Assembly (NCBI GenBank): GCA_965262915.1
Contig: OZ253564.1
Location: forward strand, 2,880,001 to 2,944,000
Length of the DNA stretch: 64,000 nucleotides
Reading direction: 5' to 3'
Source: Candidatus Spongiisociaceae bacterium
GTDB lineage: Bacteria; Actinomycetota; Acidimicrobiia; Spongiisociales; Spongiisociaceae
Shown here: positions 1 to 64,000 of the stretch, one piece after another
Layout of the letters: each line of letters starts with the position of its first letter
How positions within the stretch are numbered: position 1 is the first letter of the stretch
Translations under genes and position numbers: made by a program
The notes under the pieces: model-generated
Seen by the model: the letters and a program-made list of their open reading frames with translations, nothing else
The model's database searches: none
What the model was told of the DNA's origin: nothing

Positions 1-700
1 TCGAAACCGGTCTGGAACTTCTCGGCCACCACCATGACCCGGTACTCGTCGCCATCGAACCGGGTAGCGGTCTCCGAGGAGGGGAACCCGTTAGCCTTCG
101 ACTCGGTCAGACCCTCCACCTCGCCGGAGAACGCCACCAACACCCCAAGGTCGTACCCGTGGTTGTTGATGTGCTTGCGCAGCGCCTCCCACATGTGCAC
201 CGCGTGAGGCCGCGACGAGCAGACCACCATCGCCTTGGCCTTCCCAGCCATCCGATGGGCGATCTTGTCCAAGAAATGCTCGACGACGATCTCGGCCCTC
301 TGCGCCAGGTTCACATCATGCAGATTGATGAAACGGGCAAGCGCAGCACGAGCCTTCGCTGTCTCGTACCTGGGATCTTCCAGCAGCGTCTTCTCCAGAT
401 GGAGGTACCGGTTGTAGGTGAGGTAGTTGGCCAGCACATCCTCGATGAAACCCTCCTCGATGGCCTGGCGCATCGGATACAGATGGAAAGGATGATGCTT
501 ACCGTCGGGCCCTTGATTGCCGAACAGCTCCAGCGTCCGACCCTTCGGAGTAGCGGTGAACGCGAAGAACGACAGATTCGGCTGCCGACCCCGCGCTGCC
601 ACCGCCTCCGCCAGCAACGTCTCCACGTCGGTCGCGTCGTCAACGACATCGACTTCGGCTGTGCCCAGAACCCGGCGGAGTTCCTTGGCTGCCTCACCGG
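1..700 (-). pseudogene. hsdR: Type I restriction enzyme R subunit, 5'-truncated; runs off window edge
   Basis: Manual minus-strand translation gives GRQPNLSFFAFTATPK, MRQAIEEGFIEDVLANY, KAMVVCSSR and RVMVVAEKFQTGFD. The frame begins abruptly (GEAAKEL) beside IS30 with no start codon. Confidence 0.85.
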
Positions 701-714
701 GGTGACCGTAGTAA

Positions 715-3163
<2,449 letters not shown>

Positions 3164-3185
3164 GCGCTAGAGAAGGAAGAACTGT

Positions 3186-4358
3186 ATGGAATTGGGCGGT
3201 TCCGCTATGACATGGATGGAGAGGGTCACCGTGGCCGAGAGCCCGGTCGATCCCGAGTTGCTGACCCCGTTGGCCGACGACACGGACATCACGGTACGAG
3301 CCGAGGTGGCTGGCAACGACAACACCAGCCCCGAAACGTTGACCCGTCTCGCTACCGACCTCGAACCCGAGGTGAGGGGCAGAGTCGCGGGCAATCCCCG
3401 CACCCCGCCCGACGTGTTGGCCCACCTGGCCGAGGATGCGCAGGCTCGGGTCCGTGGGGGGGTGGGATGGAACCCGAACTGCCCGCCGGGGTTGTTGAAC
3501 AGCTTGGCGTCGGATCCCGACGACAAAGTACGGACAGCGGTAGCCGCCCACCCGGCAACACCGGTGGCCACCTTGGCTGCTCTGTCCACCGACCCCTCCT
3601 GGCGGGTTCGCGGGGAGTTGGCTTCCAACGCCAACTCCGACACAGACCTGCGGGAACTGGCGGAGGACCCGTTGGTGCGGGAAGGCGCAGCGTGGAACCC
3701 GAACTGCCCACCCACCCTGTTAGCCGACCTGGCAGCCGACGCCGATCCCGACGTGCGCTACGCCACCGCGTGTAACCCCAACACCCCCACCGATGATCTC
3801 CGCGAACTGGCTGCCGACCCCGACGAGGAAGTACGTGAGGGAGCTGCCCACAACCCCAACATTCCTGTGAGGACGCTCCTGTCCCTTTCCGAGGATCCCA
3901 GCGGAGCCGTACGCCGCGAAGCCGCCACAAACCCCCGCATGCCACCCGACGTGCTAGCACGTCTCGCTCAGGACGAACAGGCACAACCCGGAGTGGCCAC
4001 AAACCCCAACACCCCAGCCGACATCCTGACGTATCTAGCAGAGGCCGGCAACAACTGGGCCCGTAACCGACTCCTGGACAATCCCGCCACCCCACCCGGC
4101 GCCCTAGCCGTCCTCGCCTACGACACCGAACTGCTCACCTGCACAGGCGGCGCCGCCGCCCACCCAACAGCAACCCCACAGTTGCTCACCGAACTCGCCG
4201 ACAGCAACAACCATTGGACACGACGCGCAGTCGCCCAACACCCCAACACCCCACCACAAGTACTCGAACAGCTCACCACCGACCCAGACCCCTCAGTACA
4301 ATGGGCCGCCACCACCAACCGCAAAGCATGCGCTGAACCCACCACCCGGCCGCGCTAG
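3186..4358 (+). CDS. Variant leucine-rich (LRV)/HEAT-like repeat protein
   Basis: Many ~24-aa units of the form LAxDPDxxVRxxVAxNPNTP. Confidence 0.8.
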   Translation: MELGGSAMTWMERVTVAESPVDPELLTPLADDTDITVRAEVAGNDNTSPETLTRLATDLEPEVRGRVAGNPRTPPDVLAHLAEDAQARVRGGVGWNPNCPPGLLNSLASDPDDKVRTAVAAHPATPVATLAALSTDPSWRVRGELASNANSDTDLRELAEDPLVREGAAWNPNCPPTLLADLAADADPDVRYATACNPNTPTDDLRELAADPDEEVREGAAHNPNIPVRTLLSLSEDPSGAVRREAATNPRMPPDVLARLAQDEQAQPGVATNPNTPADILTYLAEAGNNWARNRLLDNPATPPGALAVLAYDTELLTCTGGAAAHPTATPQLLTELADSNNHWTRRAVAQHPNTPPQVLEQLTTDPDPSVQWAATTNRKACAEPTTRPR

Positions 4359-4413
4359 CCAACATCCCCGCCGCCCACAACTCGGCTACATACGCGAGTA
4401 CCTCAGGCCAATA

Positions 4414-4496
4414 TGGAGTTCCCCCCGGTGGCCGGACATTCCCACAGTGAGCGCGTTTGGTCTCCGACAATGGGACTGCGCTCTGGGAAGGAGTCC
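4414..4496 (+). mobile_element. Orphan left end of IS3-family element B
   Basis: Near-identical to 6918-7000 (TGGAGTTCCCCCCGGTGG...GGAAGGAGTCC). Confidence 0.8.
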
Positions 4497-4956
4497 GCCT
4501 AGTGGAGATGCCCCGCACATAGGCCTCGGTCACGACCTGCACGAACGCCCGCTCCGACCGTGTCCGAGCATCCAGGAGCCACTCGGGGAAGTACGAACCC
4601 CGCCGCAGTTTCGGGATACGCAACTCGATCGAACCCACCCGGGTGTCCCACCGGCGCCTCCGGTACCCGTTACGACGACACACCCGCTCCGGACTCTGCT
4701 GCCCCCAAGGCGCCCCGCAGACCACATCCGCCTCAGCAGACATAAGCCCCTGAGCCAAGCTACGCACCATCTCCCCCAACAGATCATTGCCTTCTACCTC
4801 AAGCTGGTTGCGCAAAGCACACCAACTCGTCCATCCTTGTGTCGACCACCGCGTACCTCCTCACGGTCGAGTTACCAATATCCGTGAGGCTGACGCGGTG
4901 GTCACCTAAATCAAAGGACCCTCACCCCCCCGTACACCACAAGAATGGACTCCACT
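4497..4956 (-). mobile_element. IS256-family 5' fragment
   Basis: RNGYRRRRWDTRVGSIELRIPKLRRGSYFP...EAYVRGISTRR. End motif TACACCACAAGAATGGAC at ~4933. Confidence 0.85.
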
Positions 4957-4960
4957 TCCC

Positions 4961-4984
4961 GGGGGGGGGGGGGGGGGGGGGGGG
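4961..4984. repeat. G24 homopolymer
   Basis: 24 consecutive G, seen directly. Confidence 0.9.
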
Positions 4985-4989
4985 CCTCT

Positions 4990-6042
4990 CTAGTTGTGTT
5001 CGGTGCCGCCGCGTCGTAGCAGATACGCCGGGTTCACATATTTGACGATTACCCGACCCGCGCCGCTGGCGGTGCGGGTCTCGACCGGACGGACTACCAC
5101 CCCCTCGCGGAGGCCGCCGAAGCTTGACGGCGCCGCCGCCAGCCGCAGCATCAGGTCATGGTCGAAGGGGACGCTGTCCTCCACGACTGGTACCGACGGA
5201 ACACTCAGGTCGGCTAGCAGCGTCTGCGTCTGTTCCGGGTTGAGCGTGTCGTAGCCAACTTTGGCGTCGAATGCCATGAACGTCGGACGCTGCTGCCCGT
5301 AGGTGAGGTCCTGCACCTTCGGGCCGACGATTTCACCGAGCAGTTGAAGCCTCCGCCCATGCGTTTCTGCCCATCCGACGATACGGTCGGCGTGTCCATG
5401 CCACGCCCGCACATACAGGTTGCCGGTGTTCTCTTCGGCGTCGGGCACGAACCGGGCTTTGCCAGCCATCCGTTTCGACGCCGCTACCGAACCCTGATAG
5501 GGGTCGTATCCGAGCAGGCAGAACGTGCCGTGAAGCTTCTCGGTGACCTGCACCCGCTCCCCCAGCGCGAACAGGTCCGGATATTTCTGCCACGAATCGA
5601 CGTCGAACCCTGACGGCCACGAACACGGTTCGGCGACGCCGTCCAACCGCGGCGGGATCGGAGGTTCCCATTTGACGATCCCCAACGCCTCCGCCAGGTC
5701 GTCTCCCAGCTCCGGCGGGTTCCGGAACGTGGGAAGGTGCGGCGACCCGAGCGGTACTACAAGCCCTTGCGACACCACTCCCCGCAGCCGAACCACTTTG
5801 ACACGGTCCCTGCCTTTACCGGCGAGCCTGCCCGTCAGGCCCATCTCTTCGATGAGACTGCCCGGCAGAACGGACGCTTCGGGCACGTAAACGGCCCGGT
5901 CGCCGGTTGACCAAACACCTTTCCCGACGACCATCTGATAGCCGCCGTGGCCGGCTATTTCGAGACGATCGGCGTCAGGATGGTCGCGGACGGTCAGCTC
6001 CACTACCGGACAGACGGTACGCGACGTCGCGGATACAGACAT
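4990..6042 (-). CDS. ATP-dependent RNA ligase, DRB0094 (Rnl5-like) family
   Basis: N-terminal OB-like HPDADRLE...VRLRGVVSQGL. Motif I TEKLHGT, then GEIVG, FMAFD, REGVVVRP and KYVNPAYL. Confidence 0.9.
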   Translation of the reverse strand: MSVSATSRTVCPVVELTVRDHPDADRLEIAGHGGYQMVVGKGVWSTGDRAVYVPEASVLPGSLIEEMGLTGRLAGKGRDRVKVVRLRGVVSQGLVVPLGSPHLPTFRNPPELGDDLAEALGIVKWEPPIPPRLDGVAEPCSWPSGFDVDSWQKYPDLFALGERVQVTEKLHGTFCLLGYDPYQGSVAASKRMAGKARFVPDAEENTGNLYVRAWHGHADRIVGWAETHGRRLQLLGEIVGPKVQDLTYGQQRPTFMAFDAKVGYDTLNPEQTQTLLADLSVPSVPVVEDSVPFDHDLMLRLAAAPSSFGGLREGVVVRPVETRTASGAGRVIVKYVNPAYLLRRGGTEHN

Positions 6043-6331
6043 TTGCAGATAGCCTCGCTAACCCTCTTATCGCCTATTGGAGTCCCCCCCTCTGCAGGGT
6101 CTAGGGGTGGTTGACCGGGTTGAGGGTTTGAGCATAGGCCCCAGGAGGGCGTTGGTAGATGCTCTTAGACCCAGATAGAGGTCCTAATGGAAGCGTGGGA
6201 CATCCTAGTGCATAAACCGGGCCGACAACGTACGAATATGCGACGGCTAGCGATAGAGCGCGGTGGTCGAGTACGGGCCGTAAGGAAAGGACTAGCCATC
6301 CGTTGCAGTCCCGGGTCGGGAGTCGTGACCC

Positions 6332-6547
6332 TTATTGTGCGTTGTCGTCATTGTGCTGTTCCAGTAGTTCTGTGCGGAGTTCGGACAGGGTTCGGCCGTC
6401 GCGTAACTTCCAGGTCTTCCAGCCGTTGGCGGCGGCGATGCTGGCGGCCTCTCGGGCTGCCAGCGAGGGTGACGAATAGGTTCTGTCGTCGTTGAGGCGG
6501 ATTGCACCGTTGCTGAGAACCCGCGCTTTGTAGGTTTTGCCGATCGG
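6332..6547 (-). pseudogene. RAMA/DUF4357-like domain remnant (not in ORF track)
   Basis: Manual translation GKTYKARVLSNGAIRLNDDRTYSSPSLAAREAASIAANGWKTWKLRDGRTLSELR...stop. No canonical start. Confidence 0.65.
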
Positions 6548-6665
6548 CAGCGTCGTGGGCCCTACCGTTCTCGGCAGGGATAGGGGTCCGGTATCGCTAC
6601 TTAAGGAGTCCCCTTCCGGGCCGACCCGCCAACAAGGCTCCCTTCTCTACCCGGGGGGTGAAACG

Positions 6666-6917
6666 GGCTCTTCGGATTTCACGGGGGAGTGACCGATGGG
6701 AGTAGGCCCCAGTTCGGCTTCCCGGCGTAGAGGAGAGCGCGTATTCGGTAGTTCGCGAAGTTGCGGAACCCGAACGCTGCCCGCTCGACGCGTTTGATGA
6801 GGTTGTTGAGGGCTTCGGTGGGTCCGTTGGTCACCTTGGAGATGTGCCAGTTGGTGATCTGGGGGGTCCAGCGGGCGATGGTTCTGCCCAGTTTGTGGAT
6901 CACGGGTGGGCAGGATT
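6666..6917 (-). mobile_element. ISL3-family 3' fragment
   Basis: IR GGCTCTTCGGA. TNGPTEALNNLIKRVERAAFGFRNFANYRIR is nearly identical to the ISL3 at 49700-51132. Confidence 0.9.
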
Positions 6918-9667
6918 TGGAGTTCCCCCCGGTGGACGGACATTCCCACAGTGAGCGCGTTTGGTCTCCGACAGTGGGACTGCGCTCTGGGAAGGAGTCC
7001 TGTTGGGAGGGAAACGACCGAGAAGAAGGTTCTCGGATGAGTTCAAACGAGGATGGGGTGGAGATCGTCCGCACGTCGGGCAAGCCGATCCGCCAGGTCG
7101 CCAACGAGTTGGGTATCTACGACTCGACCCTTGGCAACTGGGTGCGCCAGGACGAGATCAACCGGGGAGAGCGGGAAGGGCTGAGCAGCGATGAGCGGGA
7201 ACGGCTCCGCGAACTCGAGCGGGAGAACGCCCGGCTGCGGATGGAGCGTGAGCTCGAAAAGACGAGCTGTGGCCTTCTGGGTGAGGGAGTCGAAGGTGTG
7301 ACGCTGTATCGCTTCGTCGATGCCCAGAGGGCCGAAGGGTTCCCGGTGAGGCTGATCTGTTCGGTCGTGGGGGTTTCCCCCTCGGCTTACTACGCCCACA
7401 AGCAGCGGCCCCAGCCGAGTCCGGTCCAGCTGGCCGAGGCTGCCCTGGTCGCCGAGATCCGGTCTATATGGGCTGAGTCGGCCGGGACTTATGGTTCGCC
7501 CAGGGTGTCCGCCGAGCTGCGTAGGCGGGGTCGGGTGGTGAACCACAAGCGGGTGGAACGGCTCATGAAGTGCCATGATATGGCAGGTTTCGTTCCCCGC
7601 AAGAGGCGTGTCACGACCACAGCGGACAGCGCTCATCGGCTCCCTGACCTGCTGGAGGGCGACTTCGGAGCCGCCCGCCCGGATACGGCATGGGTAGGCG
7701 ATATCAGCTACATCAGAACCCGCCAAGGATTCCTCTACCTGGCGTTCGTCCTGGACCTGGCGTCGCGCCGCGTAGTCGGGATCTCAATGGCCCCACACCT
7801 CAAAGCATCACTCGCCACCGACGCGCTGCGCGAAGCCATCGCCACCCGAGGCGGCCAGATACGGGACGTGATCTTCCACACTGACCGCGGTTCCCAAGGC
7901 GGATTCAATTGGTGGTCGCAGCACCTACGAGTGAAGGAGGTTTGTGATGAGAGCAAGGAAGGTTCGTCGGTCGGATCGTGCGTTGAGGCCTGCGATGCGG
8001 TCGCCTGGTCGACCCCCGGGTTGGCGGCGTGAGCATCAGGAACGGTTTTGGGAAGGGATCGCTGGTGGGTTGTCGAGCGAGCAGGCCGGTGTGGCGGCTG
8101 GTGTGTCGCCCGCGGTTGGTTCGCGTTGGTTCCGCGAGAATGGTGGTATGGCACCTTTTTCTTTCGTCCCTGTTTCGGGACGCTATTTATCTTTTGTGGA
8201 GCGAGAAGAGATCGCGGTTCTCCACGCCCGCCAGTGTGGGGTGCGTGAGATCGCCCGCCGCCTGGGTCGGTGTGCGTCGACGATCTCTCGTGAGTTGCGC
8301 CGCAACGCTGCTACTCGTGGCGGAGGCCTGGAGTATCGGGCCACGACCGCGCAGTGGCATTCGGATCGGCGCGCCAGCCGCCCGAAGGTTTCCAAACTGG
8401 CCTCGAACGACGCCCTGCGTGAGTATGTGCAAGATCGTCTCGGCGGTGTTATCGCCCGCCCCGACGGCGAGCTGGTACCAGGCCCTCAGGTGCGTTGGGT
8501 GGGTCGTCGTCATGGGCCCCGAAAGGATCGTCGGTGGGCGACATCGTGGAGCCCCGAGCAGATCTCGGGGCGGCTCCGGGTCGATTTCCCCCATAATGAG
8601 TCCATGCGAATCTCTCACGAGGCGATCTACCAGGCGGCCTATGTGCAAGGCAGGGGTGCGCTCAAACGGGAACTGGTGGCGTGTCTGCGCACCGGGCGAG
8701 CGTTGCGGGTGCCGCGGGCACGGACCCGCCAGCGGGGCCGCAGCTTCGTCAGCCCCGAGATCATGATCAGCCAACGCCCCGCCGAAGCCGACGACCGGGC
8801 AGTGCCAGGACATTGGGAGGGCGACCTGATCCTGGGACTGCACAGCTCCGCGATCGGGACGCTGGTTGAACGCACCACGCGGTTCACGATGCTGTTACAC
8901 CTTCCACCCATGGCTGGCCACCGAAAACAGCAACGGGTCCACAACGGACCCCCTCTTGCCGGCCACGGCGCCCAAGCAGTCCGAGACGCCATCGCAGAGT
9001 CGATCACCACCCTGCCCCAACAGCTCCGCCGCTCCCTGACCTGGGACCAAGGCGCCGAAATGGCCCAACACGCTCAACTCCGCGTAGATGCCGACCTCGA
9101 CGTCTACTTCTGCGACCCGCAGTCACCATGGCAGCGTGGAACCAACGAGAACACCAACGGTCTCCTCCGTCAATACTTCCCCAAAGGCACCGACCTCACC
9201 AGACACTCAAGAGGCGACTTGGACGCCGTCGCTGCAGCCCTCAACGGTCGACCCCGCAAAACTCTCGGCTACAGGACCCCAGCCGAGGCCCTCACCGAAC
9301 ACCTAGACTCCCTCAAACAAGGCACTGTTGCAACGACCCCTTGAACCTGGTCAATACACCTCCGAAGCCACAGCCCGGCTCAGTAAGGCTTATGGCATCC
9401 GCCAATCCGTGGGCCGGACCGGGGTGTGCTGGGACAACGCCGCCGCCGAGTCGTTCCTCGGCACCCTCAAAAAGGAACTCGTCAACCGGGCCGACTACCA
9501 CAACCGGCACCAGGCCCGCCTGTCAATCCGTTGGTGGATCGAAGCCTGGTACAACCCCCGCCGGCTTCACTTCACCATCGGACAGCAGCCACCAAACGAA
9601 TGGGAGGACAACTACTACCATCACACGGCCGCATAAACCGAGTGTCCAGCACACGGGGGGAACTCCA
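6918..9667 (+). mobile_element. IS3-family element B, interrupted by IS30 copy 2
   Basis: IRs TGGAGTTCCCCCC...GGGGGGAACTCCA. Motifs YGSPRV, WVGDISYI, HTDRGSQ|YTS and CWDNAAAESF. Confidence 0.9.
7898..9351 (+). mobile_element. IS30-family insertion sequence, copy 2 (transposase 7944-9344), CAA target duplication
   Basis: Near-identical to copy 1. Flanked by CAA at 7895-7897 and 9352-9354 when compared with the uninterrupted IS3-B copy near 16980. Confidence 0.93.
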
Positions 9668-9908
9668 ACATATGGAGCTTCGGGGATCGCGCACTCGGCA
9701 GCCATTGCCCAACGTCACCCAGGTCGCATACGCCGCTGGTTGGGACCATCAGCGCGGTTCACAGACGGCCACCTCATCGCTAACACGAAGTGTCCGCCCC
9801 GTGGATTGGGAACAGGAGGGGCCTCAAGGTGATCATTGAGACCGTTAACTCTTGGCGTCGCGCATACAGGGCGTCAACCAGATTCGGGAGGCGGAGACGG
9901 CTAGGCCG

Positions 9909-11771
9909 TCAGTGGTGCTCTCTTAGGTAGCGCACGATTTCCATCATCGCTTTGCAGTCGACCTCGTTGTAGTCGCGTATCTGCTGCATCAGGTCCAGGT
10001 CGATGAGCCGGCCGGCGCGGCCCTCGTCGATCTGGTTTTGGCACCACCACGCCCCGACCATGGCTCCGAGACCGTCCGCGGGTCCGGTCCGCCAGCGGGT
10101 TTGGACTAGGCCTTGTGCGTGGAGGGCGTTCGTGATTGCCTTGAGGCCGAAGCCGTGCGCTCCGCGTACCGCTACCGGCTCTTGCCTCACAACGTGTTTG
10201 AGGAAGTCGAACCACCGAGGTGTGGGCCAGCGTCTGCCCCGGCTCCCGTGCCGCTTGACCGCCGCGTTGTACGCTTTCTCCAGAGAAGACACCTCATGGT
10301 CCGACCAGTGGATCACACGGGGACGCGACCCCGGGTCAAGCCGCTCTTGGACTTCGGCCATGTGGTCGAGCCACTGCTCGATCGCCGTCGCCTCTGCAGG
10401 CTCGCTGAGCTGCTCGGCGACGAAACACTTGAACTGCCAATGGCCGTTCTCGACGTGTCCACAGCCGATCATGAACACCAACGGGAGCCCGCCCCTGGCA
10501 GGTATAGCGGAGAAGTCGTCGTCGAGGTCGCTCACCGTCTCGAAATCGACGTAGAACTCAACAGACGGTCTGTCGATCCACTCCGAGCGGGCAGCACCGA
10601 CCCGAGCCGGCCGCACCCCAGGTCCCGGTGTGCGGTTCACGTCCAGCAGCGCCCCAAGCCTCACGGCTGTCAGAGTGCCCGTCACACCAAGCGAACGGGG
10701 TGTGACCCCCATGTCACGCCAGTCGCTAAGCCCCCTCGCGTTTGCCTCGTCCCGGGCCTGAACACCCATACCGTACAGCGCGGTCAGGTCGCCTCCTTCG
10801 GCCGCGATACGCTTCACAGCATCCGCCCACACCCCGGCGTCGCCCCCAGCATTGGGACGCAATTCGTCCACCGACGGCAAAGGCAGCACATCCCAACTCT
10901 CCCCGTGGCGGCGCAGACGGCGCAGCCAGTCGGCAGCGTCGTCGGCCCACCCGCTCAAAGGCAGCCCGGAAACTACCTCGTCGTGGTCGATGCCTCCGAG
11001 ACGATCCAGGCAGTCACCGACTCTGGTAGTGGCGCCCCGAACGGTCTGCGTCCAGCCCCGCCCCAACAAGAACATCCTCGGCGGGAGGTAACCCTGCAGA
11101 CGGGCCAACGCCCGGTTGTAGATGTGCAACTGTGTCATGTACGCGAGGCTCGAACCCGAACTCAGAACCCTGCCCCTCGCGGACAGACGCAACGTCGTGT
11201 ACTTGATGTCGACAACTACATAATGGGCGCCGATATCCAGATCCGGCGCGGCCACAGCAACCTCCCCAGGCTCTAACGCACCGGGAAACAACTGTGCCAA
11301 CACGTCGCTGCGCACCAACAGATCCGGCAGCCCATAAGTGCGATGCTCAGGATCGTGCAACACTCCCTGGTCAATGATCGCTACACCCTCCGCCATCGCA
11401 TCCCAAGTTGCTAGAGCAAGACCGACGTCGCGGGCGGTACCCCGCTCAGGATCCCGACCGCTGACCGCCCGGACCTCGGCCACACCCAGGCTCCGCAAGT
11501 GCTCAACCACAGCCCGCTCAAACTCCGCACCCTTGCGGAAAATGAACCGCCCGAAGTCAGTGCGCTCATCAGGCTCACAGCACGCGAACCCCCTCGAGCT
11601 GCCATAGCGGTCAAGCCAATCCAGCAGCGGATCGCCAAGCACAAAGCTACGCGTCGACGACGCCGCCACCCACTCATCCCACTCCGAACCCGCCGAAGGA
11701 ACACACTCACGCCCGTTATCATCAACAACGATCTCGTCCCGACCCATGAGGCGACAATAACAACAAAACAC
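9909..11771 (-). CDS. TM0106-family RecB-like nuclease with C-terminal RNase H-like domain
   Basis: PD-(D/E)xK core PDLLVR...VVVDIKY...QLHIY. C-terminal VDFET, WFDFL, FGLKAI and YNEVDC. Confidence 0.8.
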   Translation of the reverse strand: MFCCYCRLMGRDEIVVDDNGRECVPSAGSEWDEWVAASSTRSFVLGDPLLDWLDRYGSSRGFACCEPDERTDFGRFIFRKGAEFERAVVEHLRSLGVAEVRAVSGRDPERGTARDVGLALATWDAMAEGVAIIDQGVLHDPEHRTYGLPDLLVRSDVLAQLFPGALEPGEVAVAAPDLDIGAHYVVVDIKYTTLRLSARGRVLSSGSSLAYMTQLHIYNRALARLQGYLPPRMFLLGRGWTQTVRGATTRVGDCLDRLGGIDHDEVVSGLPLSGWADDAADWLRRLRRHGESWDVLPLPSVDELRPNAGGDAGVWADAVKRIAAEGGDLTALYGMGVQARDEANARGLSDWRDMGVTPRSLGVTGTLTAVRLGALLDVNRTPGPGVRPARVGAARSEWIDRPSVEFYVDFETVSDLDDDFSAIPARGGLPLVFMIGCGHVENGHWQFKCFVAEQLSEPAEATAIEQWLDHMAEVQERLDPGSRPRVIHWSDHEVSSLEKAYNAAVKRHGSRGRRWPTPRWFDFLKHVVRQEPVAVRGAHGFGLKAITNALHAQGLVQTRWRTGPADGLGAMVGAWWCQNQIDEGRAGRLIDLDLMQQIRDYNEVDCKAMMEIVRYLREHH

Positions 11772-12640
11772 GCAGACGTATTAGTACAGGCACTCCACGC
11801 TCCACGCGTATCCGCCTCATACCTGCGGTAATCACGCAGCCTCCGATTGAATAACTGCCCCGACACGCGGTAGCAACCGCTCTGCCTAGCGTTTCGTAGC
11901 ATCGGTGACCAAAGGGCCACCGGTCGAGTATGTCAGAAGTGTTATCCGTCTCGGAGGATGAGGGTGTAGGCGTCGAGGAGGCGACGCCAGTCGTGGGCGG
12001 TGGGCATGCCGATGGTGAGCGGGGTGATCCAAGCATCGACGTAACCAACGTTCCCCCGAACCCGTCTGCGGAGCGTTAACTAACGGAACACAGGGGGCTG
12101 GAAGCCGTTTACGGGCCCGACGATCGGTCCCATGGCCCCAACACCCTACAGACGCCAGTTTGTGCACGGAAACGGCTACAAGATCGAGGCCGGGATGATC
12201 CGCTGTCGATCAGACCTCCCGGAAACAACAACTAGACCGGGTCACAGCTGCAACGGCCGACATTCGTATCACAGCCCCCGCAGGTGTAGGTTCCAATCTT
12301 GGGGCGCCCGCAACCGCAGACGTCAAGAAGGTTGGCCATTGGTCCACTCCCATCGCGTCGGATTGTGACCAACAATAGCGAACTACGGTGTTGCAGGTCA
12401 GTCTGAGAGACTTTTCTGGGTAGAGTCCACATACAGGCCGTGCTGACTATGGCCTGGACCTGCTCGATTCGCTAAGACGCTGGCCCGTGACCACCGTCCC
12501 CAGGGTGTGGGGGAACTCGAGGACATCCGACCGTTGTGATCGACCATCCGGCGGGCGAAGGACGAAATGTGGGACTCATCCTGGGCTGTTGGCTGTCAGC
12601 CCAGGTCAGACCGCCCGCAGTAACGGACTGGCACTCCGCT

Positions 12641-12897
12641 GTTAGGCATCTTCCCCACCCGAGCATCGATCATCCGACTCGCCAGCGCCATCCTCGCTGA
12701 GCAACATGATGAATGGGCCATCTGTCGCCGTTACATGAGCCTCGACAGCTTGGCCCAGGCACGCATCCGGCTCCTCGAACCCGAACCCCAACAGCTAACC
12801 GAAGAGGTCGCACCCAGAACCCAAATCAGCTAGAACAGAACCCAACAACAGAGGCAACGCGGAAGCCCTCTCTTACACCACATCCCTGGACGTGACC
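12641..12897 (+). mobile_element. IS256-family 3' fragment
   Basis: Manual translation GIFPTRASIIRLASAILAEQHDEWAICRRYMS. End TACACCACATCCCTGGACGTGACC. Confidence 0.8.
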
Positions 12898-12994
12898 GTT
12901 TGTTCCAGCCGGAAACGCGAATCCCATCGAATGGCGCAACTCCCTTGGACCCGCAGAGACACCCGTCAGGCTTGGTCGGGCCGGCCCATATGAG

Positions 12995-13510
12995 TTAGGT
13001 GAATAGGGTTGCGATGGTGGATTTGGAGCGTTGTGGTAGTGGTTCGTTACCGAAGACGGACAGCGCGGTCTCCTCGACTTGTTCGGGGGTTGTGTATCCG
13101 AGGATGTCCACGAGCAGTTGCAGATCGGGAATGTCGGTGACCCGCGCTGCTCTGACTTTCATCGCCAGCATCCGTTCCGGCGACGCGGCGGTCACACGCA
13201 GGCCGGGATGATCGAACACGACCCTGCTGTGGACGTCGTCGCCTTTTGGCATGTAGGCGGTTGCCTGCTCGTTCAGCCACGAGGTGGGCAGCCCACGCCG
13301 GCGGGCGACCTCCTCCACTGCTCGGGTGACAGCGGTGTGGTTGTCGAGGATCAGAGCGTCGATGTCATGGGTGAACCGGTCGCTTCCATAGGCCATCGCC
13401 ATCGCAGCGCCCCCAACAATGTAGATACGTGCGGTCGTTCTGCGCGTACGGAGTAGTTCGGCCAGCACCTCGAGAGCCTCAACCAGTTCGCGGTGTCCCA
13501 TTGCAGGCAT
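12995..13510 (-). CDS. Nucleotidyltransferase (DUF6036/AbiEii-like), putative toxin
   Basis: IYIVGGAAM...RFTHDIDA, WLNEQA and LAMKVRAAR..D..DL. The ATG overlaps the upstream stop (TGATG). Confidence 0.75.
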   Translation of the reverse strand: MPAMGHRELVEALEVLAELLRTRRTTARIYIVGGAAMAMAYGSDRFTHDIDALILDNHTAVTRAVEEVARRRGLPTSWLNEQATAYMPKGDDVHSRVVFDHPGLRVTAASPERMLAMKVRAARVTDIPDLQLLVDILGYTTPEQVEETALSVFGNEPLPQRSKSTIATLFT

Positions 13511-13896
13511 CAGACAACCATCAGATCCCGCTCCGCGATCAGCGTCCCGTGCGCTTCGAACGCGGCCGGGGCATGCTCCATTGCTTCTACCCGGAATGCT
13601 TCCCACTCAACGGGGAAGGGGAACCAGTAGCCGTCCAAGTAACGACATTCGTTGAACACCCAAGCCGGTGCCGCCAGCCGGTCGTGGTAGCAGCGATGCT
13701 CGACATAGGCAGCCAAGAAAGCGTCCCAAGCTGCGCTGATCGGCTCAGGTTCTGATTCGACTAGGCCCAGCCGCTGATGCAGCGGTGTGTCCTCCCAGCG
13801 GAGACCGAACTCGTGACAGACGATCCGGATCCGCCAAATATCGTCGTCGGCCTCCCTGAGCCGTGGTACGTAATCGGCCAGAGTGGCAGGGATCAT
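13510..13896 (-). CDS. Partner of the nucleotidyltransferase (putative antitoxin; start uncertain)
   Basis: Translationally coupled to the NTase. WDAFLAAYVEH...PAW...HAPAAFEAHG pattern. Confidence 0.55.
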   Translation of the reverse strand: MIPATLADYVPRLREADDDIWRIRIVCHEFGLRWEDTPLHQRLGLVESEPEPISAAWDAFLAAYVEHRCYHDRLAAPAWVFNECRYLDGYWFPFPVEWEAFRVEAMEHAPAAFEAHGTLIAERDLMVV

Positions 13897-14292
13897 CGAG
13901 GTCAGCCTACAAAGGACGCAACACCCGACACGATCGACCTCCGGGTTTCCGACTGCAGCGGGACCGTTCAGCGTTGACACAGCGAGGTTGGGGTCGCCTG
14001 CGTGAGGGCGCTGACGAGGCCTTTTGCCTGGACATGCGGGTATAGTCGCTGGATCTACGGTCGGGAGGATTGTGTCGCGTCTTTCCTCTGGAGTACCGCC
14101 TACGGAGGGCCAGTCCGTTGCCCAGAGCAGAGAAACAACCCAGTTAGCTGGACAACCCGACGGCCCGTACCTAGACCACCGTTGACCCTCGCTAACCGTC
14201 GCATATGCACACGTTGCTGGTTTGGTTTATGCGCCACTCCGGGTCACCGACGGGTGAAACCTGGTTCTACCTGGGGAAACGTCCCCACCCTA

Positions 14293-14320
14293 GGTTGTCA
14301 TAATGTCTGTTATCGGACAC
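14293..14320 (-). other. dif-like XerC/XerD recombination site
   Basis: Minus strand GTGTCCGATAA-CAGACA-TTATGACAACC. 11-6-11 layout resembling actinobacterial dif (CCGATAA n6 TTATGTCAA). Confidence 0.65.
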
Positions 14321-14564
14321 CGTCCTGAGAACGCAGGAGGGTTCGGACCCGGTTGGTGATCTCCGCGAACGTCTGGGCCTCGACCGCGGCTGCTCGTGGA
14401 TTAGCGCGGATCTGCTCCCGGATAGCGTCGATCTCTTCGCCTGCTGTTGCCCACTCCCTGTCGGTGGCGTCGCTAGGTCCGAGTTCTGGGTTGTCGAGAA
14501 TGGCCCGCACCCTCTCCCGGTTTCGATCCCCGACTGAGTAGTCGGTCCCCTGATTCTCAGCCAT
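14310..14564 (-). CDS. Small hypothetical protein
   Basis: Strong RBS AAGGAGG before the ATG at 14564. The stop codon lies inside the dif-like site. Confidence 0.55.
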   Translation of the reverse strand: MAENQGTDYSVGDRNRERVRAILDNPELGPSDATDREWATAGEEIDAIREQIRANPRAAAVEAQTFAEITNRVRTLLRSQDGVR

Positions 14565-15121
14565 AGCCGACCTCCTTGACCCACCGAGCACCCCGCCGTC
14601 TTGTTCGTGCTTCAGTTATCGAATCCCTCTTACCTGCGGGCGATGGCTCGGCTGGTGTAGGTGCCACTCTCCGATCATGGTGCCCTCGATCTGTTTGACG
14701 ACACTCGGATGCCACTCGTTGCCCAACTGCAGTTGGTTCCATGAACCAAGTATCACAGGGCACCATGACAAGCCTCACAGGGTCACCTGACGGGCCGCTG
14801 ACGGTGAACGCCTAGACCCACGCTGAAGGTTACTGATCCTCGCCTACGGAGTGTCAGACCGCGTAACACCCCAGGTCAGCCTATAGTTCGGAGGTCACCG
14901 TCCCACAATAAGGCCCACAGTGACAACGGGATGAAAGCACGCTGTCTCCACTGGTTTGTCGGCTATCTGGATGTGGATCGTCAACGCCGGCGGGTGTAGC
15001 CGCCCGACAGCCTGTCACCCCTTCAGCCGGAATCTGTCACCTGACGCACAAGAGGATAGGGCCGCGTCAAGGGAGCGTCAGGCGAGCGGCTGCGGTACCA
15101 GGTCGTGTGTGGAGGGGTTGT

Positions 15122-16384
15122 TCAATCTACCGGTAGCGCCGCTTGGCACTGTCCGAACGACGTGTAGTCCAACCGGGGCCGGGGCGGTTCCGGGATTGGA
15201 TTGTTCGGGTTGTGGTGGGCTGCCCATTGTACTTCGGGTCGGGGATCTTGGGCTAGCTGTGCGACCACATGAGCGGGAGTGTGGGGATGGCCGGCGACAG
15301 CGACGCGTTCGTGGTGGCAGTCTGAGCGGGCTAGTTCGGTCAGCAGGTGGGCGGGCGCGGCCGGGTTGTCTCCGACCACACCGGTGCAGCATTTCAGTGA
15401 CGTGTCGCCGGCCAGTTGTTCCAGTACAGGGATCGGCGTGTTCGGGTTGTGGGCGACGGCCAGCCGAGTTGCCCAGTCGTCGGCGAATTGTCCCGCCACT
15501 TCCGCCGGGGTGTCCCAGTCTTCGGCTATTCGGTCCAGCATCTCCGTTGGGGTGTTGGGGTTCCCGGCGATGCTCTGCAGGTTGGAAACGTCGTTCGCCA
15601 ACGCGGCCAGGACCGGGATCGGTGTAGACCGGTTCCCGGCTACCGAGCGGCGTACATCGGGTTCGGGATCGGCCGCCAATCGTTCAAGTATCGACACGGA
15701 CATGCGCCCAAGTGAGCCGACCATTTGACGTATCTCAGGGTCGGGATCGTCCGACAGGCGATGCAGCACACCGGCCGGGGTATTCTTGTTGCAGGCGAGC
15801 ATGCTACGTACCCCAGGGTCGGGGTCAGCGGCCAACCGGTGCAGCACACCGGCCGGGGTATTCTGATTGGCGGCCACGTTTTCCCGTGCCGCCGGGTCCC
15901 CGGCCAGGCATTCCAGCACATCGGCCGGGGTGTTCTCGTTGTGTGCGACGTGGCTGCGTACCGCGGGTTTGGGATCGTCGGCCAGGCGGTGCAGCAACGA
16001 CACGGGGGTGTTGGGGTTGGCCGCTACGGCGGCCCGCACCCCCGGATCCGGATCGGTAGCCAGGCGTCGGAGCACACCGGCGGACGCGTTCGGGTTCCAG
16101 CCGACCCGTAGCCGCACGACGCTGCGGCTGTCGTCCGCCAGCCCGGACAGTGTGTCGGCTGCGGTGTTCGGGTTGGACGCTGCCGCGGCTCGCACGTCCT
16201 GCTCAGGGTCGGCGGCCAGACGTTCGAGGGTCACGGCCGAAGTGTTCCAGTTGTTACCCAGTTCGGTCCGGACCCCTACGTCGGGGTCGTCGACCAGGGC
16301 CTCCAGCAGACGGGGGTCCACTCGGGCCTCGCAGAGAACCCGCCTGTCCCACAAACTCAGACCAGAAAGATACTCGTCCATCAC
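15122..16384 (-). CDS. Variant leucine-rich (LRV)/HEAT-like repeat protein, paralog of 3186-4358
   Basis: Repeats LAADPDPGVRxxVAxNPNTP. C-terminal cap (LLTELA...VAxHPxTP..V..QL..DP.P.VQWAA) is shared with the paralog. Confidence 0.8.
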   Translation of the reverse strand: MMDEYLSGLSLWDRRVLCEARVDPRLLEALVDDPDVGVRTELGNNWNTSAVTLERLAADPEQDVRAAAASNPNTAADTLSGLADDSRSVVRLRVGWNPNASAGVLRRLATDPDPGVRAAVAANPNTPVSLLHRLADDPKPAVRSHVAHNENTPADVLECLAGDPAARENVAANQNTPAGVLHRLAADPDPGVRSMLACNKNTPAGVLHRLSDDPDPEIRQMVGSLGRMSVSILERLAADPEPDVRRSVAGNRSTPIPVLAALANDVSNLQSIAGNPNTPTEMLDRIAEDWDTPAEVAGQFADDWATRLAVAHNPNTPIPVLEQLAGDTSLKCCTGVVGDNPAAPAHLLTELARSDCHHERVAVAGHPHTPAHVVAQLAQDPRPEVQWAAHHNPNNPIPEPPRPRLDYTSFGQCQAALPVD

Positions 16385-16466
16385 CCCAGGCTACACCCCC
16401 CGGGAGACGTGCTGAGCGTAGGTTCTGTTACCGCACGGCTAGCGCGTTTACCCGGGCAATCCGACT

Positions 16467-16668
16467 AAGAGCATTAGCGGATAGGGACTGAGTGGGGGCT
16501 CCAGCGGTTTCTCCAGTCGATGAGTTTGCTGGTGATGATGAGGGTGATGGCTAGCTGGAGTTGGGCGTGTCGGTGGTGGGTGTGTCGGTCGGTGTTGCGG
16601 CGTAGTTGCCCGTAGTTCGAGAGCCATGAGTTGGTACGCTCGACGGTCCAGCGCATGCCGAGGGGTGT
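16467..16668 (-). mobile_element. IS5-family 3' fragment
   Basis: RWTVERTNSWLSNYGQLRRNTDR motif. Confidence 0.75.
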
Positions 16669-17740
16669 TGGAGTTCCCCCCGTGTGCTGAACACTCGGTT
16701 TATGCGGCCGTGTGATGGTAGTAGTTGTCCTCCCATTCGTTTGGTGGCTGCTGTCCGATGGTGAAGTGAAGCCGGCGGGGGTTGTACCAGGCTTCGATCC
16801 ACCAACGGATTGACAGGCGGGCCTGGTGCCGGTTGTGGTAGTCGGCCCGGTTGACGAGTTCCTTTTTGAGGGTGCCGAGGAACGACTCGGCGGCGGCGTT
16901 GTCCCAGCACACCCCGGTCCGGCCCACGGATTGGCGGATGCCATAAGCCTTACTGAGCCGGGCTGTGGCTTCGGAGGTGTATTGGGAACCGCGGTCAGTG
17001 TGGAAGATCACGTCCCGTATCTGGCCGCCTCGGGTGGCGATGGCTTCGCGCAGCGCGTCGGTGGCGAGTGATGCTTTGAGGTGTGGGGCCATTGAGATCC
17101 CGACTACGCGGCGCGACGCCAGGTCCAGGACGAACGCCAGGTAGAGGAATCCTTGGCGGGTTCTGATGTAGCTGATATCGCCTACCCATGCCGTATCCGG
17201 GCGGGCGGCTCCGAAGTCGCCCTCCAGCAGGTCAGGGAGCCGATGAGCGCTGTCCGCTGTGGTCGTGACACGCCTCTTGCGGGGAACGAAACCTGCCATA
17301 TCATGGCACTTCATGAGCCGTTCCACCCGCTTGTGGTTCACCACCCGACCCCGCCTACGCAGCTCGGCGGACACCCTGGGCGAACCATAAGTCCCGGCCG
17401 ACTCAGCCCATATAGACCGGATCTCGGCGACCAGGGCAGCCTCGGCCAGCTGGACCGGACTCGGCTGGGGCCGCTGCTTGTGGGCGTAGTAAGCCGAGGG
17501 GGAAACCCCCACGACCGAACAGATCAGCCTCACCGGGAACCCTTCGGCCCTCTGGGCATCGACGAAGCGATACAGCGTCACACCTTCGACTCCCTCACCC
17601 AGAAGGCCACAGCTCGTCTTTTCGAGCTCACGCTCCATCCGCAGCCGGGCGTTCTCCCGCTCGAGTTCGCGGAGCCGTTCCCGCTCATCGCTGCTCAGCC
17701 CTTCCCGCTCTCCCCGGTTGATCTCGTCCTGGCGCACCCA
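16669..17740 (-). mobile_element. IS3-family element B, 5'-truncated inverted copy
   Basis: Matches 7140-7897 joined to 9355-9667, without the IS30. Confidence 0.9.
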
Positions 17741-17897
17741 CGAAGGAACCGACACACACACCAACACCACAGCCACCAACAAAACCATCGACCACCACCC
17801 CCGCGAAACCACCCCGGCCGCCACTACCACCAACCCGCCAACCGGCCCGACCACACGCCCACCAACACCACACCATCGAACCTTCCACAGGCCATTG

Positions 17898-18821
17898 TCA
17901 ACCCTCCCGACCCTGCGGCAGGTAACGACGGCCCGGGTCATGCTCAGCGGTAAGAGCCGCTACCGCCCCGATAACCGGCCGAACATACCGGTCCAGGCTG
18001 CGCAGACTCCGATGCCGGCTCTTCGCCTTCAACAACGGAGCCCCCACCCCCGCCTCACCCAGATGAGTCAGCGCCGAGTGACGCAACTGATGCAGCGTCC
18101 AGCCCGACGCTTTGCGGAACAGCGCCCACGCCTGCTGATACGACAGGCGTCCCCGACCGGTATCAGGACACAGATCAGAAAGAGCTGGCGCCTGGTTGGG
18201 TCGGCGGTGGGTGACGAACACAGGGCCCTGCTGCCGGCCACCCAGATAGCGGGGTAGGAGGCGGGCGGTACCCGATGCCCACACCACTTCTTGGCGGTGG
18301 CCGCCCTTGCCCCTGACCGCAGCCCTCCTGGCCCCGAGGTCGAGGTCCTCGATGTTGAGGGCGAGTATCTCGTTGGCCCGGGCCGCTGTCTCGTACAGCA
18401 TCCTCCACAGTGTCTTCTCCCGCACATGGACATCCGGCCGGGTCCACAGGGCGTGGAGCTGTTCGTAGCGGATCGGTGCAACTTCGTCCCGGGGCTGGGG
18501 GCGGCGTTCGATCCCCGCTAACGGATCCTCGGTAATCCAACCCTGCGCCCGTACCCAGCGGCGGAACGACCCCACAGCGGTGAGACGGTTGTTCCACGTC
18601 GCAGCCGAAGCGTCACCTCAGCGGTCCTCGAGAACGCGCCGTACCCGCTCGGCGGTGAACTCATCAAGAGCCAGGTCAGCGTCGAGGTCCCCGACCACAG
18701 TCCTGAGAGTGTGGGCGTAACTGCGGCGTCCGTTAGGCGACAGCGGTTTGGCCGCCAGGAACTGCTCGACAGCACGTCCGAGGGAGGGGACACGATGCGG
18801 GAGGGCCAGGACTTCGGGCAT
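17898..18821 (-). pseudogene. XerD/TnpI-like tyrosine recombinase with an internal TGA at 18618-18620
   Basis: ORFs 18618-18821 and 17898-18575 share a frame across the stop (EDR*GDASAATWNNR). Catalytic motifs ARANE, GKG, HQLRH and RH...RY. Confidence 0.8.
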
Positions 18822-18832
18822 CGTATCAGCCG

Positions 18833-18943
18833 TTACCAGAGATATCCGACAGGGTTCACGAGTGTGGAGGCTACCCGCTCCCCCAGCTTGTTCGTGGTTT
18901 CGTTCTGCTGTTACCAGAGATACTCCGCCAATATCTCTCGTAA
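18833..18943. promoter_or_regulatory. Putative tyrosine-recombinase crossover site plus accessory repeat
   Basis: TTACCAGAGATA-ctccgcca-ATATCTCTCGTAA inverted pair at 18911-18943. Direct copy TTACCAGAGATAT at 18833-18845. Confidence 0.6.
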
Positions 18944-19181
18944 GGCACAGGCGCAGCTCTCCTGACCCTTCCGGTAGGGGTTTATGTCGGATGGTGCCCG
19001 GATGTCGGGTGTCCGTATCCGTTGCTGACAGCCCCGATGTGGCGGGTCTGGTGGTCGCGCAGATGCGAAGCCGCCCCGGACCCGGGGAGAGGTTCCGAGT
19101 TCCAACGAGTACGCCGGTGCCCGCAGGTTCGCCCAGGGCCGTAACCGCCAGTTCGCCGGTCGCCTCTCGCCAGGGCTCCCG

Positions 19182-20237
19182 CTACTTGGCCGCTTCTGTG
19201 TATGCCTCGGTTAGCGCGTCCAGCAGGTCCTCGCTGATATTGCGGGTTGTGTTTCCCTGACCGACCGTGGTCCCTGCCAGATCCTCGATCCGGTCGATGA
19301 AGCCGGGCGCTCTCTTCTCGAAGACGCTGCGCCAGAACTGGAGGCTGGCGCCTCCGTCATTCCAGATGGTGACCAGACCCCTACCGCCGACAACCAGACG
19401 CGGTAACAGGGTGTACCGCTTCGCTCCTACGCCTTCGTAGGTCGAGAGGTTGACGAAGCCACTCCGCTCGAGGCCGCGAGCCCACTGCAGCATCCGGCCC
19501 AGCGACTCGCGAGTCTCCAGAGGCGCTCGGCTGATCGTGGCCTCAAATCTGTCGCTGCCGGGATAGAGAGTGCCGGATTCCTTGCGGCGTGTCTTCTCCA
19601 CGGTCACCTCGTGCCGCTCGGGTGTCACACGCTGGGGGAGCACGACGGACATACCGCCGACGTTGAAGGAGTTGACAGCGACCAGGTCGATGACCAGCTT
19701 GTCGGTTACGTGCTCGAGGTAAGCCACCAGTGTCATCAACTCCGGTGGCACAGCGTCAAGCACGAACACGAGCCGGAAGCGGCCCTCGCCAAGGTGCTCG
19801 TCAAGGGCCGCCGTGAACTCGTCAGCGTCGAACGCATCCTCCTGAACCGACCGCACCGCGGCCACGAGCGACTCGTGGCCGCGCTTCGCCAAGCCGTCAC
19901 CGAAGCGGTCCTCCAACTGTTCTCGGGTCGTGCCGTGAAGGCTCGCCGCGTAGGACAGGATCTGAGCTACAACAGCGCGACGGGCTTCGTTGTTCTCAGC
20001 GAGCTTGACTTCGATGATGACCGGACGGCCCGACGTCTCCACCCCCACAAGATCGGCGTAGCCCGACCCCAGCGGCACCTCCCTACCCAGGATCAGCAGC
20101 GGCGGCGCCCCCGACAGCGGCAGCATCTCCGGTGTCTTCTCGATCAGGTGGTGCAGGGTCGCCTCGTCGGGGAACCCCTCGGGCCGGCTCAGCGTCCAGC
20201 CCTCATCGTTCTGCGTCCAGACACCCGAGATCGTCAT
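19182..20237 (-). CDS. PD-(D/E)xK endonuclease, NucS/DUF91-like N-terminal domain
   Basis: EATLH...LGREV...ADLVG...VIIEVK...VVAQILSYA. Confidence 0.7.
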   Translation of the reverse strand: MTISGVWTQNDEGWTLSRPEGFPDEATLHHLIEKTPEMLPLSGAPPLLILGREVPLGSGYADLVGVETSGRPVIIEVKLAENNEARRAVVAQILSYAASLHGTTREQLEDRFGDGLAKRGHESLVAAVRSVQEDAFDADEFTAALDEHLGEGRFRLVFVLDAVPPELMTLVAYLEHVTDKLVIDLVAVNSFNVGGMSVVLPQRVTPERHEVTVEKTRRKESGTLYPGSDRFEATISRAPLETRESLGRMLQWARGLERSGFVNLSTYEGVGAKRYTLLPRLVVGGRGLVTIWNDGGASLQFWRSVFEKRAPGFIDRIEDLAGTTVGQGNTTRNISEDLLDALTEAYTEAAK

Positions 20238-20419
20238 TTCTGCTCCTGGTTCCTCCCACGAAGGCTACTGCCCCCAGATCGGGTCTCCCCATCCTGAGCC
20301 GTAGCCGACCAACCGAGCCAATGCTGGCGTCAGTGCGCCGGAGCCAGGTTGACCGTGACCGTCATGTCGAGGGCTGCTGCGGCCTTGTAGAGCGTCGTGA
20401 GCGTCGCGCTCGTGCCGCC

Positions 20420-20803
20420 GGAGGACGGGTGGTTCGAGTCCCAGAGCACACCGAAGCCCTGGAGAGGGTCGTCCTCGGGACGTTCACAACCGTCGGGCCC
20501 TGCAAACCGAAGCTGAACCGTCCGCCTACAGCAGCAGCACTGGCGATCGTCGCCAACATCGGAGCGACCCGAAGCAGCGAGCCGTGATCGATCTTGGGGT
20601 CTACCAGCGTCACATCGACCAACAGAACCAGGGTCGGAGGCGCCGATGAGCAAAGACTCTGTCTACCAACAGCTGAGGGGTCATCTCGCCTACCTCAACC
20701 TGGCAGCAGCAGCCGAAGCGCTGCCCGCCCACCTTGACCAAGCCCGCCGAGGTGGTATCGGTCATACCGAGTTCCTCGAGGGGCTGCTCCGGGTCGAGGT
20801 CGT
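20420..20803 (+). mobile_element. IS21-family remnant (istA C-terminus / istB N-terminus)
   Basis: LERVVLGTFTT..PCKPKLNRPP is istA-like. MSKDSVYQQLRGHLAYLNLAAAAEALP is istB-like. Confidence 0.65.
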
Positions 20804-21055
20804 CCCTAACGCCGGCGGACCGGCTGTATGTTGAAATACGGAATGCGAAGCGGACAGAACGGGCATTCGGATTGTTGACGGTCGGATGTCACAACACAAG
20901 CGTCGCCGTGCAACTACTGAACAGGGCCTCAGCCCTAGGCGGCAAGCTGTGTAGGTGGCTGTTCCCGAAGCGACGCCAGGACACATACCCAAGTGTCGAG
21001 ACCCTTGCGATGTTTTCGATTTGGGGTATCGTAAGTGTTTGAGGAGGAGCACACC

Positions 21056-21520
21056 ATGACCGCGTTGACGCTTGAACGTACCGTTCTGCCCCCCGAGGAG
21101 TCGCTCGACAAGCTGGTCGCTCTGCTCGGTCCGATAGGCGCTGAGCCGACAGCGACGGTGTCCGGCTCCAACGGCGAACATATGGTGTTGCCCCCTGAGG
21201 TCTTCGCTGTGCTACGCGATGTTGTCGAAGCAATGGCCCACGGCCAGGCGGTCACGATTGTTCCCGTGCATCAGCGTCTCACAACCCAGGAAGCAGCCGA
21301 CCTGTTGGGTATCAGCCGACCGACGGTCGTGAAGCTTCTCGAGTCAGGCGAGATAGCGTTTGAGCGGCCGGGCCATCACCGTCGTGTTCGCCTCGCCGAT
21401 GTGCTCGCCTACCGCCAGCACCGCTCAACCCAGCGTCGGGACTCCCTCGATCGGATGGTCGAGATCGCCGACGAAGGCGGAATGTACGAACGGACCGCAA
21501 CACCCAAACGAACTCGCTGA
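21056..21520 (+). CDS. Excisionase-like HTH DNA-binding protein (putative antitoxin)
   Basis: LTTQEAADLLGISRPTVVKLLESGEI...HRRVRLADVLAY. RBS GAGGAGG. Confidence 0.85.
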   Translation: MTALTLERTVLPPEESLDKLVALLGPIGAEPTATVSGSNGEHMVLPPEVFAVLRDVVEAMAHGQAVTIVPVHQRLTTQEAADLLGISRPTVVKLLESGEIAFERPGHHRRVRLADVLAYRQHRSTQRRDSLDRMVEIADEGGMYERTATPKRTR

Positions 21521-21529
21521 GCAACGCCG

Positions 21530-22081
21530 GTGCCGTGCGCGGTCGTCCTCGACACGTGCGTGCTGTACCCGGCCCACCTACGCGACACGCTTCTGCGACT
21601 CGCCGAACGCGGTCTATACCAGGCGTTGTGGTCCGCTGACATCCTCACCGAACTCCACCGGAACCTCGTGGAGGTAGGGATCCGCAGCGACACCGTCGAC
21701 TATCTCCACGCCGAGATGCAAGGCGCCTTCCCCCAAGCTGAGGTCACCGGCTACCACACTGCCATGCACTCGATGACCTGCGACCCCAAAGACCGCCACG
21801 TCCTCGCCGCGGCGGTCCGTTCCGACGCCGCCGCCATCGTAACCTTCAACGTGGCGGATTTCCCTGCCCCCAGCGTCGACCCCTACAAGATCGACGTTAT
21901 CCACCCAGCAGACTTCCTCCTAGACCTACTCGATCTGGCTCCCTCCATCGTGATCACCGAACTCAACAGCCAAGCAACCGCCAACCGGCGAGCTCCCAAA
22001 ACGCTGAACGGTCTGCTCGAAGCCCTCGGCAGGGCGGGGGTGCCTTCGTTCACTGACCAGGCCCGCCGCCAGACCGGGTGA
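21530..22081 (+). CDS. PIN-domain protein (putative toxin)
   Basis: VLDTCVLY...WSADILTEL...DPKDRHVLAAAV...IVTFNVADF. Confidence 0.85.
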   Translation: MPCAVVLDTCVLYPAHLRDTLLRLAERGLYQALWSADILTELHRNLVEVGIRSDTVDYLHAEMQGAFPQAEVTGYHTAMHSMTCDPKDRHVLAAAVRSDAAAIVTFNVADFPAPSVDPYKIDVIHPADFLLDLLDLAPSIVITELNSQATANRRAPKTLNGLLEALGRAGVPSFTDQARRQTG

Positions 22082-22399
22082 CCAACCAACAGCGCGACAC
22101 CAACCACCCCAGCCATACCATTACCCACCGAGCTCCCCCATCATCGAACTCGGCCTGGCAGCCACCCGTGCCACGTGCCCCGGAGCTGCCCGGACCGACA
22201 CCTCCCGGTTTAGCCCCCAGAGGACCTCTACCGCACAGACCAGGTAGAAGCGGCCTCGCTGCGATTCGTCGACGAAGGCGTGGACGGTCATTGCGACGTA
22301 CTGGTGGCTGTACTGATCCGTCCCCGGGGACCGAACGGCGGGTTGAGGGTGTAACGGTTCTCCCAGGAAATACCCTCGGGTGCAAGCGGCGCCTCGTGG

Positions 22400-23140
22400 C
22401 GCTTGCACATCGGTCACCCACAGGCGGTCCGGCTCGTTGTTGACGATCGACCAGGCCCGCCGGCGTGTCGACGGGGCGGATCAGCCGTCTGCAGCCTCGG
22501 CTCCCACTGAGGCCGGCCCGGCGCATGAGCATCGCCACCGCGTTATGCCCCACCGTGATCCCATAACCCAACCTCAGTTCCGGATGGACCCGCAGGGCGC
22601 CGTAGGTACCGCGTGACTGTTGATGGACCTGGTGGATGAGGTCGGTTAACGACACATGGCGGATGGCCCGGACCGAAGGCGGTCGGGGTCCTCCAAGCTT
22701 AGAACCCCGACTCCGACACCCCCAGCACCCGACAAGCCACCCGGGCGGGCAGCCCCTCGGTTCTCATGGTCTGGATCGCTTCGAACCGTCTCCTGCGGAC
22801 ACCACCTGTGCTCACAGCAACTCGTTGGCTCGCCTCGTCACGGCCAACTCCGTTTCCAACTCGGCAATCCGGCGACGCGCCGCCCACAGTTCCCCTTGTT
22901 CCGCCGAGGTCGCACCGGGCTTCAGGCCACGGTCAACAGCGTCCTGGCGTCGCCAGTTGTAAATCGTCTGATCCGACACACCAAGATCAGCAGACAAGGA
23001 CGCCACCGACCTGCCAGCCGCTAACAGACCCAAGGATCCTGCGACGGAACTCGGGTGGGTATCGATACGGCATGAAGACCTCTCCTTTGCGGGTCAGCAC
23101 ACCACTAATTCAAATATCCCGACTCCACGAAACTGGGTAA
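22400..23140 (-). mobile_element. Degenerate IS3-family element
   Basis: orfA-like LGVSDQTIYNWRRQDAVDRGLKPG. orfB-like SRGTYGALRVH.EL...MRRAGL. Frameshifted. Confidence 0.7.
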
Positions 23141-23273
23141 CCATCAGCTGTCTTCCCAGATCGTTTGGATAATGCATTTGCCTGATGGGTCGTCGAGTAG
23201 TCTCCTAATACTGAAGTTCCGTACGTCTCCTCCCCACCGGGTCCGGATCAGAGCCGTCGAGGATACGCACCAG

Positions 23274-23760
23274 TCAAACTGCCATCACCCAACGCTGCAC
23301 CGCATCCGTCGGGCAGAACCTGGCGGGTGCGCACTCGGTGCCCACAAACACCCCGTCAGCCGCAAGAGCGCTGATCGCTGTTTCATGAACAGAGCCCTCC
23401 ACGTCCGTGTAGACACCCGAGTCCCCATCGACGGTGGCCGGTGGCGCCGTCGTGGGCGTAGTCGCCGGTCCGGTCGCGGCTGATCCTCCTCCTACTTCCT
23501 CGATCAGCCATCCCCCACCAGACTGCCTAGAAGCCACAAACGTGTACTCCACCCCATTCACCGACGCAGCCCTAAGCTCGATACGCTGCCCCGACGTGAA
23601 AAACAACAGGCGGCCAGAACCAGAATCGTCTACCGGAACTCCACGTCGCTACCCGGATACCTACACGAGCCGCCCGGCTCCACCACCAACCCCACATAAC
23701 AATCACCACTCCCCTGCGCCAACACGCCAACCGCTACCACAACAGAAGCCACAACCGCCA
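23274..23760 (-). pseudogene. Secreted protein remnant ending in an SLH-like domain
   Basis: Hydrophobic N-terminal segment, Thr/Pro linker, then YTDVEGSVHETAISALAADGVF.G...FCP.DAVQRWVMAV*. Frameshifted and truncated. Confidence 0.55.
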
Positions 23761-24062
23761 ACACAACCCCAACAACCCTGAACGGTCCCCGCCCCGTCCC
23801 CAGTCGTGACCCTCGAATCGACCCCGGCTCCCGCCGATAACTTCTACCAGACCGGCGGGAACGAAGCCCCACCCCGCCCAGATCGTTCCGACCTCCTATA
23901 ACCACAAGAACTCCGTTTCCTCTCTGAACCCGGTGCGGTTCACTCCGCGAGCGCCCGTGAACACACAAACCTCCGTTCCGGGCCACAAGCTGACCGCAGA
24001 CGTGAGATCCGAGGCGATGTAGCGGAAACCGTCCACCAAACGCATCGCCAGCGGCTTTCGGG

Positions 24063-25208
24063 TTAGGACTCTAGGACGGATACGTAGTGTCCCCAGGCCT
24101 CCATGAGTTGGCGACGGCGTTCCAGCAGATCGCTTCTTGCGTAGGCCTGCTCCGCCGCTGACCCAACCCGATGCGCCAGACACGCTTCGGCTACTTCGCG
24201 GGCAACACCGGTTTCGCCGCACCAGTCCCGGAACGGGACTCTCATCCCATGTAACGTCCCCTCGATACCCAGGCTGGTGAACAGCTTGGCGAGGACCCAA
24301 GAGGCGATCTCGTCACCCGACTTCGACGGGAACACAAGACCCGAACCGTTACTGTGTTGGCGGGCTTCGGCAAGCACGTCAACAGCCCGCCCCGACAACG
24401 GTACCCTGTGCTCGCGGCCTGCTTTCATCCGCTCTTGGGGGATCGTCCACGCCGCCGCATCAAAATCGATCTCCTCCCAGCGGATACCTCTTACTTCGCC
24501 CGATCGCGCCGCGGTGAGAATGGTGAACTCGGCCGCGAGGCGCACAGTCGCATGCGCCTTCGACTGCCGTAACCTGGCGACCGCTTCTGCGACGTCACGA
24601 TGCGGGAGAGCGCGTAGGTGTTTTCTGGCTCCGACCTGTTTCGGTAGAGCAACGGTGACCGCCTCTCCCGCCGGGTTGTCGGCCCGGTATCCCTGGGCGA
24701 TGGCCCATTTCATGACCGCTGCGATCCGCTGCCGTACCCGCTTAGCTGTTTCCGGGCGGCTGTTCCACATCGGAGACAGACAATCCATCACATCCCCAGA
24801 CGTCACCTCATCCACCCGTTTGGAACCGACCGCCGGCAGCACATAGGTAGCCAACGATGATCGCCACTGTCCCTCAGACTTGCCGCCCGGTTTCCACTTC
24901 CCCGCGTGCAGAGCGATCACTGCCTCAGCCGCGGTCGCGAACGTGGGAACACCCCCGGAACGCAGCGCTGTGGGGTCGCCGCCCTCCAGGGCGGTCTTGC
25001 GGTACTCGAACGCATGGGCGCGTGCTTCGGCCAATCCCACATACGGGTAGCCACCCAACCCGAGGTCGCATCGTTTGCGGTTGACGGTTCCTCGCCATAT
25101 CCACTGTTTGGATCCTGACGGCTGGACGCGAAGGATGAGGCCGTGCTGATCTCCGTACTTGCCCGGTTTGGTGACCGAACGCACCCACGCAGCTGTTCGT
25201 TTTGGCAA
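24063..25208 (-). CDS. int: P4-like tyrosine integrase of the tRNA-Asn island
   Basis: Arm-binding N-terminus GLILRV...LGLGGYP. Motifs ARSGE, MKAGREHRVPLS, HGMR and LAH...AY. Confidence 0.92.
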   Translation of the reverse strand: MPKRTAAWVRSVTKPGKYGDQHGLILRVQPSGSKQWIWRGTVNRKRCDLGLGGYPYVGLAEARAHAFEYRKTALEGGDPTALRSGGVPTFATAAEAVIALHAGKWKPGGKSEGQWRSSLATYVLPAVGSKRVDEVTSGDVMDCLSPMWNSRPETAKRVRQRIAAVMKWAIAQGYRADNPAGEAVTVALPKQVGARKHLRALPHRDVAEAVARLRQSKAHATVRLAAEFTILTAARSGEVRGIRWEEIDFDAAAWTIPQERMKAGREHRVPLSGRAVDVLAEARQHSNGSGLVFPSKSGDEIASWVLAKLFTSLGIEGTLHGMRVPFRDWCGETGVAREVAEACLAHRVGSAAEQAYARSDLLERRRQLMEAWGHYVSVLES

Positions 25209-25418
25209 TTCCCTCTCCTCCTGGCCTTCTGAGCGTCCCCTTTAGCGTCCCACACTAGAGTGAAACTGCCCGCAACAAGAGGGAAAGTCAAGCAACCGAT
25301 GCTGGCTTGCCAGGACCGGATTATCCGCCGGTGAAGACTAGACGGAATAGTCTCTTACCTGGGACTATGAGCAGTCATGAAACGGCTGGCAACCATCAGG
25401 AACCTGGTGGAGTGTGGG

Positions 25419-25492
25419 CTCCGGGGGTGGGACTTGAACCCACAACCAACGGATTAACAGTCCGCTGCTCTGCCGAATTGAGCTACCCCGGA
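25419..25492 (-). tRNA. tRNA-Asn(GTT)
   Basis: TCCGGGGTAGCTCAATTCGGCAGAGCAGCGGACT-GTT-AATCCGTTGGTTGTGGGTTCAAGTCCCACCCCCGGAG folds as a cloverleaf. Confidence 0.95.
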
Positions 25493-25565
25493 TCGTTGGG
25501 TCGGCCTGCCATGGTACCAGTACCGGGGGAAGGCGTGAACGATGCCGGCCGGGGCGGGGCGGGCC

Positions 25566-26701
<1,136 letters not shown>

Positions 26702-26703
26702 AC

Positions 26704-28461
26704 CTACTCCTCGCCCGTTCGGGCACTCCGCTCCGTCAAACGTATCAATTCCTGCCGCGCTTGGGAATACCCTTCCCAGTCCGAATCGGGGTCCAGAGAT
26801 TCCAGTTGGAGGCGGAGTTCGGCCTTGCGCCGGGTGGCGAACCGGGCCTCGAGGTGAGTCAGGACATCCGCGAGGGGGAGCAGGGGATCCTCCAGCAGCG
26901 CCAGCCGCCGCGCCATGGCCGCCAGCGGCGAGTCCTCGATACCGGAGAGGGGAATGGGCTTTCCGGGCTCGACATGGCGACCTACGGCCCGGAGCGCGGT
27001 GGCGAGGCGGTATGCGTCATCCGATTCGAACAGGTCGGGAGAAACCTCCTCCCGTGACGCCGTGCCTGCCATCAGATGGCGGAGGAGGTCCCGTTCGGAT
27101 CTGTCGAGGCGCCGAATCCGGGGCGCAGGCGTCGCGTAGGACCGGTTGTTGGACACAGCTCGGCCGGTGTCGGGAATCGCCCCCTCTATCTCTCTCAGAA
27201 CCCGGGCCTCGTTCATCCGTGTCCGCACCGCCACGTACGAGGAGTATTGGAAACGGATCGAGTCATCGGGGTGCCGGGCGATCACCCGGGCCGCTTCCTT
27301 CATGGCCTTCGTCCGGGCGTCGCGGTCCGAGAGGTCGTGCTGCGCCAGTACCCGCTCCACGCGGAAGGCGGTGATCGGCCTGGAGTCGTCGACAGCCTCC
27401 CTGAGCACGGTACCCCGGCCGTCCTGGACCAGGTCGGCCGGGTCGTGCCCCTCGGGCATCTCGGCCACTCTCAGGTCCAGGTCGAGGTCGGAGGTGATCC
27501 GCAGTTCGTCGCCCCGGATGGCCGCCCCGGCTCCGGCGGCATCGGCGTCGAAGGCGAGGACGATTCGAGGAGCGAAACGGCGCAGCAGGTCGAAGTGCCC
27601 TTCCCCCAGCGCCGTGCCGCAGGTGGCGACGGCCACCGGCATCCCGGCGATGTGGAAGGCTATGACATCGGTGTATCCCTCGACCACCACCGCGGTGCCC
27701 TCCCGGCTGATCGCTGAGCGGGCGCGGTCGAGCCCGTAGAGGAGTTCGCCCTTCTTGTAGAGGGGGGTCTCGGCGGTGTTGAGGTACTTGGGACCTTCAC
27801 CCTGCAGCAGCCGGCCTCCGAAGCCCACCATCTCGCCCCGCACGCTGTGGATCGGGAACATCAGGCGACCCCGCATCTGGTCGAACAGGCGTCGACCCCT
27901 CCCTCTCCGGCCCAGCCCGGCCGCCTCGATGTCGGTCTCCCGGAATCCCTCACCGCGGAGGTGGCTGGTCAAGGCATCGAAGTCGTCCGGCGCGTAGCCG
28001 AGCCGGAACTCGTCGACGACCTCCACTCCGTAGTCCCGGCTCCGTACGTAGGCGCGGGCATGGCCCGCGTCGGGAGCCTCCTTGAGCCGGGCGTGATAGA
28101 ACCGGCCCGCGGCCTCGACCGCCTCGACCAGCCGGCTCCGTCGCTCCCGCTTCCTGGCCGCCTGCGGATCGCGCCGCACCACGATCCCCGCCTGATCGGC
28201 CAGCATCTCCACGGCCTCGCCGAACGCCAGACCCTGGGTTTCCTGCACGAAGGTGAAGATGTCACCACCCACCCCGCACCCGAAGCAGTGGTAGAGGCCG
28301 CGCGCCGGGTCGATGGACATGGAAGCCGTCTTCTCGGTGTGGAAAGGACACAGCGCCTTGAAGGCGCCCCTGACCTTCCGGACCGTGGTCACCCCCTCGA
28401 ACAACTCGACCAGATTCACTGCCTGGCGGATCCGCTCCAGGTCATCTCGATCGGCAGCCAT
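26704..28461 (-). CDS. dnaG: DNA primase
   Basis: CPFH...HCFGC Zn finger, KYLNT, EGYTD and FDAD TOPRIM motifs. Confidence 0.97.
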
Positions 28462-28518
28462 ACCCCCGCGAGTGTACGCGTGGCCGCTGCCCTGTGCTCG
28501 ATGGTCGGTGGTCGGTGG

Positions 28519-29364
28519 TCAGCCGTCGGTGGCGACCGCCACCAGATCGATTACGAGCAACACCTCGTCGCCCACGTTGCTGACGCTCGGTACGTCGGGT
28601 ATGACCAAGCCGAAGTCGGACCGGAGCACCGTTGCCGAACCTTCCACCTCTATGCGGTCGGCGGTCACCACGATGGCCTCCATCTCGAAGTTCACCGGTC
28701 GGGTCACCCCGCTGAGGGTGAAGTCGCCGCTGACCGACAGCGCCACCCGGTCCCCCACTGCCACTCGGTCGGGAAGGCCCTCGATACCGGTGGGTTCGAA
28801 GGTGGCGAATTCGTTCTCGTCGCGGGCGGAACCCAGGATGGGTCCCCGCATGGCCCGATCCCGGAAGTTCGAATCCGTCTCCAGGGTGCGTACGTTGATC
28901 ACGACGGTGCCCAGCCGGGAGGTAGCCGGATCACCGAAGTCGATCAGTACCTCGCCCGCCACCTCGTTGGTGGTGCCCACCACCCGCTTGGGACTCCCGC
29001 TGAGGATCTCGTCGATCTCGAAGCTGACCGACGACTCGGCCACCACGATCCGGTACACCACGGCCGTCGGCTGCTCGCCGGGATCCTCCCCCACGGTGGT
29101 TCCCGATGTGGGGGATGAAGAGGTTGCGGTCGTGGTCGGCGTGGTGGTGGTGGGATCCTCGGGGACGGTTTCCGGTGGAGCCTCCTGCTGCTCCTGTTCC
29201 CTCTGCCCCTCCTCCACCTCGGGCTCGGGCTGCGATGTGACCGGCGGTGCGGTGACCTCGGTGCTCGGCTCTCCGCTTCCCCCCGAGAACCACACGTAGG
29301 CGAACCCGGCCGCGACCACTACCAGAACCAGCCCTATCACGATCCCGAGTTTGTTGACCATCAC
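28519..29364 (-). CDS. YceI-family protein with N-terminal TM helix and Thr/Pro linker
   Basis: RDRAMR, GDFTLSGVTRPV and RSDFGL. Confidence 0.85.
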   Translation of the reverse strand: MMVNKLGIVIGLVLVVVAAGFAYVWFSGGSGEPSTEVTAPPVTSQPEPEVEEGQREQEQQEAPPETVPEDPTTTTPTTTATSSSPTSGTTVGEDPGEQPTAVVYRIVVAESSVSFEIDEILSGSPKRVVGTTNEVAGEVLIDFGDPATSRLGTVVINVRTLETDSNFRDRAMRGPILGSARDENEFATFEPTGIEGLPDRVAVGDRVALSVSGDFTLSGVTRPVNFEMEAIVVTADRIEVEGSATVLRSDFGLVIPDVPSVSNVGDEVLLVIDLVAVATDG

Positions 29365-30698
29365 CCACCTCTGCTCGCGGTGCCGGTCAGCCGGTCGGTG
29401 AGGTATCCCACCAAGGCATCGATCCCGACCCGGTCCTGGTCCATCGTATCCCGGTCGCGGACCGTAACCGCTCCGTCGTCGAGGGTTTCGAAGTCGACGG
29501 TGACGCAGTAGGGCGTTCCGATCTCGTCCTGGCGCCGGTACCGCCTCCCGATCGCCTGGGTTATGTCGACCTCGATGTCCCAGCAGGGCCGGAGCAGGGA
29601 CGCCACCCGCCCGGTCACCTCGACCAGGTCGGCCTTCTTGGAGAGCGGGAGCACCGCCACCTTGATGGGAGCCAGCCGAGCATCGAGACGTAGCACGGTA
29701 CGGGTGGCGCCCCTAACGATCTCCTCCCCGAAGGCGTCGATCAGGAAGGCGAAGGCGGCTCGCGTCGCGCCGGCGGCCGGCTCGATGACATAGGGGAAGA
29801 AACGCCTTCCTGCAGCCTGATCGAAGTAGCGCAGGTCCTTGCCCGAGTGCTCCGCATGGCTCCGCAGGTCGAAATCGGTGCGGTTGGCGATGCCTTCCAA
29901 CTCGTCCCATCCCCACGGGAACCGGTACTCGACGTCGTAGGTACCCACCGCGTAGTGTGCCAGCTCATCCCCTTCATGGGCTCGCAACCGGAGGTTGGCG
30001 GCCTGTATGCCCAGATCCAGGTACCAGGCCTCCCGCTCTCCGACCCAGTAGTCGAACCACCGGTCCGCGTCGTCGGGGTGGGTGAAGAACTCCATCTCCA
30101 TCTGCTCGAACTCGCGGGTGCGGAATACGAACTGGCCGGGTGTGATCTCGTTGCGGAAGGACTTGCCTAGCTGTGCTATGCCGAAAGGGAGCTTGCGGCG
30201 CATGACCCGCCGTACGTTCTCGAAGTTGGTGAAGATTCCCTGGGCGGTCTCCGGTCGCAGGTAGACGAGGGTGCCTTCGCCGGCCACGGGACCCATGTGG
30301 GTCCTGAACATCAGGTTGAAGTCACGGGCCTCGGTGAACGAATCTCGCCTCCCGCAGGTCGGGCAGCGCCCGGTGTCGTCCAACTTGTCGAGCCGGTGGC
30401 GCGTGTGGCAGGAAGTGCACTCCACCAGCGGATCATGGAACTGGGAGACATGACCCGACGCCTCCCACACCATGGGCGACTGGATAACGGCCGAGTCGAG
30501 CCCCACCACATCGTCTCTCAACTGCACCATCGACCGCCACCATGCTTCCTTGACGTTACGCAGCAGGGCGACCCCCAAAGGGCCGTAGTCGTAGGCGGAA
30601 CGGAGTCCGCCATAGATTTCGGATGCCTGGAACACGAAGCCGCGCTTCTTGGCCAGGTTCACGATCCGCTCGAAGCTAGGTTGCGCCATCCGTCCCAT
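29361..30698 (-). CDS. glyQS: Glycine--tRNA ligase (alpha2 type)
   Basis: YLRPETAQG, GKSFRNEI, FRTREFEQME and IGRRYRRQDEIGTP. Confidence 0.96.
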   Translation of the reverse strand: MGRMAQPSFERIVNLAKKRGFVFQASEIYGGLRSAYDYGPLGVALLRNVKEAWWRSMVQLRDDVVGLDSAVIQSPMVWEASGHVSQFHDPLVECTSCHTRHRLDKLDDTGRCPTCGRRDSFTEARDFNLMFRTHMGPVAGEGTLVYLRPETAQGIFTNFENVRRVMRRKLPFGIAQLGKSFRNEITPGQFVFRTREFEQMEMEFFTHPDDADRWFDYWVGEREAWYLDLGIQAANLRLRAHEGDELAHYAVGTYDVEYRFPWGWDELEGIANRTDFDLRSHAEHSGKDLRYFDQAAGRRFFPYVIEPAAGATRAAFAFLIDAFGEEIVRGATRTVLRLDARLAPIKVAVLPLSKKADLVEVTGRVASLLRPCWDIEVDITQAIGRRYRRQDEIGTPYCVTVDFETLDDGAVTVRDRDTMDQDRVGIDALVGYLTDRLTGTASRGG

Positions 30699-30735
30699 CC
30701 GTCAGTCGAGGCGGGAGGATGGTAACCGAACCCGT

Positions 30736-31551
30736 TCACTCACCGCCGGACCCTCCGGCAGTGCCGGGGCGCACGCCACCGAACCGCCGCTTCCGCATCT
30801 GGAACTCGACGACCGCGTCCACCAGGTGCTGGGGCCCGAAATCCGGCCAGAGAGTGTCGGTGAATACCAGCTCGGCGTAGGCGCTGCCCCACAGCAGGAA
30901 GTTCGAGATCCGCATCTCGCCGGAGGTGCGCACGATCACGTCGGGGTCGGGCATTCCGGGCACGAGCAGGTGCTCCGCGATGTCGCGCTGGGTGATCGAA
31001 CCGGGATCCCGGTCACCGGAGGCCACCTGGCTCGCCAGCCTGCGCACGGCGTGGACGATCTCGGCCCGCCCCCCGTAGTTGAAGGCCAGGACCAGGTCGA
31101 GGCGGGTGTTGTCCCGGGTCCGGTCAACCGCGTTCCTCATGTGAGTGCGGTTCCGCTCCGGGATGCGAGGATCGGCCAGGTCACCGGCGAAGTGGAGCCT
31201 CGTCCCCATACGGTCCAGCGAGTCCAGCCGGCGCAGAAGGATGTCCTCGTTGAACCACATGAGGAACGCCACCTCTTCGGGATGGCGGGCCCAGTTCTCG
31301 GTGGAGAAGGTGTAGGCGGACAGCCACCTCAACCCGACCGCCAGCGCGCCCTCCACACAGTCGAACAGCACCGCCTCCCCCGCGGCGTGTCCGGCGGTTC
31401 TGGGCAGGTTACGCGCCGCCGCCCAGCGTCCGTTCCCGTCCATGATGAGGCCCAGGTGGACGGGAACCCGTTCCGGGTCGACAAGCCCGAGATCCAGGCG
31501 GGACGCGGCTCCGCCGGCTGCGATCAGGTTGCCTCCTGCCGACCTATCCAC
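30736..31551 (-). CDS. uppS: Polyprenyl diphosphate synthase
   Basis: IMDGNGRWA, FSTENW and RTSGEMRISNFLLW. Confidence 0.95.
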   Translation of the reverse strand: MDRSAGGNLIAAGGAASRLDLGLVDPERVPVHLGLIMDGNGRWAAARNLPRTAGHAAGEAVLFDCVEGALAVGLRWLSAYTFSTENWARHPEEVAFLMWFNEDILLRRLDSLDRMGTRLHFAGDLADPRIPERNRTHMRNAVDRTRDNTRLDLVLAFNYGGRAEIVHAVRRLASQVASGDRDPGSITQRDIAEHLLVPGMPDPDVIVRTSGEMRISNFLLWGSAYAELVFTDTLWPDFGPQHLVDAVVEFQMRKRRFGGVRPGTAGGSGGE

Positions 31552-32275
31552 TGTTGATCGCGCCGTAGGCGAGCGCGGCCAGCCCGGATTCGATATGGAA
31601 CTCCACGAACCGTCTCGTCAGCCCGGCGGCATCGCCGGCGAGTTTCCCGTCCGGCCCGGTGAACCCGGACAACTCGGCGGTAGACAACCGGGCCAGATGT
31701 TCGGTGAGCCCTTCCCTGAGGCGGACGGCGTTGCCGGCATCGCACCTGCTACAGACCAGGCCCCCGCCGGCCAGGCTGAACCTACCGAGGTCGTCCCGCC
31801 GACCACAGGCGGCGCAGTACCGCAGAGCCGGGCCTAGACCGAGCGCGTCCATGAGCTTGAGGAGGAACGATGCCACCAGATCCATCCCGCCCGCCCCGTG
31901 CTCGAGGGCATGGAGCCCACGTTGGAGGAGCAGGAAGAGTCGGTGGGACGGTTCGCCCTCGACCACCACCTTGTCGATCGCCTCCGCCATGGTTCCGGCC
32001 ACCAACACCGCGTCGAGGTCCAGGCGGAGGCGTGGGAAGGCTTCGATCACCGAGACCTGCGTGACGGTGGCCAGATTGCGTCCCTGGTAGAGAACCAGGT
32101 CCACGTGGGTCAGGGGCTCCAAGCGGCCGCCGAACCTGCTCTTGGTCCTTCTTATGCCCTTGGCCACCACCCGGACCTTGCCGTGATTGGGGCTGACGAG
32201 CACCACGATGCGGTCGGCCTCCCCGAACGGATACCCACGGAGGACGATTCCCTGATCACGGCGGAGTGTCATCAT
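31544..32275 (-). CDS. recO: DNA repair protein RecO
   Basis: GEADRIV...AKGIRRTKSRFGGRLEP plus a C4 Zn site. Typical position next to era. Confidence 0.95.
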   Translation of the reverse strand: MMTLRRDQGIVLRGYPFGEADRIVVLVSPNHGKVRVVAKGIRRTKSRFGGRLEPLTHVDLVLYQGRNLATVTQVSVIEAFPRLRLDLDAVLVAGTMAEAIDKVVVEGEPSHRLFLLLQRGLHALEHGAGGMDLVASFLLKLMDALGLGPALRYCAACGRRDDLGRFSLAGGGLVCSRCDAGNAVRLREGLTEHLARLSTAELSGFTGPDGKLAGDAAGLTRRFVEFHIESGLAALAYGAINSG

Positions 32276-32353
32276 CGCTCAAGGTCTAGGCCGGTACATG
32301 TCTAGTTGGCAGGGTACCCCGTAGGGCCCGGATCGAGGGGTAGGCTGGAGGGG

Positions 32354-32641
32354 ATGGTGCTACTCGATCAATCTGCCCGCCGGGAGTTCCTGGCTTCTCA
32401 TCCCGGTTGGGACCTCTCAGCGGAAACGATCACCAGGACCTTCAGGTTCCGGGATTTCGCGGGCGCGATCGGTTTCGTGGCCTCGGTGGGCGTGCTGGCC
32501 GAGAAAGCCTTCCACCATCCTGACATCGACATCCGCTACAGCCGGGTCAAGGTGTCTTTGACCACCCACGACCGGGGAGGCCTCACCCACAAGGACACGT
32601 CCCTGGCAGCCCGTATCGACCGTCTGACAGCGGGTGCCTGA
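32354..32641 (+). CDS. phhB: Pterin-4-alpha-carbinolamine dehydratase
   Basis: AE...HHPDI...LTTHDRGGLT.KD. Confidence 0.9.
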   Translation: MVLLDQSARREFLASHPGWDLSAETITRTFRFRDFAGAIGFVASVGVLAEKAFHHPDIDIRYSRVKVSLTTHDRGGLTHKDTSLAARIDRLTAGA

Positions 32642-33003
32642 GCGGCCCCGACGTAGAACCGTCAGCCTCATTGGGCGCTCCGTCGCCTAGCCTCCCCAAA
32701 AGGGTCGCGAAGGTGAGGCGACGGACATGTACACGTCCGTCTGGGGTACGTGTGACGCCGTTGAGCGCCGCCCGGATACGACTCAGCGTGGACCGTGTAG
32801 GCGGACACGGATATGGACCAATGACCCCTCAGCAGGGCTCGACAGCCTTTGTGCACAGTCCCCGGTCGCCACTGACAACTGACCACTGGAAACGCCACTG
32901 ACTACTGGCCCGGGATCAGGGTCCTAGCAGTCCTGCCGGGACGACGGCGATCCCCAGGGATCGCGGCAGGCCTCTGTACCGGTGGTGACCACCACCGCGT
33001 CGA

Positions 33004-33320
33004 TCAGGGCTTGGACAAGCCGGTGAGGATGAATCGGCCGGGGCTGAAGTCCTCGTCGACGGCCCGACGTACGATGTCCCATGACGCCGGGTACCGCTGC
33101 CACTCATCGATGAGTATGGTCGCCTTGCCCCGGATCAGCAGGTGCGGGTTGGCTCGTACCTCGTCGAGGGTCTCAGGGTCATCCAACGCAAACACCGTGT
33201 TGGCGAGCCGATGGGCTGTCCGCGTCTTGCCGACAGCTCGAGGCCCCTCGATGCTTACCGCGGGAAGCGCGTCCAACAGATCGCTCAGTTCTGTGTCCAC
33301 TACCCGAGGCCGGTACTCAA
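33004..33320 (-). pseudogene. Truncated AAA ATPase (AAA_14/DUF4143 type), N-terminus only
   Basis: YRPRVVD...GPRAVGKT...ILIDEWQ...GRFILTG, then a stop. Confidence 0.75.
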
Positions 33321-33323
33321 AGA

Positions 33324-33379
33324 CCTGGCTTAGTCCGTAAAGGCCTGGTTCAGTCCGTAAAGGCCTGGTTTGGTCTGTA
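33324..33379. repeat. ~2.8 tandem copies of a 20-bp unit
   Basis: CCTGGCTTAGTCCGTAAAGG / CCTGGTTCAGTCCGTAAAGG / CCTGGTTTGGTCTGTA. Confidence 0.8.
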
Positions 33380-33493
33380 CATATTCGTCTACCTCGTATA
33401 TAAACTACTGTTGCTCATACAAGCTACTTTTCCACGAGTATTAGAAGTGCCGGGGACAGTTTTGGACCGCCGGCGACCAGCGACCAGCCGCCG

Positions 33494-34384
33494 CTACAGT
33501 CCGAGTCGTCGGATCCGATCGGGGTATCGCTGCCAGTCTTTCTCGACCTTCACCCTCAGGTGGAGAAACACCCGACGGGAGAAGGTTTCCTCCAGTTCCC
33601 GCCGGGCCTCGGTTCCGGCCTGGCGGAGCAGCGATCCGCCCGCACCTATGACGATTCCCTTCTGGGATTCACGCTCCACGTATACGGTTGCTTCGATCCA
33701 CATGAGGCCGTCCCGCCGGATTTCGATGTCGTCGGTCTTGACGGCCACCGAGTGGGGAAGCTCCTCGCGCAGCAGGTCCAGCAACTTCTCCCGCACCGTC
33801 TCGGCTACCAGTACCTCGTCCGGCTGATCGGTGGTCGTACCCGGCGGGTAGTGGGCCGGCCCTTCGGGCAGCCGGGGGACCAGTTCCCCGATGACTCGAT
33901 CCAGGCCGTCACCTGTCAGCGCCGAGACGGGTACGTAGGCGCCGAAATCCCAGTGCGCCGCCTCGCCGAGACGCTCCGCCACCCGCCCCTTGCGGACCAG
34001 ATCGACCTTGTTGACGATCGCGATCACCATCTCCGGTGTGCCGGCACGAAGGAGACGTTCGGCGATCCGGCGGTCGCCGGGGCCCACCCTGCCCGTAGCG
34101 TCGAGCACGAACAGGATGCAATCCGCCTCGGCCAGGGTCCGGTAGACGACCGAGTTGAGCCGCTTCCCCAGCTCAGTGCGGGGGCGGTGGAGCCCGGGGG
34201 TGTCGAGCAGCACGATCTGGGCGCCGGAGTGGGGGTCTCCGACGGTGAGGACACCTCTGGTGGGCATCCGGGTGGTCTGGGGCCGCCGGGAGGTGATCGA
34301 GACCTTGCGGCCTACCAGCCCGTTGATGAGGGTCGACTTGCCGACATTGGGACGCCCGACGACGGCCACGAACCCCACCCTCAT
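33494..34384 (-). CDS. era: GTPase Era
   Basis: GRPNVGKS, DTPG, NKVD and KH-domain VIGAGG. Confidence 0.97.
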   Translation of the reverse strand: MRVGFVAVVGRPNVGKSTLINGLVGRKVSITSRRPQTTRMPTRGVLTVGDPHSGAQIVLLDTPGLHRPRTELGKRLNSVVYRTLAEADCILFVLDATGRVGPGDRRIAERLLRAGTPEMVIAIVNKVDLVRKGRVAERLGEAAHWDFGAYVPVSALTGDGLDRVIGELVPRLPEGPAHYPPGTTTDQPDEVLVAETVREKLLDLLREELPHSVAVKTDDIEIRRDGLMWIEATVYVERESQKGIVIGAGGSLLRQAGTEARRELEETFSRRVFLHLRVKVEKDWQRYPDRIRRLGL

Positions 34385-34394
34385 CGGTGGAGTC

Positions 34395-35591
34395 TCATCG
34401 ATGGGACATCTCCGGCCGGTTCACCCGGACCCGCTCGACCCGGCGCCCCTGGACCCGTTCGGGGACGAGCACCGCTCCATCGAACTCGAACCGCTCCCCC
34501 ACCAGCGGGACCCGTCCCGCCAACCCGAGCACCAGACCCCCGACCGTGTCCCATTCGGCGTCCGGGAAGCGGATGTCGAGCAGGCTGTTGAGATCGTCGA
34601 CCGGAAGGCGGGCGTCCACCAGGAAGCCGCCGTCTTCGAGGGGCTGCACCATCCGGGGCTCGGTGTCGTACTCGTCCACGATCTCTCCCACCAATTCCTC
34701 GAGTAGGTCCTCGATGGTGACCAGCCCGGCGGTTCCGCCGAACTCGTCGATGGCGATGGCCATGTGCACCTGGAAGGATTGCATCTCCCTGAGGAGGTCC
34801 TTCACCCGTTTGGTCTCGGGGACGAAGTAGGGCGGGCGGCTGATCTCGGTGACCGGTGTGGCCGCAGGGGGAACCCCCAGGAGGCGCAGTAGATCCTTGG
34901 CGTACACGAGGCCCACGATGTCGTCCGCTCCCTGCCCGGTCACCGGTACCCGCGAGAACCCGTGTTCCAGTATCAGTTCCAGGGCTTCGTTGGTCGTGAG
35001 GTGGGCACTGAGGGCCACCATGTCGGTGCGCGGGACCATCACCTCCCGCACGATGGCGTCGGAGAACTCCAGGACGGAGGAGATCATCCTGATCTCCTCC
35101 CGGTCGGACGGGTCGTGGTCGCCGTCGGCCTCGCTGCCGGCGTCGTCCTCGTCCTCCTCGTCGTTGATCACGTCTACCGCCCGATCTCCGACCGAGATCG
35201 CTACCCGCAGGAGGTGGGCGAAGCGGTAGGCCATGCGGCGAGGCCGCCCGCGGCCCACAGAACGGGGAAACAGCTCCCCGACCAGCACCAGGACCACCCC
35301 GGTGAGGACCAGGGCTCCGGCCAACCACCAACCCCTGACGACGGTGCCCATCACCCAGGCCGTGGGGAGGGCGGCAGCCACCAGCAATGCCGAGTGCACC
35401 AGCGATATGGAAGGCTGGATACGCGAGCGGTCTTCGAGCAGCCCGGCCACGACCACTGCCCCGGGCATACCGTCCGCCGCGTCGTGGATGGCGTCGGCTC
35501 TGGGAGTCCGGACCAGGGAAGCCCCGGCGGCCCGCAGGGCGGCTGCCAGGATCAGTACAGCCGCGGAGATTCCCCATGCGAAGCCGCTCAC
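34395..35591 (-). CDS. Hemolysin-family CNNM/CBS/CorC protein
   Basis: TM helices, VREVMVPRTDM, DEFGGTAGLVTIEDLLEELVGEI and a CorC-like C-terminus. Confidence 0.9.
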   Translation of the reverse strand: MSGFAWGISAAVLILAAALRAAGASLVRTPRADAIHDAADGMPGAVVVAGLLEDRSRIQPSISLVHSALLVAAALPTAWVMGTVVRGWWLAGALVLTGVVLVLVGELFPRSVGRGRPRRMAYRFAHLLRVAISVGDRAVDVINDEEDEDDAGSEADGDHDPSDREEIRMISSVLEFSDAIVREVMVPRTDMVALSAHLTTNEALELILEHGFSRVPVTGQGADDIVGLVYAKDLLRLLGVPPAATPVTEISRPPYFVPETKRVKDLLREMQSFQVHMAIAIDEFGGTAGLVTIEDLLEELVGEIVDEYDTEPRMVQPLEDGGFLVDARLPVDDLNSLLDIRFPDAEWDTVGGLVLGLAGRVPLVGERFEFDGAVLVPERVQGRRVERVRVNRPEMSHR

Positions 35592-36058
35592 CGGCGTTTC
35601 ACCCCCACGCTAGCCAGCAGGGCGCGCTCGCGGTCCTCCATCAGAGCCGCCTCGGCGTCCGTCTCGTGGTCGTACCCGATAAGATGCAGCAGGCCGTGGG
35701 CCACGATCAGGGACATCTCTTCGGTGGGATCGGCGCCGTGCTCCGCGGCCTGGCGGTGGACGACCGCGGGCGCGACGATCACGTCACCGAGACCGTAGGG
35801 AACGCCGTCGGCGGCCTCCCCCACCGCGGCCCGGCGATGATCACCCGGCGGGACCAGCGGCAGGGCCAGGACGTCGGTGGGTCCTTCCCGGTCGAGGAAC
35901 CGCTGGTTGTGCACGGCCATCGCCTCGTCGGTCACGAACATGATGCCGACTTCGGTCTCCGGTGGGAGTTGCTCCTCTTCCAGCACGACGCGGGCCAGCC
36001 GCCGGAGCGGCTGCAACGGTAAGGGAACGTCTTGGTCGTCTGTGACGTAGATGTCCAC
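35588..36058 (-). CDS. ybeY: rRNA maturation RNase YbeY
   Basis: PTDVL and HGLLHLIGYDH. GTG start chosen downstream of the dispersed repeat. Confidence 0.93.
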   Translation of the reverse strand: MDIYVTDDQDVPLPLQPLRRLARVVLEEEQLPPETEVGIMFVTDEAMAVHNQRFLDREGPTDVLALPLVPPGDHRRAAVGEAADGVPYGLGDVIVAPAVVHRQAAEHGADPTEEMSLIVAHGLLHLIGYDHETDAEAALMEDRERALLASVGVKRR

Positions 36059-36080
36059 GGCCTTGTCCAACCCTACTCTA

Positions 36081-36245
36081 TGTGGTCTGTCTGTAAAATG
36101 ATTCGGCGTGCCTTGGCAGCCATCGACGCTCCTCGCTGCGTTCCGCCTCCTCGATGTACCGCTGCGGGTACGCCTTCGTCGGCGGGCCTTGCGAGCAACG
36201 CCGCTGCCGGCGCATACCACACCACCATCTCACAGACAGACCACT
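36081..36245. repeat. ~165-bp TIR-bounded dispersed repeat (MITE/RPE-like), copy 1
   Basis: Ends GTGGTCTGTCTGT...ACAGACAGACCAC. Core shared with copies at 42497 and 58738. Confidence 0.85.
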
Positions 36246-36270
36246 GGATCCCGGTCGCGGTCGGCGGGGA

Positions 36271-38925
36271 TCATTCGGCGTCGGGGAAGTTCGGGTACGG
36301 GATACGCTGGTGGTAGTGGCCTTTCAACGCATCGACCATGGCGGCTTTGGCGTTGGTGAGGTCCCCGAGGGTGAGCTCGGAGTTCGAGAGCTGTCCGTCG
36401 GCCAACTTCTCCGCCACCACCCTTCGCACCAACTGCTCGATCCGCTCCGGCGACGGCTCCTGCGTCTGGAAAACCGCCCGGCAGGCGCCCTCCACGGAGT
36501 CGGCCATCATCACGATCGCCATCTCCTTTTTGACCGGCTTGCGACCGGCATGCCGGTAGTCCTCGATGTCCACCGTGTCGGGTCCGTAGAGCTCCTGCGC
36601 CTTGTTGTAGAAGAAGTGCATCACGCCGTCCCCGTGATGGGTGACCACGGACTCGGCCACTTCACCCGGAATGCGGAACCTGCGCGCCAGGCTGATGCCG
36701 CCCGTCACGTGGCGGCGGATCACCTCGGCCGAGCGGGCGGGCGCCATCCGGTCGTGGGGGTTCTGGATGCCGAACTGGTTCTCGATGAAGAACTGCGGGT
36801 TCTCGGTCTTGCCGAGGTCGTGGTAGTAGGCAGCGGCCCTGGCCAGCAACGGATTGGCGCCCACCGCCCTGGCAGCCCGGTCGGCGAGGGTTCCCACCAT
36901 GAGCGAGTGGTTGAACGAGCCGAGCGCCTTCTCCTCCAGGAGGCGGAGGGCCGGATGGTTGCGGTCGGTGAGGTCAAGGAGGCGCAGGGAGGTCGTGATG
37001 TCGAACGTGATCTCGAGCACGGAGAGCAGGGAACTGCCTATCAGCCAGGAGATGGCGCCGTTGGCCAGAGCGAAGGCCGCCGCTTCGTACACCCTCATGT
37101 CCTCGTGGAAGAACCATGCGATCACCGCCGCGAAAGCGGCCGAGAGGGCCACGATGTAGATCGCCGCCCGGCGCAGTTCCCGGCGTGCCGAGATGGATGA
37201 CACGAACGGAACCGGCGCCAGAGTGGACAGCGCCGCGAACACAGTGTAACCGGGATCGGTGGTTGCAATGGCCGTCATCGAACCGACCGCCACCGCCATC
37301 AACACGGCTACCCGGGCGTCGAAGAGGATCGCGGTCATGAGACCGAATGCCGCGGCCGGAACCAGGTACCCGATAGCCGCGTTGTCGTCGACGAACACCG
37401 CCACTCCCCGGGCCGCCAGAGCCGAGAGGGCCACGAGCAATCCGAACAGGGCAAGGCGCCGCATCGAGTTCCAGACACGGGGCTCGAACCGGAACATGTA
37501 GAGCGCCAGCAGTCCCACCACGAACACCACGGCTGTGGCCAGGGCCAGGTAGCGGGGCGTAGCGTGCCTCAGTAGGCGTCCCTCCACCAAGGCCGCCTCG
37601 ATCTCGGCGGTCACCTCCTCGTCTGCCTCGACGATGATGACCCCGGCCGGGTACTGGATGGTCAGCTGTTCCACGGCCGCGGCAACGTTGTCCTTGAGTT
37701 GCTGGGTGGCCACCACGTCCACCGATTTGTTGGCCAGCAGGAACTCGGTGGCGACCTCGGTCACCACCGTGGAAACCTGCTGCATCACTACCGGCTCTGC
37801 ATGGGGAAGCGGTACGAATACGGTGCGCTGCCGGTAGGCGAGCTTGACATCGAGCACATCCTCGCTGAGGATCCCTCCGTTCTCGTTCTGGGCCTCGTTG
37901 GCGAGACGGATCACTTCCTGTTCGATCGACGTCAGCCAGGGATCCTCCCCCGTGATCTCCCGCAAGATATCCCCCGTAGCGATGTCGACCAGCTGGGACA
38001 CCGTGTCGATGGAGAGCAGATACCCGGCCGCCCGCAGGTTGGCGGCCTGGATCTCCCGCGGGACGACCACCATCGTCATGGGAAGCGGCCGCAGCTGCGC
38101 TTCCTGGTCGTCGAGCAACTCGACCCGCTGCGACAGGAGCGGGACCGGTGCGGTGAGCCGTTCCGGCACTGTACCGGTGTCGACCAGGACCGTGGCGGGC
38201 CCCGTCGCCAGGCCCGTGAACGCGTACCGGCCGTCTGCGAACGTGCGGGCCACGAACTGGGTTCGGGTCGAGTCGTAGGCCACGAGACGGATATCGCCAA
38301 GCCCGTGGTCGTCCCGAGAGAAGAGACCGTCTCCGTCGATGTCGACGAACACCTGACCGGTGACCCCGGCGGTGCGGAGCACCGCGGGAACGGTGGTCGG
38401 CGGTACGGTCGTGGAAGGGGCAACCGTGGTGGTCGGTTCGGTCGGCTCGGGCGCCTCCACGAACTCGGGTACGGATGTGGTGCCGTCGGTTTCCGCGGAG
38501 GAGGTCGTGGTGGTTTCCAGAGTGGTCGTGGTGACCTCCGTACTGGTGGTGCTGGGCGGGATCGTGGAGGGCGGGATGGTGGTGCTGGTGGTGACCACGG
38601 GCAGCGGTCGGGCGCTCTGATCGACGGTTGCGGCTCTCACCGAGGCGAAGAAGGTCTGGATGTTCTCGATCACGAGGGTGTCGATGGCCTCGTCCCGTCC
38701 GAACACGGGCAGGACCGCGTTGGCCGCCTCCATCCGGGCCGCCTCGGTGCCGGATACGTCATCGATGGTTATCGGAGCCTCCGCCGTGAAGGTCTCGGGG
38801 GATGGTTCCCCGACATTTACGACGGTCGACCTGAAGTCCTGGCCGATCAGCAGGCCCGCCCAGCAGAGAGTCGCGGTCAGTACCAGGATCACCACCCTGC
38901 TCACGATCCTGACGCGACGGCTCAT
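36271..38925 (-). CDS. 7TM-HD (HDIG) phosphohydrolase, PgpH-like
   Basis: Large extracellular region, 7 TM helices, and HS, YYHDLGK, HHG and ADSVE motifs. phoH-ybeY context. Confidence 0.9.
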   Translation of the reverse strand: MSRRVRIVSRVVILVLTATLCWAGLLIGQDFRSTVVNVGEPSPETFTAEAPITIDDVSGTEAARMEAANAVLPVFGRDEAIDTLVIENIQTFFASVRAATVDQSARPLPVVTTSTTIPPSTIPPSTTSTEVTTTTLETTTTSSAETDGTTSVPEFVEAPEPTEPTTTVAPSTTVPPTTVPAVLRTAGVTGQVFVDIDGDGLFSRDDHGLGDIRLVAYDSTRTQFVARTFADGRYAFTGLATGPATVLVDTGTVPERLTAPVPLLSQRVELLDDQEAQLRPLPMTMVVVPREIQAANLRAAGYLLSIDTVSQLVDIATGDILREITGEDPWLTSIEQEVIRLANEAQNENGGILSEDVLDVKLAYRQRTVFVPLPHAEPVVMQQVSTVVTEVATEFLLANKSVDVVATQQLKDNVAAAVEQLTIQYPAGVIIVEADEEVTAEIEAALVEGRLLRHATPRYLALATAVVFVVGLLALYMFRFEPRVWNSMRRLALFGLLVALSALAARGVAVFVDDNAAIGYLVPAAAFGLMTAILFDARVAVLMAVAVGSMTAIATTDPGYTVFAALSTLAPVPFVSSISARRELRRAAIYIVALSAAFAAVIAWFFHEDMRVYEAAAFALANGAISWLIGSSLLSVLEITFDITTSLRLLDLTDRNHPALRLLEEKALGSFNHSLMVGTLADRAARAVGANPLLARAAAYYHDLGKTENPQFFIENQFGIQNPHDRMAPARSAEVIRRHVTGGISLARRFRIPGEVAESVVTHHGDGVMHFFYNKAQELYGPDTVDIEDYRHAGRKPVKKEMAIVMMADSVEGACRAVFQTQEPSPERIEQLVRRVVAEKLADGQLSNSELTLGDLTNAKAAMVDALKGHYHQRIPYPNFPDAE

Positions 38926-39896
38926 CGCTTGTGCCTCTTGGTCGCGGCCGCCTCGTAGGCCTCGACTATGGCGGCCACGATGCGATGCCGGACCACATCG
39001 GCGGACGTGAGGTGTACGATCGCCACATCACGGATCCCCCGCAGGATGGCCTCGGCGTGTGCCAGACCCGACGGGCGCTCGCTCGGTAGATCGACCTGGG
39101 TTGCATCGCCGGTGATGACCATCTTGGAGTTGAATCCCAGCCGGGTGAGGAACATCTTCATCTGGGCCCGCGAAGTGTTCTGCGCCTCGTCGAGCACCAC
39201 GATCGCGTCGTTGAGGGTGCGGCCCCGCATGTAGGCGAGCGGTGCGATCTCGATGGCCCCCTTCTCGGTGTAGGCTGCTACGTCCTCGGGGCCCAGCATC
39301 TCGTAGAGGGCGTCGTAGAGCGGGCGCAGGTAGGGGTTGAACTTCGCCTCGAGGTCGCCCGGCAGGAAGCCGAGACGCTCGCCGGCTTCCACGGCCGGCC
39401 TGGTCAGAACGATGCGCCGCACCGTACCGGTGGTGAGAGCCTCCACCGCCGCCGCCATCGCCAGGTATGTCTTACCGGTGCCTGCCGGGCCGATCCCGAT
39501 TACCAGGGTGTGGTGGCGGATCGCCTGGATGTAGTGAAGCTGGCCCACGGTCTTGGGCCGGATGACCTTGCCTCTTCCCACCTGGATCGCCTCTCCCAGC
39601 ACTCCGCTCGGGGAGGGGACCGCATCGTTCACCATGTTGATCACTCGCCGCACGCCTTCCGGTTCGAGACTGAGACCCTGTTGTATCAGCATCAACAACT
39701 CCTCGACCACCTTGAAGGCGTTGCGGGCCGCCGGCTCCTCACCGCTGAACACTATCTCGTTGCCGCGGGCCACGATCACCACATCGGGAAACGCCTCCTC
39801 CACCGCTCGTAGATGGCAGTCGCGCTCGCCCAGCAGGTCGAGCATCAGACCGACAGCGGGAACGTGCAAGAGGAAACGGGACGCAGCGGGGCGCAT
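38922..39896 (-). CDS. phoH: PhoH-family ATPase
   Basis: GPAGTGKT, RPAVEAGERLGFLPGDL, RGRTL and DEAQN. Confidence 0.95.
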   Translation of the reverse strand: MRPAASRFLLHVPAVGLMLDLLGERDCHLRAVEEAFPDVVIVARGNEIVFSGEEPAARNAFKVVEELLMLIQQGLSLEPEGVRRVINMVNDAVPSPSGVLGEAIQVGRGKVIRPKTVGQLHYIQAIRHHTLVIGIGPAGTGKTYLAMAAAVEALTTGTVRRIVLTRPAVEAGERLGFLPGDLEAKFNPYLRPLYDALYEMLGPEDVAAYTEKGAIEIAPLAYMRGRTLNDAIVVLDEAQNTSRAQMKMFLTRLGFNSKMVITGDATQVDLPSERPSGLAHAEAILRGIRDVAIVHLTSADVVRHRIVAAIVEAYEAAATKRHKR

Positions 39897-40226
39897 CAGC
39901 GAACCAGACCCGTGATGTAGGACAACAAGGAGATCGTAAAGAGTACCATGCGAATGGTTCTAGGAGGGTGGTGTGACACCCCCCGTTGGCCCGACAGCGG
40001 AGGACAGACTGCCACGTCAGCAATGACGGGCCCACCGTTCAACCCGTTTCTCACCACCCTCCTACACTCCTATCCCGACTGGTGGTAGGCGTCAATACCC
40101 CGGGAGCAGGAGCCGGAGGGCCGCGGTCCGGCAAGCATGCCCGAGCGTGGGCGCTACCCCCTTGCGGCGGTGGTTGCCGCCGGCGACGCTGAACTCTTCG
40201 GAGGTCCTCACCGGTCGTGCCAGGTG

Positions 40227-41285
40227 TCAGAGGACATCCTCACCCCTGGCTTGGGCGTAGCGGCGCAGCAGTTGCCGCTCGGACCGGCTGAGGCGCTTGG
40301 GCACTTCGATCCCCACCATCACGAACAAGTCGCCGCGTCCCCGGCGCCCGAGGCGACCCGTTCCCTTGCCCTTGAGCCGCATCACCTCTCCGTGCTGGGT
40401 TCCGGTAGGAACCTTGACGCGCTCGGTCCCGCCTTCGAGGAGCGGGACGTCGGCTTCGGTCCCCAATGCGGCCGAAGCTATTCCGACGGACAGTTGGTAC
40501 ACCAGGTCGTTTCCCTGGCGCGTGAATCGATCGTCGGGTCGTATGCCCAGATCCACGTACAGATCCCCCGGTGGCGTCCCGCGCCTGCCTGCTTCGCCCT
40601 CGCCGATAAGCCGCAGACGGCTCCCATCCATGACCCCCGTGGGAACGTCCACGGAGATCTCCTTCTCGCCCTCGGTGATCCCTTCGCCTCCGCATCCTGC
40701 GCACGGGTCGGCGATCACGGAGCCGGCGCCCTGGCAGGCCCGGCAGGTCGTGACGGTCATCAGAGAGCCGAAAACGCTCCTCCTCGCCATCCGGACCTGG
40801 CCGGTTCCGGCGCATATATTGCATGCACGGGTACCCGATCCGGGCCGGGCGCCGGAGCCCGAACAGCTTCCGCAGGTGACCGCCGCCCTGAACCGGACGC
40901 TTCTGGTGGCGCCGAAGGCGGCTTCCTCCAGATCCACCCCGAGCCGAACGCGAATGTCCCTTCCCCTGGAGTCCCGGACCCCGGTGACCCCTCCGCCGAA
41001 TATCCCTCCCTGGCCGAACACCGAACCGAGCAGGTCTTCGAAGGATCCGGCTCCCTGGAACAACCCGGCCAGGTCGAGAGTCTCGCCGCGGTCGTAGCGA
41101 GCCCTCTTCTCCGGATCGGAGAGCACCTCGTACGCCTCTGCGACCTCGCGGAACCGCGCCTCGGCGGCGGGGTCGTCCGGATTGGCGTCCGGATGCGTGG
41201 CGCGGGCCAGGCGGCGGAAGGCCTTCTTTATCTCGTCGGGCGAGGCGTCGCGCTCCACGCCCAGGGTCGCGTAGTAGTCGGCCAT
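40227..41285 (-). CDS. dnaJ: Chaperone DnaJ
   Basis: J-domain HPD and four CxxCxGxG repeats. Confidence 0.96.
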
Positions 41286-41398
41286 ACCGTCGGTCAGGCG
41301 GCCGATCCAACGGCGCCGCGGCCCGGTGGTCCGCAATCGGTCCTGGTGCGGCGCCGCAGTCCCGGGCGGGATCGAGGAGTCAGGATCGTAGCCACGGT

Positions 41399-42406
41399 TC
41401 AGCGATCTCCGAGACTCTCGTCGAGGCCACCCTTGATTTCCTCCACCACGGAGATCGTCCGGCCGTAGTCCATTCTCATCGGGCCGAGGACGCCGATCCG
41501 CCCGGAAGGCTCACCCTGTTCGCCTCCGTAGCTGGTCGAGACCAGCGAGATGTCGGTCGGCGAGTCGATGCCCAGTTCCCGGCCGATACGTACCTCGGTA
41601 CCGTCGGGCAGGTGGGCCAGCACCTCCAGGAGAGCGGCCTCGCGTTCGAGGATCTCGAGTACCCCGCGCACTTTGGAGATCTCCCCCCACGCGTCAGTCA
41701 GGTAGCTGGCCGGCCCCAGATAGAGTTCCTGGTCAGTGGCGCCCGCTCTTGCCAGGGCCTGGGCGGCTTTCCAGAGGATGCGACCCACTCCGCCCGTCAT
41801 CTCCCCCGGGGGTAGCAGATCGAGATCGAATACCTGCGACATCGGCAACCCGATCTGGTACCTGCGCAGCAGCAGCTGGGCGTCATCGACTTCGATCGGG
41901 TCCACGGGCGCCGGCAGCATCAAGAGGGACTGGGATACCCGCCCGGCCTGGGTTACCACCACCATCAGGATCGCATCGGCCCTGGTCTGCACCATATGGA
42001 TGGCCCGGATGACCTCGCTTGCCATTCCGGGACCGGTCACGACGGACGGGTAGTGGGTGATCTCGCTCAGGAGCGTCGAGGTGGCCTTGAGGAGCCGCCC
42101 CAACTCGGCATGGACCGAGGCGAAGAACTCGGAGACACGAGCGGAAGCAGCGGGCGACTGGATGGGTTTTATCAGCTGATCGACGTAGTAGCGGTAGGCG
42201 CGGGCGGTCGGGATCCGTCCGGCGGACGTGTGCGGCTGCACGGCGTATCCCTCGGATTCGAGCGCCGCTAGTTCGGTTCGCACCGTGGCGGCCGACACCA
42301 TGAGATGGCCAGACTGCAGGATCGCCCGCGAGCTCACCGGTCCCCCCGTTCGGATGTGCTCCTCGACCAGGATCCTGAGGACCTTCGCCTTCCGGTCGTG
42401 CAACAT
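41399..42406 (-). CDS. hrcA: Heat-inducible repressor HrcA
   Basis: [21 protein letters not shown] and [10 protein letters not shown]. Confidence 0.95.
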
Positions 42407-42496
42407 GGGGGACATGATATATGCACGGCATACGAGAGGCGCAGGTGAGTGCCCTCCGAGTCCGACCGCGGCTCGGCGGCGTTGGAGTGGAGTGTT

Positions 42497-42659
42497 AGTG
42501 GTCTGCCAGCAAGATGATTCGGTGTGCGCTACTTGCCATCGGCGTCCCTCGCTGCGTTCCGCCTCCTCGATATCGCTGCGGGTACGCCTTCGTCGGTGGG
42601 CCTTGCGAGCAACGCCGCTGCCGGCGCACGCCACACCACCATCTCACAGACAGACCACA
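42497..42659. repeat. Dispersed TIR-bounded repeat, copy 2
   Basis: AGTGGTCTG...CAGACAGACCAC with the same core as copy 1. Confidence 0.85.
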
Positions 42660-42754
42660 TGTTCTGCTACACTTGCCGGGCCCCTCTTCCGATTTTGTTG
42701 GGGGCTCCCCGTCATCGGCCCGTAGTGGCCGGCCGCCTGTTTTCGAGTTCACAC

Positions 42755-43018
42755 ATGGCACACAACAAATCTCAGGAAAAACGCAACCGCCAGACGATCG
42801 TCCGCACTGCTCGCAACAAGGCCGTGCGGTCGGAGTTGAAGACCCGGATCAAAAGCGCCGTGGCCGCGGCCGAGAGCGGTGACGCAGCCGCAGCTGCGGA
42901 AGCTCTCCGCTTGGCCCAGAAGCGCATCGACCAGGCTGCTGCCAAGGGCGTGCTGAAGAAGAACACAGCGGCCCGCCGGAAGCGCAATCTGGTCCGCCAA
43001 GTCCGCCGCATCGGCTAG
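42755..43018 (+). CDS. rpsT: 30S ribosomal protein S20
   Basis: MAHNKSQEKRNRQ...KGVLKKNTAARRK. Confidence 0.96.
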   Translation: MAHNKSQEKRNRQTIVRTARNKAVRSELKTRIKSAVAAAESGDAAAAAEALRLAQKRIDQAAAKGVLKKNTAARRKRNLVRQVRRIG

Positions 43019-43167
43019 GAGGGTGTAAGACGGTGGGGAGCAACGCCCCGTCTTCCCCTGAACAACCACTACGTCATCGGTCGACGGGCCGCGAAGGGGT
43101 TTGTTACCACCCACCTAGCAGGGCGCTCAACCACGGGTAAGTGGTTGGCCGGTCGTCCGCCTGCTGC

Positions 43168-44097
43168 CTACGGCCGGTACCAGTAGCAGAGCGACACCGC
43201 GAGGCGCTCCATAGTGACCAGGTGGGTCTCCTCGGGCTTGGTCTTGAGGGTCGCGTCGGCGCGCCGGACGGCGTCGATGGCGCGCATCAGGTTCTCGTCT
43301 GTCATCCTCTTGCCGGCCTGCCAGCTCTTCCGCGTCGGAAAGGCGTCGGGCTTGGAGCCGATCCACCCGGCGAAGGTTTCCATATCGGGTGCGACCGAGG
43401 CGAGTGCCCGTCTCCTGAGGTCGTTTTCGATGGCGCCGAGCAGCAACAGGGGGTGGCTGTAGGTCAGAAGGTCGTGCAGCCGGCGGAGGGCGTCCTCCAC
43501 GGCTCCCTTGGCGAGGGCGTCGGTGAAATGCCAGATCGGCTCGTCGGGACGGTTGCGGAAACGGCCCAGGATCATGTCGCCGGTTATCGGCTCGTCGGCC
43601 ATCATGAGCTGGTCGAGTGCTTGTGCCAGTGCCTCGATGTCGGATCCGAAGCGTCCCACGAGCGCTCCGACCGCCTCGGCGCTCAGACGTAGTCCCCGAT
43701 CCCGGGCTGCTTGGCGCAGCCAAGAGGCCGCGTCCTTCTCCCGTAGCTTCCTGATGGTCACCACCTGGCCGTGCTTCCGGATGTGGGCCGGGAGCGGGGC
43801 GGGCAGCCTTCCACCCGACACCAGGACCACCTGGCGGTCGCCGGAATCCGGCCGGCCGAGCAGGTCGGCGATCGCCGACGCCTCCGTGGAGCGCAGGAGG
43901 TGGGCATCCATCACCATTAGCCCGGTGCGTCCCCCGAACAGCGAGCCCGACTGGAGCGCCGGGACCACGGGCTCCACCTCCGGTCGGATGGTCGCATCGC
44001 CCGCCTCCGACTGGCCCCGGCCGGGTACGTCGACCCGCACGATGTCCGCCGGATGTATCACGGAGCCGGCGAAGATCTCGGCCGCCCGATCGAGCAT
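43168..44097 (-). CDS. holA: DNA polymerase III delta subunit (may start at CTG 44157)
   Basis: SGSLFG motif. Conserved comEC-holA-rpsT synteny. Confidence 0.85.
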   Translation of the reverse strand: MLDRAAEIFAGSVIHPADIVRVDVPGRGQSEAGDATIRPEVEPVVPALQSGSLFGGRTGLMVMDAHLLRSTEASAIADLLGRPDSGDRQVVLVSGGRLPAPLPAHIRKHGQVVTIRKLREKDAASWLRQAARDRGLRLSAEAVGALVGRFGSDIEALAQALDQLMMADEPITGDMILGRFRNRPDEPIWHFTDALAKGAVEDALRRLHDLLTYSHPLLLLGAIENDLRRRALASVAPDMETFAGWIGSKPDAFPTRKSWQAGKRMTDENLMRAIDAVRRADATLKTKPEETHLVTMERLAVSLCYWYRP

Positions 44098-44153
44098 CTG
44101 CTTGCGCTCGCCGGGGCCGGGTTCGCGCGGTCCGCTGATATGGACCAGGGCCT

Positions 44154-44861
44154 TCAGAGGTTCCAGCCTCCGCCGACCTGTATGAACGAGCCGCTTATGT
44201 AGTCGGTGTCGTCACGCAGGAGGAATCTCACCGCCGTGCACACATCCTCGAACTTTCCGTGACGGCGGGCCGGGATCCGGGCCAGGGCAGGCAGTGGCTC
44301 GGAGTTCTCCAGAACGCCCGGGAGGATGGCGTTCACCGTGATACCGTAGGGCGCTTCCGTCACCGCCATCGTCTTGGTGATGATCAGGATACCGGTCTTA
44401 CCGATGTAATAGGGAAGGCTACGGGGGCGGGCGGAGAGGCGATCGGCGCCCGAATCCGATACGTTGATGATCCTCCCCCCACCGTTGCGCAGCATCGGAA
44501 GCATCGCCCTGGAAACGTAGTAGGTGGCCGAAACGGTGGAGGCTATCTGGGAGTCCCATTCGTCGATGGTGAGGTCGTCGAGGTTCTTGAGGATGAAGTC
44601 GCCGACGTTGTTGACCAGGGCATCGAGGCCGCCGACCCTCGACCGGATCATCTCCGCCATGTGCTCGACATCCGACGGAACGGTCACGTCCGCCTGGATC
44701 GGGTGGGCCTTGCCGCCCCTCTGCCGGATCACCTCGGCCGCCGACTCCGCCTCTGGCCGGCTCGACCGGTAGTTGACCACCACCTCGTGGCCTTCGAGTC
44801 CCAGGTATATTGCGATCGCCCTTCCCAGACCCCTCGCGGACCCTGTTACCAGTACCTTCAT
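44154..44861 (-). CDS. SDR oxidoreductase, pteridine/dihydrofolate reductase (TmpR)-like
   Basis: TGSARGLG, VNNVGDF, YYIGK, PGVLENS and C-terminal GGWNL. Confidence 0.8.
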   Translation of the reverse strand: MKVLVTGSARGLGRAIAIYLGLEGHEVVVNYRSSRPEAESAAEVIRQRGGKAHPIQADVTVPSDVEHMAEMIRSRVGGLDALVNNVGDFILKNLDDLTIDEWDSQIASTVSATYYVSRAMLPMLRNGGGRIINVSDSGADRLSARPRSLPYYIGKTGILIITKTMAVTEAPYGITVNAILPGVLENSEPLPALARIPARRHGKFEDVCTAVRFLLRDDTDYISGSFIQVGGGWNL

Positions 44862-44929
44862 AGACGCGCCATCTCCGCGGTCGTGCCCTACCGAGGTGAT
44901 GGTAACGCCGCCGGGCATTTCGGAGAGCG

Positions 44930-45465
44930 TCACGGCGGGAGATGTATCACTACGTCGCCTTCCAGATCCGTGCGGCGGATTTCCATTCCGGCTTGCTCGA
45001 GTTCGGCCAACAGCTCAGGAGAGGGGTGACCGTAGCGGTTGGGGCCCACGCTCACGACCGCCACCGAGGCGCCCGAATCGATCAGCCATCGGGAGTCGGA
45101 GGTGGCCGCACCCTGATGCGGGACCTTCAGCACCGCGACCGGGGGAGGTGGCAGTTCCCGCTGGGCGATCCGTTCGACGTCCCCCGACAGCAGTATCCGG
45201 GTCCGGCCCAGGGTGGCCACCATGACGATGGATTGGTCGTTGAGGGATGCGTACCTGCGCAGGGGCCCCAGCACCTCGAGCCCGATGGAGCCGATGAGGT
45301 AGCGGCCCGGCCGGGGCGTGGAGATGTCGGTGTGGGCGGAGGCGGTGCGGATGAAGGCGGCGAACTCGTCGCCCTGTCCGGGGAAGGGTACGTACCACAT
45401 CGCCCGGACCGGGATGGATCCCACCACGTCGGAGAGGCCGCCGTAGTGATCGTGGTGAGGGTGGG
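44930..45465 (-). pseudogene. comEC: comEC 3' half (remainder of the metallo-beta-lactamase domain)
   Basis: HPHHDHYGGL..., NDQSIV, LLSGDVE, LKVPHQGA, ISVG-like VSVGPNRYGHPS and RTDLEG. Confidence 0.92.
45452..45465. other. att core (left junction) GTGGTGAGGGTGGG
   Basis: Exact 14-bp direct repeat with 57247-57260. Confidence 0.9.
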
Positions 45466-45638
45466 CACACCACTACTCATGTTTTTATCTATACTTATCA
45501 GACCTCAATAAACACCATTGACCTGGTGTTATAGACGTATAACAGGAGGGACCGGGGATCCAGGCATTATCATTAGATATCACCGAATTGCACTACTATA
45601 GTAGTAACTGAAGTAGTATCTACCGTTAGTGGTGTGCA

Positions 45639-46805
45639 ATGAAACGGAAAGGGCAACCCCTCACAGCAGCCTTCGTACGGTCAGTGAAACGGCCAGGCCG
45701 GTACGGCGACGGTCGGGGTGGTCACGGTCTGAGCCTGTTGGTGAAGCCGATGACCAACGGCCGCGTCTCCCGCTCATGGTCGCAAAGGGTCCTCGACCCG
45801 CGAACAGGGCGACCGACCGGCATCGGGCTCGGTGCGTACCCGGTCGTAACTCTGGCGCAAGCCCGCAAGATGGCGCTTCACAACCGTCGGGAACTCGACG
45901 CCGGACGCGACCCAAGAGGCGGCGGACTCCCCACTCTCGAAGCAGCCACCGAGAAGGTGATCGCCTTACACCGGCCGGACTGGAAACCCGGCTCTCGCAC
46001 CGAACACCAATGGAGACAATGGCACCGCGACTACATCGCGCCGGCCATCGGCGACCGGCTGGTGTCGGAAGTCACCACCGCCGACGTGCTCCGAGCGTTG
46101 ACACCGATATGGTCTTCCCGGCCGGTGGTCGCCCGACGGGTCCGCGAGCGGCTCTCGCTGGTGTTCCGATGGGCCATGAGTCAGGGCTACCGGCCAGACG
46201 ACCCGGCCGGACCGGACCTGCTCTCGGTACTCCCCAAGCAGAACGGCAAGCAGCACCACCAAGCGCTCCCCCATGGCGCCGTACCGGCAGCCATCCGCAA
46301 GGTGCGGGCGTCCACGTCCACTCTCCCGGTCCGGCTCTGCATCGAGTTCGTAGCGTTGACAGCGGCCCGTCACGGCGAAGCCCGACTCGCGCAGTGGCCC
46401 GAAATCGACTTCGACACGGCCATCTGGACCGTTCCACCTTCCCGTATGAAAGCAGGCCGTGAGCACCGGGTACCCCTCTCCGGCCGGGCGCTGGAAGTGC
46501 TCGCAGAGGCCCAAGCCGTAGACGACGGGTCCGGGCTGATCTTCGCGATGAACGGGAAGGCCATCAACGCGTCCACCATCGGCGCTACCTTCCGCAGACT
46601 GGAGATAGCCACCGCCCACGGTCTCCGGTCGGCTTTCAGGTCATGGTGCGCCGATGAGGGGATCAAGAGGGAGACAGCTGAAGAGTGCCTCGCCCACCAG
46701 GTCGGCAGCGCCGTCGAGTTGGCCTACCAACGGTCCGACGTGATCGAACTGCGCCGGCCAGTCATGCAAGCCTGGGCCGAATACATCACCCACAAACTGT
46801 TATAA
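45639..46805 (+). CDS. int: P4-like tyrosine integrase
   Basis: GLSLLV...GLGAYP, ARHGE, MKAGREHRVPLS, HGLRS and LAH...AY. Confidence 0.93.
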   Translation: MKRKGQPLTAAFVRSVKRPGRYGDGRGGHGLSLLVKPMTNGRVSRSWSQRVLDPRTGRPTGIGLGAYPVVTLAQARKMALHNRRELDAGRDPRGGGLPTLEAATEKVIALHRPDWKPGSRTEHQWRQWHRDYIAPAIGDRLVSEVTTADVLRALTPIWSSRPVVARRVRERLSLVFRWAMSQGYRPDDPAGPDLLSVLPKQNGKQHHQALPHGAVPAAIRKVRASTSTLPVRLCIEFVALTAARHGEARLAQWPEIDFDTAIWTVPPSRMKAGREHRVPLSGRALEVLAEAQAVDDGSGLIFAMNGKAINASTIGATFRRLEIATAHGLRSAFRSWCADEGIKRETAEECLAHQVGSAVELAYQRSDVIELRRPVMQAWAEYITHKLL

Positions 46806-46891
46806 GCCTATAACATAGACACCCGCCTAATCCAACTGTTATAAGCCTATTATCCTTAGTGTTAGTTGACATTCATAACCAATAAGCCTAA
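46796..46891. promoter_or_regulatory. Direct repeats upstream of alpA (putative operator)
   Basis: AACTGTTATAAGCCTA twice plus a partial ATAAGCCTA in AT-rich DNA. Confidence 0.55.
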
Positions 46892-46932
46892 CGTGATATC
46901 ACCAATCGAAGTAGCGGACGAGAAGGGCAAAC

Positions 46933-47127
46933 ATGGCATCGGAACGGCTCATATTCCGAGTTGATGAGCTCGCGCAACGGCTCGGAGTCTCGACACAGAC
47001 CATCCGACGGTGGGAAAAAGCCGGAGACTTCCCCCGGGCAATCCGACTGGGCCAATCCGCCAGAAGTTCCATAGGCTGGAAAGCCGCAGACGTAACCGAC
47101 TGGATTGACAGCCGACCGGCCGCGTAG
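46933..47127 (+). CDS. alpA: AlpA-family regulator/excisionase
   Basis: ELAQRLGVSTQTIRRWEKAGDFPRAIRLG...GW...V.DWI. Confidence 0.9.
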   Translation: MASERLIFRVDELAQRLGVSTQTIRRWEKAGDFPRAIRLGQSARSSIGWKAADVTDWIDSRPAA

Positions 47128-47216
47128 CGCGTAGACTCAGAACGAAGAACCCCACCGGTGGGCGACCGGTGGGGTTCAAATCTCCAAGAAAGAAGGTGAC
47201 AGTCAAGGAGGACAGA

Positions 47217-48683
47217 ATGCACTCTACCACCACCCGGCAGTATCCGCCACCGGTCACCCGTATACACGAAACCGCCGACAGATATCTGGTGTATCGGGAA
47301 GGCATCGACCGGCCCGTCTCGATCTCCGCCGCCGACTGGGAACACGACAACAACACCAACCCCTGGGACAAGACCAAACAGGACGCCAACCTAGCCGCGC
47401 TCCACAACGACGAACCCCACCCGTATCCATCCCCCAAAATGCTCTGGTCCGACTACTCAGCCATCGCCGACTTCCAGGCCGAACAGGCAGCCGCACGGTG
47501 GCACAAGCTCGCGTGGGACCGGATCGAGGCCGAACAGCTGCCAGCGTCCAACCGATCAACCGCCGAACTGTTCGACGAACTCGCCGAAGCTCAACAACTC
47601 GGTGCCGTCGAAGTCGCCGAGGTGCTCCGGGGGTTCTTGCGGCTGCGCGGTGTACACGAAGAGGACCTCGGCGGGCCGTACTGGTGGACCGACATACCCG
47701 ACCTCGACCGGCTGCCACCACCACCCGCCCCGTTGCTGACCCGAGACGACGGGCAGACTGTTGTGCCCGCCGACAGGTCAATCAGCATCTACGCACCACC
47801 AGAACGGGGCAAGACGTGGATCGGGTTCATGGTGGCACTGGCAGCTATCAAAACGGGTGGGCGGGCCGTAGTCGTCGACCATGAGATGAACGTCCGGGAC
47901 TGCGCTAACCGGTTCCGGCTGCTCGGCGGCTACCGCTACGTTCGCAACCCCGACCAGTTTCGTTATTTGTACGGACCGGAGACCCAACCCGCCGATGTCG
48001 AAGCATCCGCCCGGTGGCTCGCAGCCCGCCCCGGATCGGTGGTTGTCATCGACTCGGTGAACCGTGCCGGCGGCTACTCCACCCACCCCACCGAGTATCT
48101 CGAATGGGCCGACAGCAACGTCAAGCCCTACCGCACCAAACAGGTCGGCGTTGTGCTACTCGACCACGAAACCAAGACCCGCCCCGCGCAAGGCTCCAAC
48201 TATCAGGGACCGATGGGCACCGGCCAGAAAGTCGCCGACGTGGACATCGTGCTCCGGGTAGACGGCACACCGTGGACCACCACCGAACCGGGCACGATCA
48301 CCCTTCACCGGATCAAGGACAGACACGGCGACCTGCCAGGCCCGCCCGCCGTCGCGTCCATCACCGGCGACTATCAAGACGGCGGATTCGCATGGCGGAT
48401 ACACCGTCCGGCCACCGCCACCATCGAACAAGCACCCGGCGACTCGTCCCGCGCCCGGCGACTCAAGCGGCTAGAGAAGGCCATCGTGTGGGTACGCAAG
48501 CAGCCCGAACCCGTGACCGCCTTCGACTTGGCGAAGGGTATCGGAGTAGGGAAGGTGACCGCACTCGACTACCTGAAAGAACTCGCCGCCGGCGGCGAAC
48601 TCACCCAACACACCAAGGGGCGAACGTTCGTGTTCTCAGCACCCGACGACCAGGGCATCTTGACCCTTCCCGAGCCCACATGA
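47217..48683 (+). CDS. Replication protein: RecA-like/AAA_25 helicase with C-terminal winged HTH
   Basis: Walker A APPERGKT, Walker B VVVIDS, LLDH and KDR. C-terminal DLAKGIGVGKVTALDYLKEL. Confidence 0.75.
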   Translation: MHSTTTRQYPPPVTRIHETADRYLVYREGIDRPVSISAADWEHDNNTNPWDKTKQDANLAALHNDEPHPYPSPKMLWSDYSAIADFQAEQAAARWHKLAWDRIEAEQLPASNRSTAELFDELAEAQQLGAVEVAEVLRGFLRLRGVHEEDLGGPYWWTDIPDLDRLPPPPAPLLTRDDGQTVVPADRSISIYAPPERGKTWIGFMVALAAIKTGGRAVVVDHEMNVRDCANRFRLLGGYRYVRNPDQFRYLYGPETQPADVEASARWLAARPGSVVVIDSVNRAGGYSTHPTEYLEWADSNVKPYRTKQVGVVLLDHETKTRPAQGSNYQGPMGTGQKVADVDIVLRVDGTPWTTTEPGTITLHRIKDRHGDLPGPPAVASITGDYQDGGFAWRIHRPATATIEQAPGDSSRARRLKRLEKAIVWVRKQPEPVTAFDLAKGIGVGKVTALDYLKELAAGGELTQHTKGRTFVFSAPDDQGILTLPEPT

Positions 48684-48688
48684 CCTAT

Positions 48689-48812
48689 CGTTCAAGTGTT
48701 CATTTGAACGTTCAAACGCCACCTGAACGATGGCTTACGTTCAATCGTTCAAGTGTTCAACCCACCCCGTAGGGGTTGAACATGCACGTTGAACACCCAT
48801 CTGACGTTCAAG
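48689..48812. repeat. Iteron-like GTTCAA/TTGAAC cluster, putative origin
   Basis: Many copies in both orientations immediately after rep. Confidence 0.65.
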
Positions 48813-48831
48813 TCAACGAGAAAGGACCACC

Positions 48832-49068
48832 ATGACCACGCAAGACGAACGAACCGCAGCACTCCTGAAACTCGGTGCTGCCATCTTCGGACGCAACAAC
48901 CTCATCGGCAGCGACTTCGACCACATCCACCTCGAAGAGACAGAAGCCGACTACGAACAAGACCGCGCCGGCGTCCTCATCCAGTTCTCCATCAGCTGGC
49001 ACGCACTCGGAAAGATCGCCACCGAACAGACCTGCGAAGCGATCACGGTCCTCCTACCAGATCACTAG
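48832..49068 (+). CDS. Hypothetical protein
   Basis: RBS GAAAGGA. Base composition similar to neighbouring genes. Confidence 0.6.
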   Translation: MTTQDERTAALLKLGAAIFGRNNLIGSDFDHIHLEETEADYEQDRAGVLIQFSISWHALGKIATEQTCEAITVLLPDH

Positions 49069-49168
49069 CCACCCGCCCCACCCCCGGTAGGGCACCGCCC
49101 GGCCCGGCCGCCCGTGCCAGCGCCGACCGGTGTAGCCTCGGAGACACACACACCTTCCCGGCGTCTGG

Positions 49169-49459
49169 TCAGCGGTCGAGGAGCTCGCGGACCAGGGTGT
49201 GCCACGCCTCAACTGCCGGCGACACCGGACGCCGAGCCCGATTCTCCGCCACCGTCTTCGAGATATGGCATGACCGGCATAGCACCTGAAGGTTGCCAAG
49301 GTCATAGGATGCGCCGCCATCTGCTAGCGCGATCACATGATCCACTTCGAGCTTGCCCGCACACCCACAGGATCGGCACCTATGCTGGTCACGTTCCAGC
49401 ACTGCCCGGCGGACGACCCGCCATCGGTTCCGGTTGATAGCCGAGCTCGGGTGTGCCAC
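49169..49459 (-). CDS. HNH endonuclease (phage packaging type)
   Basis: RWRVVRRAVLERD..RCRSC...EVDHV...NLQVLCRSCHISKT. Confidence 0.9.
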   Translation of the reverse strand: MAHPSSAINRNRWRVVRRAVLERDQHRCRSCGCAGKLEVDHVIALADGGASYDLGNLQVLCRSCHISKTVAENRARRPVSPAVEAWHTLVRELLDR

Positions 49460-49699
49460 CCCGACTTCATCCCATCCGACGGACACATTGCTCAGGCGCG
49501 GGCGTATGTTCACACCAAGAGTCCTGGGCAGTCACAACTATCACTCCGACTAAAGACAGCGTCGCAGTTGTTACAAAAGAAATCATCCATCTGCCTATGT
49601 GGTATATATGCGAACTGATCCCACTGGCAATTGGCACACTTCTTGTATGGAATACCTACCCCGCCTGTAGGAGGCGGCTAAGGGATCCGGTCCTTTATG

Positions 49700-51132
49700 G
49701 GCTCATCGGATTTCAGTGGGGAGTGACCGATGGGAGTAGGTCCCAGTTGGGTTTCCCCGCGTAGAGAAGGGCGCGGATTCGGTAGTTCGCGAAGTTGCGG
49801 AACCCGAACGCTGCTCGTTTGATCCGTTTGATGAGGTTGTTGAGGGCTTCGGTGGGTCCGTTGGTTACCTTCGAGATGTGCCAGTTGGTGATCTGGGGGG
49901 TCCAGCGGGCGATGGTACGACCCAGCTTGTTGATCTCGGGTGGGCAGGATTCGTGTTGGAGGTCGTCTGCGAGCTGGAGGGTGTATCGGAGAGCAAGGAC
50001 CGGACTCTCGATCCCGTAGATGCCTCGTACCGTCTCTTTCGCGTGCCAGGCTGTGCGCACTTCCCCGTAGGGGTCACCAGCATCGAGGAGACCACGCAGC
50101 CGTATTTGACCCCGGTCGCTGATCCTCTCATGCGCAGCGGTTAGGAGCCGCCGTATCCGATACAGCGGGTCATCCTTGCGGCCTCGATGCCCGAGGGTTT
50201 CGTTTTGGACTCTTCGTCGTACCTCGTCGAGACGCTGGTTGGCGAGGCGGATGACGTGGAACGGGTCCGCTACCTGCAGCGCGTGCGGCAGCACCCTGTC
50301 ATACGCCTTCCGATACGAACCGGACATGTCCAACACCGCCCAGCGGATAGCCTCACACCATTCGGTGGGTTGTGACCGGAACCAGGCTGCGGCGCTTTCT
50401 GCTGTTCTACCAGGGACTATGTCGATCAGCTGGTGGCCGCCAACGTCGACGACAGAGGTGCACCAGACTTTGGTACGCCAACGGCCCCGACGCCAGAACA
50501 ACGTCTCGTCCACTCCCACAGCTTCGACGGTCCCGACCCGATCGGTGTCTGCTTCCAGCAGCGCTTCGCCCCAGCGGCCAACCTCTTTGTTCACCGTATG
50601 CCAATCACAACCAAGTTCTGCGGCGACCTCGTCGACCGAACGGCCCCGCCCACCCACCTGGATGGTCACCCACCGGGCCGCTCGGGATGTCAACAACGCC
50701 CGTTGGGGACCAATCTTGGGGTCTTGTTCGATGAACGATCTGAGCGCACAGTCGGGGTTCGGACATGTCCAGCGCCGTTTCCGCCACCGCAGCCGCACAG
50801 GCCGGCCGAACGCCGGTAAATCCACCAACACAACCGTCCGATAGCCCTTCGACCACACCGACCCGCCACAGGACTCACACAACGGCCGGGGCTTGCGGGA
50901 CCGGATCACCACCTCCAACGGTGCCTCCTCGCCCGGGTCGTTGATCCCTACCAGATCAACCTCACCTAGGCCTACCAACTTCTCGCACATGCGCGTAGGA
51001 TCAGCTTCCACAGGGGTCCTCCTGCCTCGGATGTCATTACCAACACCCGATTATGGAGGACCCCTCCTCACTTCTGGTGGATTCCAACTCCCCCTGGCAG
51101 ATCCCCTACTCCCCACTCATTTCCGAAGAGCC
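49700..51132 (-). mobile_element. ISL3-family element (transposase 49713-51011), 8-bp target duplication CCTTTATG
   Basis: IRs GGCTCATCGGA / TCCGAAGAGCC. Direct repeat at 49692-49699 and 51133-51140. Motifs GVDE, LDMS, ADPFH and EALNN. Confidence 0.95.
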
Positions 51133-51667
51133 CCTTTATGTTCCCTACTTCGGTGACAAGGGTATTCATAGTTTGGGCAAGGTCGTTTGTATTTTTGGCG
51201 ATCTTCCCAATTGGTGTGTTGTTGCCTTCAGCAGAGTTTGATCCAGAAATACCCGGTCCAGCGAGATGCAGATGTGTAGAGCTCTTCACGCGCCAGAATA
51301 GAATTCGCCGATCGTAACTGACTGAGATCTTAGTCTCCCGTAGTCGACTGAGGAACTCTTTACTAGAAGCCCAGCCCATGTCAAACTCATAACGCTGGCC
51401 ATTGTCCATATCGCCGAGGTTCTTAGTTCCATATACATGGTCTCTATCGTCATAGGGTTCATACTCGGGAGAAAAGCACAGTTCGACATTCCGTGCAACT
51501 CTCTTGCCTATATTCTCGATTTCGAGAACCAAGATGTCCAAAGAAAGCAAACGTACCCGCGGTCGTGGACGACGCGTATATCTCCAAACTAGGAGGGTCC
51601 CAGTCAATCCGAGAAGGGTCGCCACGGCTTCGCTGTGTACGCTGAGCCATTCACCGATACCTGTCAT
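51068..51667 (-). CDS. Low-GC membrane-anchored cargo (moron) protein; native C-terminus replaced by ISL3
   Basis: N-terminal TM helix, LEIENIG..VARNV pattern and RBS GAGGAAGG. Removing ISL3 gives ...NIKDRIP*. Confidence 0.65.
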   Translation of the reverse strand: MTGIGEWLSVHSEAVATLLGLTGTLLVWRYTRRPRPRVRLLSLDILVLEIENIGKRVARNVELCFSPEYEPYDDRDHVYGTKNLGDMDNGQRYEFDMGWASSKEFLSRLRETKISVSYDRRILFWRVKSSTHLHLAGPGISGSNSAEGNNTPIGKIAKNTNDLAQTMNTLVTEVGNIKGLFGNEWGVGDLPGGVGIHQK

Positions 51668-51697
51668 CTGTAACCTTCCTCATAGTTTGTAATCGGT

Positions 51698-53218
51698 CTA
51701 GACAATCGCCGACCGAAGCCGCCAGTTCCGGCTCCGCCCGGCGTGCCAATGACGGTAACCGGTCGCGACAGCCAGTATCGCCGCCGCTGCCGCGTCGTCA
51801 CGCGCCCGAACACGTCGGCCACCCTCCGACCCCTTCGCCAGCTTCGCGTTACCCGCCGGGTCAACCATCACTCGCGCTTCGGACATGGCCGCCGTGAGTA
51901 GCAGAGAATCCGCGGGCCGGACATGGCCACCCAACACGGCCGCCCGGAACTGGCGCACGTCCTCGCCGCCGTCCTTGTACCCCTGACCCCTCACTACCAG
52001 TTGAGCGGTCGGGAAGCGTAACGCGTCGAGATGCTGCCGCAGCTCCGCCGCCCGCCACCGGTCACACACCACCGCCGCCGGTTTGCCCCAGCGGATCAGA
52101 GCTTCCGACAACAGCCGCCGAACGTCGGAAACATGACCACCGGCGATCACCAACTCGCCCCGCTCCGCCATCTTCGAGTAGAGCGAACCCACACCGTCGG
52201 CCAACCCACGGCGGCGAAGGTCGGGCTGTGCGGGGAACACCGCCACCGCGTCCAGCCACCCGGACCGGTGATACGCCGCTGCCGCTGACATAGCCGCCGA
52301 CGTACCAAGATCGACGCCCAGCACGTAGCTGCCCCGGACCGGTTCGGGTTCCGGCAACCCGGCTGCCCGCTTCCACGCGGCGGCGTCCAGTAGCACGGCC
52401 CGGTCAATGTCCGCCACGCCGAGATTCAGCCGGAGCGCCTTGAACGAGGCGAGCGCGTCCGGGTCGTTGCGGGCGTCCACAATCTCCGCCTGAATCCGGG
52501 CCTTCAAGCTCGGCAGGTGATCCACCGACGGGTTCGCCCGCCGAATGGTTCGCATCCAAAACGGCGGATCATCCGGACGGGCTGCGTGAACCTGGGCGTA
52601 GGCAGCCGACTTGAGCAGACGGGCGAACCAGTGCGTCTGGTCCGCCGGTCGGGTACCCAACGCGATCAAGCGGGAACCCGGCACCTTCCCTAGGCCGGTG
52701 CGAATCGCTTGGAGCATCCGATCCGCCCGCCCCGGTTCCCACTGGCTGGGTTCGTCGAGAAGCGCCAACGCGGGCCGTAGCCCGTGAGCCCGCCCCGGAT
52801 CGGAACCAATACACCGAATCCGGCAACCCGACGCCCGGAACTCAAGCGTCGCTCGATTCGCGCTGTCTTGCTTCCGCCACGCCGACCGGTCGCCCAAGTC
52901 GTAGCGGTTACCCAAGAACGCGAGCACATCCTCGAAGATGATCCGTGACTGGTCGAAGCTCGCCGCCACACACACAACCTCACGCCGCCGACCATGCAAC
53001 GGCCCCGACGAGTCCACCATCGCCGCCGCTATCCCCGCCACAAGCGCCGACTTGCCATTACCCCGGCCAACCGTCAGAGCCGAATCGCCCGGCCCCCGGA
53101 ACGCCCCTCGAATGAACCGCCGCTCCCACGGCAACACCACGAACGGCTGCCCGTCGTGGTCGCCGCCCGCCAACGTCAGTCCGGCGAGGTAGGCGATGAT
53201 GTCAGTTGCAACAGCCAC
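51698..53218 (-). CDS. terL: Terminase large subunit
   Basis: PWERRFI, GRGNGKS, LLDE, ANPS, GVDLG, CDRW and DDAAAA. Confidence 0.9.
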   Translation of the reverse strand: MAVATDIIAYLAGLTLAGGDHDGQPFVVLPWERRFIRGAFRGPGDSALTVGRGNGKSALVAGIAAAMVDSSGPLHGRRREVVCVAASFDQSRIIFEDVLAFLGNRYDLGDRSAWRKQDSANRATLEFRASGCRIRCIGSDPGRAHGLRPALALLDEPSQWEPGRADRMLQAIRTGLGKVPGSRLIALGTRPADQTHWFARLLKSAAYAQVHAARPDDPPFWMRTIRRANPSVDHLPSLKARIQAEIVDARNDPDALASFKALRLNLGVADIDRAVLLDAAAWKRAAGLPEPEPVRGSYVLGVDLGTSAAMSAAAAYHRSGWLDAVAVFPAQPDLRRRGLADGVGSLYSKMAERGELVIAGGHVSDVRRLLSEALIRWGKPAAVVCDRWRAAELRQHLDALRFPTAQLVVRGQGYKDGGEDVRQFRAAVLGGHVRPADSLLLTAAMSEARVMVDPAGNAKLAKGSEGGRRVRARDDAAAAAILAVATGYRHWHAGRSRNWRLRSAIV

Positions 53219-53290
53219 GACTTGGACCCTACCCACTCTGTTAACCAACATTCAACATCTTTCACATATGTAAGGCGTTAGACTGTTGCT

Positions 53291-54577
53291 ATGACTACCA
53301 GACAGAAGATCGAACTGAGGCTCTCAAAGGTCCGCTCCCGGTTGAACGAACTTGCCGGAGTCGAGGAACTCACCGACGAACACCGGGCCGAACTCGACAA
53401 CCTCGAAGGTGAGTTCGGAGACCTCGAACGCCGGCATCGGGCGGCGATCCTGTCCGAAGCCCACGAGGAACGCGCCGCGGTGGGGATGTTCCCCGACGGT
53501 GACGACCAGGACGGCGCCGAGGTCCGGCAGTTGCTGGGCCGGGTCACCCTCTCCGACTATCTCGGTCCGGCGGCTGCCGGTGCCGGCAGCCGGGGCGCGG
53601 CGGCCGAACTCAACGCTGCCTTGGAAGTACCCGAGGCGGGTCCGTCCGGCGGGGTGGCGGTTCCGTGGCGGGTGCTGCTTCCCGATGGTGGGATCGAGGC
53701 CCGTGCGTTCACGACCACCGCCAACAACGACGGTACGGAGATGCAACGCCCGATCCTGCAGCGGCTGTTCGGGCCGGGGATCATGAACACGCTCGGGGTT
53801 CGGATGGACTCGGTTCCGGTCGGTCGGGCGGAGTGGCCGCTCATCACGTCCGGCGTGGCACCCGCCCAGGCGAAGGAACCCGACGCTGCCGCGGCTGCGG
53901 TGGTTGCCGGATTCAGCTTCGCCAATCTCAAGCCGAAGCGGTTGACCGGCGTGTACGAGTACACCCATGAGATGGCCGCCAGCGTCGCGGACCTAGAGGC
54001 GGCGCTGCGGCGTGACCTCGCCGATGCTGTGAGGTCGAACATGGAACAGCAGATCGTCAACGGGACCGCTCCGACTAACCAGAACCCGCAGAACGTGGAG
54101 GGGTTCATAACCAAGCTCACCGGCTCGGACCTGTCCGCATCGCAGGCAACCGCGGCCGATTACGGCAAGCTGCACGCTCTTGCGGTTGACGGTGTCCATG
54201 CCAGCACCGAGACGGAAGTTATGTCGGTGATCGGTGACGAAACGTATCAGCACGCCGCCGGCGTGTACATCACCGGTTCCGGCGAGTCCGGTTCGGAACT
54301 GTTAAAGCGCCGGTCCGGTGGTTGTAGGGCTTCGACGTACATTCCCGCTATCGCGTCCAAGAAACAGTCGGCGATTCTGCACGCGGCCGGGTCGAACGGT
54401 GGGGGGATCATGCGGGGCGACTCGGTGGCGGCTGTATGGCCGACGCTCGAAGTGATCCGGGATATCTACACGAAGGCGTCCCAGGGTGTCGTGCTGACGT
54501 GGCTGACGTTGTGGGACGCGGTGGTTGCGTTCCGTTCGTCGGCTTACAAGCAGATCGACATACAGATACGGGCATAG
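53291..54577 (+). CDS. Major capsid protein (HK97-like, coiled-coil N-terminus)
   Basis: N-terminal helical scaffold, GGVAVP, LKPKRL...EM and IVNG....N.EG. Located in the head-gene cluster. Confidence 0.8.
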   Translation: MTTRQKIELRLSKVRSRLNELAGVEELTDEHRAELDNLEGEFGDLERRHRAAILSEAHEERAAVGMFPDGDDQDGAEVRQLLGRVTLSDYLGPAAAGAGSRGAAAELNAALEVPEAGPSGGVAVPWRVLLPDGGIEARAFTTTANNDGTEMQRPILQRLFGPGIMNTLGVRMDSVPVGRAEWPLITSGVAPAQAKEPDAAAAAVVAGFSFANLKPKRLTGVYEYTHEMAASVADLEAALRRDLADAVRSNMEQQIVNGTAPTNQNPQNVEGFITKLTGSDLSASQATAADYGKLHALAVDGVHASTETEVMSVIGDETYQHAAGVYITGSGESGSELLKRRSGGCRASTYIPAIASKKQSAILHAAGSNGGGIMRGDSVAAVWPTLEVIRDIYTKASQGVVLTWLTLWDAVVAFRSSAYKQIDIQIRA

Positions 54578-54581
54578 GCTC

Positions 54582-55481
54582 ATGGTCGAACGGACCCGAC
54601 CGTTAGAGGTCCGGCTCGCGGGCCGGACCCTTCGCGGCGTCGCGTTGCGATATGGGGAACAGGCACGAGACCGGGCCGAGATGTTCGAGCCGGGGGCGTT
54701 CCAACCCATAGGGTCGGTGTCTCTGAACCTGCAACATGACCGGTTCCGGGAAGTAGCAAGCACCGACGGGGGATCGCTGCGGATCACCGACACGCCCACC
54801 GAGCTACGGATCGAGGCCGACCTGCGGGAGGGTTCCGCCGAACTGTCGTTGGTGAGACGCCGCGCTCTGCGTGGTCTGTCCGTCGAGTTTCGGGCACTGG
54901 CAGATAGGCGGAACCCCGCCGGTCTCCGGGTGGTACAGCGGGCGGAGCTTCCCGCTATCGGCTTGGTCGATTCCGGTTCCTACCGGACCGAGGTTGAGCT
55001 ACGCGCCGCGTTCGGGCAAGCGTGGCTAACCGCCGATATCCGGTTCGGGAAGCGGATGCAATGCCAATGCCAAGGCCCGACTTGTACCGATGTTGAGTTC
55101 GAGCCTGGCGCGTTCGAGGACCTGATCGAACGCCGCGACGTGCTCGCCGTTGGTGGCGGCGGTTTCGCCAACGTCCTGGGGAGCACGCGGCGGGGAACGC
55201 TGCTTGTCGACCAGACCGACAAGGGTCTGCGGGTCGGTCTCACCAACGCGGGAACGGACACGGCCCGCCGCATCGTCGAAGCCGCCGCCGTGGCCGATAT
55301 CTTTGTGAGGCCGCTGATCGACCTCGAAGCGTCCGAGTACGAAGACGACGGCACCACCAGACGTTTCACACGGGCGGTCACACGGGCGCTGTTGGTGAAA
55401 CCCACCCCGAACGCCAAGGGTCACCGTCCGGCCCGCATACGGGGCGTCCAGACCCGCAGGAGGCGACGCCCGTGGCTGTAA
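54582..55481 (+). CDS. HK97-family prohead protease with a second degenerate protease-like domain
   Basis: LRGVALRY, EMFEPGAF, LQHD, GLSVEF and IGLVD..Y. A second FEPGAF...LGST..GTL unit follows. Confidence 0.8.
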   Translation: MVERTRPLEVRLAGRTLRGVALRYGEQARDRAEMFEPGAFQPIGSVSLNLQHDRFREVASTDGGSLRITDTPTELRIEADLREGSAELSLVRRRALRGLSVEFRALADRRNPAGLRVVQRAELPAIGLVDSGSYRTEVELRAAFGQAWLTADIRFGKRMQCQCQGPTCTDVEFEPGAFEDLIERRDVLAVGGGGFANVLGSTRRGTLLVDQTDKGLRVGLTNAGTDTARRIVEAAAVADIFVRPLIDLEASEYEDDGTTRRFTRAVTRALLVKPTPNAKGHRPARIRGVQTRRRRRPWL

Positions 55482-55789
55482 CCATCGACGCGGACGCCCT
55501 CGCCGAAGCCATCGGCGGTGAGAACTCACCTACCGTCGTTGCCCGCGTACTGGAAACCGCCACAACCATCGTCGAGGACTACGCACCCCACGCGCCCGAC
55601 GCGATCCACAACGAAGCCTCCGTCAGATTCGCCGGGTACCTGTACGGGTCTGACTTCGGCGGAATCCGCGACGAAACAATCGGGCCGGTGACCGTCACGT
55701 ATCCGCTCAACCATGCGGCCATGTTCCGCAACTCGGGGGCCGCCGCGTTGCTCACCCGGTACAAGCGACGGCGGGCAGGGGCGGTCTGA
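55472..55789 (+). CDS. Head-tail connector-like protein
   Basis: A...VEDYAP.AP....EA..R...YLY and C-terminal AAALLTRYKRRR. Between protease and portal. Confidence 0.65.
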   Translation: MAVTIDADALAEAIGGENSPTVVARVLETATTIVEDYAPHAPDAIHNEASVRFAGYLYGSDFGGIRDETIGPVTVTYPLNHAAMFRNSGAAALLTRYKRRRAGAV

Positions 55790-56850
55790 TGCGCTGGCCT
55801 TGGGGGCGTGAGAAACGGGAAAGCCAGCCGTTCACCGACGCCGTAGTCGGCACGATCTACGCGCAGGCCGCCGGAACCGTCGCGGCTGACCCGTCCGGGC
55901 TCGCCGCGCTCGAAGTAGCGGCCGGACTGTACGCCCGCAGCTTCGCCGCCGCCACGGTCGAACCAGCCGAACTCCAGCCGGTCATAGGCCCATCCGTGCG
56001 GGCTCTGATCGCCCGGAACCTGATACGCCGCGGCGAAAGCGTTCACCTGATCGAAGTCAGCGGCGGCCAGGTCGAACTCATCCCCGTCGGGTCGTGGGAC
56101 GTGCGCGGACCCTGGACCGAGAGGGACTGGTGGTACCGGGTTGACACCTTCGGACCGTCGGGCAACGCAACCCACTACACACCCGCCGGCGCCGTCGTGC
56201 ACGCCCGCTACGCCGTGGAGCCGGCCCGCCCCTGGTTCGGAGTCGCCCCCCTCGATTGGGCCCGCTCAACGGGCACCCTCGCCGCCTACCTTGAGACACG
56301 GTTGGGCCAAGAAGCCGGCGGAACCGTCGCCCACGTCCTGCCCATCCCCCAAGACGGCGGCGACGGCAGCACCGACGACCCGCTCGCCGACCTCAAGGCT
56401 GACATCCGCAACGCGAAGGGTGGGACGGTGCTCACCGAAACCACCGCGGGCGGATGGGGAGAAGGGAAGATGTCCGCCCCTCAAGCCGACTGGCAGCCAC
56501 GGCGGATCGGTGCGAACCCGCCCGCAGTGTTGCCGACGTTGCGGGCTGACGTGTTCGGCGCGGTACTCAACGCGTGCGGAGTGCCCGTGTCCTTGGCGAC
56601 TGACGCCGATGGAACTTCGCAGCGGGAAAGTTTCCGCCGGTTCCTGACCACAGGCTTGGAACCGCTCGGGGAACTGGTAGCCGCCGAACTCGCCGCCAAG
56701 TTGGACACCCCCGGCGTCCGGTTCGACTTCACCGGAACCTACGCCCACGATCTCGCCGGACGTGCTCAAGCGTTCGGGAAGCTCGTCGCCGGCGGCATGG
56801 GCACCGACCGGGCGCTACAGATATCCGGGCTGCTGGTGGCCGATGGGTAA
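55789..56850 (+). CDS. Phage portal protein
   Basis: LIRRGES, VVHARY...WFGVAPL and ACGVP. Coupled to the connector gene (TGATG). Confidence 0.8.
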   Translation: MRWPWGREKRESQPFTDAVVGTIYAQAAGTVAADPSGLAALEVAAGLYARSFAAATVEPAELQPVIGPSVRALIARNLIRRGESVHLIEVSGGQVELIPVGSWDVRGPWTERDWWYRVDTFGPSGNATHYTPAGAVVHARYAVEPARPWFGVAPLDWARSTGTLAAYLETRLGQEAGGTVAHVLPIPQDGGDGSTDDPLADLKADIRNAKGGTVLTETTAGGWGEGKMSAPQADWQPRRIGANPPAVLPTLRADVFGAVLNACGVPVSLATDADGTSQRESFRRFLTTGLEPLGELVAAELAAKLDTPGVRFDFTGTYAHDLAGRAQAFGKLVAGGMGTDRALQISGLLVADG

Positions 56851-57214
56851 GCCGGTCTGTTCGCTCGACGGCTGTACCGAACCGTCGAAGGCTCGCGGCT
56901 TCTGTAAGAGCCACTGGGCGCGGGTCCGGTTCCGGGAGCGTCGGCTGGCCGAAGGGCGGAAACCGCTCAAAGAGAACCCAAGACCCGAAGAGTTGCTGGT
57001 CCGCTACTGGACACCCGCCGAAGACGCCCTCATCCTCGCTGAGATAGCCAAGGGCTTGGGGAAGGCCGACTGGCTGCCCGTGGCCCTTCAACTTGGACGC
57101 ACCAGGCAGGCGTGTAGGACCCGTGCGACCTTCTTGCGGAAACGGGATCGTCTCGCGGACGGATCTCCAGCCGAACACGTTGGCATAGCGGAAGTGGTAA
57201 CCGAAACTTCCTAA
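56843..57214 (+). CDS. Zn-finger plus Myb/SANT-like DNA-binding protein
   Basis: CSLDGC...ARGFCKSH, then WTPAEDALIL...DWLPVALQLGRTRQACRTR. Confidence 0.6.
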   Translation: MGKPVCSLDGCTEPSKARGFCKSHWARVRFRERRLAEGRKPLKENPRPEELLVRYWTPAEDALILAEIAKGLGKADWLPVALQLGRTRQACRTRATFLRKRDRLADGSPAEHVGIAEVVTETS

Positions 57215-57246
57215 AACACTCTGACCTGGGGATATAGGCGGTATCG

Positions 57247-57260
57247 GTGGTGAGGGTGGG
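57247..57260. other. att core (right junction) GTGGTGAGGGTGGG
   Basis: Exact repeat of 45452-45465. Confidence 0.9.
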
Positions 57261-58737
57261 ACACCACCAGCAGGTCTATGGCCCGTATGCCGAATCGGGA
57301 CAGCCCGTCGCGAACCTTCAACCCGCTGCTCCCTCCGTCGATCAGTACCGTTTCGCCGCCTTCGCCGAGCAGCAGCAGAGCGTCTCCCTGCCCGACATCC
57401 AGCGCCACGAAGGCGGGTCGGACCGAGGTGAGAGCGAACGTGTGAGGGGCGGCGGAGACCGTGAGCACGCTCACCACCAGCACGCACGCCACGACCGCTG
57501 CCGGACGGATCCGACCCCACATCGCCCCCGACCCGAGCACCAACAGGACCACGAAGCCCCGCCAGTCGATCTGGGGTAGGTCGGCGGTGATCGTTGCGAT
57601 GCTGAGCACCACCTCTGCCGCCATGGCTGCCGCGGCTACGACCACGTCGATCCCGGCCAGGGCGCCCGCCCCGGCCAATCCGGTGGAGGCGACCACGAAC
57701 GGAGCCGCGGCCACGTTGGCGACGGGCGACCACAACGGGATGGTCCCCACGGCAACCAGCAAGATGGGCGCCACCCCCAGTTGCGCCCCACACGACGCGC
57801 CCAGCGCGGTTCCCACCCATCTCGGCCGCAGCGCTGCGAACCAACCGGCGCCGATCACCACACCGGCGGTGGCGGCCACCGAGAGCTGGAATCCCAGGCT
57901 GAAGGCAAGCTCGGGAGAGGCGAGGAGCAGGAGGCCTACCCCGCCGGCGATGACCACCCAGATGTCGGGGCGTAGCCCGAAAGGCCGGGCCACCAGAACC
58001 AGTCCGGCCATCGTCGCGGCCCGAACCACCGAGGGATCGGGTCCGATCAGCAACACGAAGAAGGCCAGTCCGCCCAGGCCGATCACCGCCCGGCGCCGGG
58101 AACTCCATCCGAGGGGACCGGCCACCAGGAACAGGGCGCTCAGGAAGAGAGCCACGTTGCTTCCCGACACCGCCACGAAGTGGGACAACCCGGCGCGACG
58201 CATCCGCTCGACGTCCACCTCCTCCAGATGGGAGGTGTCGCCCAGCAGGAAACCGGCGAGGAGGGCCCGGCCGCGACCTGCGTCCGGCCCCAACCGTTCG
58301 ATGATCCCCGCACGGATAGCGACGATCGTCTGACCCAGCCATCCACCGGATGCTCCGGCGGTGCGGGACTGCACCACCTCTCCCCGCCAGGTCACCCTAC
58401 GACCGGGACCGCCCCCCTGGGCTGCATCCGGGATCGGCTCCATCTCGGTCCTGATCCACCAACGGCTGGTCCTGGGCCAATGGGCAACATCGCCGCGGAG
58501 CCAACCGACCGGACCGTCCCAGGGTCGGCGCCGACCCTCCTCCCCCACGGCAACGACCCGGGCACGCACCAGTCCGTCGTCCCGCATCCGGATGCCGTCC
58601 GACAGCGCCTCCACCACCAACATCACCTCGCCGACGGGGAGTTCGAGCCCGAGCGTGCGCTGGTCGCGGGCGGCGAGCATCAGACCGGCCACCATCCCTA
58701 CGGCAGCCAGCCCCATCACCAGGCCCGCCGTCCACTG

Positions 58738-58902
58738 AGTGGTCTGCCTGTCGGACGATTCGGCGTGTCCCGCTTGCCATCGACGCCCCTCGCTGCGTTC
58801 CGCCTCCTCGACGTACCGCTGCTGGTACGCCTTCGTCGGCGGGCCGTGCGAGGAACGCCGCTGCCGGCGCATGACACACCGCCACTTCGCAGACAGACCA
58901 CT
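58738..58902. repeat. Dispersed TIR-bounded repeat, copy 3, in frame inside comEC
   Basis: AGTGGTCTG...CAGACCACT, 165 bp (55 codons) with no stop in the comEC frame. Confidence 0.85.
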
Positions 58903-59036
58903 GGCGAGGACCGCCGGCCCGAGCGCCGCGATCAGCGCGACCGGGGACCACGAGATCCATACCCCGCAAGCGATCCCGATCCATATGGCGGCGGCGCCCG
59001 CCAGGTAGAGGACGGCGCGCCGATCCGGGAGACGGC

Positions 59037-59654
59037 TTATCGACTCACCACCGCGTAATCACGGAGACCGGCCAGCTTTCCTTCGCCGATGCCCGGTACA
59101 TCGAGCAGGTCCTCCAACGTCTCGAACGGGCCGTGGGTCTCGCGATAGGTCATGATGCGGGTGGCCAGGACCTCCCCCACTCCGGGCAACCCGGTCAGCT
59201 CGTCGACCCCGGCGCGGTTCAAATCGACCGGGAACTTCCTGGCTTCGGGTCCCGGCGCGGCTACCGGGGTCGGAGTAGCCCCGTCCGCCCACGGTACGAC
59301 GAGCCGCATCCCGTCCGCCACCGGGGCGGCCAGGTTGATGTTTCCCAGCCTCCCGCCCAGGCGGGCCCCTCCGGCCGCAACTATCGCGTCGGCCACGCGG
59401 CTCCCGTCCGGAACCGATACCAGCCCCGGCGCCGTGACCGCCCCGGACACATGGACGGTCAGCATGGCCGGAAGGGACGCCACCGGCGACGAGGTCGGGG
59501 GCGTGGTGGCGGCGGGCGGTACGGAAGGAGGGGGCGCCTGGGGCCGGTGCCAGAAGGCGAAGGCGATGGCGAGAGCCAGACCGGCTCCCACGATCGGTAC
59601 GACCACGCGCCGCTGGGAGATGTTCGCAGGTGGCCGGCTATCGGTATCGGGCAT
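59037..59654 (-). CDS. comEA: Competence protein ComEA
   Basis: TM helix, SLBB domain VHVSGAV..PG, and HhH motifs LPGVG and VPGIG. Confidence 0.93.
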   Translation of the reverse strand: MPDTDSRPPANISQRRVVVPIVGAGLALAIAFAFWHRPQAPPPSVPPAATTPPTSSPVASLPAMLTVHVSGAVTAPGLVSVPDGSRVADAIVAAGGARLGGRLGNINLAAPVADGMRLVVPWADGATPTPVAAPGPEARKFPVDLNRAGVDELTGLPGVGEVLATRIMTYRETHGPFETLEDLLDVPGIGEGKLAGLRDYAVVSR

Positions 59655-59797
59655 GCGGACCTTTCGTCGAGGGGCTACTGACCTTGTATCAAATGCGACC
59701 TCGTCCGGGAAGAGGCTTGCCGGTGGTCGGCGGTCGCCGCGTTCCTCCTACCGGCGAGGGGCCGCTACGCTGCTCGGGCCCGGCGCATAGGACGGTC

Positions 59798-60685
59798 TTG
59801 CTGGTTCTGGACGATCTGAGAAAGAAGTACCGCGACGTGGTTGCGCTCGACGGCTGCAACCTGTCTGTCCGGCCCGGTCGGATGGTGGGATTCCTCGGAC
59901 CGAACGGCGCGGGCAAGACCAGCGCCATGCGGGCTGTCTTCGGGCTACTGCGCCTCGACGGCGGGACGGTGACCTGGCAGGGCCGACCGGTGTCCGGTGC
60001 CGACCGGCGCCGGTTCGGATACATGCCCGAGGCCCGGGGGCTCTACCCGCGCATGAAGGTGGGTAACCAGATGGCCTACCTGGGCCGGCTCCACGGTATG
60101 GACAGGAACGCTGCGGCCGAGGCGGCCGCCCGATGGGTCGAGCGGGTCGGGTTGGGCGAACGGGCCGGGTCGAAGCTGGAGGAACTGTCCCACGGGAACC
60201 AGCAGCGGGCGCAACTGGTGGCCGCTCTCGTGCACGACCCCGACCTTCTGGTGCTCGACGAGCCGTTCAGCGGTCTCGACCCCCTGGGCTTGGAGGAGAT
60301 GGCCGGGATCCTGCGCCAGAGGGCCGACGGCGGGGCGGCGGTGCTGTTCTCCAGCCACCAACTCGACCTGGTGGAGGATCTGTGCGACGACGTGGCCATC
60401 ATCAACCGGGGGCGGGTGGTCGTCGCGGGAGATGTCCGAACACTGAAGGACCGCTCCTCGTACCGGCGGCTGGAGGTGGACATGGACAGCACCGCCGGGT
60501 TCGCCCACCGTATGGGCGAAGCGGAGGTGCTGGAGGCGCGCGGAACCAGGCATACCTTGCTGGTCCCCGCCGGCGCCGATGTCCACGATCTGCTCGCATC
60601 GTTGCACGGGCGGGGAAGGATCAGGGAGTTCTCGTACGGTCCGCCCACCCTGTCGGACCTGTTCAAGGAGGCGGTGCGGGCATGA
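59798..60685 (+). CDS. ABC transporter ATP-binding protein
   Basis: GPNGAGKT, LSHGN, LVLDEP and SSH. Confidence 0.93.
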   Translation: MLVLDDLRKKYRDVVALDGCNLSVRPGRMVGFLGPNGAGKTSAMRAVFGLLRLDGGTVTWQGRPVSGADRRRFGYMPEARGLYPRMKVGNQMAYLGRLHGMDRNAAAEAAARWVERVGLGERAGSKLEELSHGNQQRAQLVAALVHDPDLLVLDEPFSGLDPLGLEEMAGILRQRADGGAAVLFSSHQLDLVEDLCDDVAIINRGRVVVAGDVRTLKDRSSYRRLEVDMDSTAGFAHRMGEAEVLEARGTRHTLLVPAGADVHDLLASLHGRGRIREFSYGPPTLSDLFKEAVRA

Positions 60686-61884
60686 ACGGCTTCCGGGCCA
60701 CCGGCCTCGTTACGCTGCGTGAACTCCGCGAACGCGGACTGAGCCGTTCGTACCTCATCAGCTGGTTGGTGCTGGTGTTCCTCATCGGCGTGGGTTTCAC
60801 CCTGCCGAACCTCCTGGGCGATGGGGACGAGGAGCGCACCTACCGGATAGGGCTGGTGGGGTCCGAGAACGGGAGGGTGATCGAGAGGGCCCGCTCCATG
60901 GTGTCGGGCGCCGAGCCGCCTATCGGCATCGAGACCAGTCCGTTCTCCCGGCGAGCCGACGCGGTGGGTGCGGTGGCCGACGGTGCAATCGACGTGGCTC
61001 TCGTGAACGGGAAAGAGCTGATCGTGGAGGAGGCGGGAGGCTCGGGCCTGGTGTCCATGCTGCAGCAAGCGGCCCGGTCGGTCGGGATCGAGGAGATGGT
61101 GGCCTCCGGCGAGGTTACCGAGCGGGTAGTGGCGTTGCTGTCCGGGGAGGCGCTGGAGGTGTCCGCGGCCGGCCCCGAGGTGCACGAGGATGCAGAGGAC
61201 CGCCAGTTCGTGATCGGCCAGGCGGCGCTGGTCCTGCTCTTCATGGCCATCATGATGACCGGGTCGTGGGTCCTGCTGGGGGTGACGGAGGAAAAGACCA
61301 GCCGGGTGGCGGAAGTGCTGCTCTCCGCTCTCCGACCCTGGCAACTCCTCGCGGGGAAGATCCTCGGGGTGGGCATCCTGGGTTTGCTCCAGTTCAGTGT
61401 CCTCGTGGGAGGAGTCGTGCTGGGAGTGCGGCTCGTGTACGGCGCCGACCTGATCCCCGAGGTCGATGCGGGCCTGCTGACGACGCTGCTCGTCTGGTTC
61501 GTTCTCGGCTACTCCGTGTACGCCATCGGCTACGCGGCTGTCGGTGCGGTGGCTTCGCGTCCCGAAGACGCCCAGAATGCCGCCTTCCCCATGACGATGG
61601 TGTCGCTCATCGGCTACTTCACCGGAATCTTCTACGTGGGGCAGCATCCCGACTCCGTGATCTCTGCCGCACTGTCCTTCGTCCCGCTCACCGCGCCGTT
61701 CGTGATACCCGTCCGGGCGGTGTCCGACTCGGTGGGCATCTGGGAGCAGGTAGCTGCGGCGACGGTCATGGTCGGGTTCGGAATGTGGCTGATCCGGGTG
61801 GCGGGAAAGGTCTACGCCGGTGGGGTATTCAACTACCGGAGCCGGGTGAAGCTGCGGGAGGCCGTCCGCTCGGCGGAGTTCTGA
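60682..61884 (+). CDS. ABC-2 type permease (NatB/YhaP-like)
   Basis: EEKTSRVAEVLLS...LAGKILG and multiple TM helices. ATGA overlap with the ATPase gene. Confidence 0.9.
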   Translation: MNGFRATGLVTLRELRERGLSRSYLISWLVLVFLIGVGFTLPNLLGDGDEERTYRIGLVGSENGRVIERARSMVSGAEPPIGIETSPFSRRADAVGAVADGAIDVALVNGKELIVEEAGGSGLVSMLQQAARSVGIEEMVASGEVTERVVALLSGEALEVSAAGPEVHEDAEDRQFVIGQAALVLLFMAIMMTGSWVLLGVTEEKTSRVAEVLLSALRPWQLLAGKILGVGILGLLQFSVLVGGVVLGVRLVYGADLIPEVDAGLLTTLLVWFVLGYSVYAIGYAAVGAVASRPEDAQNAAFPMTMVSLIGYFTGIFYVGQHPDSVISAALSFVPLTAPFVIPVRAVSDSVGIWEQVAAATVMVGFGMWLIRVAGKVYAGGVFNYRSRVKLREAVRSAEF

Positions 61885-61989
61885 GGGCCGGTGGCCGGTG
61901 GCCGGTGACTCGGCGTGCGGCCGGTGGACTCCATCCATCCCTGCCGGTGTTGCCGCCGTTCCGAGCGATCCGCCGGCAGGTGCGAAGCC

Positions 61990-64000
61990 TCAGACTACGA
62001 GGTTGAGCAGTCTGGGCCGCCGGTCCACGATCCGGCGGATCTCGCCGCCGGCGACGTGTTGTGCCACGTTGCGAGCCGAAAGCGCCAGATCGACGGCGTC
62101 GTGGTGGGAGATGTCGACGGGCACTTCCAGCCGGGCCCGTACCTTCCCGTTCACCTGCACCACCATCGTGACCACCTCCTCGGCGGCCACTTCCTCGTCG
62201 GCCACCGGCCAGGTCTGGAGGTGCACGCTGGTGGTATTGCCCAGCATCCGCCACACCTCCTCCGTGACGTGGGGGGCGATCGGGGCCAGTAGCATGACCG
62301 TTGTCGACAACGCTTCCCGCCAGGCCTCGGCGGTCACCTTGCGGGCGGACAGAGCGTCGTTCAGCGCGTTCCGCAGCTTCATGAGTTCGGCGACCGCGGT
62401 GTTCCAACTGAAAGATTCGAGGTCGTCCCCGACCTTGATGATCGCCTGGTGAGCGCGCCGCCGGAGGGCCGCGGTAGCTGCCGGGTCGAGGACTCCGGGG
62501 CGGTACTCGGTCTGACCCAGCCTCCAGATGTCGGCGATGAACCGCTGCGCACCCCTGATTCCCCGGCTGTCCCACGGACCCCCCTTCTCCCACTCGAAGG
62601 CGAACATGAGATAGGTCCGGACCGTATCGGCGCCGAAGCGGTCCACCAGGAGGTCGGGATTGACCACGTTGCCGCGGGATTTGGACATGCGCTGGACATC
62701 GAGGCGGTGCCGGAGCTGCGACACGTTGTTGGCTCCGGGAATGGTCGGGATCCGGACCTCCGCGTCTTCCGGTACCTCCACCGTGATCGGCTCGGCCGAC
62801 CCGCCCGGCTGCACCACCAGGATGTGCTCGGTGCGGCTCATGATCTCACCGGCCACCCCGCCGGGATACCGGTCGCCTTCCCCCTCCGACGGATCGGTCA
62901 CCACCCGCACCGACGAAGCCATGAACCGATCGTCCTCGGTCCGGCCCTCCACCACCACCAGGTCACCGTCCCGCTCCTCCCCCAGGACCTGACCCTGGTT
63001 GCGGAGCATCGTCATCGGCTCGTCGAAGAGTCCCCCCGGATCCCGTCCGTGGGACCGCATGGCCTCCGCGGTGGCGTCGAACACGCCCATGTCTCGCAGA
63101 GCCTTCGTGAAGAACCTGGTGTAAAGCAGATGCATCACCGCGTGCTCAGCACCCCCGGTGTAGGTGTCCACCGGCAGCCAGTAGGCCGCCTCCTCGGGGT
63201 CGAAGGGCCCCTCGGCGTAGTCGGGACTCAGGTATCGGAGCTGGTACCACGACGAGCACATGAAGGTGTCCATGGTGTCGGTCTCCCTGGTGGCCGGCCG
63301 GCCCTCGGAGTCGACCGTGTTGAGGAAATCCTCGTGGTAGGTGAGGGGACTCCGGCCGGTGGGCATGAACTCGACGTTCTCGGGCAACTCGACGGGAAGG
63401 GAGTTGTCGGGGACCGGTTCGGCGGTCCCGTCGCTGCGATACACCACCGGGATGGGGCTTCCCCAGTAGCGCTGGCGGCTGATCAACCAGTCCCGGAGGC
63501 GGTACTGGACCGCACCTCGCCCATGACCGTTCTGCTCGAGCCACTCGATGATGGCAGCCTTGGCGTCCTCGATGTGGAGGCCGTCGAGGAACCCCGAGTT
63601 GATCGACGGGCCGTCACCCTCGTAGGCGTCGCCGGCGAAGTCGGCCGGAGGCGCTACGGTGCGCACGATGGGGAGGTGGAAGCGCTCCGCGAACTCCCAG
63701 TCGCGGCTGTCCTCGCCCGGTACCGCCATTATCGCCCCGGTGCCGTAGCTCATCAGGACGTAATCAGCGATCCATACCGGGATGTCTTCTCCGGTCACCG
63801 GATTGAGCGCGTGGCCTCCGGTGAACACGCCGTTCTTCTCCCTGGTCAGATCGGTGCGCTGTAGCTCCGAGCGGCGGGAGGCATACTCCCGGTAGCGGTC
63901 CACCGACTCCCGCTGCTCCTCCGTTGTGAGCACCTCGACCAAGGGATGCTCGGGCGCCAGGACCATGAAGGTGGCGCCGAACAGGGTGTCGGGACGGGTG
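61990..64000 (-). CDS. leuS: Leucine--tRNA ligase (5' end outside window)
   Basis: TRPDTLFG, YGTGAIMAVP, DWLISRQRYWG, GGAEHAVMHLLY, RMSKS and VQVNGKVR. Confidence 0.97.
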   Translation of the reverse strand, partial: TRPDTLFGATFMVLAPEHPLVEVLTTEEQRESVDRYREYASRRSELQRTDLTREKNGVFTGGHALNPVTGEDIPVWIADYVLMSYGTGAIMAVPGEDSRDWEFAERFHLPIVRTVAPPADFAGDAYEGDGPSINSGFLDGLHIEDAKAAIIEWLEQNGHGRGAVQYRLRDWLISRQRYWGSPIPVVYRSDGTAEPVPDNSLPVELPENVEFMPTGRSPLTYHEDFLNTVDSEGRPATRETDTMDTFMCSSWYQLRYLSPDYAEGPFDPEEAAYWLPVDTYTGGAEHAVMHLLYTRFFTKALRDMGVFDATAEAMRSHGRDPGGLFDEPMTMLRNQGQVLGEERDGDLVVVEGRTEDDRFMASSVRVVTDPSEGEGDRYPGGVAGEIMSRTEHILVVQPGGSAEPITVEVPEDAEVRIPTIPGANNVSQLRHRLDVQRMSKSRGNVVNPDLLVDRFGADTVRTYLMFAFEWEKGGPWDSRGIRGAQRFIADIWRLGQTEYRPGVLDPAATAALRRRAHQAIIKVGDDLESFSWNTAVAELMKLRNALNDALSARKVTAEAWREALSTTVMLLAPIAPHVTEEVWRMLGNTTSVHLQTWPVADEEVAAEEVVTMVVQVNGKVRARLEVPVDISHHDAVDLALSARNVAQHVAGGEIRRIVDRRPRLLNLVV

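Follow-up and report, generated by a model that had tools for sequence, protein, structure and literature searches.

An integrase-bounded, capsid-encoding island in comEC of a Candidatus Spongiisociaceae bacterium, from an integrase family that also enters comM and dprA

We found an 11,795-bp island inserted at the HPHH|DH codons of the competence gene comEC in a 64-kb window (the whole stretch of DNA analysed, 64,000 nucleotides) from a Candidatus Spongiisociaceae bacterium. The island is probably a helper-dependent capsid-forming satellite, similar to the cf-PICIs, whose integrase lineage targets transformation genes, a habit that fits the avoidance of chromosomal curing.

Results

The island is enclosed by exact copies of the 14-bp direct repeat GTGGTGAGGGTGGG, both on the + strand (table 1). 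The repeat occurs only twice in the window, a count of two or more being reached in none of 100 dinucleotide shuffles, and the genome as a whole (5.06 Mb) contains no further copy; if two 1-base indels are allowed, the similarity around it reaches about 26 bp. On the minus strand, comEC reads into the right repeat as ...DLLVVSHPHH and then through 11 foreign codons to a stop (553 aa in all), and from the left repeat it reads HPHH-DHYGGLSDVV... to a stop at 44930. The N piece matches the Pfam family Competence and the first 53 positions of Lactamase_B, and the C piece matches positions 51-182 of Lactamase_B. In silico removal of 45466-57260 leaves a single open comEC frame of 715 aa with HPHHDH restored. 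The exact repeat and this frame confirm what had been claimed from the letters alone, that is, an insertion at the HxHxDH codons, bounded by a 14-bp repeat and removable in frame.

An arm motif, TGACCTGG(G/T)G, is common to all junctions, including those in comM and dprA of genomes G000, G001 and G007. Its pattern, which was derived post hoc, matches the window only twice and the shuffles not at all. At its 5' edge, comEC carries a multicopy repeat of ~170 bp with about 80 copies in the genome; the first ~43 codons of the 5' fragment fall in such a repeat, and relatives align from residue ~44. At the other end of the gene, the SDR start overlaps the comEC stop, and this overlap suggests an operon in which the island would now stand between the comE promoter and the SDR and holA genes.

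Table 1. Features of the comEC island and its flanks (dot, no strand assigned)
Feature	Position	Strand	Evidence
holA (43168-44097) and SDR (44154-44933), downstream of comEC	43168..44933	-	
comEC 3' fragment, MBL/nuclease domain from HPHH-DH on, 177 codons	44930..45463	-	translation; Pfam Lactamase_B
attL core (left 14-bp copy)	45452..45465	.	exact match; X19 empty-site contig joins here, 14-base overlap
Arm motif TGACCTGGKG..., left arm, candidate integrase or AlpA arm site	45519..45533	+	pattern match
Tyrosine integrase, P4-type, 388 aa	45639..46805	+	Pfam Arm-DNA-bind_3, Phage_int_M, Phage_integrase; PHROG phrog_1
AlpA-type excisionase/regulator, 64 aa	46933..47127	+	Pfam Phage_AlpA 9e-9; phrog_66
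AAA_25 (RepA/RecA-like) ATPase, C-terminal HTH, 504 aa	47169..48683	+	Pfam AAA_25 3e-7
Three iteron-like 16-nt direct repeats directly after rep gene	48687..48759	.	repeat search
HNH endonuclease (packaging-associated), 114 aa	49169..49513	-	Pfam HNH; phrog_589
ISL3-family insertion sequence, 1,433 bp	49700..51132	-	transposase 49713-51011; 26-nt inverted repeats
Low-GC (48%) cargo gene, N-terminal hydrophobic segment, IS-split	51134..51667	-	
Terminase large subunit (TerL), 517 aa	51698..53251	-	Pfam TerL_ATPase + TerL_nuclease; phrog_9 8e-57
Major capsid protein (HK97-type family), 428 aa	53291..54577	+	Pfam Phage_capsid 1e-5; phrog_10
Prohead serine protease (S78), 318 aa	54525..55481	+	Pfam Peptidase_S78; phrog_80
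105-aa protein between protease and portal, possible head-tail connector	55472..55789	+	alignment of 4 islands
Portal protein, 353 aa	55789..56850	+	Pfam Phage_portal 2e-11; phrog_12
Zn-ribbon + Myb-like DNA-binding protein, 150 aa, last gene before attR	56762..57214	+	Pfam Myb_DNA-binding
Arm motif TGACCTGGKG..., right arm	57222..57236	+	pattern match
attR core (right 14-bp copy)	57247..57260	.	exact match; X19 empty-site contig
comEC 5' fragment, Competence channel domain + MBL start	57211..58872	-	ends ...SHPHH + 11 island-encoded codons + stop
comEA (SLBB + HHH), upstream partner of comEC	59037..59654	-	Pfam

Pfam and PHROG gene content bore out the original prediction of an integrase-bounded, capsid-encoding and tail-less element, in which the integrase and AlpA frames are both uninterrupted. 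Scans of the island ORFs against Pfam, PHROG and PADLOC returned no tail, lysis or defence family, and profile searches identified no TerS or certain head-tail connector among them. The AAA_25 ATPase is a putative replication initiator or helicase, and the iteron-like repeats that follow it may be an origin; at the position of this ATPase, a sister island (see below) has a D5_N/DUF5906 primase-helicase instead. TerL shows ~26% identity to HK97-like cos/HNH phages. Neither the major capsid protein, whose Pfam match is barely above the cut-off, nor the portal had a tblastn match among 50,697 phage records. The 105-aa protein is kept in four islands and has no family match in Pfam, PHROG and further profile searches. 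The Zn-ribbon/Myb protein, a candidate TerS or regulator, occupies the equivalent place in the sister island, and its PHROG matches are confined to the Zn-ribbon part of HNH families. The block formed by TerL, the cargo gene and HNH lies on the strand opposite to the remainder of the island, and TerL-HNH is inverted relative to the other islands of the family.

The cargo gene is split by an ISL3-family element that the original prediction had not described, flanked by the 8-bp target duplication CCTTTATG (49692-99 and 51133-40). In its IS-free form the gene encodes 182 aa, ends at 49678 and has no match in Pfam, PHROG or PADLOC. At least 11 copies encoding an identical transposase are present in the genome. 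One contig each in the metagenomes X1 and X11 represents the IS-free island, with 49691 joined to 51133 through an 8-base overlap and 0 mismatches. The insertion is recent, and without it the island measures ~10.35 kb. Together with the inverted TerL-HNH block, it may impair the island copy present in the window.

Natural occupancy was judged from contigs of public metagenomes (runs X1, X11 and X19), not from raw reads, so that rare circles could escape. In X19, one 1,662-nt contig (depth 10) links 45451 to 57247 with 11,795 bases skipped and a 14-base overlap; the intact natural attB that had been proposed as a check is therefore present. Depth in this run is about 0-3 in most bins of the island (8 in one bin; IS bins excluded) against 6-14 in the flanks. 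In X1 and X11, contigs break off and begin exactly at 45465/45436 and 57276/57247, as would be expected from a mixture of occupied and empty sites, with depths of about 14-29 in the island and 20-32 in the flanks for X1, and of about 8-14 and 19-43, respectively, for X11. In the latter run there are 8-9 base differences between the flank contigs and the window, whereas the island contig is identical to it. The corresponding check for attP was negative: the contigs contain no circle junction and run unbroken through 57260 and 45452. Judged by where the contigs break, an abundant attP form is unlikely.

The sister island lies 53 kb away in the same genome and splits comM likewise, with 11-bp repeats 10,524 bp apart and a 490-aa ComM after in silico excision; dprA adjoins it. 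All ORFs are open, and identity with the comEC island is 79% for the protease, 54% for the portal, 54% for TerL and 61% for HNH. Two further species, G020 and G013, have islands of this architecture too, the four islands in three species having in common a ~10-kb set of open, tail-less genes at 28-79% identity. Such conservation speaks for an element that is being maintained and against prophage debris. In G020 and G013 the capsid islands are located at tRNA-Ala and beside pup, outside competence genes.

The codon at which comM is split is the same in this genome and in G001, a second species of the genus, where an integrase 67-68% identical to that of the sister island is found 185 bp away from a comM that is interrupted at the same core CAGCGTGGAAG. 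G001 and G007, another species of the genus, share the residue (~200-212) at which dprA is split, and in each the C-part of the gene is about 100-200 bp from an integrase of the family; the island in dprA of G007 encodes a serpin and contains IS debris, with no capsid module. Since capsid islands of G020 and G013 sit elsewhere and this dprA island lacks a capsid, targeting is a trait of integrase lineages and not of satellites as such.

Integrases of the family occupy 13 loci in this genome, 6 of them beside tRNA genes and 5 beside unrelated genes. In relatives, 52 loci comprise 19 adjacent to tRNA genes, one beside pup, 29 unclassified and only three in competence genes. The integrase homologs found are at most 57% identical to that of the comEC island, and the integrase tree did not resolve the competence-targeting members as one clade. 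The search for homologs at the HxHxDH codons of other comEC genes, also proposed beforehand, was negative: no other comEC is split by an island at the motif, and no second comEC-site insertion appeared in any of the relatives searched. The motif is unbroken in all same-family genomes with a comEC match (27/27), no comEC with a judgeable 3' side was cut there by an insertion in the class sample, and the exact 14-mer is missing from comEC of 9/9 relatives examined. The full length of comEC in nearly all relatives suggests that the gene is maintained; it is frameshifted in one sampled species (G156), and in G015 at about residue 280.

Discussion

The presence of its own head and packaging genes, with no tail or lysis genes, makes the island cf-PICI-like, and a helper phage would have to supply the missing functions. 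The host genome has no match to the tape-measure family and thus no obvious tailed helper prophage. As we reconstruct its history, the P4-type integrase would have recombined the 14-bp core with the HPHH codons, severing the metallo-beta-lactamase nuclease domain and depriving the 3' fragment and downstream genes of the comE promoter, so that, with the island present, ComEC should no longer function in transformation. The gene would be regained by precise excision, as the in silico frame and the natural empty site indicate. The island has genes of its own for integrase, AlpA, a replication ATPase with its putative iteron origin, TerL/HNH and a head (capsid, protease, portal and a small conserved protein).

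The choice of target is probably not accidental, since the same integrase family has comM lineages in this genome and another species and dprA lineages in two species. Insertion into transformation genes may have been selected, in line with the published strategy by which mobile elements avoid chromosomal curing. The earlier proposal that a block of transformation protects the element is indirectly supported by the sister island in comM and the related integrases in comM and dprA of two species, while the loss of transformation itself is something we infer. The companion proposal of a toggle between a channel-only and a full ComEC found no support, and mutants in the beta-lactamase-like catalytic site of ComEC lose transformation or show it greatly reduced (PMC12455585). 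Transformation dependent on ComEA/ComEC and Flp pili is described in the actinobacterium Micrococcus luteus (PMC4322843). Our host genome has only three TadA/CpaF-type ATPase homologs and no Flp pilin, and its competence is therefore unproven.

A regulated, reversible switch of the active-lysogeny type, in which non-lethal excision restores comEC and a transformable cell before re-integration, seems unlikely to us. The scarless in-frame excision in silico, the intact integrase and AlpA and the apparent coexistence of occupied and empty sites in X1 and X11 agree with it, and phi10403S in Listeria comK (PMC7397523) and SpyCIM1 in S. pyogenes mutL (PMC4689407) are precedents. However, no attP joint was found, the contigs being continuous across the break points expected for it (57260 and 45452), the 8-9 differences in the flank contigs of X11 beside an identical island contig indicate a strain mix rather than excision within one clone, and a cell with a restored comEC would still be impaired in transformation by the comM island. 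Also doubtful is a neutral landing, with comEC, comM and dprA as dispensable, conserved and rarely expressed genes of a non-transforming lineage and the island as a passenger without benefit. The ISL3 element and the ~170-bp repeat, with at least 11 (identical transposases) and about 80 copies, suggest relaxed selection, comEC is frameshifted in G156 and G015, and tRNA genes are the targets of most family integrases. Nevertheless, comEC is maintained at full length in nearly all relatives, three genes of one pathway were struck by separate integrase lineages, and the comM and dprA sites recur across species. If ~10 of ~4,000 genes belong to the pathway and the distinct non-tRNA targets number about 15, the chance of at least three such targets is, as a rough estimate, of order 1e-5.

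We regard as very improbable that the island is a defective prophage remnant, no longer mobile, in which only the head and packaging genes have outlasted the decay of a temperate phage. The internal IS, the TerL-HNH block inverted relative to the sister islands and the failure to identify a TerS would suit decay, and decayed pieces of the family do occur elsewhere in the genome (at 4.48 Mb an integrase interrupted by a stop, together with part of a TerL, and at 0.62 and 4.38 Mb parts of a portal gene). Against this, the tail-less gene set is open and common to islands of three species, the repeats are perfect, a mismatch-free copy without the IS exists in two further samples, and presence of the island is polymorphic. 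Moreover, morphogenesis genes without a close relative among 50,697 phage genomes are what a separate satellite lineage would be expected to have.

The satellite reading can be compared with the cf-PICIs, such as EcCIEDL933 (de Sousa et al. 2023, PMC10085698). As far as the available part of that account goes, these have a median size of 14 kb, the same size class as our IS-free island, and share with it a left module of integrase, AlpA and replication genes, their own TerL, HNH, capsid, prohead protease and portal, and the lack of tails and holins. On the other hand, their hosts in that part are Proteobacteria and Firmicutes, whereas ours is an actinobacterium. Our gene order also differs (TerL-HNH-capsid-protease-small protein-portal), neither TerS nor the two head-tail connector genes were identified, the proteins are very divergent (capsid and portal without a phage match) and the site lies inside a protein-coding competence gene. 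Small prophage-like elements of the phiRv1/phiRv2 type in Mycobacterium were scored as PICI in the same account. These and the Streptomyces satellites MulchRoom and MiniFlayer (PMC10690885), which by their descriptions resemble our island as actinobacterial elements of ~10 kb with capsid and packaging genes, indicate that Actinobacteria harbour satellites encoding a head of their own. An integrase is present in MulchRoom and phiRv, as here; MulchRoom and MiniFlayer differ in being low-GC parasites of virulent phages with direct terminal repeats (PMC10690885). The available parts of both sources (PMC10085698, PMC10690885) report no competence-gene insertion for phiRv or MulchRoom/MiniFlayer.

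Insertions of mobile elements into comK, comYC, comFA, comM, comEC and ssbB are known, as is the chromosomal-curing model (Croucher et al. 2016, PMC4774983; bioRxiv 10.1101/2024.08.13.607808). Elements of the Phi1207.3/Tn1207.1 type interrupt comEC likewise in Streptococcus pyogenes and S. pneumoniae, with inhibition of transformation reported in pneumococcus (PMC12587576, PMC4774983), but they are a ~50-kb phage-like chimera or a resistance cassette of Firmicutes, not tail-less capsid satellites. The original prediction that no comEC-targeting capsid-forming satellite had been described in Actinobacteria has to be toned down, comEC being a published target of mobile elements in Streptococcus; the actinobacterial satellite context appears new in the accessible literature. 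The elements that target comM in Aggregatibacter, Acinetobacter, Mannheimia, Francisella and Pseudomonas syringae (PMC4774983; bioRxiv 10.1101/2024.08.13.607808) resemble ours in the integrase-driven, site-specific interruption of a transformation gene and in the use of orthologous sites across species (here the sister island and G001). In our case, however, one integrase family in one actinobacterial genus enters three genes (comEC, comM and dprA), and two islands strike two genes of the pathway within one genome. With phi10403S and SpyCIM1, the latter itself a small phage-related island, our element shares a position inside a host gene that precise excision would restore; in those systems regulated, non-lytic excision was demonstrated experimentally (PMC7397523, PMC4689407), whereas our data consist of presence/absence polymorphism between or within natural populations.

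In conclusion, the insertion of mobile elements into comEC and comM is already known from other bacteria. The literature searched contained no case of dprA as a target, and this target, the pattern of three genes and the actinobacterial satellite context appear to be new. The island family appears to be specialised in switching off natural transformation.

The insertion site in comEC

The comEC island is bounded by two copies of the 14-mer GTGGTGAGGGTGGG, and these are the only copies both in the window and in the whole 5.06-Mb genome; none of 100 shuffles of the window held two matches. When the minus strand is read, the comEC piece at the right copy closes with ...DLLVVSHPHH and the piece at the left copy opens with HPHH-DHYGGLSDVV. 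Based on Pfam matches, the Competence channel domain lies in the upstream piece, which also holds about the first 50 positions of the metallo-beta-lactamase domain; the remainder of that domain is in the downstream piece, and the neighbourhood follows the usual comEA-comEC-...-holA order. In-silico deletion of 45466-57260 gave a single comEC frame of 715 aa with HPHHDH restored. The original prediction of a 14-bp repeat, an in-frame break of comEC and its restoration was right in every particular, as judged by repeat search, translation and in-silico excision, and site-specific integration at the 14-bp core inside comEC is established.

The comEC motif reads H-P-H-H-D-H in this species and H-A-H-x-D-H in nine relatives. 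An integrase exploiting a universally conserved HxHxDH coding sequence was considered and rejected: all nine relatives have HAHxDH, with 2-4 mismatches to the 14-mer, which among the genomes compared is specific to this species.

Between the comEA gene and the point where conserved comEC sequence starts lies a MITE-like repeat of ~170 bp, present in about 80 genomic copies (87-93% identity); codons 1 to ~43 of comEC as annotated belong to it. Contig depth exceeds 1000x at this position because the repeat is multicopy. Loose contig ends were observed at 58772/58776 in three public runs, which suggests that the repeat is variable between populations. A promoter scan of the attL arm returned two weak consensus matches, one of them facing outward toward the comEC 3' fragment, to which we give no evidential weight.

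Features of the comEC island, its surroundings and compared loci (window coordinates unless another locus is named)
Feature	Position	Strand	Details
comEC island	45466-57260		11,795 bp
14-mer, left copy	45452-45465
14-mer, right copy	57247-57260
Tyrosine integrase	leftmost island gene		388 aa; arm-binding, central and catalytic domains (Pfam)
AlpA	after integrase		64 aa; Phage_AlpA 9e-9; phrog_66
AAA_25 ATPase	after AlpA		504 aa; C-terminal HTH; three iteron-like 16-mers downstream
HNH, low-GC (cargo) gene, TerL	49169-53251	opposite to other island genes	block
ISL3 element	49700-51132		DDE_Tnp_ISL3 transposase; 26-nt inverted repeats; 8-bp target duplication
Major capsid protein, S78 prohead protease, conserved 105-aa protein, portal, Zn-ribbon/Myb DNA-binding protein	right part of island	+
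MITE-like repeat	58738-58908		~170 bp
Second integrase of the same family	24078-25202	-	about 50% identical
tRNA-Asn	25417-25492	-	adjoins second integrase
TerL-HNH block of sister island	L030:8453-10481
Broken comEC of G156	L044 (G156:C1:1076500-1094500), 1118-2718
Serpin of G007 dprA island	L084 (G007:C85), 6556-7770	-	404 aa

Gene content of the island

The comEC island shares several traits with cf-PICIs: a terminal integrase and an att duplication that flanks the element, an AlpA-type regulator adjoining the integrase, and head and packaging genes of its own for capsid, prohead protease, portal, TerL and HNH (Pfam and PHROG matches, that of the capsid to Pfam being barely above the cut-off, 25.2 vs 24.2 bits). 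The integrase domains match the P4-type tyrosine integrase family. No primase domain was detected in the AAA_25 ATPase. A profile-based scan of every island ORF from 50 aa upward revealed no tail or holin/lysis genes, and no repressor or defence families were detected with Pfam, PHROG and PADLOC. None of the small ORFs matched a TerS family, the Myb/Zn protein being a candidate only. The 105-aa protein, a possible head-tail connector, has no family match in this island, and a head-closure match (phrog_25) was obtained in the island of a related genome, G013, only. Searches of Pfam (E up to 1), PHROGs, PADLOC and PDB profiles gave nothing decisive for this protein, the low-GC cargo gene, a 78-aa ORF or the Myb protein.

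TerL is ~26% identical to terminases of HK97-like cos phages, which likewise pair TerL with HNH, a pairing that suggests packaged DNA with defined cos ends, and tblastn found no match for the capsid or the portal among 50,697 phage records. A tape-measure match (PF10145) was found nowhere in the genome, and no helper was identified. Taken together, the data show a compact, conserved, tail-less head-and-packaging element with its own integration and excision genes and a putative replication gene.

The boundaries, integrase and AlpA of the island are as originally described, but that description had overlooked the ISL3 element, which splits the low-GC cargo gene. Without it the island measures about 10.35 kb. 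At least 11 copies in the genome encode the identical transposase, and further copies are 77-99% identical, an expansion of the IS. Compared with the sister island in comM and the islands of G020 and G013, which have TerL and HNH co-linear with the capsid gene, the comEC island has its TerL-(cargo)-HNH block inverted.

Occupied, empty and IS-free alleles in public metagenomes

The locus was found in twenty public runs from eight studies, and contigs of four runs from four studies were placed on positions 43500-59500, so that the alleles described here are read from assembled contigs, not raw reads. In run X19, a contig of 1,662 nt (depth 10) joins 45451 to 57247, skipping 11,795 bases, with 14 bases that fit both sides and a few strain differences in the flanks. 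This contig is an empty attB with an intact comEC. Depth over the island in X19 was about 0-3 in most bins (one bin 8; IS bins excluded), against 6-14 in the flanks; in X15 island depth was likewise near zero, the bridging contig being reported from X19. The core of the empty-site contig does not differ from that of the window, so the proline of HPHHDH seems to be native to the species rather than supplied by the island.

In runs X1 and X11, flank contigs end at 45465 and start at 57247, and island contigs start at 45436 and end at 57276. Such ends correspond to a branch of the 31-mer graph at the outer edges of the core, which indicates that occupied and empty sites coexist in these runs; the lower island depth found in both agrees with this. 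In each of the two, one contig runs from 49691 straight into 51133, with 8 overlapping bases and no mismatch, meaning that the island circulates without the IS and that the cargo gene is intact in those populations. The inversion of the TerL-HNH block is present in the same IS-free contigs and is therefore not an assembly artefact. Occupied, empty and IS-free alleles of the island thus exist in nature.

A sister island in comM and the integrase family

The genome (G000, one contig) contains 13 loci of the integrase family, with 48-56% identity, six of them with a tRNA gene within about 350 bp. One of the 13 stands at the head of another capsid island, which lies 53 kb from the comEC island and has the same gene set (protease 79%, HNH 61%, portal 54%, TerL 54% and 105-aa protein 55% identical) except for a different replication gene, of the D5_N/DUF5906 type; all its genes are on one strand. 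To its left lies a ComM-type Mg-chelatase ATPase gene, directly followed by dprA, and its right flank carries the first 21 ComM codons. Copies of the 11-mer CTTCCACGCTG, 10,524 bp apart, bound this sister island (genome 2,989,678-3,000,212), and its in-silico removal gave a ComM of 490 aa. Two sister satellites thus occur together in one genome and interrupt different genes of DNA uptake or processing, and in both islands the integrase adjoins the 3' part of the split target.

The second integrase of the family in the window, beside tRNA-Asn, presumably heads an island as well. Decayed pieces of family islands were noticed at 0.62, 4.38 and 4.48 Mb of the genome. Competence targets were sought for the other non-tRNA integrases of G000 and discarded, their neighbours being a methyltransferase/SerRS, a type ISP R-M enzyme, a TM2 protein, DUF1015 and an IclR-like protein.

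Among 60 related genomes, one per species, members of the integrase family occur in 14 of the 28 that belong to the same family as the window's organism and in none of 32 from eleven other families; the closest reaches 57% identity to the comEC integrase. Capsid islands of the comEC-island type occur in four of the 60, including G020, at tRNA-Ala, and G013, beside pup. We inspected the att-side flank of 52 integrase loci in these relatives, leaving out two partial matches in G001 (contigs C198 and C195): 19 are tRNA-adjacent, one lies beside pup, three are in competence genes and 29, with miscellaneous neighbours, are unclassified, L058 and L074 being too short to classify. No competence family was found among the 25 of 39 Pfam families listed for 53 flank ORFs of 27 unclassified loci.

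In G001, an integrase 67-68% identical to that of the sister island lies 185 bp from comM, which is broken at the same core and codon as in G000 (...SVE|AHV...). Moreover, dprA is in two pieces in G001 and G007, the N part running to residue 211-212 and the C part starting at residue 200, about 100-200 bp from a family integrase; the 12-residue overlap is that expected if about 36 bp were duplicated as att sites. The island in the dprA gene of G007 lacks a capsid module and contains a serpin, as cargo, together with IS fragments. The comM-dprA operon of G001 has been struck twice, by an island in comM and another in dprA (G001:C68, G001:C242). Contigs C126 and C200 of G001 bear fragments of an island very similar to the comEC island (portal 82%, capsid 77% identical), and comEC is intact in that genome.

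The motif TGACCTGG(G/T)G is found at all these comM and dprA junctions and in both arms of the comEC island, which supports a common descent of the recombination modules of the three kinds of island. In a tree of 21 full-length integrases, from which the G001 dprA integrase (5' end only) was left out, the two comM integrases form a clade (100/100) and the comEC integrase groups with that of the G007 dprA island (90/83), the backbone being unresolved.

Search for other uses of the comEC site

Integrase homologs at comEC HxHxDH codons, whose existence elsewhere the original prediction had proposed to check, yielded no second case in the relatives, the class-wide sample or three public collections. 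Among the 60 relatives, comEC stays open through the motif and no second split was found there; comEC is frameshifted near residue 280 in G015 and split across contigs near residue 400 in G028. ComEC was matched in 146 of the 401 genomes sampled across the class, and the motif could be judged in all but about a dozen of the matches, fragments that stop short of it or lie at a contig end. Both comEC counts include four genomes flagged as unpublished (G032, G043, G243, G381), on which no specific claim rests.

The only candidate in a complete genome, G156, was rejected as a case of insertion, its comEC being frameshifted with the N and C parts adjacent, in different frames and with no insert. 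No forward frame of it holds an HxHxDH motif, and the gene has the appearance of a pseudogene whose break falls at this motif. No close orthologs of the comEC integrase were found in the 60 relatives or the 28-genome family, nor in single-protein pattern scans of genome_contigs, viral_contigs and metagenome_contigs, in which two metagenome matches were 29% and 37% identical.

Discussion

We propose that infection by a helper phage would lead to excision of the island by its integrase plus AlpA, after which the island would replicate from the iteron region, TerL and HNH would cut and package it into its own small HK97-type heads, and helper phage tails would join these heads. While integrated, the island would deprive ComEC of its nuclease domain. 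Since mutants of this domain lose transformation or show it greatly reduced (PMC12455585), a cell with the island is predicted to be unable to import the DNA that would delete it by homologous recombination, as in the chromosomal-curing argument of Croucher et al. (PMC4774983). Site-specific insertion into genes of DNA uptake or processing, a trait of curing avoidance, is present in comEC, in comM (G000 and G001, at one core) and in dprA (G001 and G007, at one residue), so that the same strategy recurs at comM and dprA. Weak points of this mechanism are that competence of the host is only presumed, that no helper, TerS or connector was recognised in the searches above, and that tRNA genes are used elsewhere in the integrase family (6/13 loci here, 19/52 in relatives).

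A regulated excision switch that restores comEC is a possible but unsupported alternative. Of the two junctions by which the original prediction proposed to check excision, attB was recovered, in the X19 contig, but no attP joint was found in the contigs, which run unbroken through 45452 and 57260, where attP would be expected to cut them; as assembled contigs drop rare variants, circles may exist at a low level. Additionally, the flanks in X11 differ from the window at 8-9 positions and the island is identical, so that the polymorphism there looks more like a mixture of strains than like excision within one clone. Nothing speaks for the related proposal of a channel-only form of ComEC, against which stand the nuclease-domain mutants already cited.

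Prophages and other elements are known to strike comK, comYC, comFA, comM and ssbB (PMC4774983 and bioRxiv 10.1101/2024.08.13.607808), and comEC is a target of Phi1207.3-type elements and the mef cassette (PMC12587576 and PMC4774983) and of IS elements in Piscirickettsia. Capsid-forming satellites are described mainly from Proteobacteria and Firmicutes (PMC10085698), with capsid-encoding satellites from Streptomyces (PMC10690885) and phiRv-type elements from Mycobacterium (PMC10085698). We found no paper on a satellite in comEC or on any mobile element in dprA; relevant cases may stand in the supplementary lists of de Sousa 2023 (File S1) and in the S figures of Croucher 2016. Within the literature searched, four things appear to be new: a capsid-forming island of an actinobacterium inserted in comEC, the targeting of dprA by mobile elements, a single integrase family covering three genes of the transformation pathway, and two sister satellites striking pathway genes in one genome.

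Natural transformation is documented in very few species of Actinobacteria, and the conflict between mobile elements and transformation has so far been described mainly in Firmicutes and Proteobacteria. Our data extend this conflict to Actinobacteria, add dprA to the list of targeted transformation genes and document a divergent lineage of capsid-forming satellites in a high-GC Gram-positive host. The targeting of three pathway genes speaks indirectly for transformation being at work in these environmental bacteria. An integrase family that retargets from tRNA genes to coding sequences informs the evolution of integrase specificity, and the natural occupied, empty and IS-free alleles are ready material for tests of curing, excision and helper dependence.

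A tentative joint reading, which we hold to be possible but rather doubtful, is that a lineage of P4-type integrases diversified against ComEC, ComM and DprA, that satellites ride on these integrases, and that island polymorphism sets competence. Three different steps would be hit: ComEC acts as uptake channel/nuclease, ComM as branch-migration helicase and DprA as RecA loader. If so, natural transformation would be active, and costly to mobile elements, in a little-studied environmental genus of Actinobacteria, and the presence or absence of the island in wild populations would decide which cells take up DNA, a competence switch at the level of the population and possibly driven by excision.

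Follow-up and report, generated by a model that had tools for sequence, protein, structure and literature searches.

A tail-less element inserted in comEC and its relatives in several phyla: a probable streamlined lineage of capsid-forming satellites

Among described systems, the closest to the locus studied here are the cf-PICIs (prototype EcCIEDL933; passages cited from 10.1101/2022.09.08.507074, 10.1101/2025.02.11.637232 and PMC10085698), i.e., att-bounded elements of about 10–18 kb (10.1101/2025.02.11.637232) which, in these passages, combine an int-alpA-rep left arm with their own capsid, protease, portal, adaptor, HNH and TerL genes, HK97-type packaging and a small genome, without tail or lysis genes. 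Their heads join the tails of other phages, with the adaptor and the connector setting the specificity, and the tail-less heads that they release are described there as non-infective until a tail is gained (10.1101/2025.02.11.637232). Two further systems, both actinobacterial, bear some resemblance, as far as their cited descriptions go: the Streptomyces satellites MulchRoom and MiniFlayer (PMC10690885), which have their own head and packaging genes, one head-to-tail adapter and no helper-type tail, and the EPIPs of Mycolicibacterium (PMC12822802), which are helper-dependent and of about 11 kb.

The window (the whole stretch of 64,000 nucleotides analysed here, from a Candidatus Spongiisociaceae genome) contains an element which shares with the cited cf-PICIs the left arm, the head and packaging set, the small genome and the absence of tail and lysis genes. 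Together with its relatives, it probably (with a probability of about 0.68) represents an independent, streamlined lineage of capsid-forming satellites working in a cf-PICI-like way, but, unlike the cf-PICIs of these sources, no TerS was found and the head-closure gene is absent from the window's copy and from most members. Its boundaries and host gene are:

45452-57260: whole element, delimited by a 14-bp core at both ends
45452-45465: left att core, 14 bp, in the HxHxDH codons of comEC
57247-57260: right att core, 14 bp, identical to the left one
57211..58872, minus strand: 5' part of comEC (Competence domain), cut by the element within the metallo-beta-lactamase domain; comEA lies upstream
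44930..45451, minus strand: 3' remainder of comEC (beta-lactamase-like domain), followed by holA

The element is integrated site-specifically into comEC, a DNA-uptake gene: when the flanks are joined at the core, a single open comEC frame runs through the HxHxDH motif, and the comEC matches of relatives mostly end at query base 266, which is position 45465. In sequencing run X6, unitigs break at 45465 and 57247, i.e., exactly at both cores, a pattern expected when the site is empty in a minority. The element measures 11,795 bp, or 10,354 bp after subtracting an ISL3 copy, both within the cf-PICI size range; the original prediction had given about 10.3 kb between two att sites. All the genes it had listed (int, alpA, rep, ori, terL, cargo, HNH, capsid, protease, connector, portal) are present and open, and profile searches returned no match for tail, holin, lysis or TerS genes inside the element, as it had also proposed. 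Insertions in comEC (a genomic island of S. pneumoniae) and comM (many elements) are documented in the cited part of PMC12378983; the present case is alike in its targets, and differs in that comEC and comM of one genome hold two head-forming satellites of one family. The left arm and the two accessory genes are:

45639..46805, plus strand: tyrosine integrase of the P4/IntA type with an arm-binding domain (profile matches)
45527..45544: palindrome TGTTATA-N4-TATAACA, with a second copy at 46798-46815 and a partial third at 46837
46933..47127, plus strand: AlpA-type regulator/excisionase (PF05930, E 9e-9)
47217..48683, plus strand: rep, with an uncharacterised N-terminus, an AAA_25 helicase-like domain and a weak C-terminal HTH-like match
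48690-48811: putative ori, with nine GTTCAA iterons in both orientations
48832..49068, plus strand: 78-aa ORF without assigned function (one homologue, in L024)
56843..57214, plus strand: 123-aa accessory protein with Cys/His zinc finger and Myb-like HTH (8 loci)

An integrase and an AlpA-type regulator are thus present, as in cf-PICIs, and where these have a primase-replicase, a helicase-like rep and an iteron ori are seen. Nine of the 32 GTTCAA hexamers of the window are packed into the 122 bp of the latter. No primase domain was found in rep by profile searches, and the original prediction of an element without primase holds for the window's copy only, since other members carry D5-type or Toprim primase-helicases, O-like initiators or plasmid-type replicases. 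Rep is a near-orphan (only three homologues); its N-terminus gave no usable match against the Atlas, and it shows no similarity to the primase-helicase of L050. The palindrome, which has two matches in the window vs. none in 100 shuffles and no others in the 5-Mb genome, is a candidate operator or arm site, while the zinc-finger/Myb-like protein is a candidate regulator. The head module reads:

53291..54577, plus strand: major capsid protein, HK97 fold with an N-terminal helical delta domain (TIGR01554 over cut-off)
54582..55481, plus strand: prohead protease (S78) with a second protease-like half; His and Ser align with HK97 gp4
55472..55789, plus strand: gp6-type head-tail adaptor (model pLDDT 86)
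55789..56850, plus strand: portal (PF04860 over cut-off)

With the HNH and TerL genes described below, the cf-PICI set of capsid, protease, portal, HNH and TerL is complete. With a pLDDT of 60, the capsid model is weak and uninformative on the T number, its best VIA match being the capsid of phage XM1 (Z 9.4). As for the adaptor, the top VIA match of its model is HK97 gp6 (Z 8.7, rmsd 2.8, 81 residues aligned), a middling score backed by ranks 1–15, almost all of which are phage neck entries. Foldseek returned nothing at E 0.001 or better for either model, the adaptor profile had no match among PDB sequences, and PADLOC matched none of six proteins. No second head-tail protein (head closure) was found: the stop codon of the adaptor overlaps the portal start, and the element holds no other candidate ORF. 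The studied cf-PICIs of the cited passages have both adaptor and connector, so that a gp6-type protein alone counts against our main reading. Across the family, a head-closure gene was detected, by profile or BLAST cluster, in 7/46 loci.

The family sample consists of 46 loci from Actinomycetota, Alphaproteobacteria, Nitrospinota and Gemmatimonadota, in which the usual gene order, terL-HNH-MCP-protease-gp6 adaptor-portal, is complete in 29. The att-to-att length is 9,444–10,658 bp in 15 elements, kept from 20 loci with an upstream integrase (no repeat in L034, L045 and L062, ambiguous in L022 and L033; second-longest repeat used for L041 and L042 because it lies inside a tRNA end; seven loci with a downstream integrase excluded). 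The complete head set also occurs, together with a plasmid-type replicase and without integrase match, on two contigs that are circular (9,031 and 9,459 bp). Among the best 120 TerL homologues, 52 lie on contigs of 7.3–11.1 kb vs. six on contigs of 11.1–14.9 kb. Purifying selection maintains the head-and-packaging set throughout this cross-phylum family of elements of about 10 kb, with dN/dS of 0.13–0.37 in 27/27 gene pairs (identity of at least 60%). Integration targets include several tRNA genes, comM, comEC and a peptidase gene; such varied targets and hosts in at least four phyla indicate that the element moves. The family genes scanned gave no match to a tail tube, sheath, fibre or lysis family (the HK97 tail control was detected). 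Single neck/tail-type genes occur in L042, L046, L048, L060, L065 and L066, an occurrence compatible with capture but equally with descent from a tailed phage.

HK97-type head genes and these scattered neck/tail-type genes are what a deletion remnant of a tailed prophage would leave, yet such an origin appears highly improbable, considering the intact att sites, the tight size range, the layout kept constant across phyla, the purifying selection and the circular forms. Moreover, no tailed relative falls within the TerL clade: the closest relatives have the same tail-less layout and size, neither tail and lysis modules in relatives nor eroding genes were observed, and the finding that, according to the original prediction, would indicate a remnant (tailed prophages as closest relatives) did not materialise. 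The nearest cultured-phage TerL, from the HK97-type cos phages (HK97, 16-3), is 26% identical, and the capsid had no match in 50,697 phage records. These phages are also alike in gp6 fold, capsid, protease and HNH partner, but are of 40–60 kb with TerS, tail and lysis modules.

In a quick TerL tree, the family forms a clade of 41 rows (SH-aLRT 100; L041 was included in the FastTree run only), apart from HK97 and from the E. coli cf-PICI tested, Sakai Sp7, the tree's sole cf-PICI sample, from one of the three published cf-PICI clades (the other two are of Firmicutes). The gene set of Sp7 matches that of the prototype EcCIEDL933, of which we take it to be the equivalent. Its gene order, MCP-protease-portal-adaptors-HNH-terS-terL, differs from that of the family. 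According to the cited passages, cf-PICIs also differ by their size (15.4 kb vs. about 10 kb), whereas the family has hosts outside the described Gammaproteobacteria and Firmicutes clades and integrase-free circular members. By description, MulchRoom and MiniFlayer are set apart by a TerS, a scaffolding protein, 1-kb terminal repeats, a size of 14.8–17.4 kb and no replicase (PMC10690885, as cited), whereas our element has rep and ori and no TerS. The EPIPs are likewise set apart by listing TerS, tape measure, adaptor, stopper, scaffolding protein and serine integrase, their conserved list being given without TerL, portal and HNH (PMC12822802, as cited), whereas our element has a tyrosine integrase and no match to TMP or TerS. 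Of the proposed distinct actinobacterial capsid-forming satellite lineage, the satellite part stands but not the actinobacterial one: the host itself is actinobacterial (four WhiB genes), whereas the capsid profile matched only 2/401 genomes of its class and records of Nitrospinota, Alphaproteobacteria and Longimicrobiales contain relatives. Single-protein scans of viral contigs yielded zero and one loci; the adaptor profile alone gathers, at E values up to 1e-10, 1,294 clusters (50% identity), which suggests that the family may be large. We did not find it described in the main texts of the open-access literature, even if some members may figure in SatelliteFinder's lists of actinobacterial or incomplete cf-PICIs. 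If this is confirmed, head-forming satellites would have one more independent origin, in phyla beyond the published cf-PICI clades. Pipelines in which TerS and both head-tail genes are mandatory would be prone to overlook such elements.

The packaging genes are on the other strand:

49089..49160, plus strand: conserved GG(C/G)ACC and G-rich tract, normally just 5' of terL; here the left edge of an inversion
49169..49513, minus strand: HNH endonuclease, adjoining TerL as HK97 gp74 does; the true start is probably near 49453
49700..51132, minus strand: ISL3 copy with an 8-bp target duplication
51133..51667, minus strand: cargo gene of unassigned function, about 182 aa without the IS, hydrophobic N-terminus, 49% GC, no match in Pfam or PADLOC
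51698..53218, minus strand: large terminase, HK97-type (phrog_9, E 8e-57)
53219..53290: divergent spacer, 72 nt

The Walker A/B and nuclease acidic residues of TerL are intact (K57, D156, E157, D304, D387 and D476, kept in 41–42 of 42 family rows). TerS, regarded as the DNA-recognition component in the studied cos and pac systems, was found by profiles in none of 133 ORFs, while 4/4 control TerS were detected; this departs from cf-PICIs, and a very divergent TerS could escape profiles. Also against our reading, AlpA has a weak, HTH-only TerS match (phrog_57, E 4e-4). Two ORFs were considered and rejected as TerS: the one at 48832, present in only two loci, had no profile or Atlas match, and the zinc-finger/Myb-like one at 56843 matched no TerS profile. 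Since the genes directly 5' of terL are not homologous to each other among loci, there is no conserved candidate, which speaks against an unrecognised TerS.

The GG(C/G)ACC/G-rich motif, seen in 14/31 loci vs. 57/1550 random windows and 0/31 capsid-internal windows, is a candidate cos or packaging site, but its presence in only 14/31 loci under the strict pattern speaks against it. According to the cited part of PMC9410871, HK97 TerL and procapsid are enough for packaging in vitro, with the HNH protein gp74 promoting cos cleavage, and in the studied cos systems it is TerS that recognises cos and recruits TerL. Along the latter line, the lack of TerS could reflect dependence on a helper's TerS (or an unrecognised one) instead of a simplified motor: the terminase of the helper serves P4 and some SaPIs (10.1101/2022.09.08.507074), and the motif could mimic a helper cos. 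We regard this as doubtful, for identity between the family TerL and that of any cultured phage reaches only about 26% and the hosts are spread over several phyla. Whether a cos-type motor is able to choose its genome in the absence of TerS can be put to a natural test in this family.

Under the preferred reading of a capsid-forming satellite, AlpA and the integrase would likely excise the element upon induction, thereby restoring comEC, and the variable rep/ori module would, just as likely, amplify it. It would very likely build a small head of the HK97 fold with room for about 10 kb, after which TerL and HNH would probably cut and package at the motif 5' of terL with no TerS of the element's own, by themselves, which is a tentative variant, or with a borrowed TerS. 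Finally, the head closure, neck and tail of an unrelated tailed phage would probably dock on the gp6 ring; in some members, one or two neck genes of their own would set the choice of tail. Both particles and helper are inferred. Counting against this scenario, element depth did not exceed flank depth in runs X1, X6 and X13 (X15 was covered too thinly for use), and no attP branch appeared among the assembly pieces listed. The genome itself gave no match to TerS (PF05119) or tape measure (PF10145) and no third phrog_9 TerL, so that these probes revealed no resident helper.

The absence of a helper marker, the head-closure gene missing in most members, the 1,070–1,115-aa proteins of L031 and L057 at the adaptor position and the release of tail-less heads by cf-PICIs would also suit autonomous tail-less particles, in which gp6-closed heads freed by lysis deliver DNA, e.g., through the host uptake machinery. 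This seems improbable, as those cf-PICI heads are described as non-infective before tail gain (10.1101/2025.02.11.637232, as cited), tail joining is suggested by the retained gp6 ring and by the Neck1 and terminator genes that occur sporadically, and both copies in the genome inactivate competence genes instead of preserving them. A bolder version of the satellite reading, possible but unlikely for now, is that these undescribed cross-phylum satellites have lost TerS completely, with TerL and HNH alone reading a short conserved site, and that heads with only a gp6 ring as cap take the necks and tails of many unrelated phages. If true, it would explain transfer among distant phyla and the head module shared by integrative and plasmid forms; capture of neck genes would occasionally switch tail choice, and excision in the window's host would re-enable natural competence (comEC, comM). 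The knock-out of comEC and comM by two copies links satellites to the suppression of natural transformation.

The divergence of terL from the capsid gene across about 70 bp was correctly predicted (72 nt between the terL GTG at 53218 and the capsid ATG at 53291), but it is not the defining architecture it had been taken for: terL lies on the capsid strand in 44/46 loci and is divergent in two, from distant clades (the other being L041), and we rejected it as a lineage marker. It results from the local inversion of a segment, terL-cargo-HNH, that lies between the cos-like motif and the capsid promoter, with no inverted repeat seen by eye at its edges; the DNA context of the closest relatives (80–90% identity, e.g., P0002, P0125) lies outside the loci compared for it. 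An assembly artefact is ruled out by contigs of X1 and X6 spanning both edges and of X13 spanning the left one. Phase variation was also set aside, there being no strand-switch joint among the joints listed and no unitig break at the edges. TANNNT hexamers, not flagged by a consensus promoter scan, stand 7 nt ahead of the terL GTG and 6 nt ahead of the capsid ATG and may be leaderless-type promoters. With all genes, the motif and these hexamers left intact, the inversion is probably tolerated.

The inversion could nevertheless have uncoupled terL-HNH transcription and the ISL3 copy have exceeded the head capacity, the family being functional and the window's copy immobilised, a mere disruption of comEC. 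This is possible but unlikely in our view. The rarity of the inversion, the length with the IS (11.8 kb, above all 15 measured elements, which also weighs against the satellite reading of this copy) and the lack of amplification and attP in four sequencing runs favour it; the intact TerL residues, the hexamers before both divergent starts, the same inversion in L041, the X6 breaks at both cores and the IS-free inverted form of three other studies speak against it. Immobilisation of this copy is compatible with the satellite reading at the family level. Furthermore, the ISL3 insertion is recent: its transposase has 11 copies in the genome at 100% identity, the element's among them, and the IS-free joint 49691->51133 is present in X1, X6 and X13, i.e., in three other sequencing studies, where the inverted form has no frameshift listed in its head genes.

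We estimate at roughly two chances in three that the element belongs to an independent family of capsid-forming satellites of about 10 kb, devoid of a small terminase (TerS) and spanning several phyla. Its limits in the window are:

45452–57260, head-only mobile element inserted in comEC, bounded by two identical 14-bp cores

These cores fall within the comEC codons for the HxHxDH motif, and joining the flanks at the core regains a single open comEC frame, with comEA and holA as neighbours; in a search of 29 genomes of the host's family, most comEC matches reaching the junction end at the last base of the core. Each gene named in the original prediction was found with an open reading frame, and the size of about 10.3 kb given there without ISL3 agrees with the 10,354 bp measured (11,795 bp with the insertion sequence). 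The genome contains 11 identical copies of the ISL3 transposase. The insertion here is recent, since assemblies of other sequencing runs from three studies (X1, X6 and X13) skip it through a joint overlapping by 8 bp, where depth is roughly that of the neighbouring parts of the element. The palindrome TGTTATA-N4-TATAACA lies on both sides of the integrase gene (45527–45544, 46798–46815 and 46837–46854), perfect copies numbering only two genome-wide. An interspersed repeat of about 130–150 bp, present in dozens of copies beside several host genes, occurs at about 42500–42650 and 58740–58900 and overlaps the first-listed comEC start.

That the element is not a decayed prophage, as had been proposed, is borne out by its relatives, i.e., the loci carrying a homologous large terminase (TerL) and capsid. 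Att-to-att lengths are tight (9,444–10,658 bp in 15 of the 20 measurable elements, a range limited by the search window itself), dN/dS is 0.13–0.37 in 27 of 27 pairs, the closest TerL of a cultured phage (HK97 group) shows 26% identity, and the capsid has no match among 50,697 phage records. Among the insertion sites are several in tRNA genes, one in a peptidase gene, and those in comM and comEC. Among the contigs bearing the 120 best TerL homologues, 52 measure 7.3–11.1 kb and 6 measure 11.1–14.9 kb, a peak suggestive of unit-length molecules, although assembly breaks at att sites could account for part of it. Two contigs (L027 and L030) are circular (9,031 and 9,459 bp; terminal repeats of 103 and 99 bp) and encode a plasmid-type replicase (PF03090) beside the head set; no integrase was matched in either, and they are possibly satellite-plasmids. 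The predicted lack of tail and lysis genes extends to the family: no tail tube, sheath, fibre, holin or endolysin family was found in the accessory and downstream proteins scanned (overlapping sets of 150, 68, 137 and 36), downstream sequence reaching at least 5 kb in 25 of 42 loci and upstream flanks being scanned in part. The exceptions are isolated genes of neck or tail type, whose positions vary and which form no module: 7 loci have a head-closure gene, 4 a profile match to Neck1/gp10 and 2 a neck terminator, and a gp138-type domain and a weak tape-measure match (539 aa) occur in one locus each. Two large proteins without Pfam or PHROG match, one fused to the adaptor (1,115 aa, L031:4615–7962) and the other beside it (1,069 aa, L057:2536–5745), may be attachment proteins.

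In a quick tree, TerL of the element and those of 40 further family rows form one group (SH-aLRT 100), apart from HK97 and from Sakai Sp7, the E. coli cf-PICI compared. The element would work like a cf-PICI, but it lacks a recognisable TerS and head closure and differs in gene order and size. For cf-PICIs, three origins are reported, in Gammaproteobacteria and Firmicutes (10.1101/2022.09.08.507074). Unlike the element, MulchRoom and MiniFlayer (PMC10690885) and the EPIPs (PMC12822802) possess a TerS, among further differences. No description of this family was found among the open-access papers searched. Other candidate head-only replicons, with a TerL outside the family, are the Roseomonas mucosa plasmid pTT14-8 (L087, 16.9 kb), which carries HNH, portal, protease and capsid genes and no annotated tail, and Ralstonia phage YO088_5 (L081, 12.9 kb).

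Among scored candidates, the capsid has at least 850 homologues and TerL at least 2,468, the latter number possibly taking in terminases of ordinary phages. With E values no higher than 1e-10, 1,294 clusters matched the adaptor profile. The host itself belongs to Actinomycetota, as its four WhiB genes indicate. Yet the capsid profile matched only 2 of 401 genomes of its class, portal matches occur in 6 of 29 genomes of its family, and named records come from Nitrospinota, Alphaproteobacteria (including the isolate Pseudorhodobacter turbinis) and Longimicrobiales; therefore, the actinobacterial restriction of the "distinct actinobacterial capsid-forming satellite lineage" first proposed falls. 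The rest of that proposal, a distinct capsid-forming satellite, is supported.

The divergent terL does not represent the architecture of the lineage either. Loci were drawn from the host genome, relatives and contig collections and mapped with purpose-built profiles on our own gene calls, which can miss genes; terL lies on the capsid strand in 44 of the 46 loci having both genes, and 29 show the exact order terL-HNH-MCP-protease-adaptor-portal, the remainder being mostly cut, circularly permuted or IS-broken forms. In the window, the terL-cargo-HNH block is inverted locally, between an edge just past a GG(C/G)ACC motif with its G-rich tract (49089–49160) and another within the AT-rich spacer 5′ of the capsid gene. 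An assembly artefact or a visibly switching segment is ruled out, because X1 and X6 contigs bridge both edges without a break. The inversion is apparently recurrent: in the only other case, L041, the same block is inverted and the motif is likewise kept on the top strand. Since L041 falls in distant TerL and capsid clades (FastTree), these would likely be two independent events. In the 72-nt spacer (53219–53290), TANNNT hexamers stand 7 and 6 nt 5′ of the terL and capsid start codons, a pattern known for leaderless promoters in Actinomycetota; a promoter consensus scan flagged none of them. At 53251, X6 and X13 have C for T, which turns an upstream alternative terL ATG into GTG and retains a start codon. 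The protease (54582–55481) matches Peptidase_S78 over two stretches, and its second half, with a CxC..C motif conserved in many members, is absent from others such as L048. In one cluster of four members, the capsid and protease genes are separated by a small P-loop (AAA_33-like) gene (L043:3940–4377, L044:11018–11506, L048:5562–5999).

The failure to recognise a TerS withstood profile searches: at an E threshold of 0.001, no TerS family was hit by any of 133 ORFs, and the TerS controls of HK97, Sp7, S. aureus and phiBT1 were all detected. Five of these ORFs came from the window; the other 128 were what remained of 135 same-strand ORFs of 60–260 aa in 16 further bounded elements once 7 with an existing annotation had been set aside. 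The two TerS candidates of the original prediction, at 48832 and 56843, are accessory (2 and 8 loci, respectively), genes immediately 5′ of terL are unrelated to one another across the family, and the window TerL, HK97-sized at about 507 aa, leaves no space for a fused TerS. The motif and its G-rich tract, mostly 20–80 nt 5′ of terL, occur in 14 of the 31 loci; they were present in 57 of 1,550 windows taken at random and in none of 31 taken inside the capsid gene. Looser forms are visible in further loci, and the viral contig L028 starts about 12 bases before a copy. We take the motif as the putative packaging site. For HK97, PMC9410871 reports that TerL and procapsid suffice for packaging in vitro, and that cos cleavage is promoted by the HNH protein gp74 at a site recognised by TerS. 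TerS-free packaging with tail borrowing across phyla, as the mode of the whole family, would be less likely than not.

Regarding activity, read-assembly depth across the element does not exceed that of the flanks, the assembly pieces listed include no attP branch, and three probes found no helper phage marker in the host genome. In X6, unitigs break precisely at 45465 and 57247, with greater depth in the flanks (64–73) than in the element (44–61), as a minority of empty comEC alleles would produce. A co-occurring strain accounts for this as well as excision does; the empty-site joint is not among the assembly rows listed. A second complete member (L001:5679–16213, at about 2989680–3000210 of the host contig; 10,524 bp) splits comM some 46 kb past the window; it is co-directional and carries a D5-type primase-helicase. 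The two share a 59-bp right-end stretch (90% identical) and their proteases are 79% identical but their capsids only 28%, hence modules recombine. Mobile-element insertion in comEC and comM is documented (PMC12378983). About ten more integrases on the host contig are 48–54% identical to that of the element, most without head genes (e.g., at 238863, 348392, 504600, 766568, 1239159, 1411452, 2905196, i.e., about 25200 of the window, and 4481565); the last is accompanied by a terL fragment, and portal fragments occur at 4377953 and 620356.
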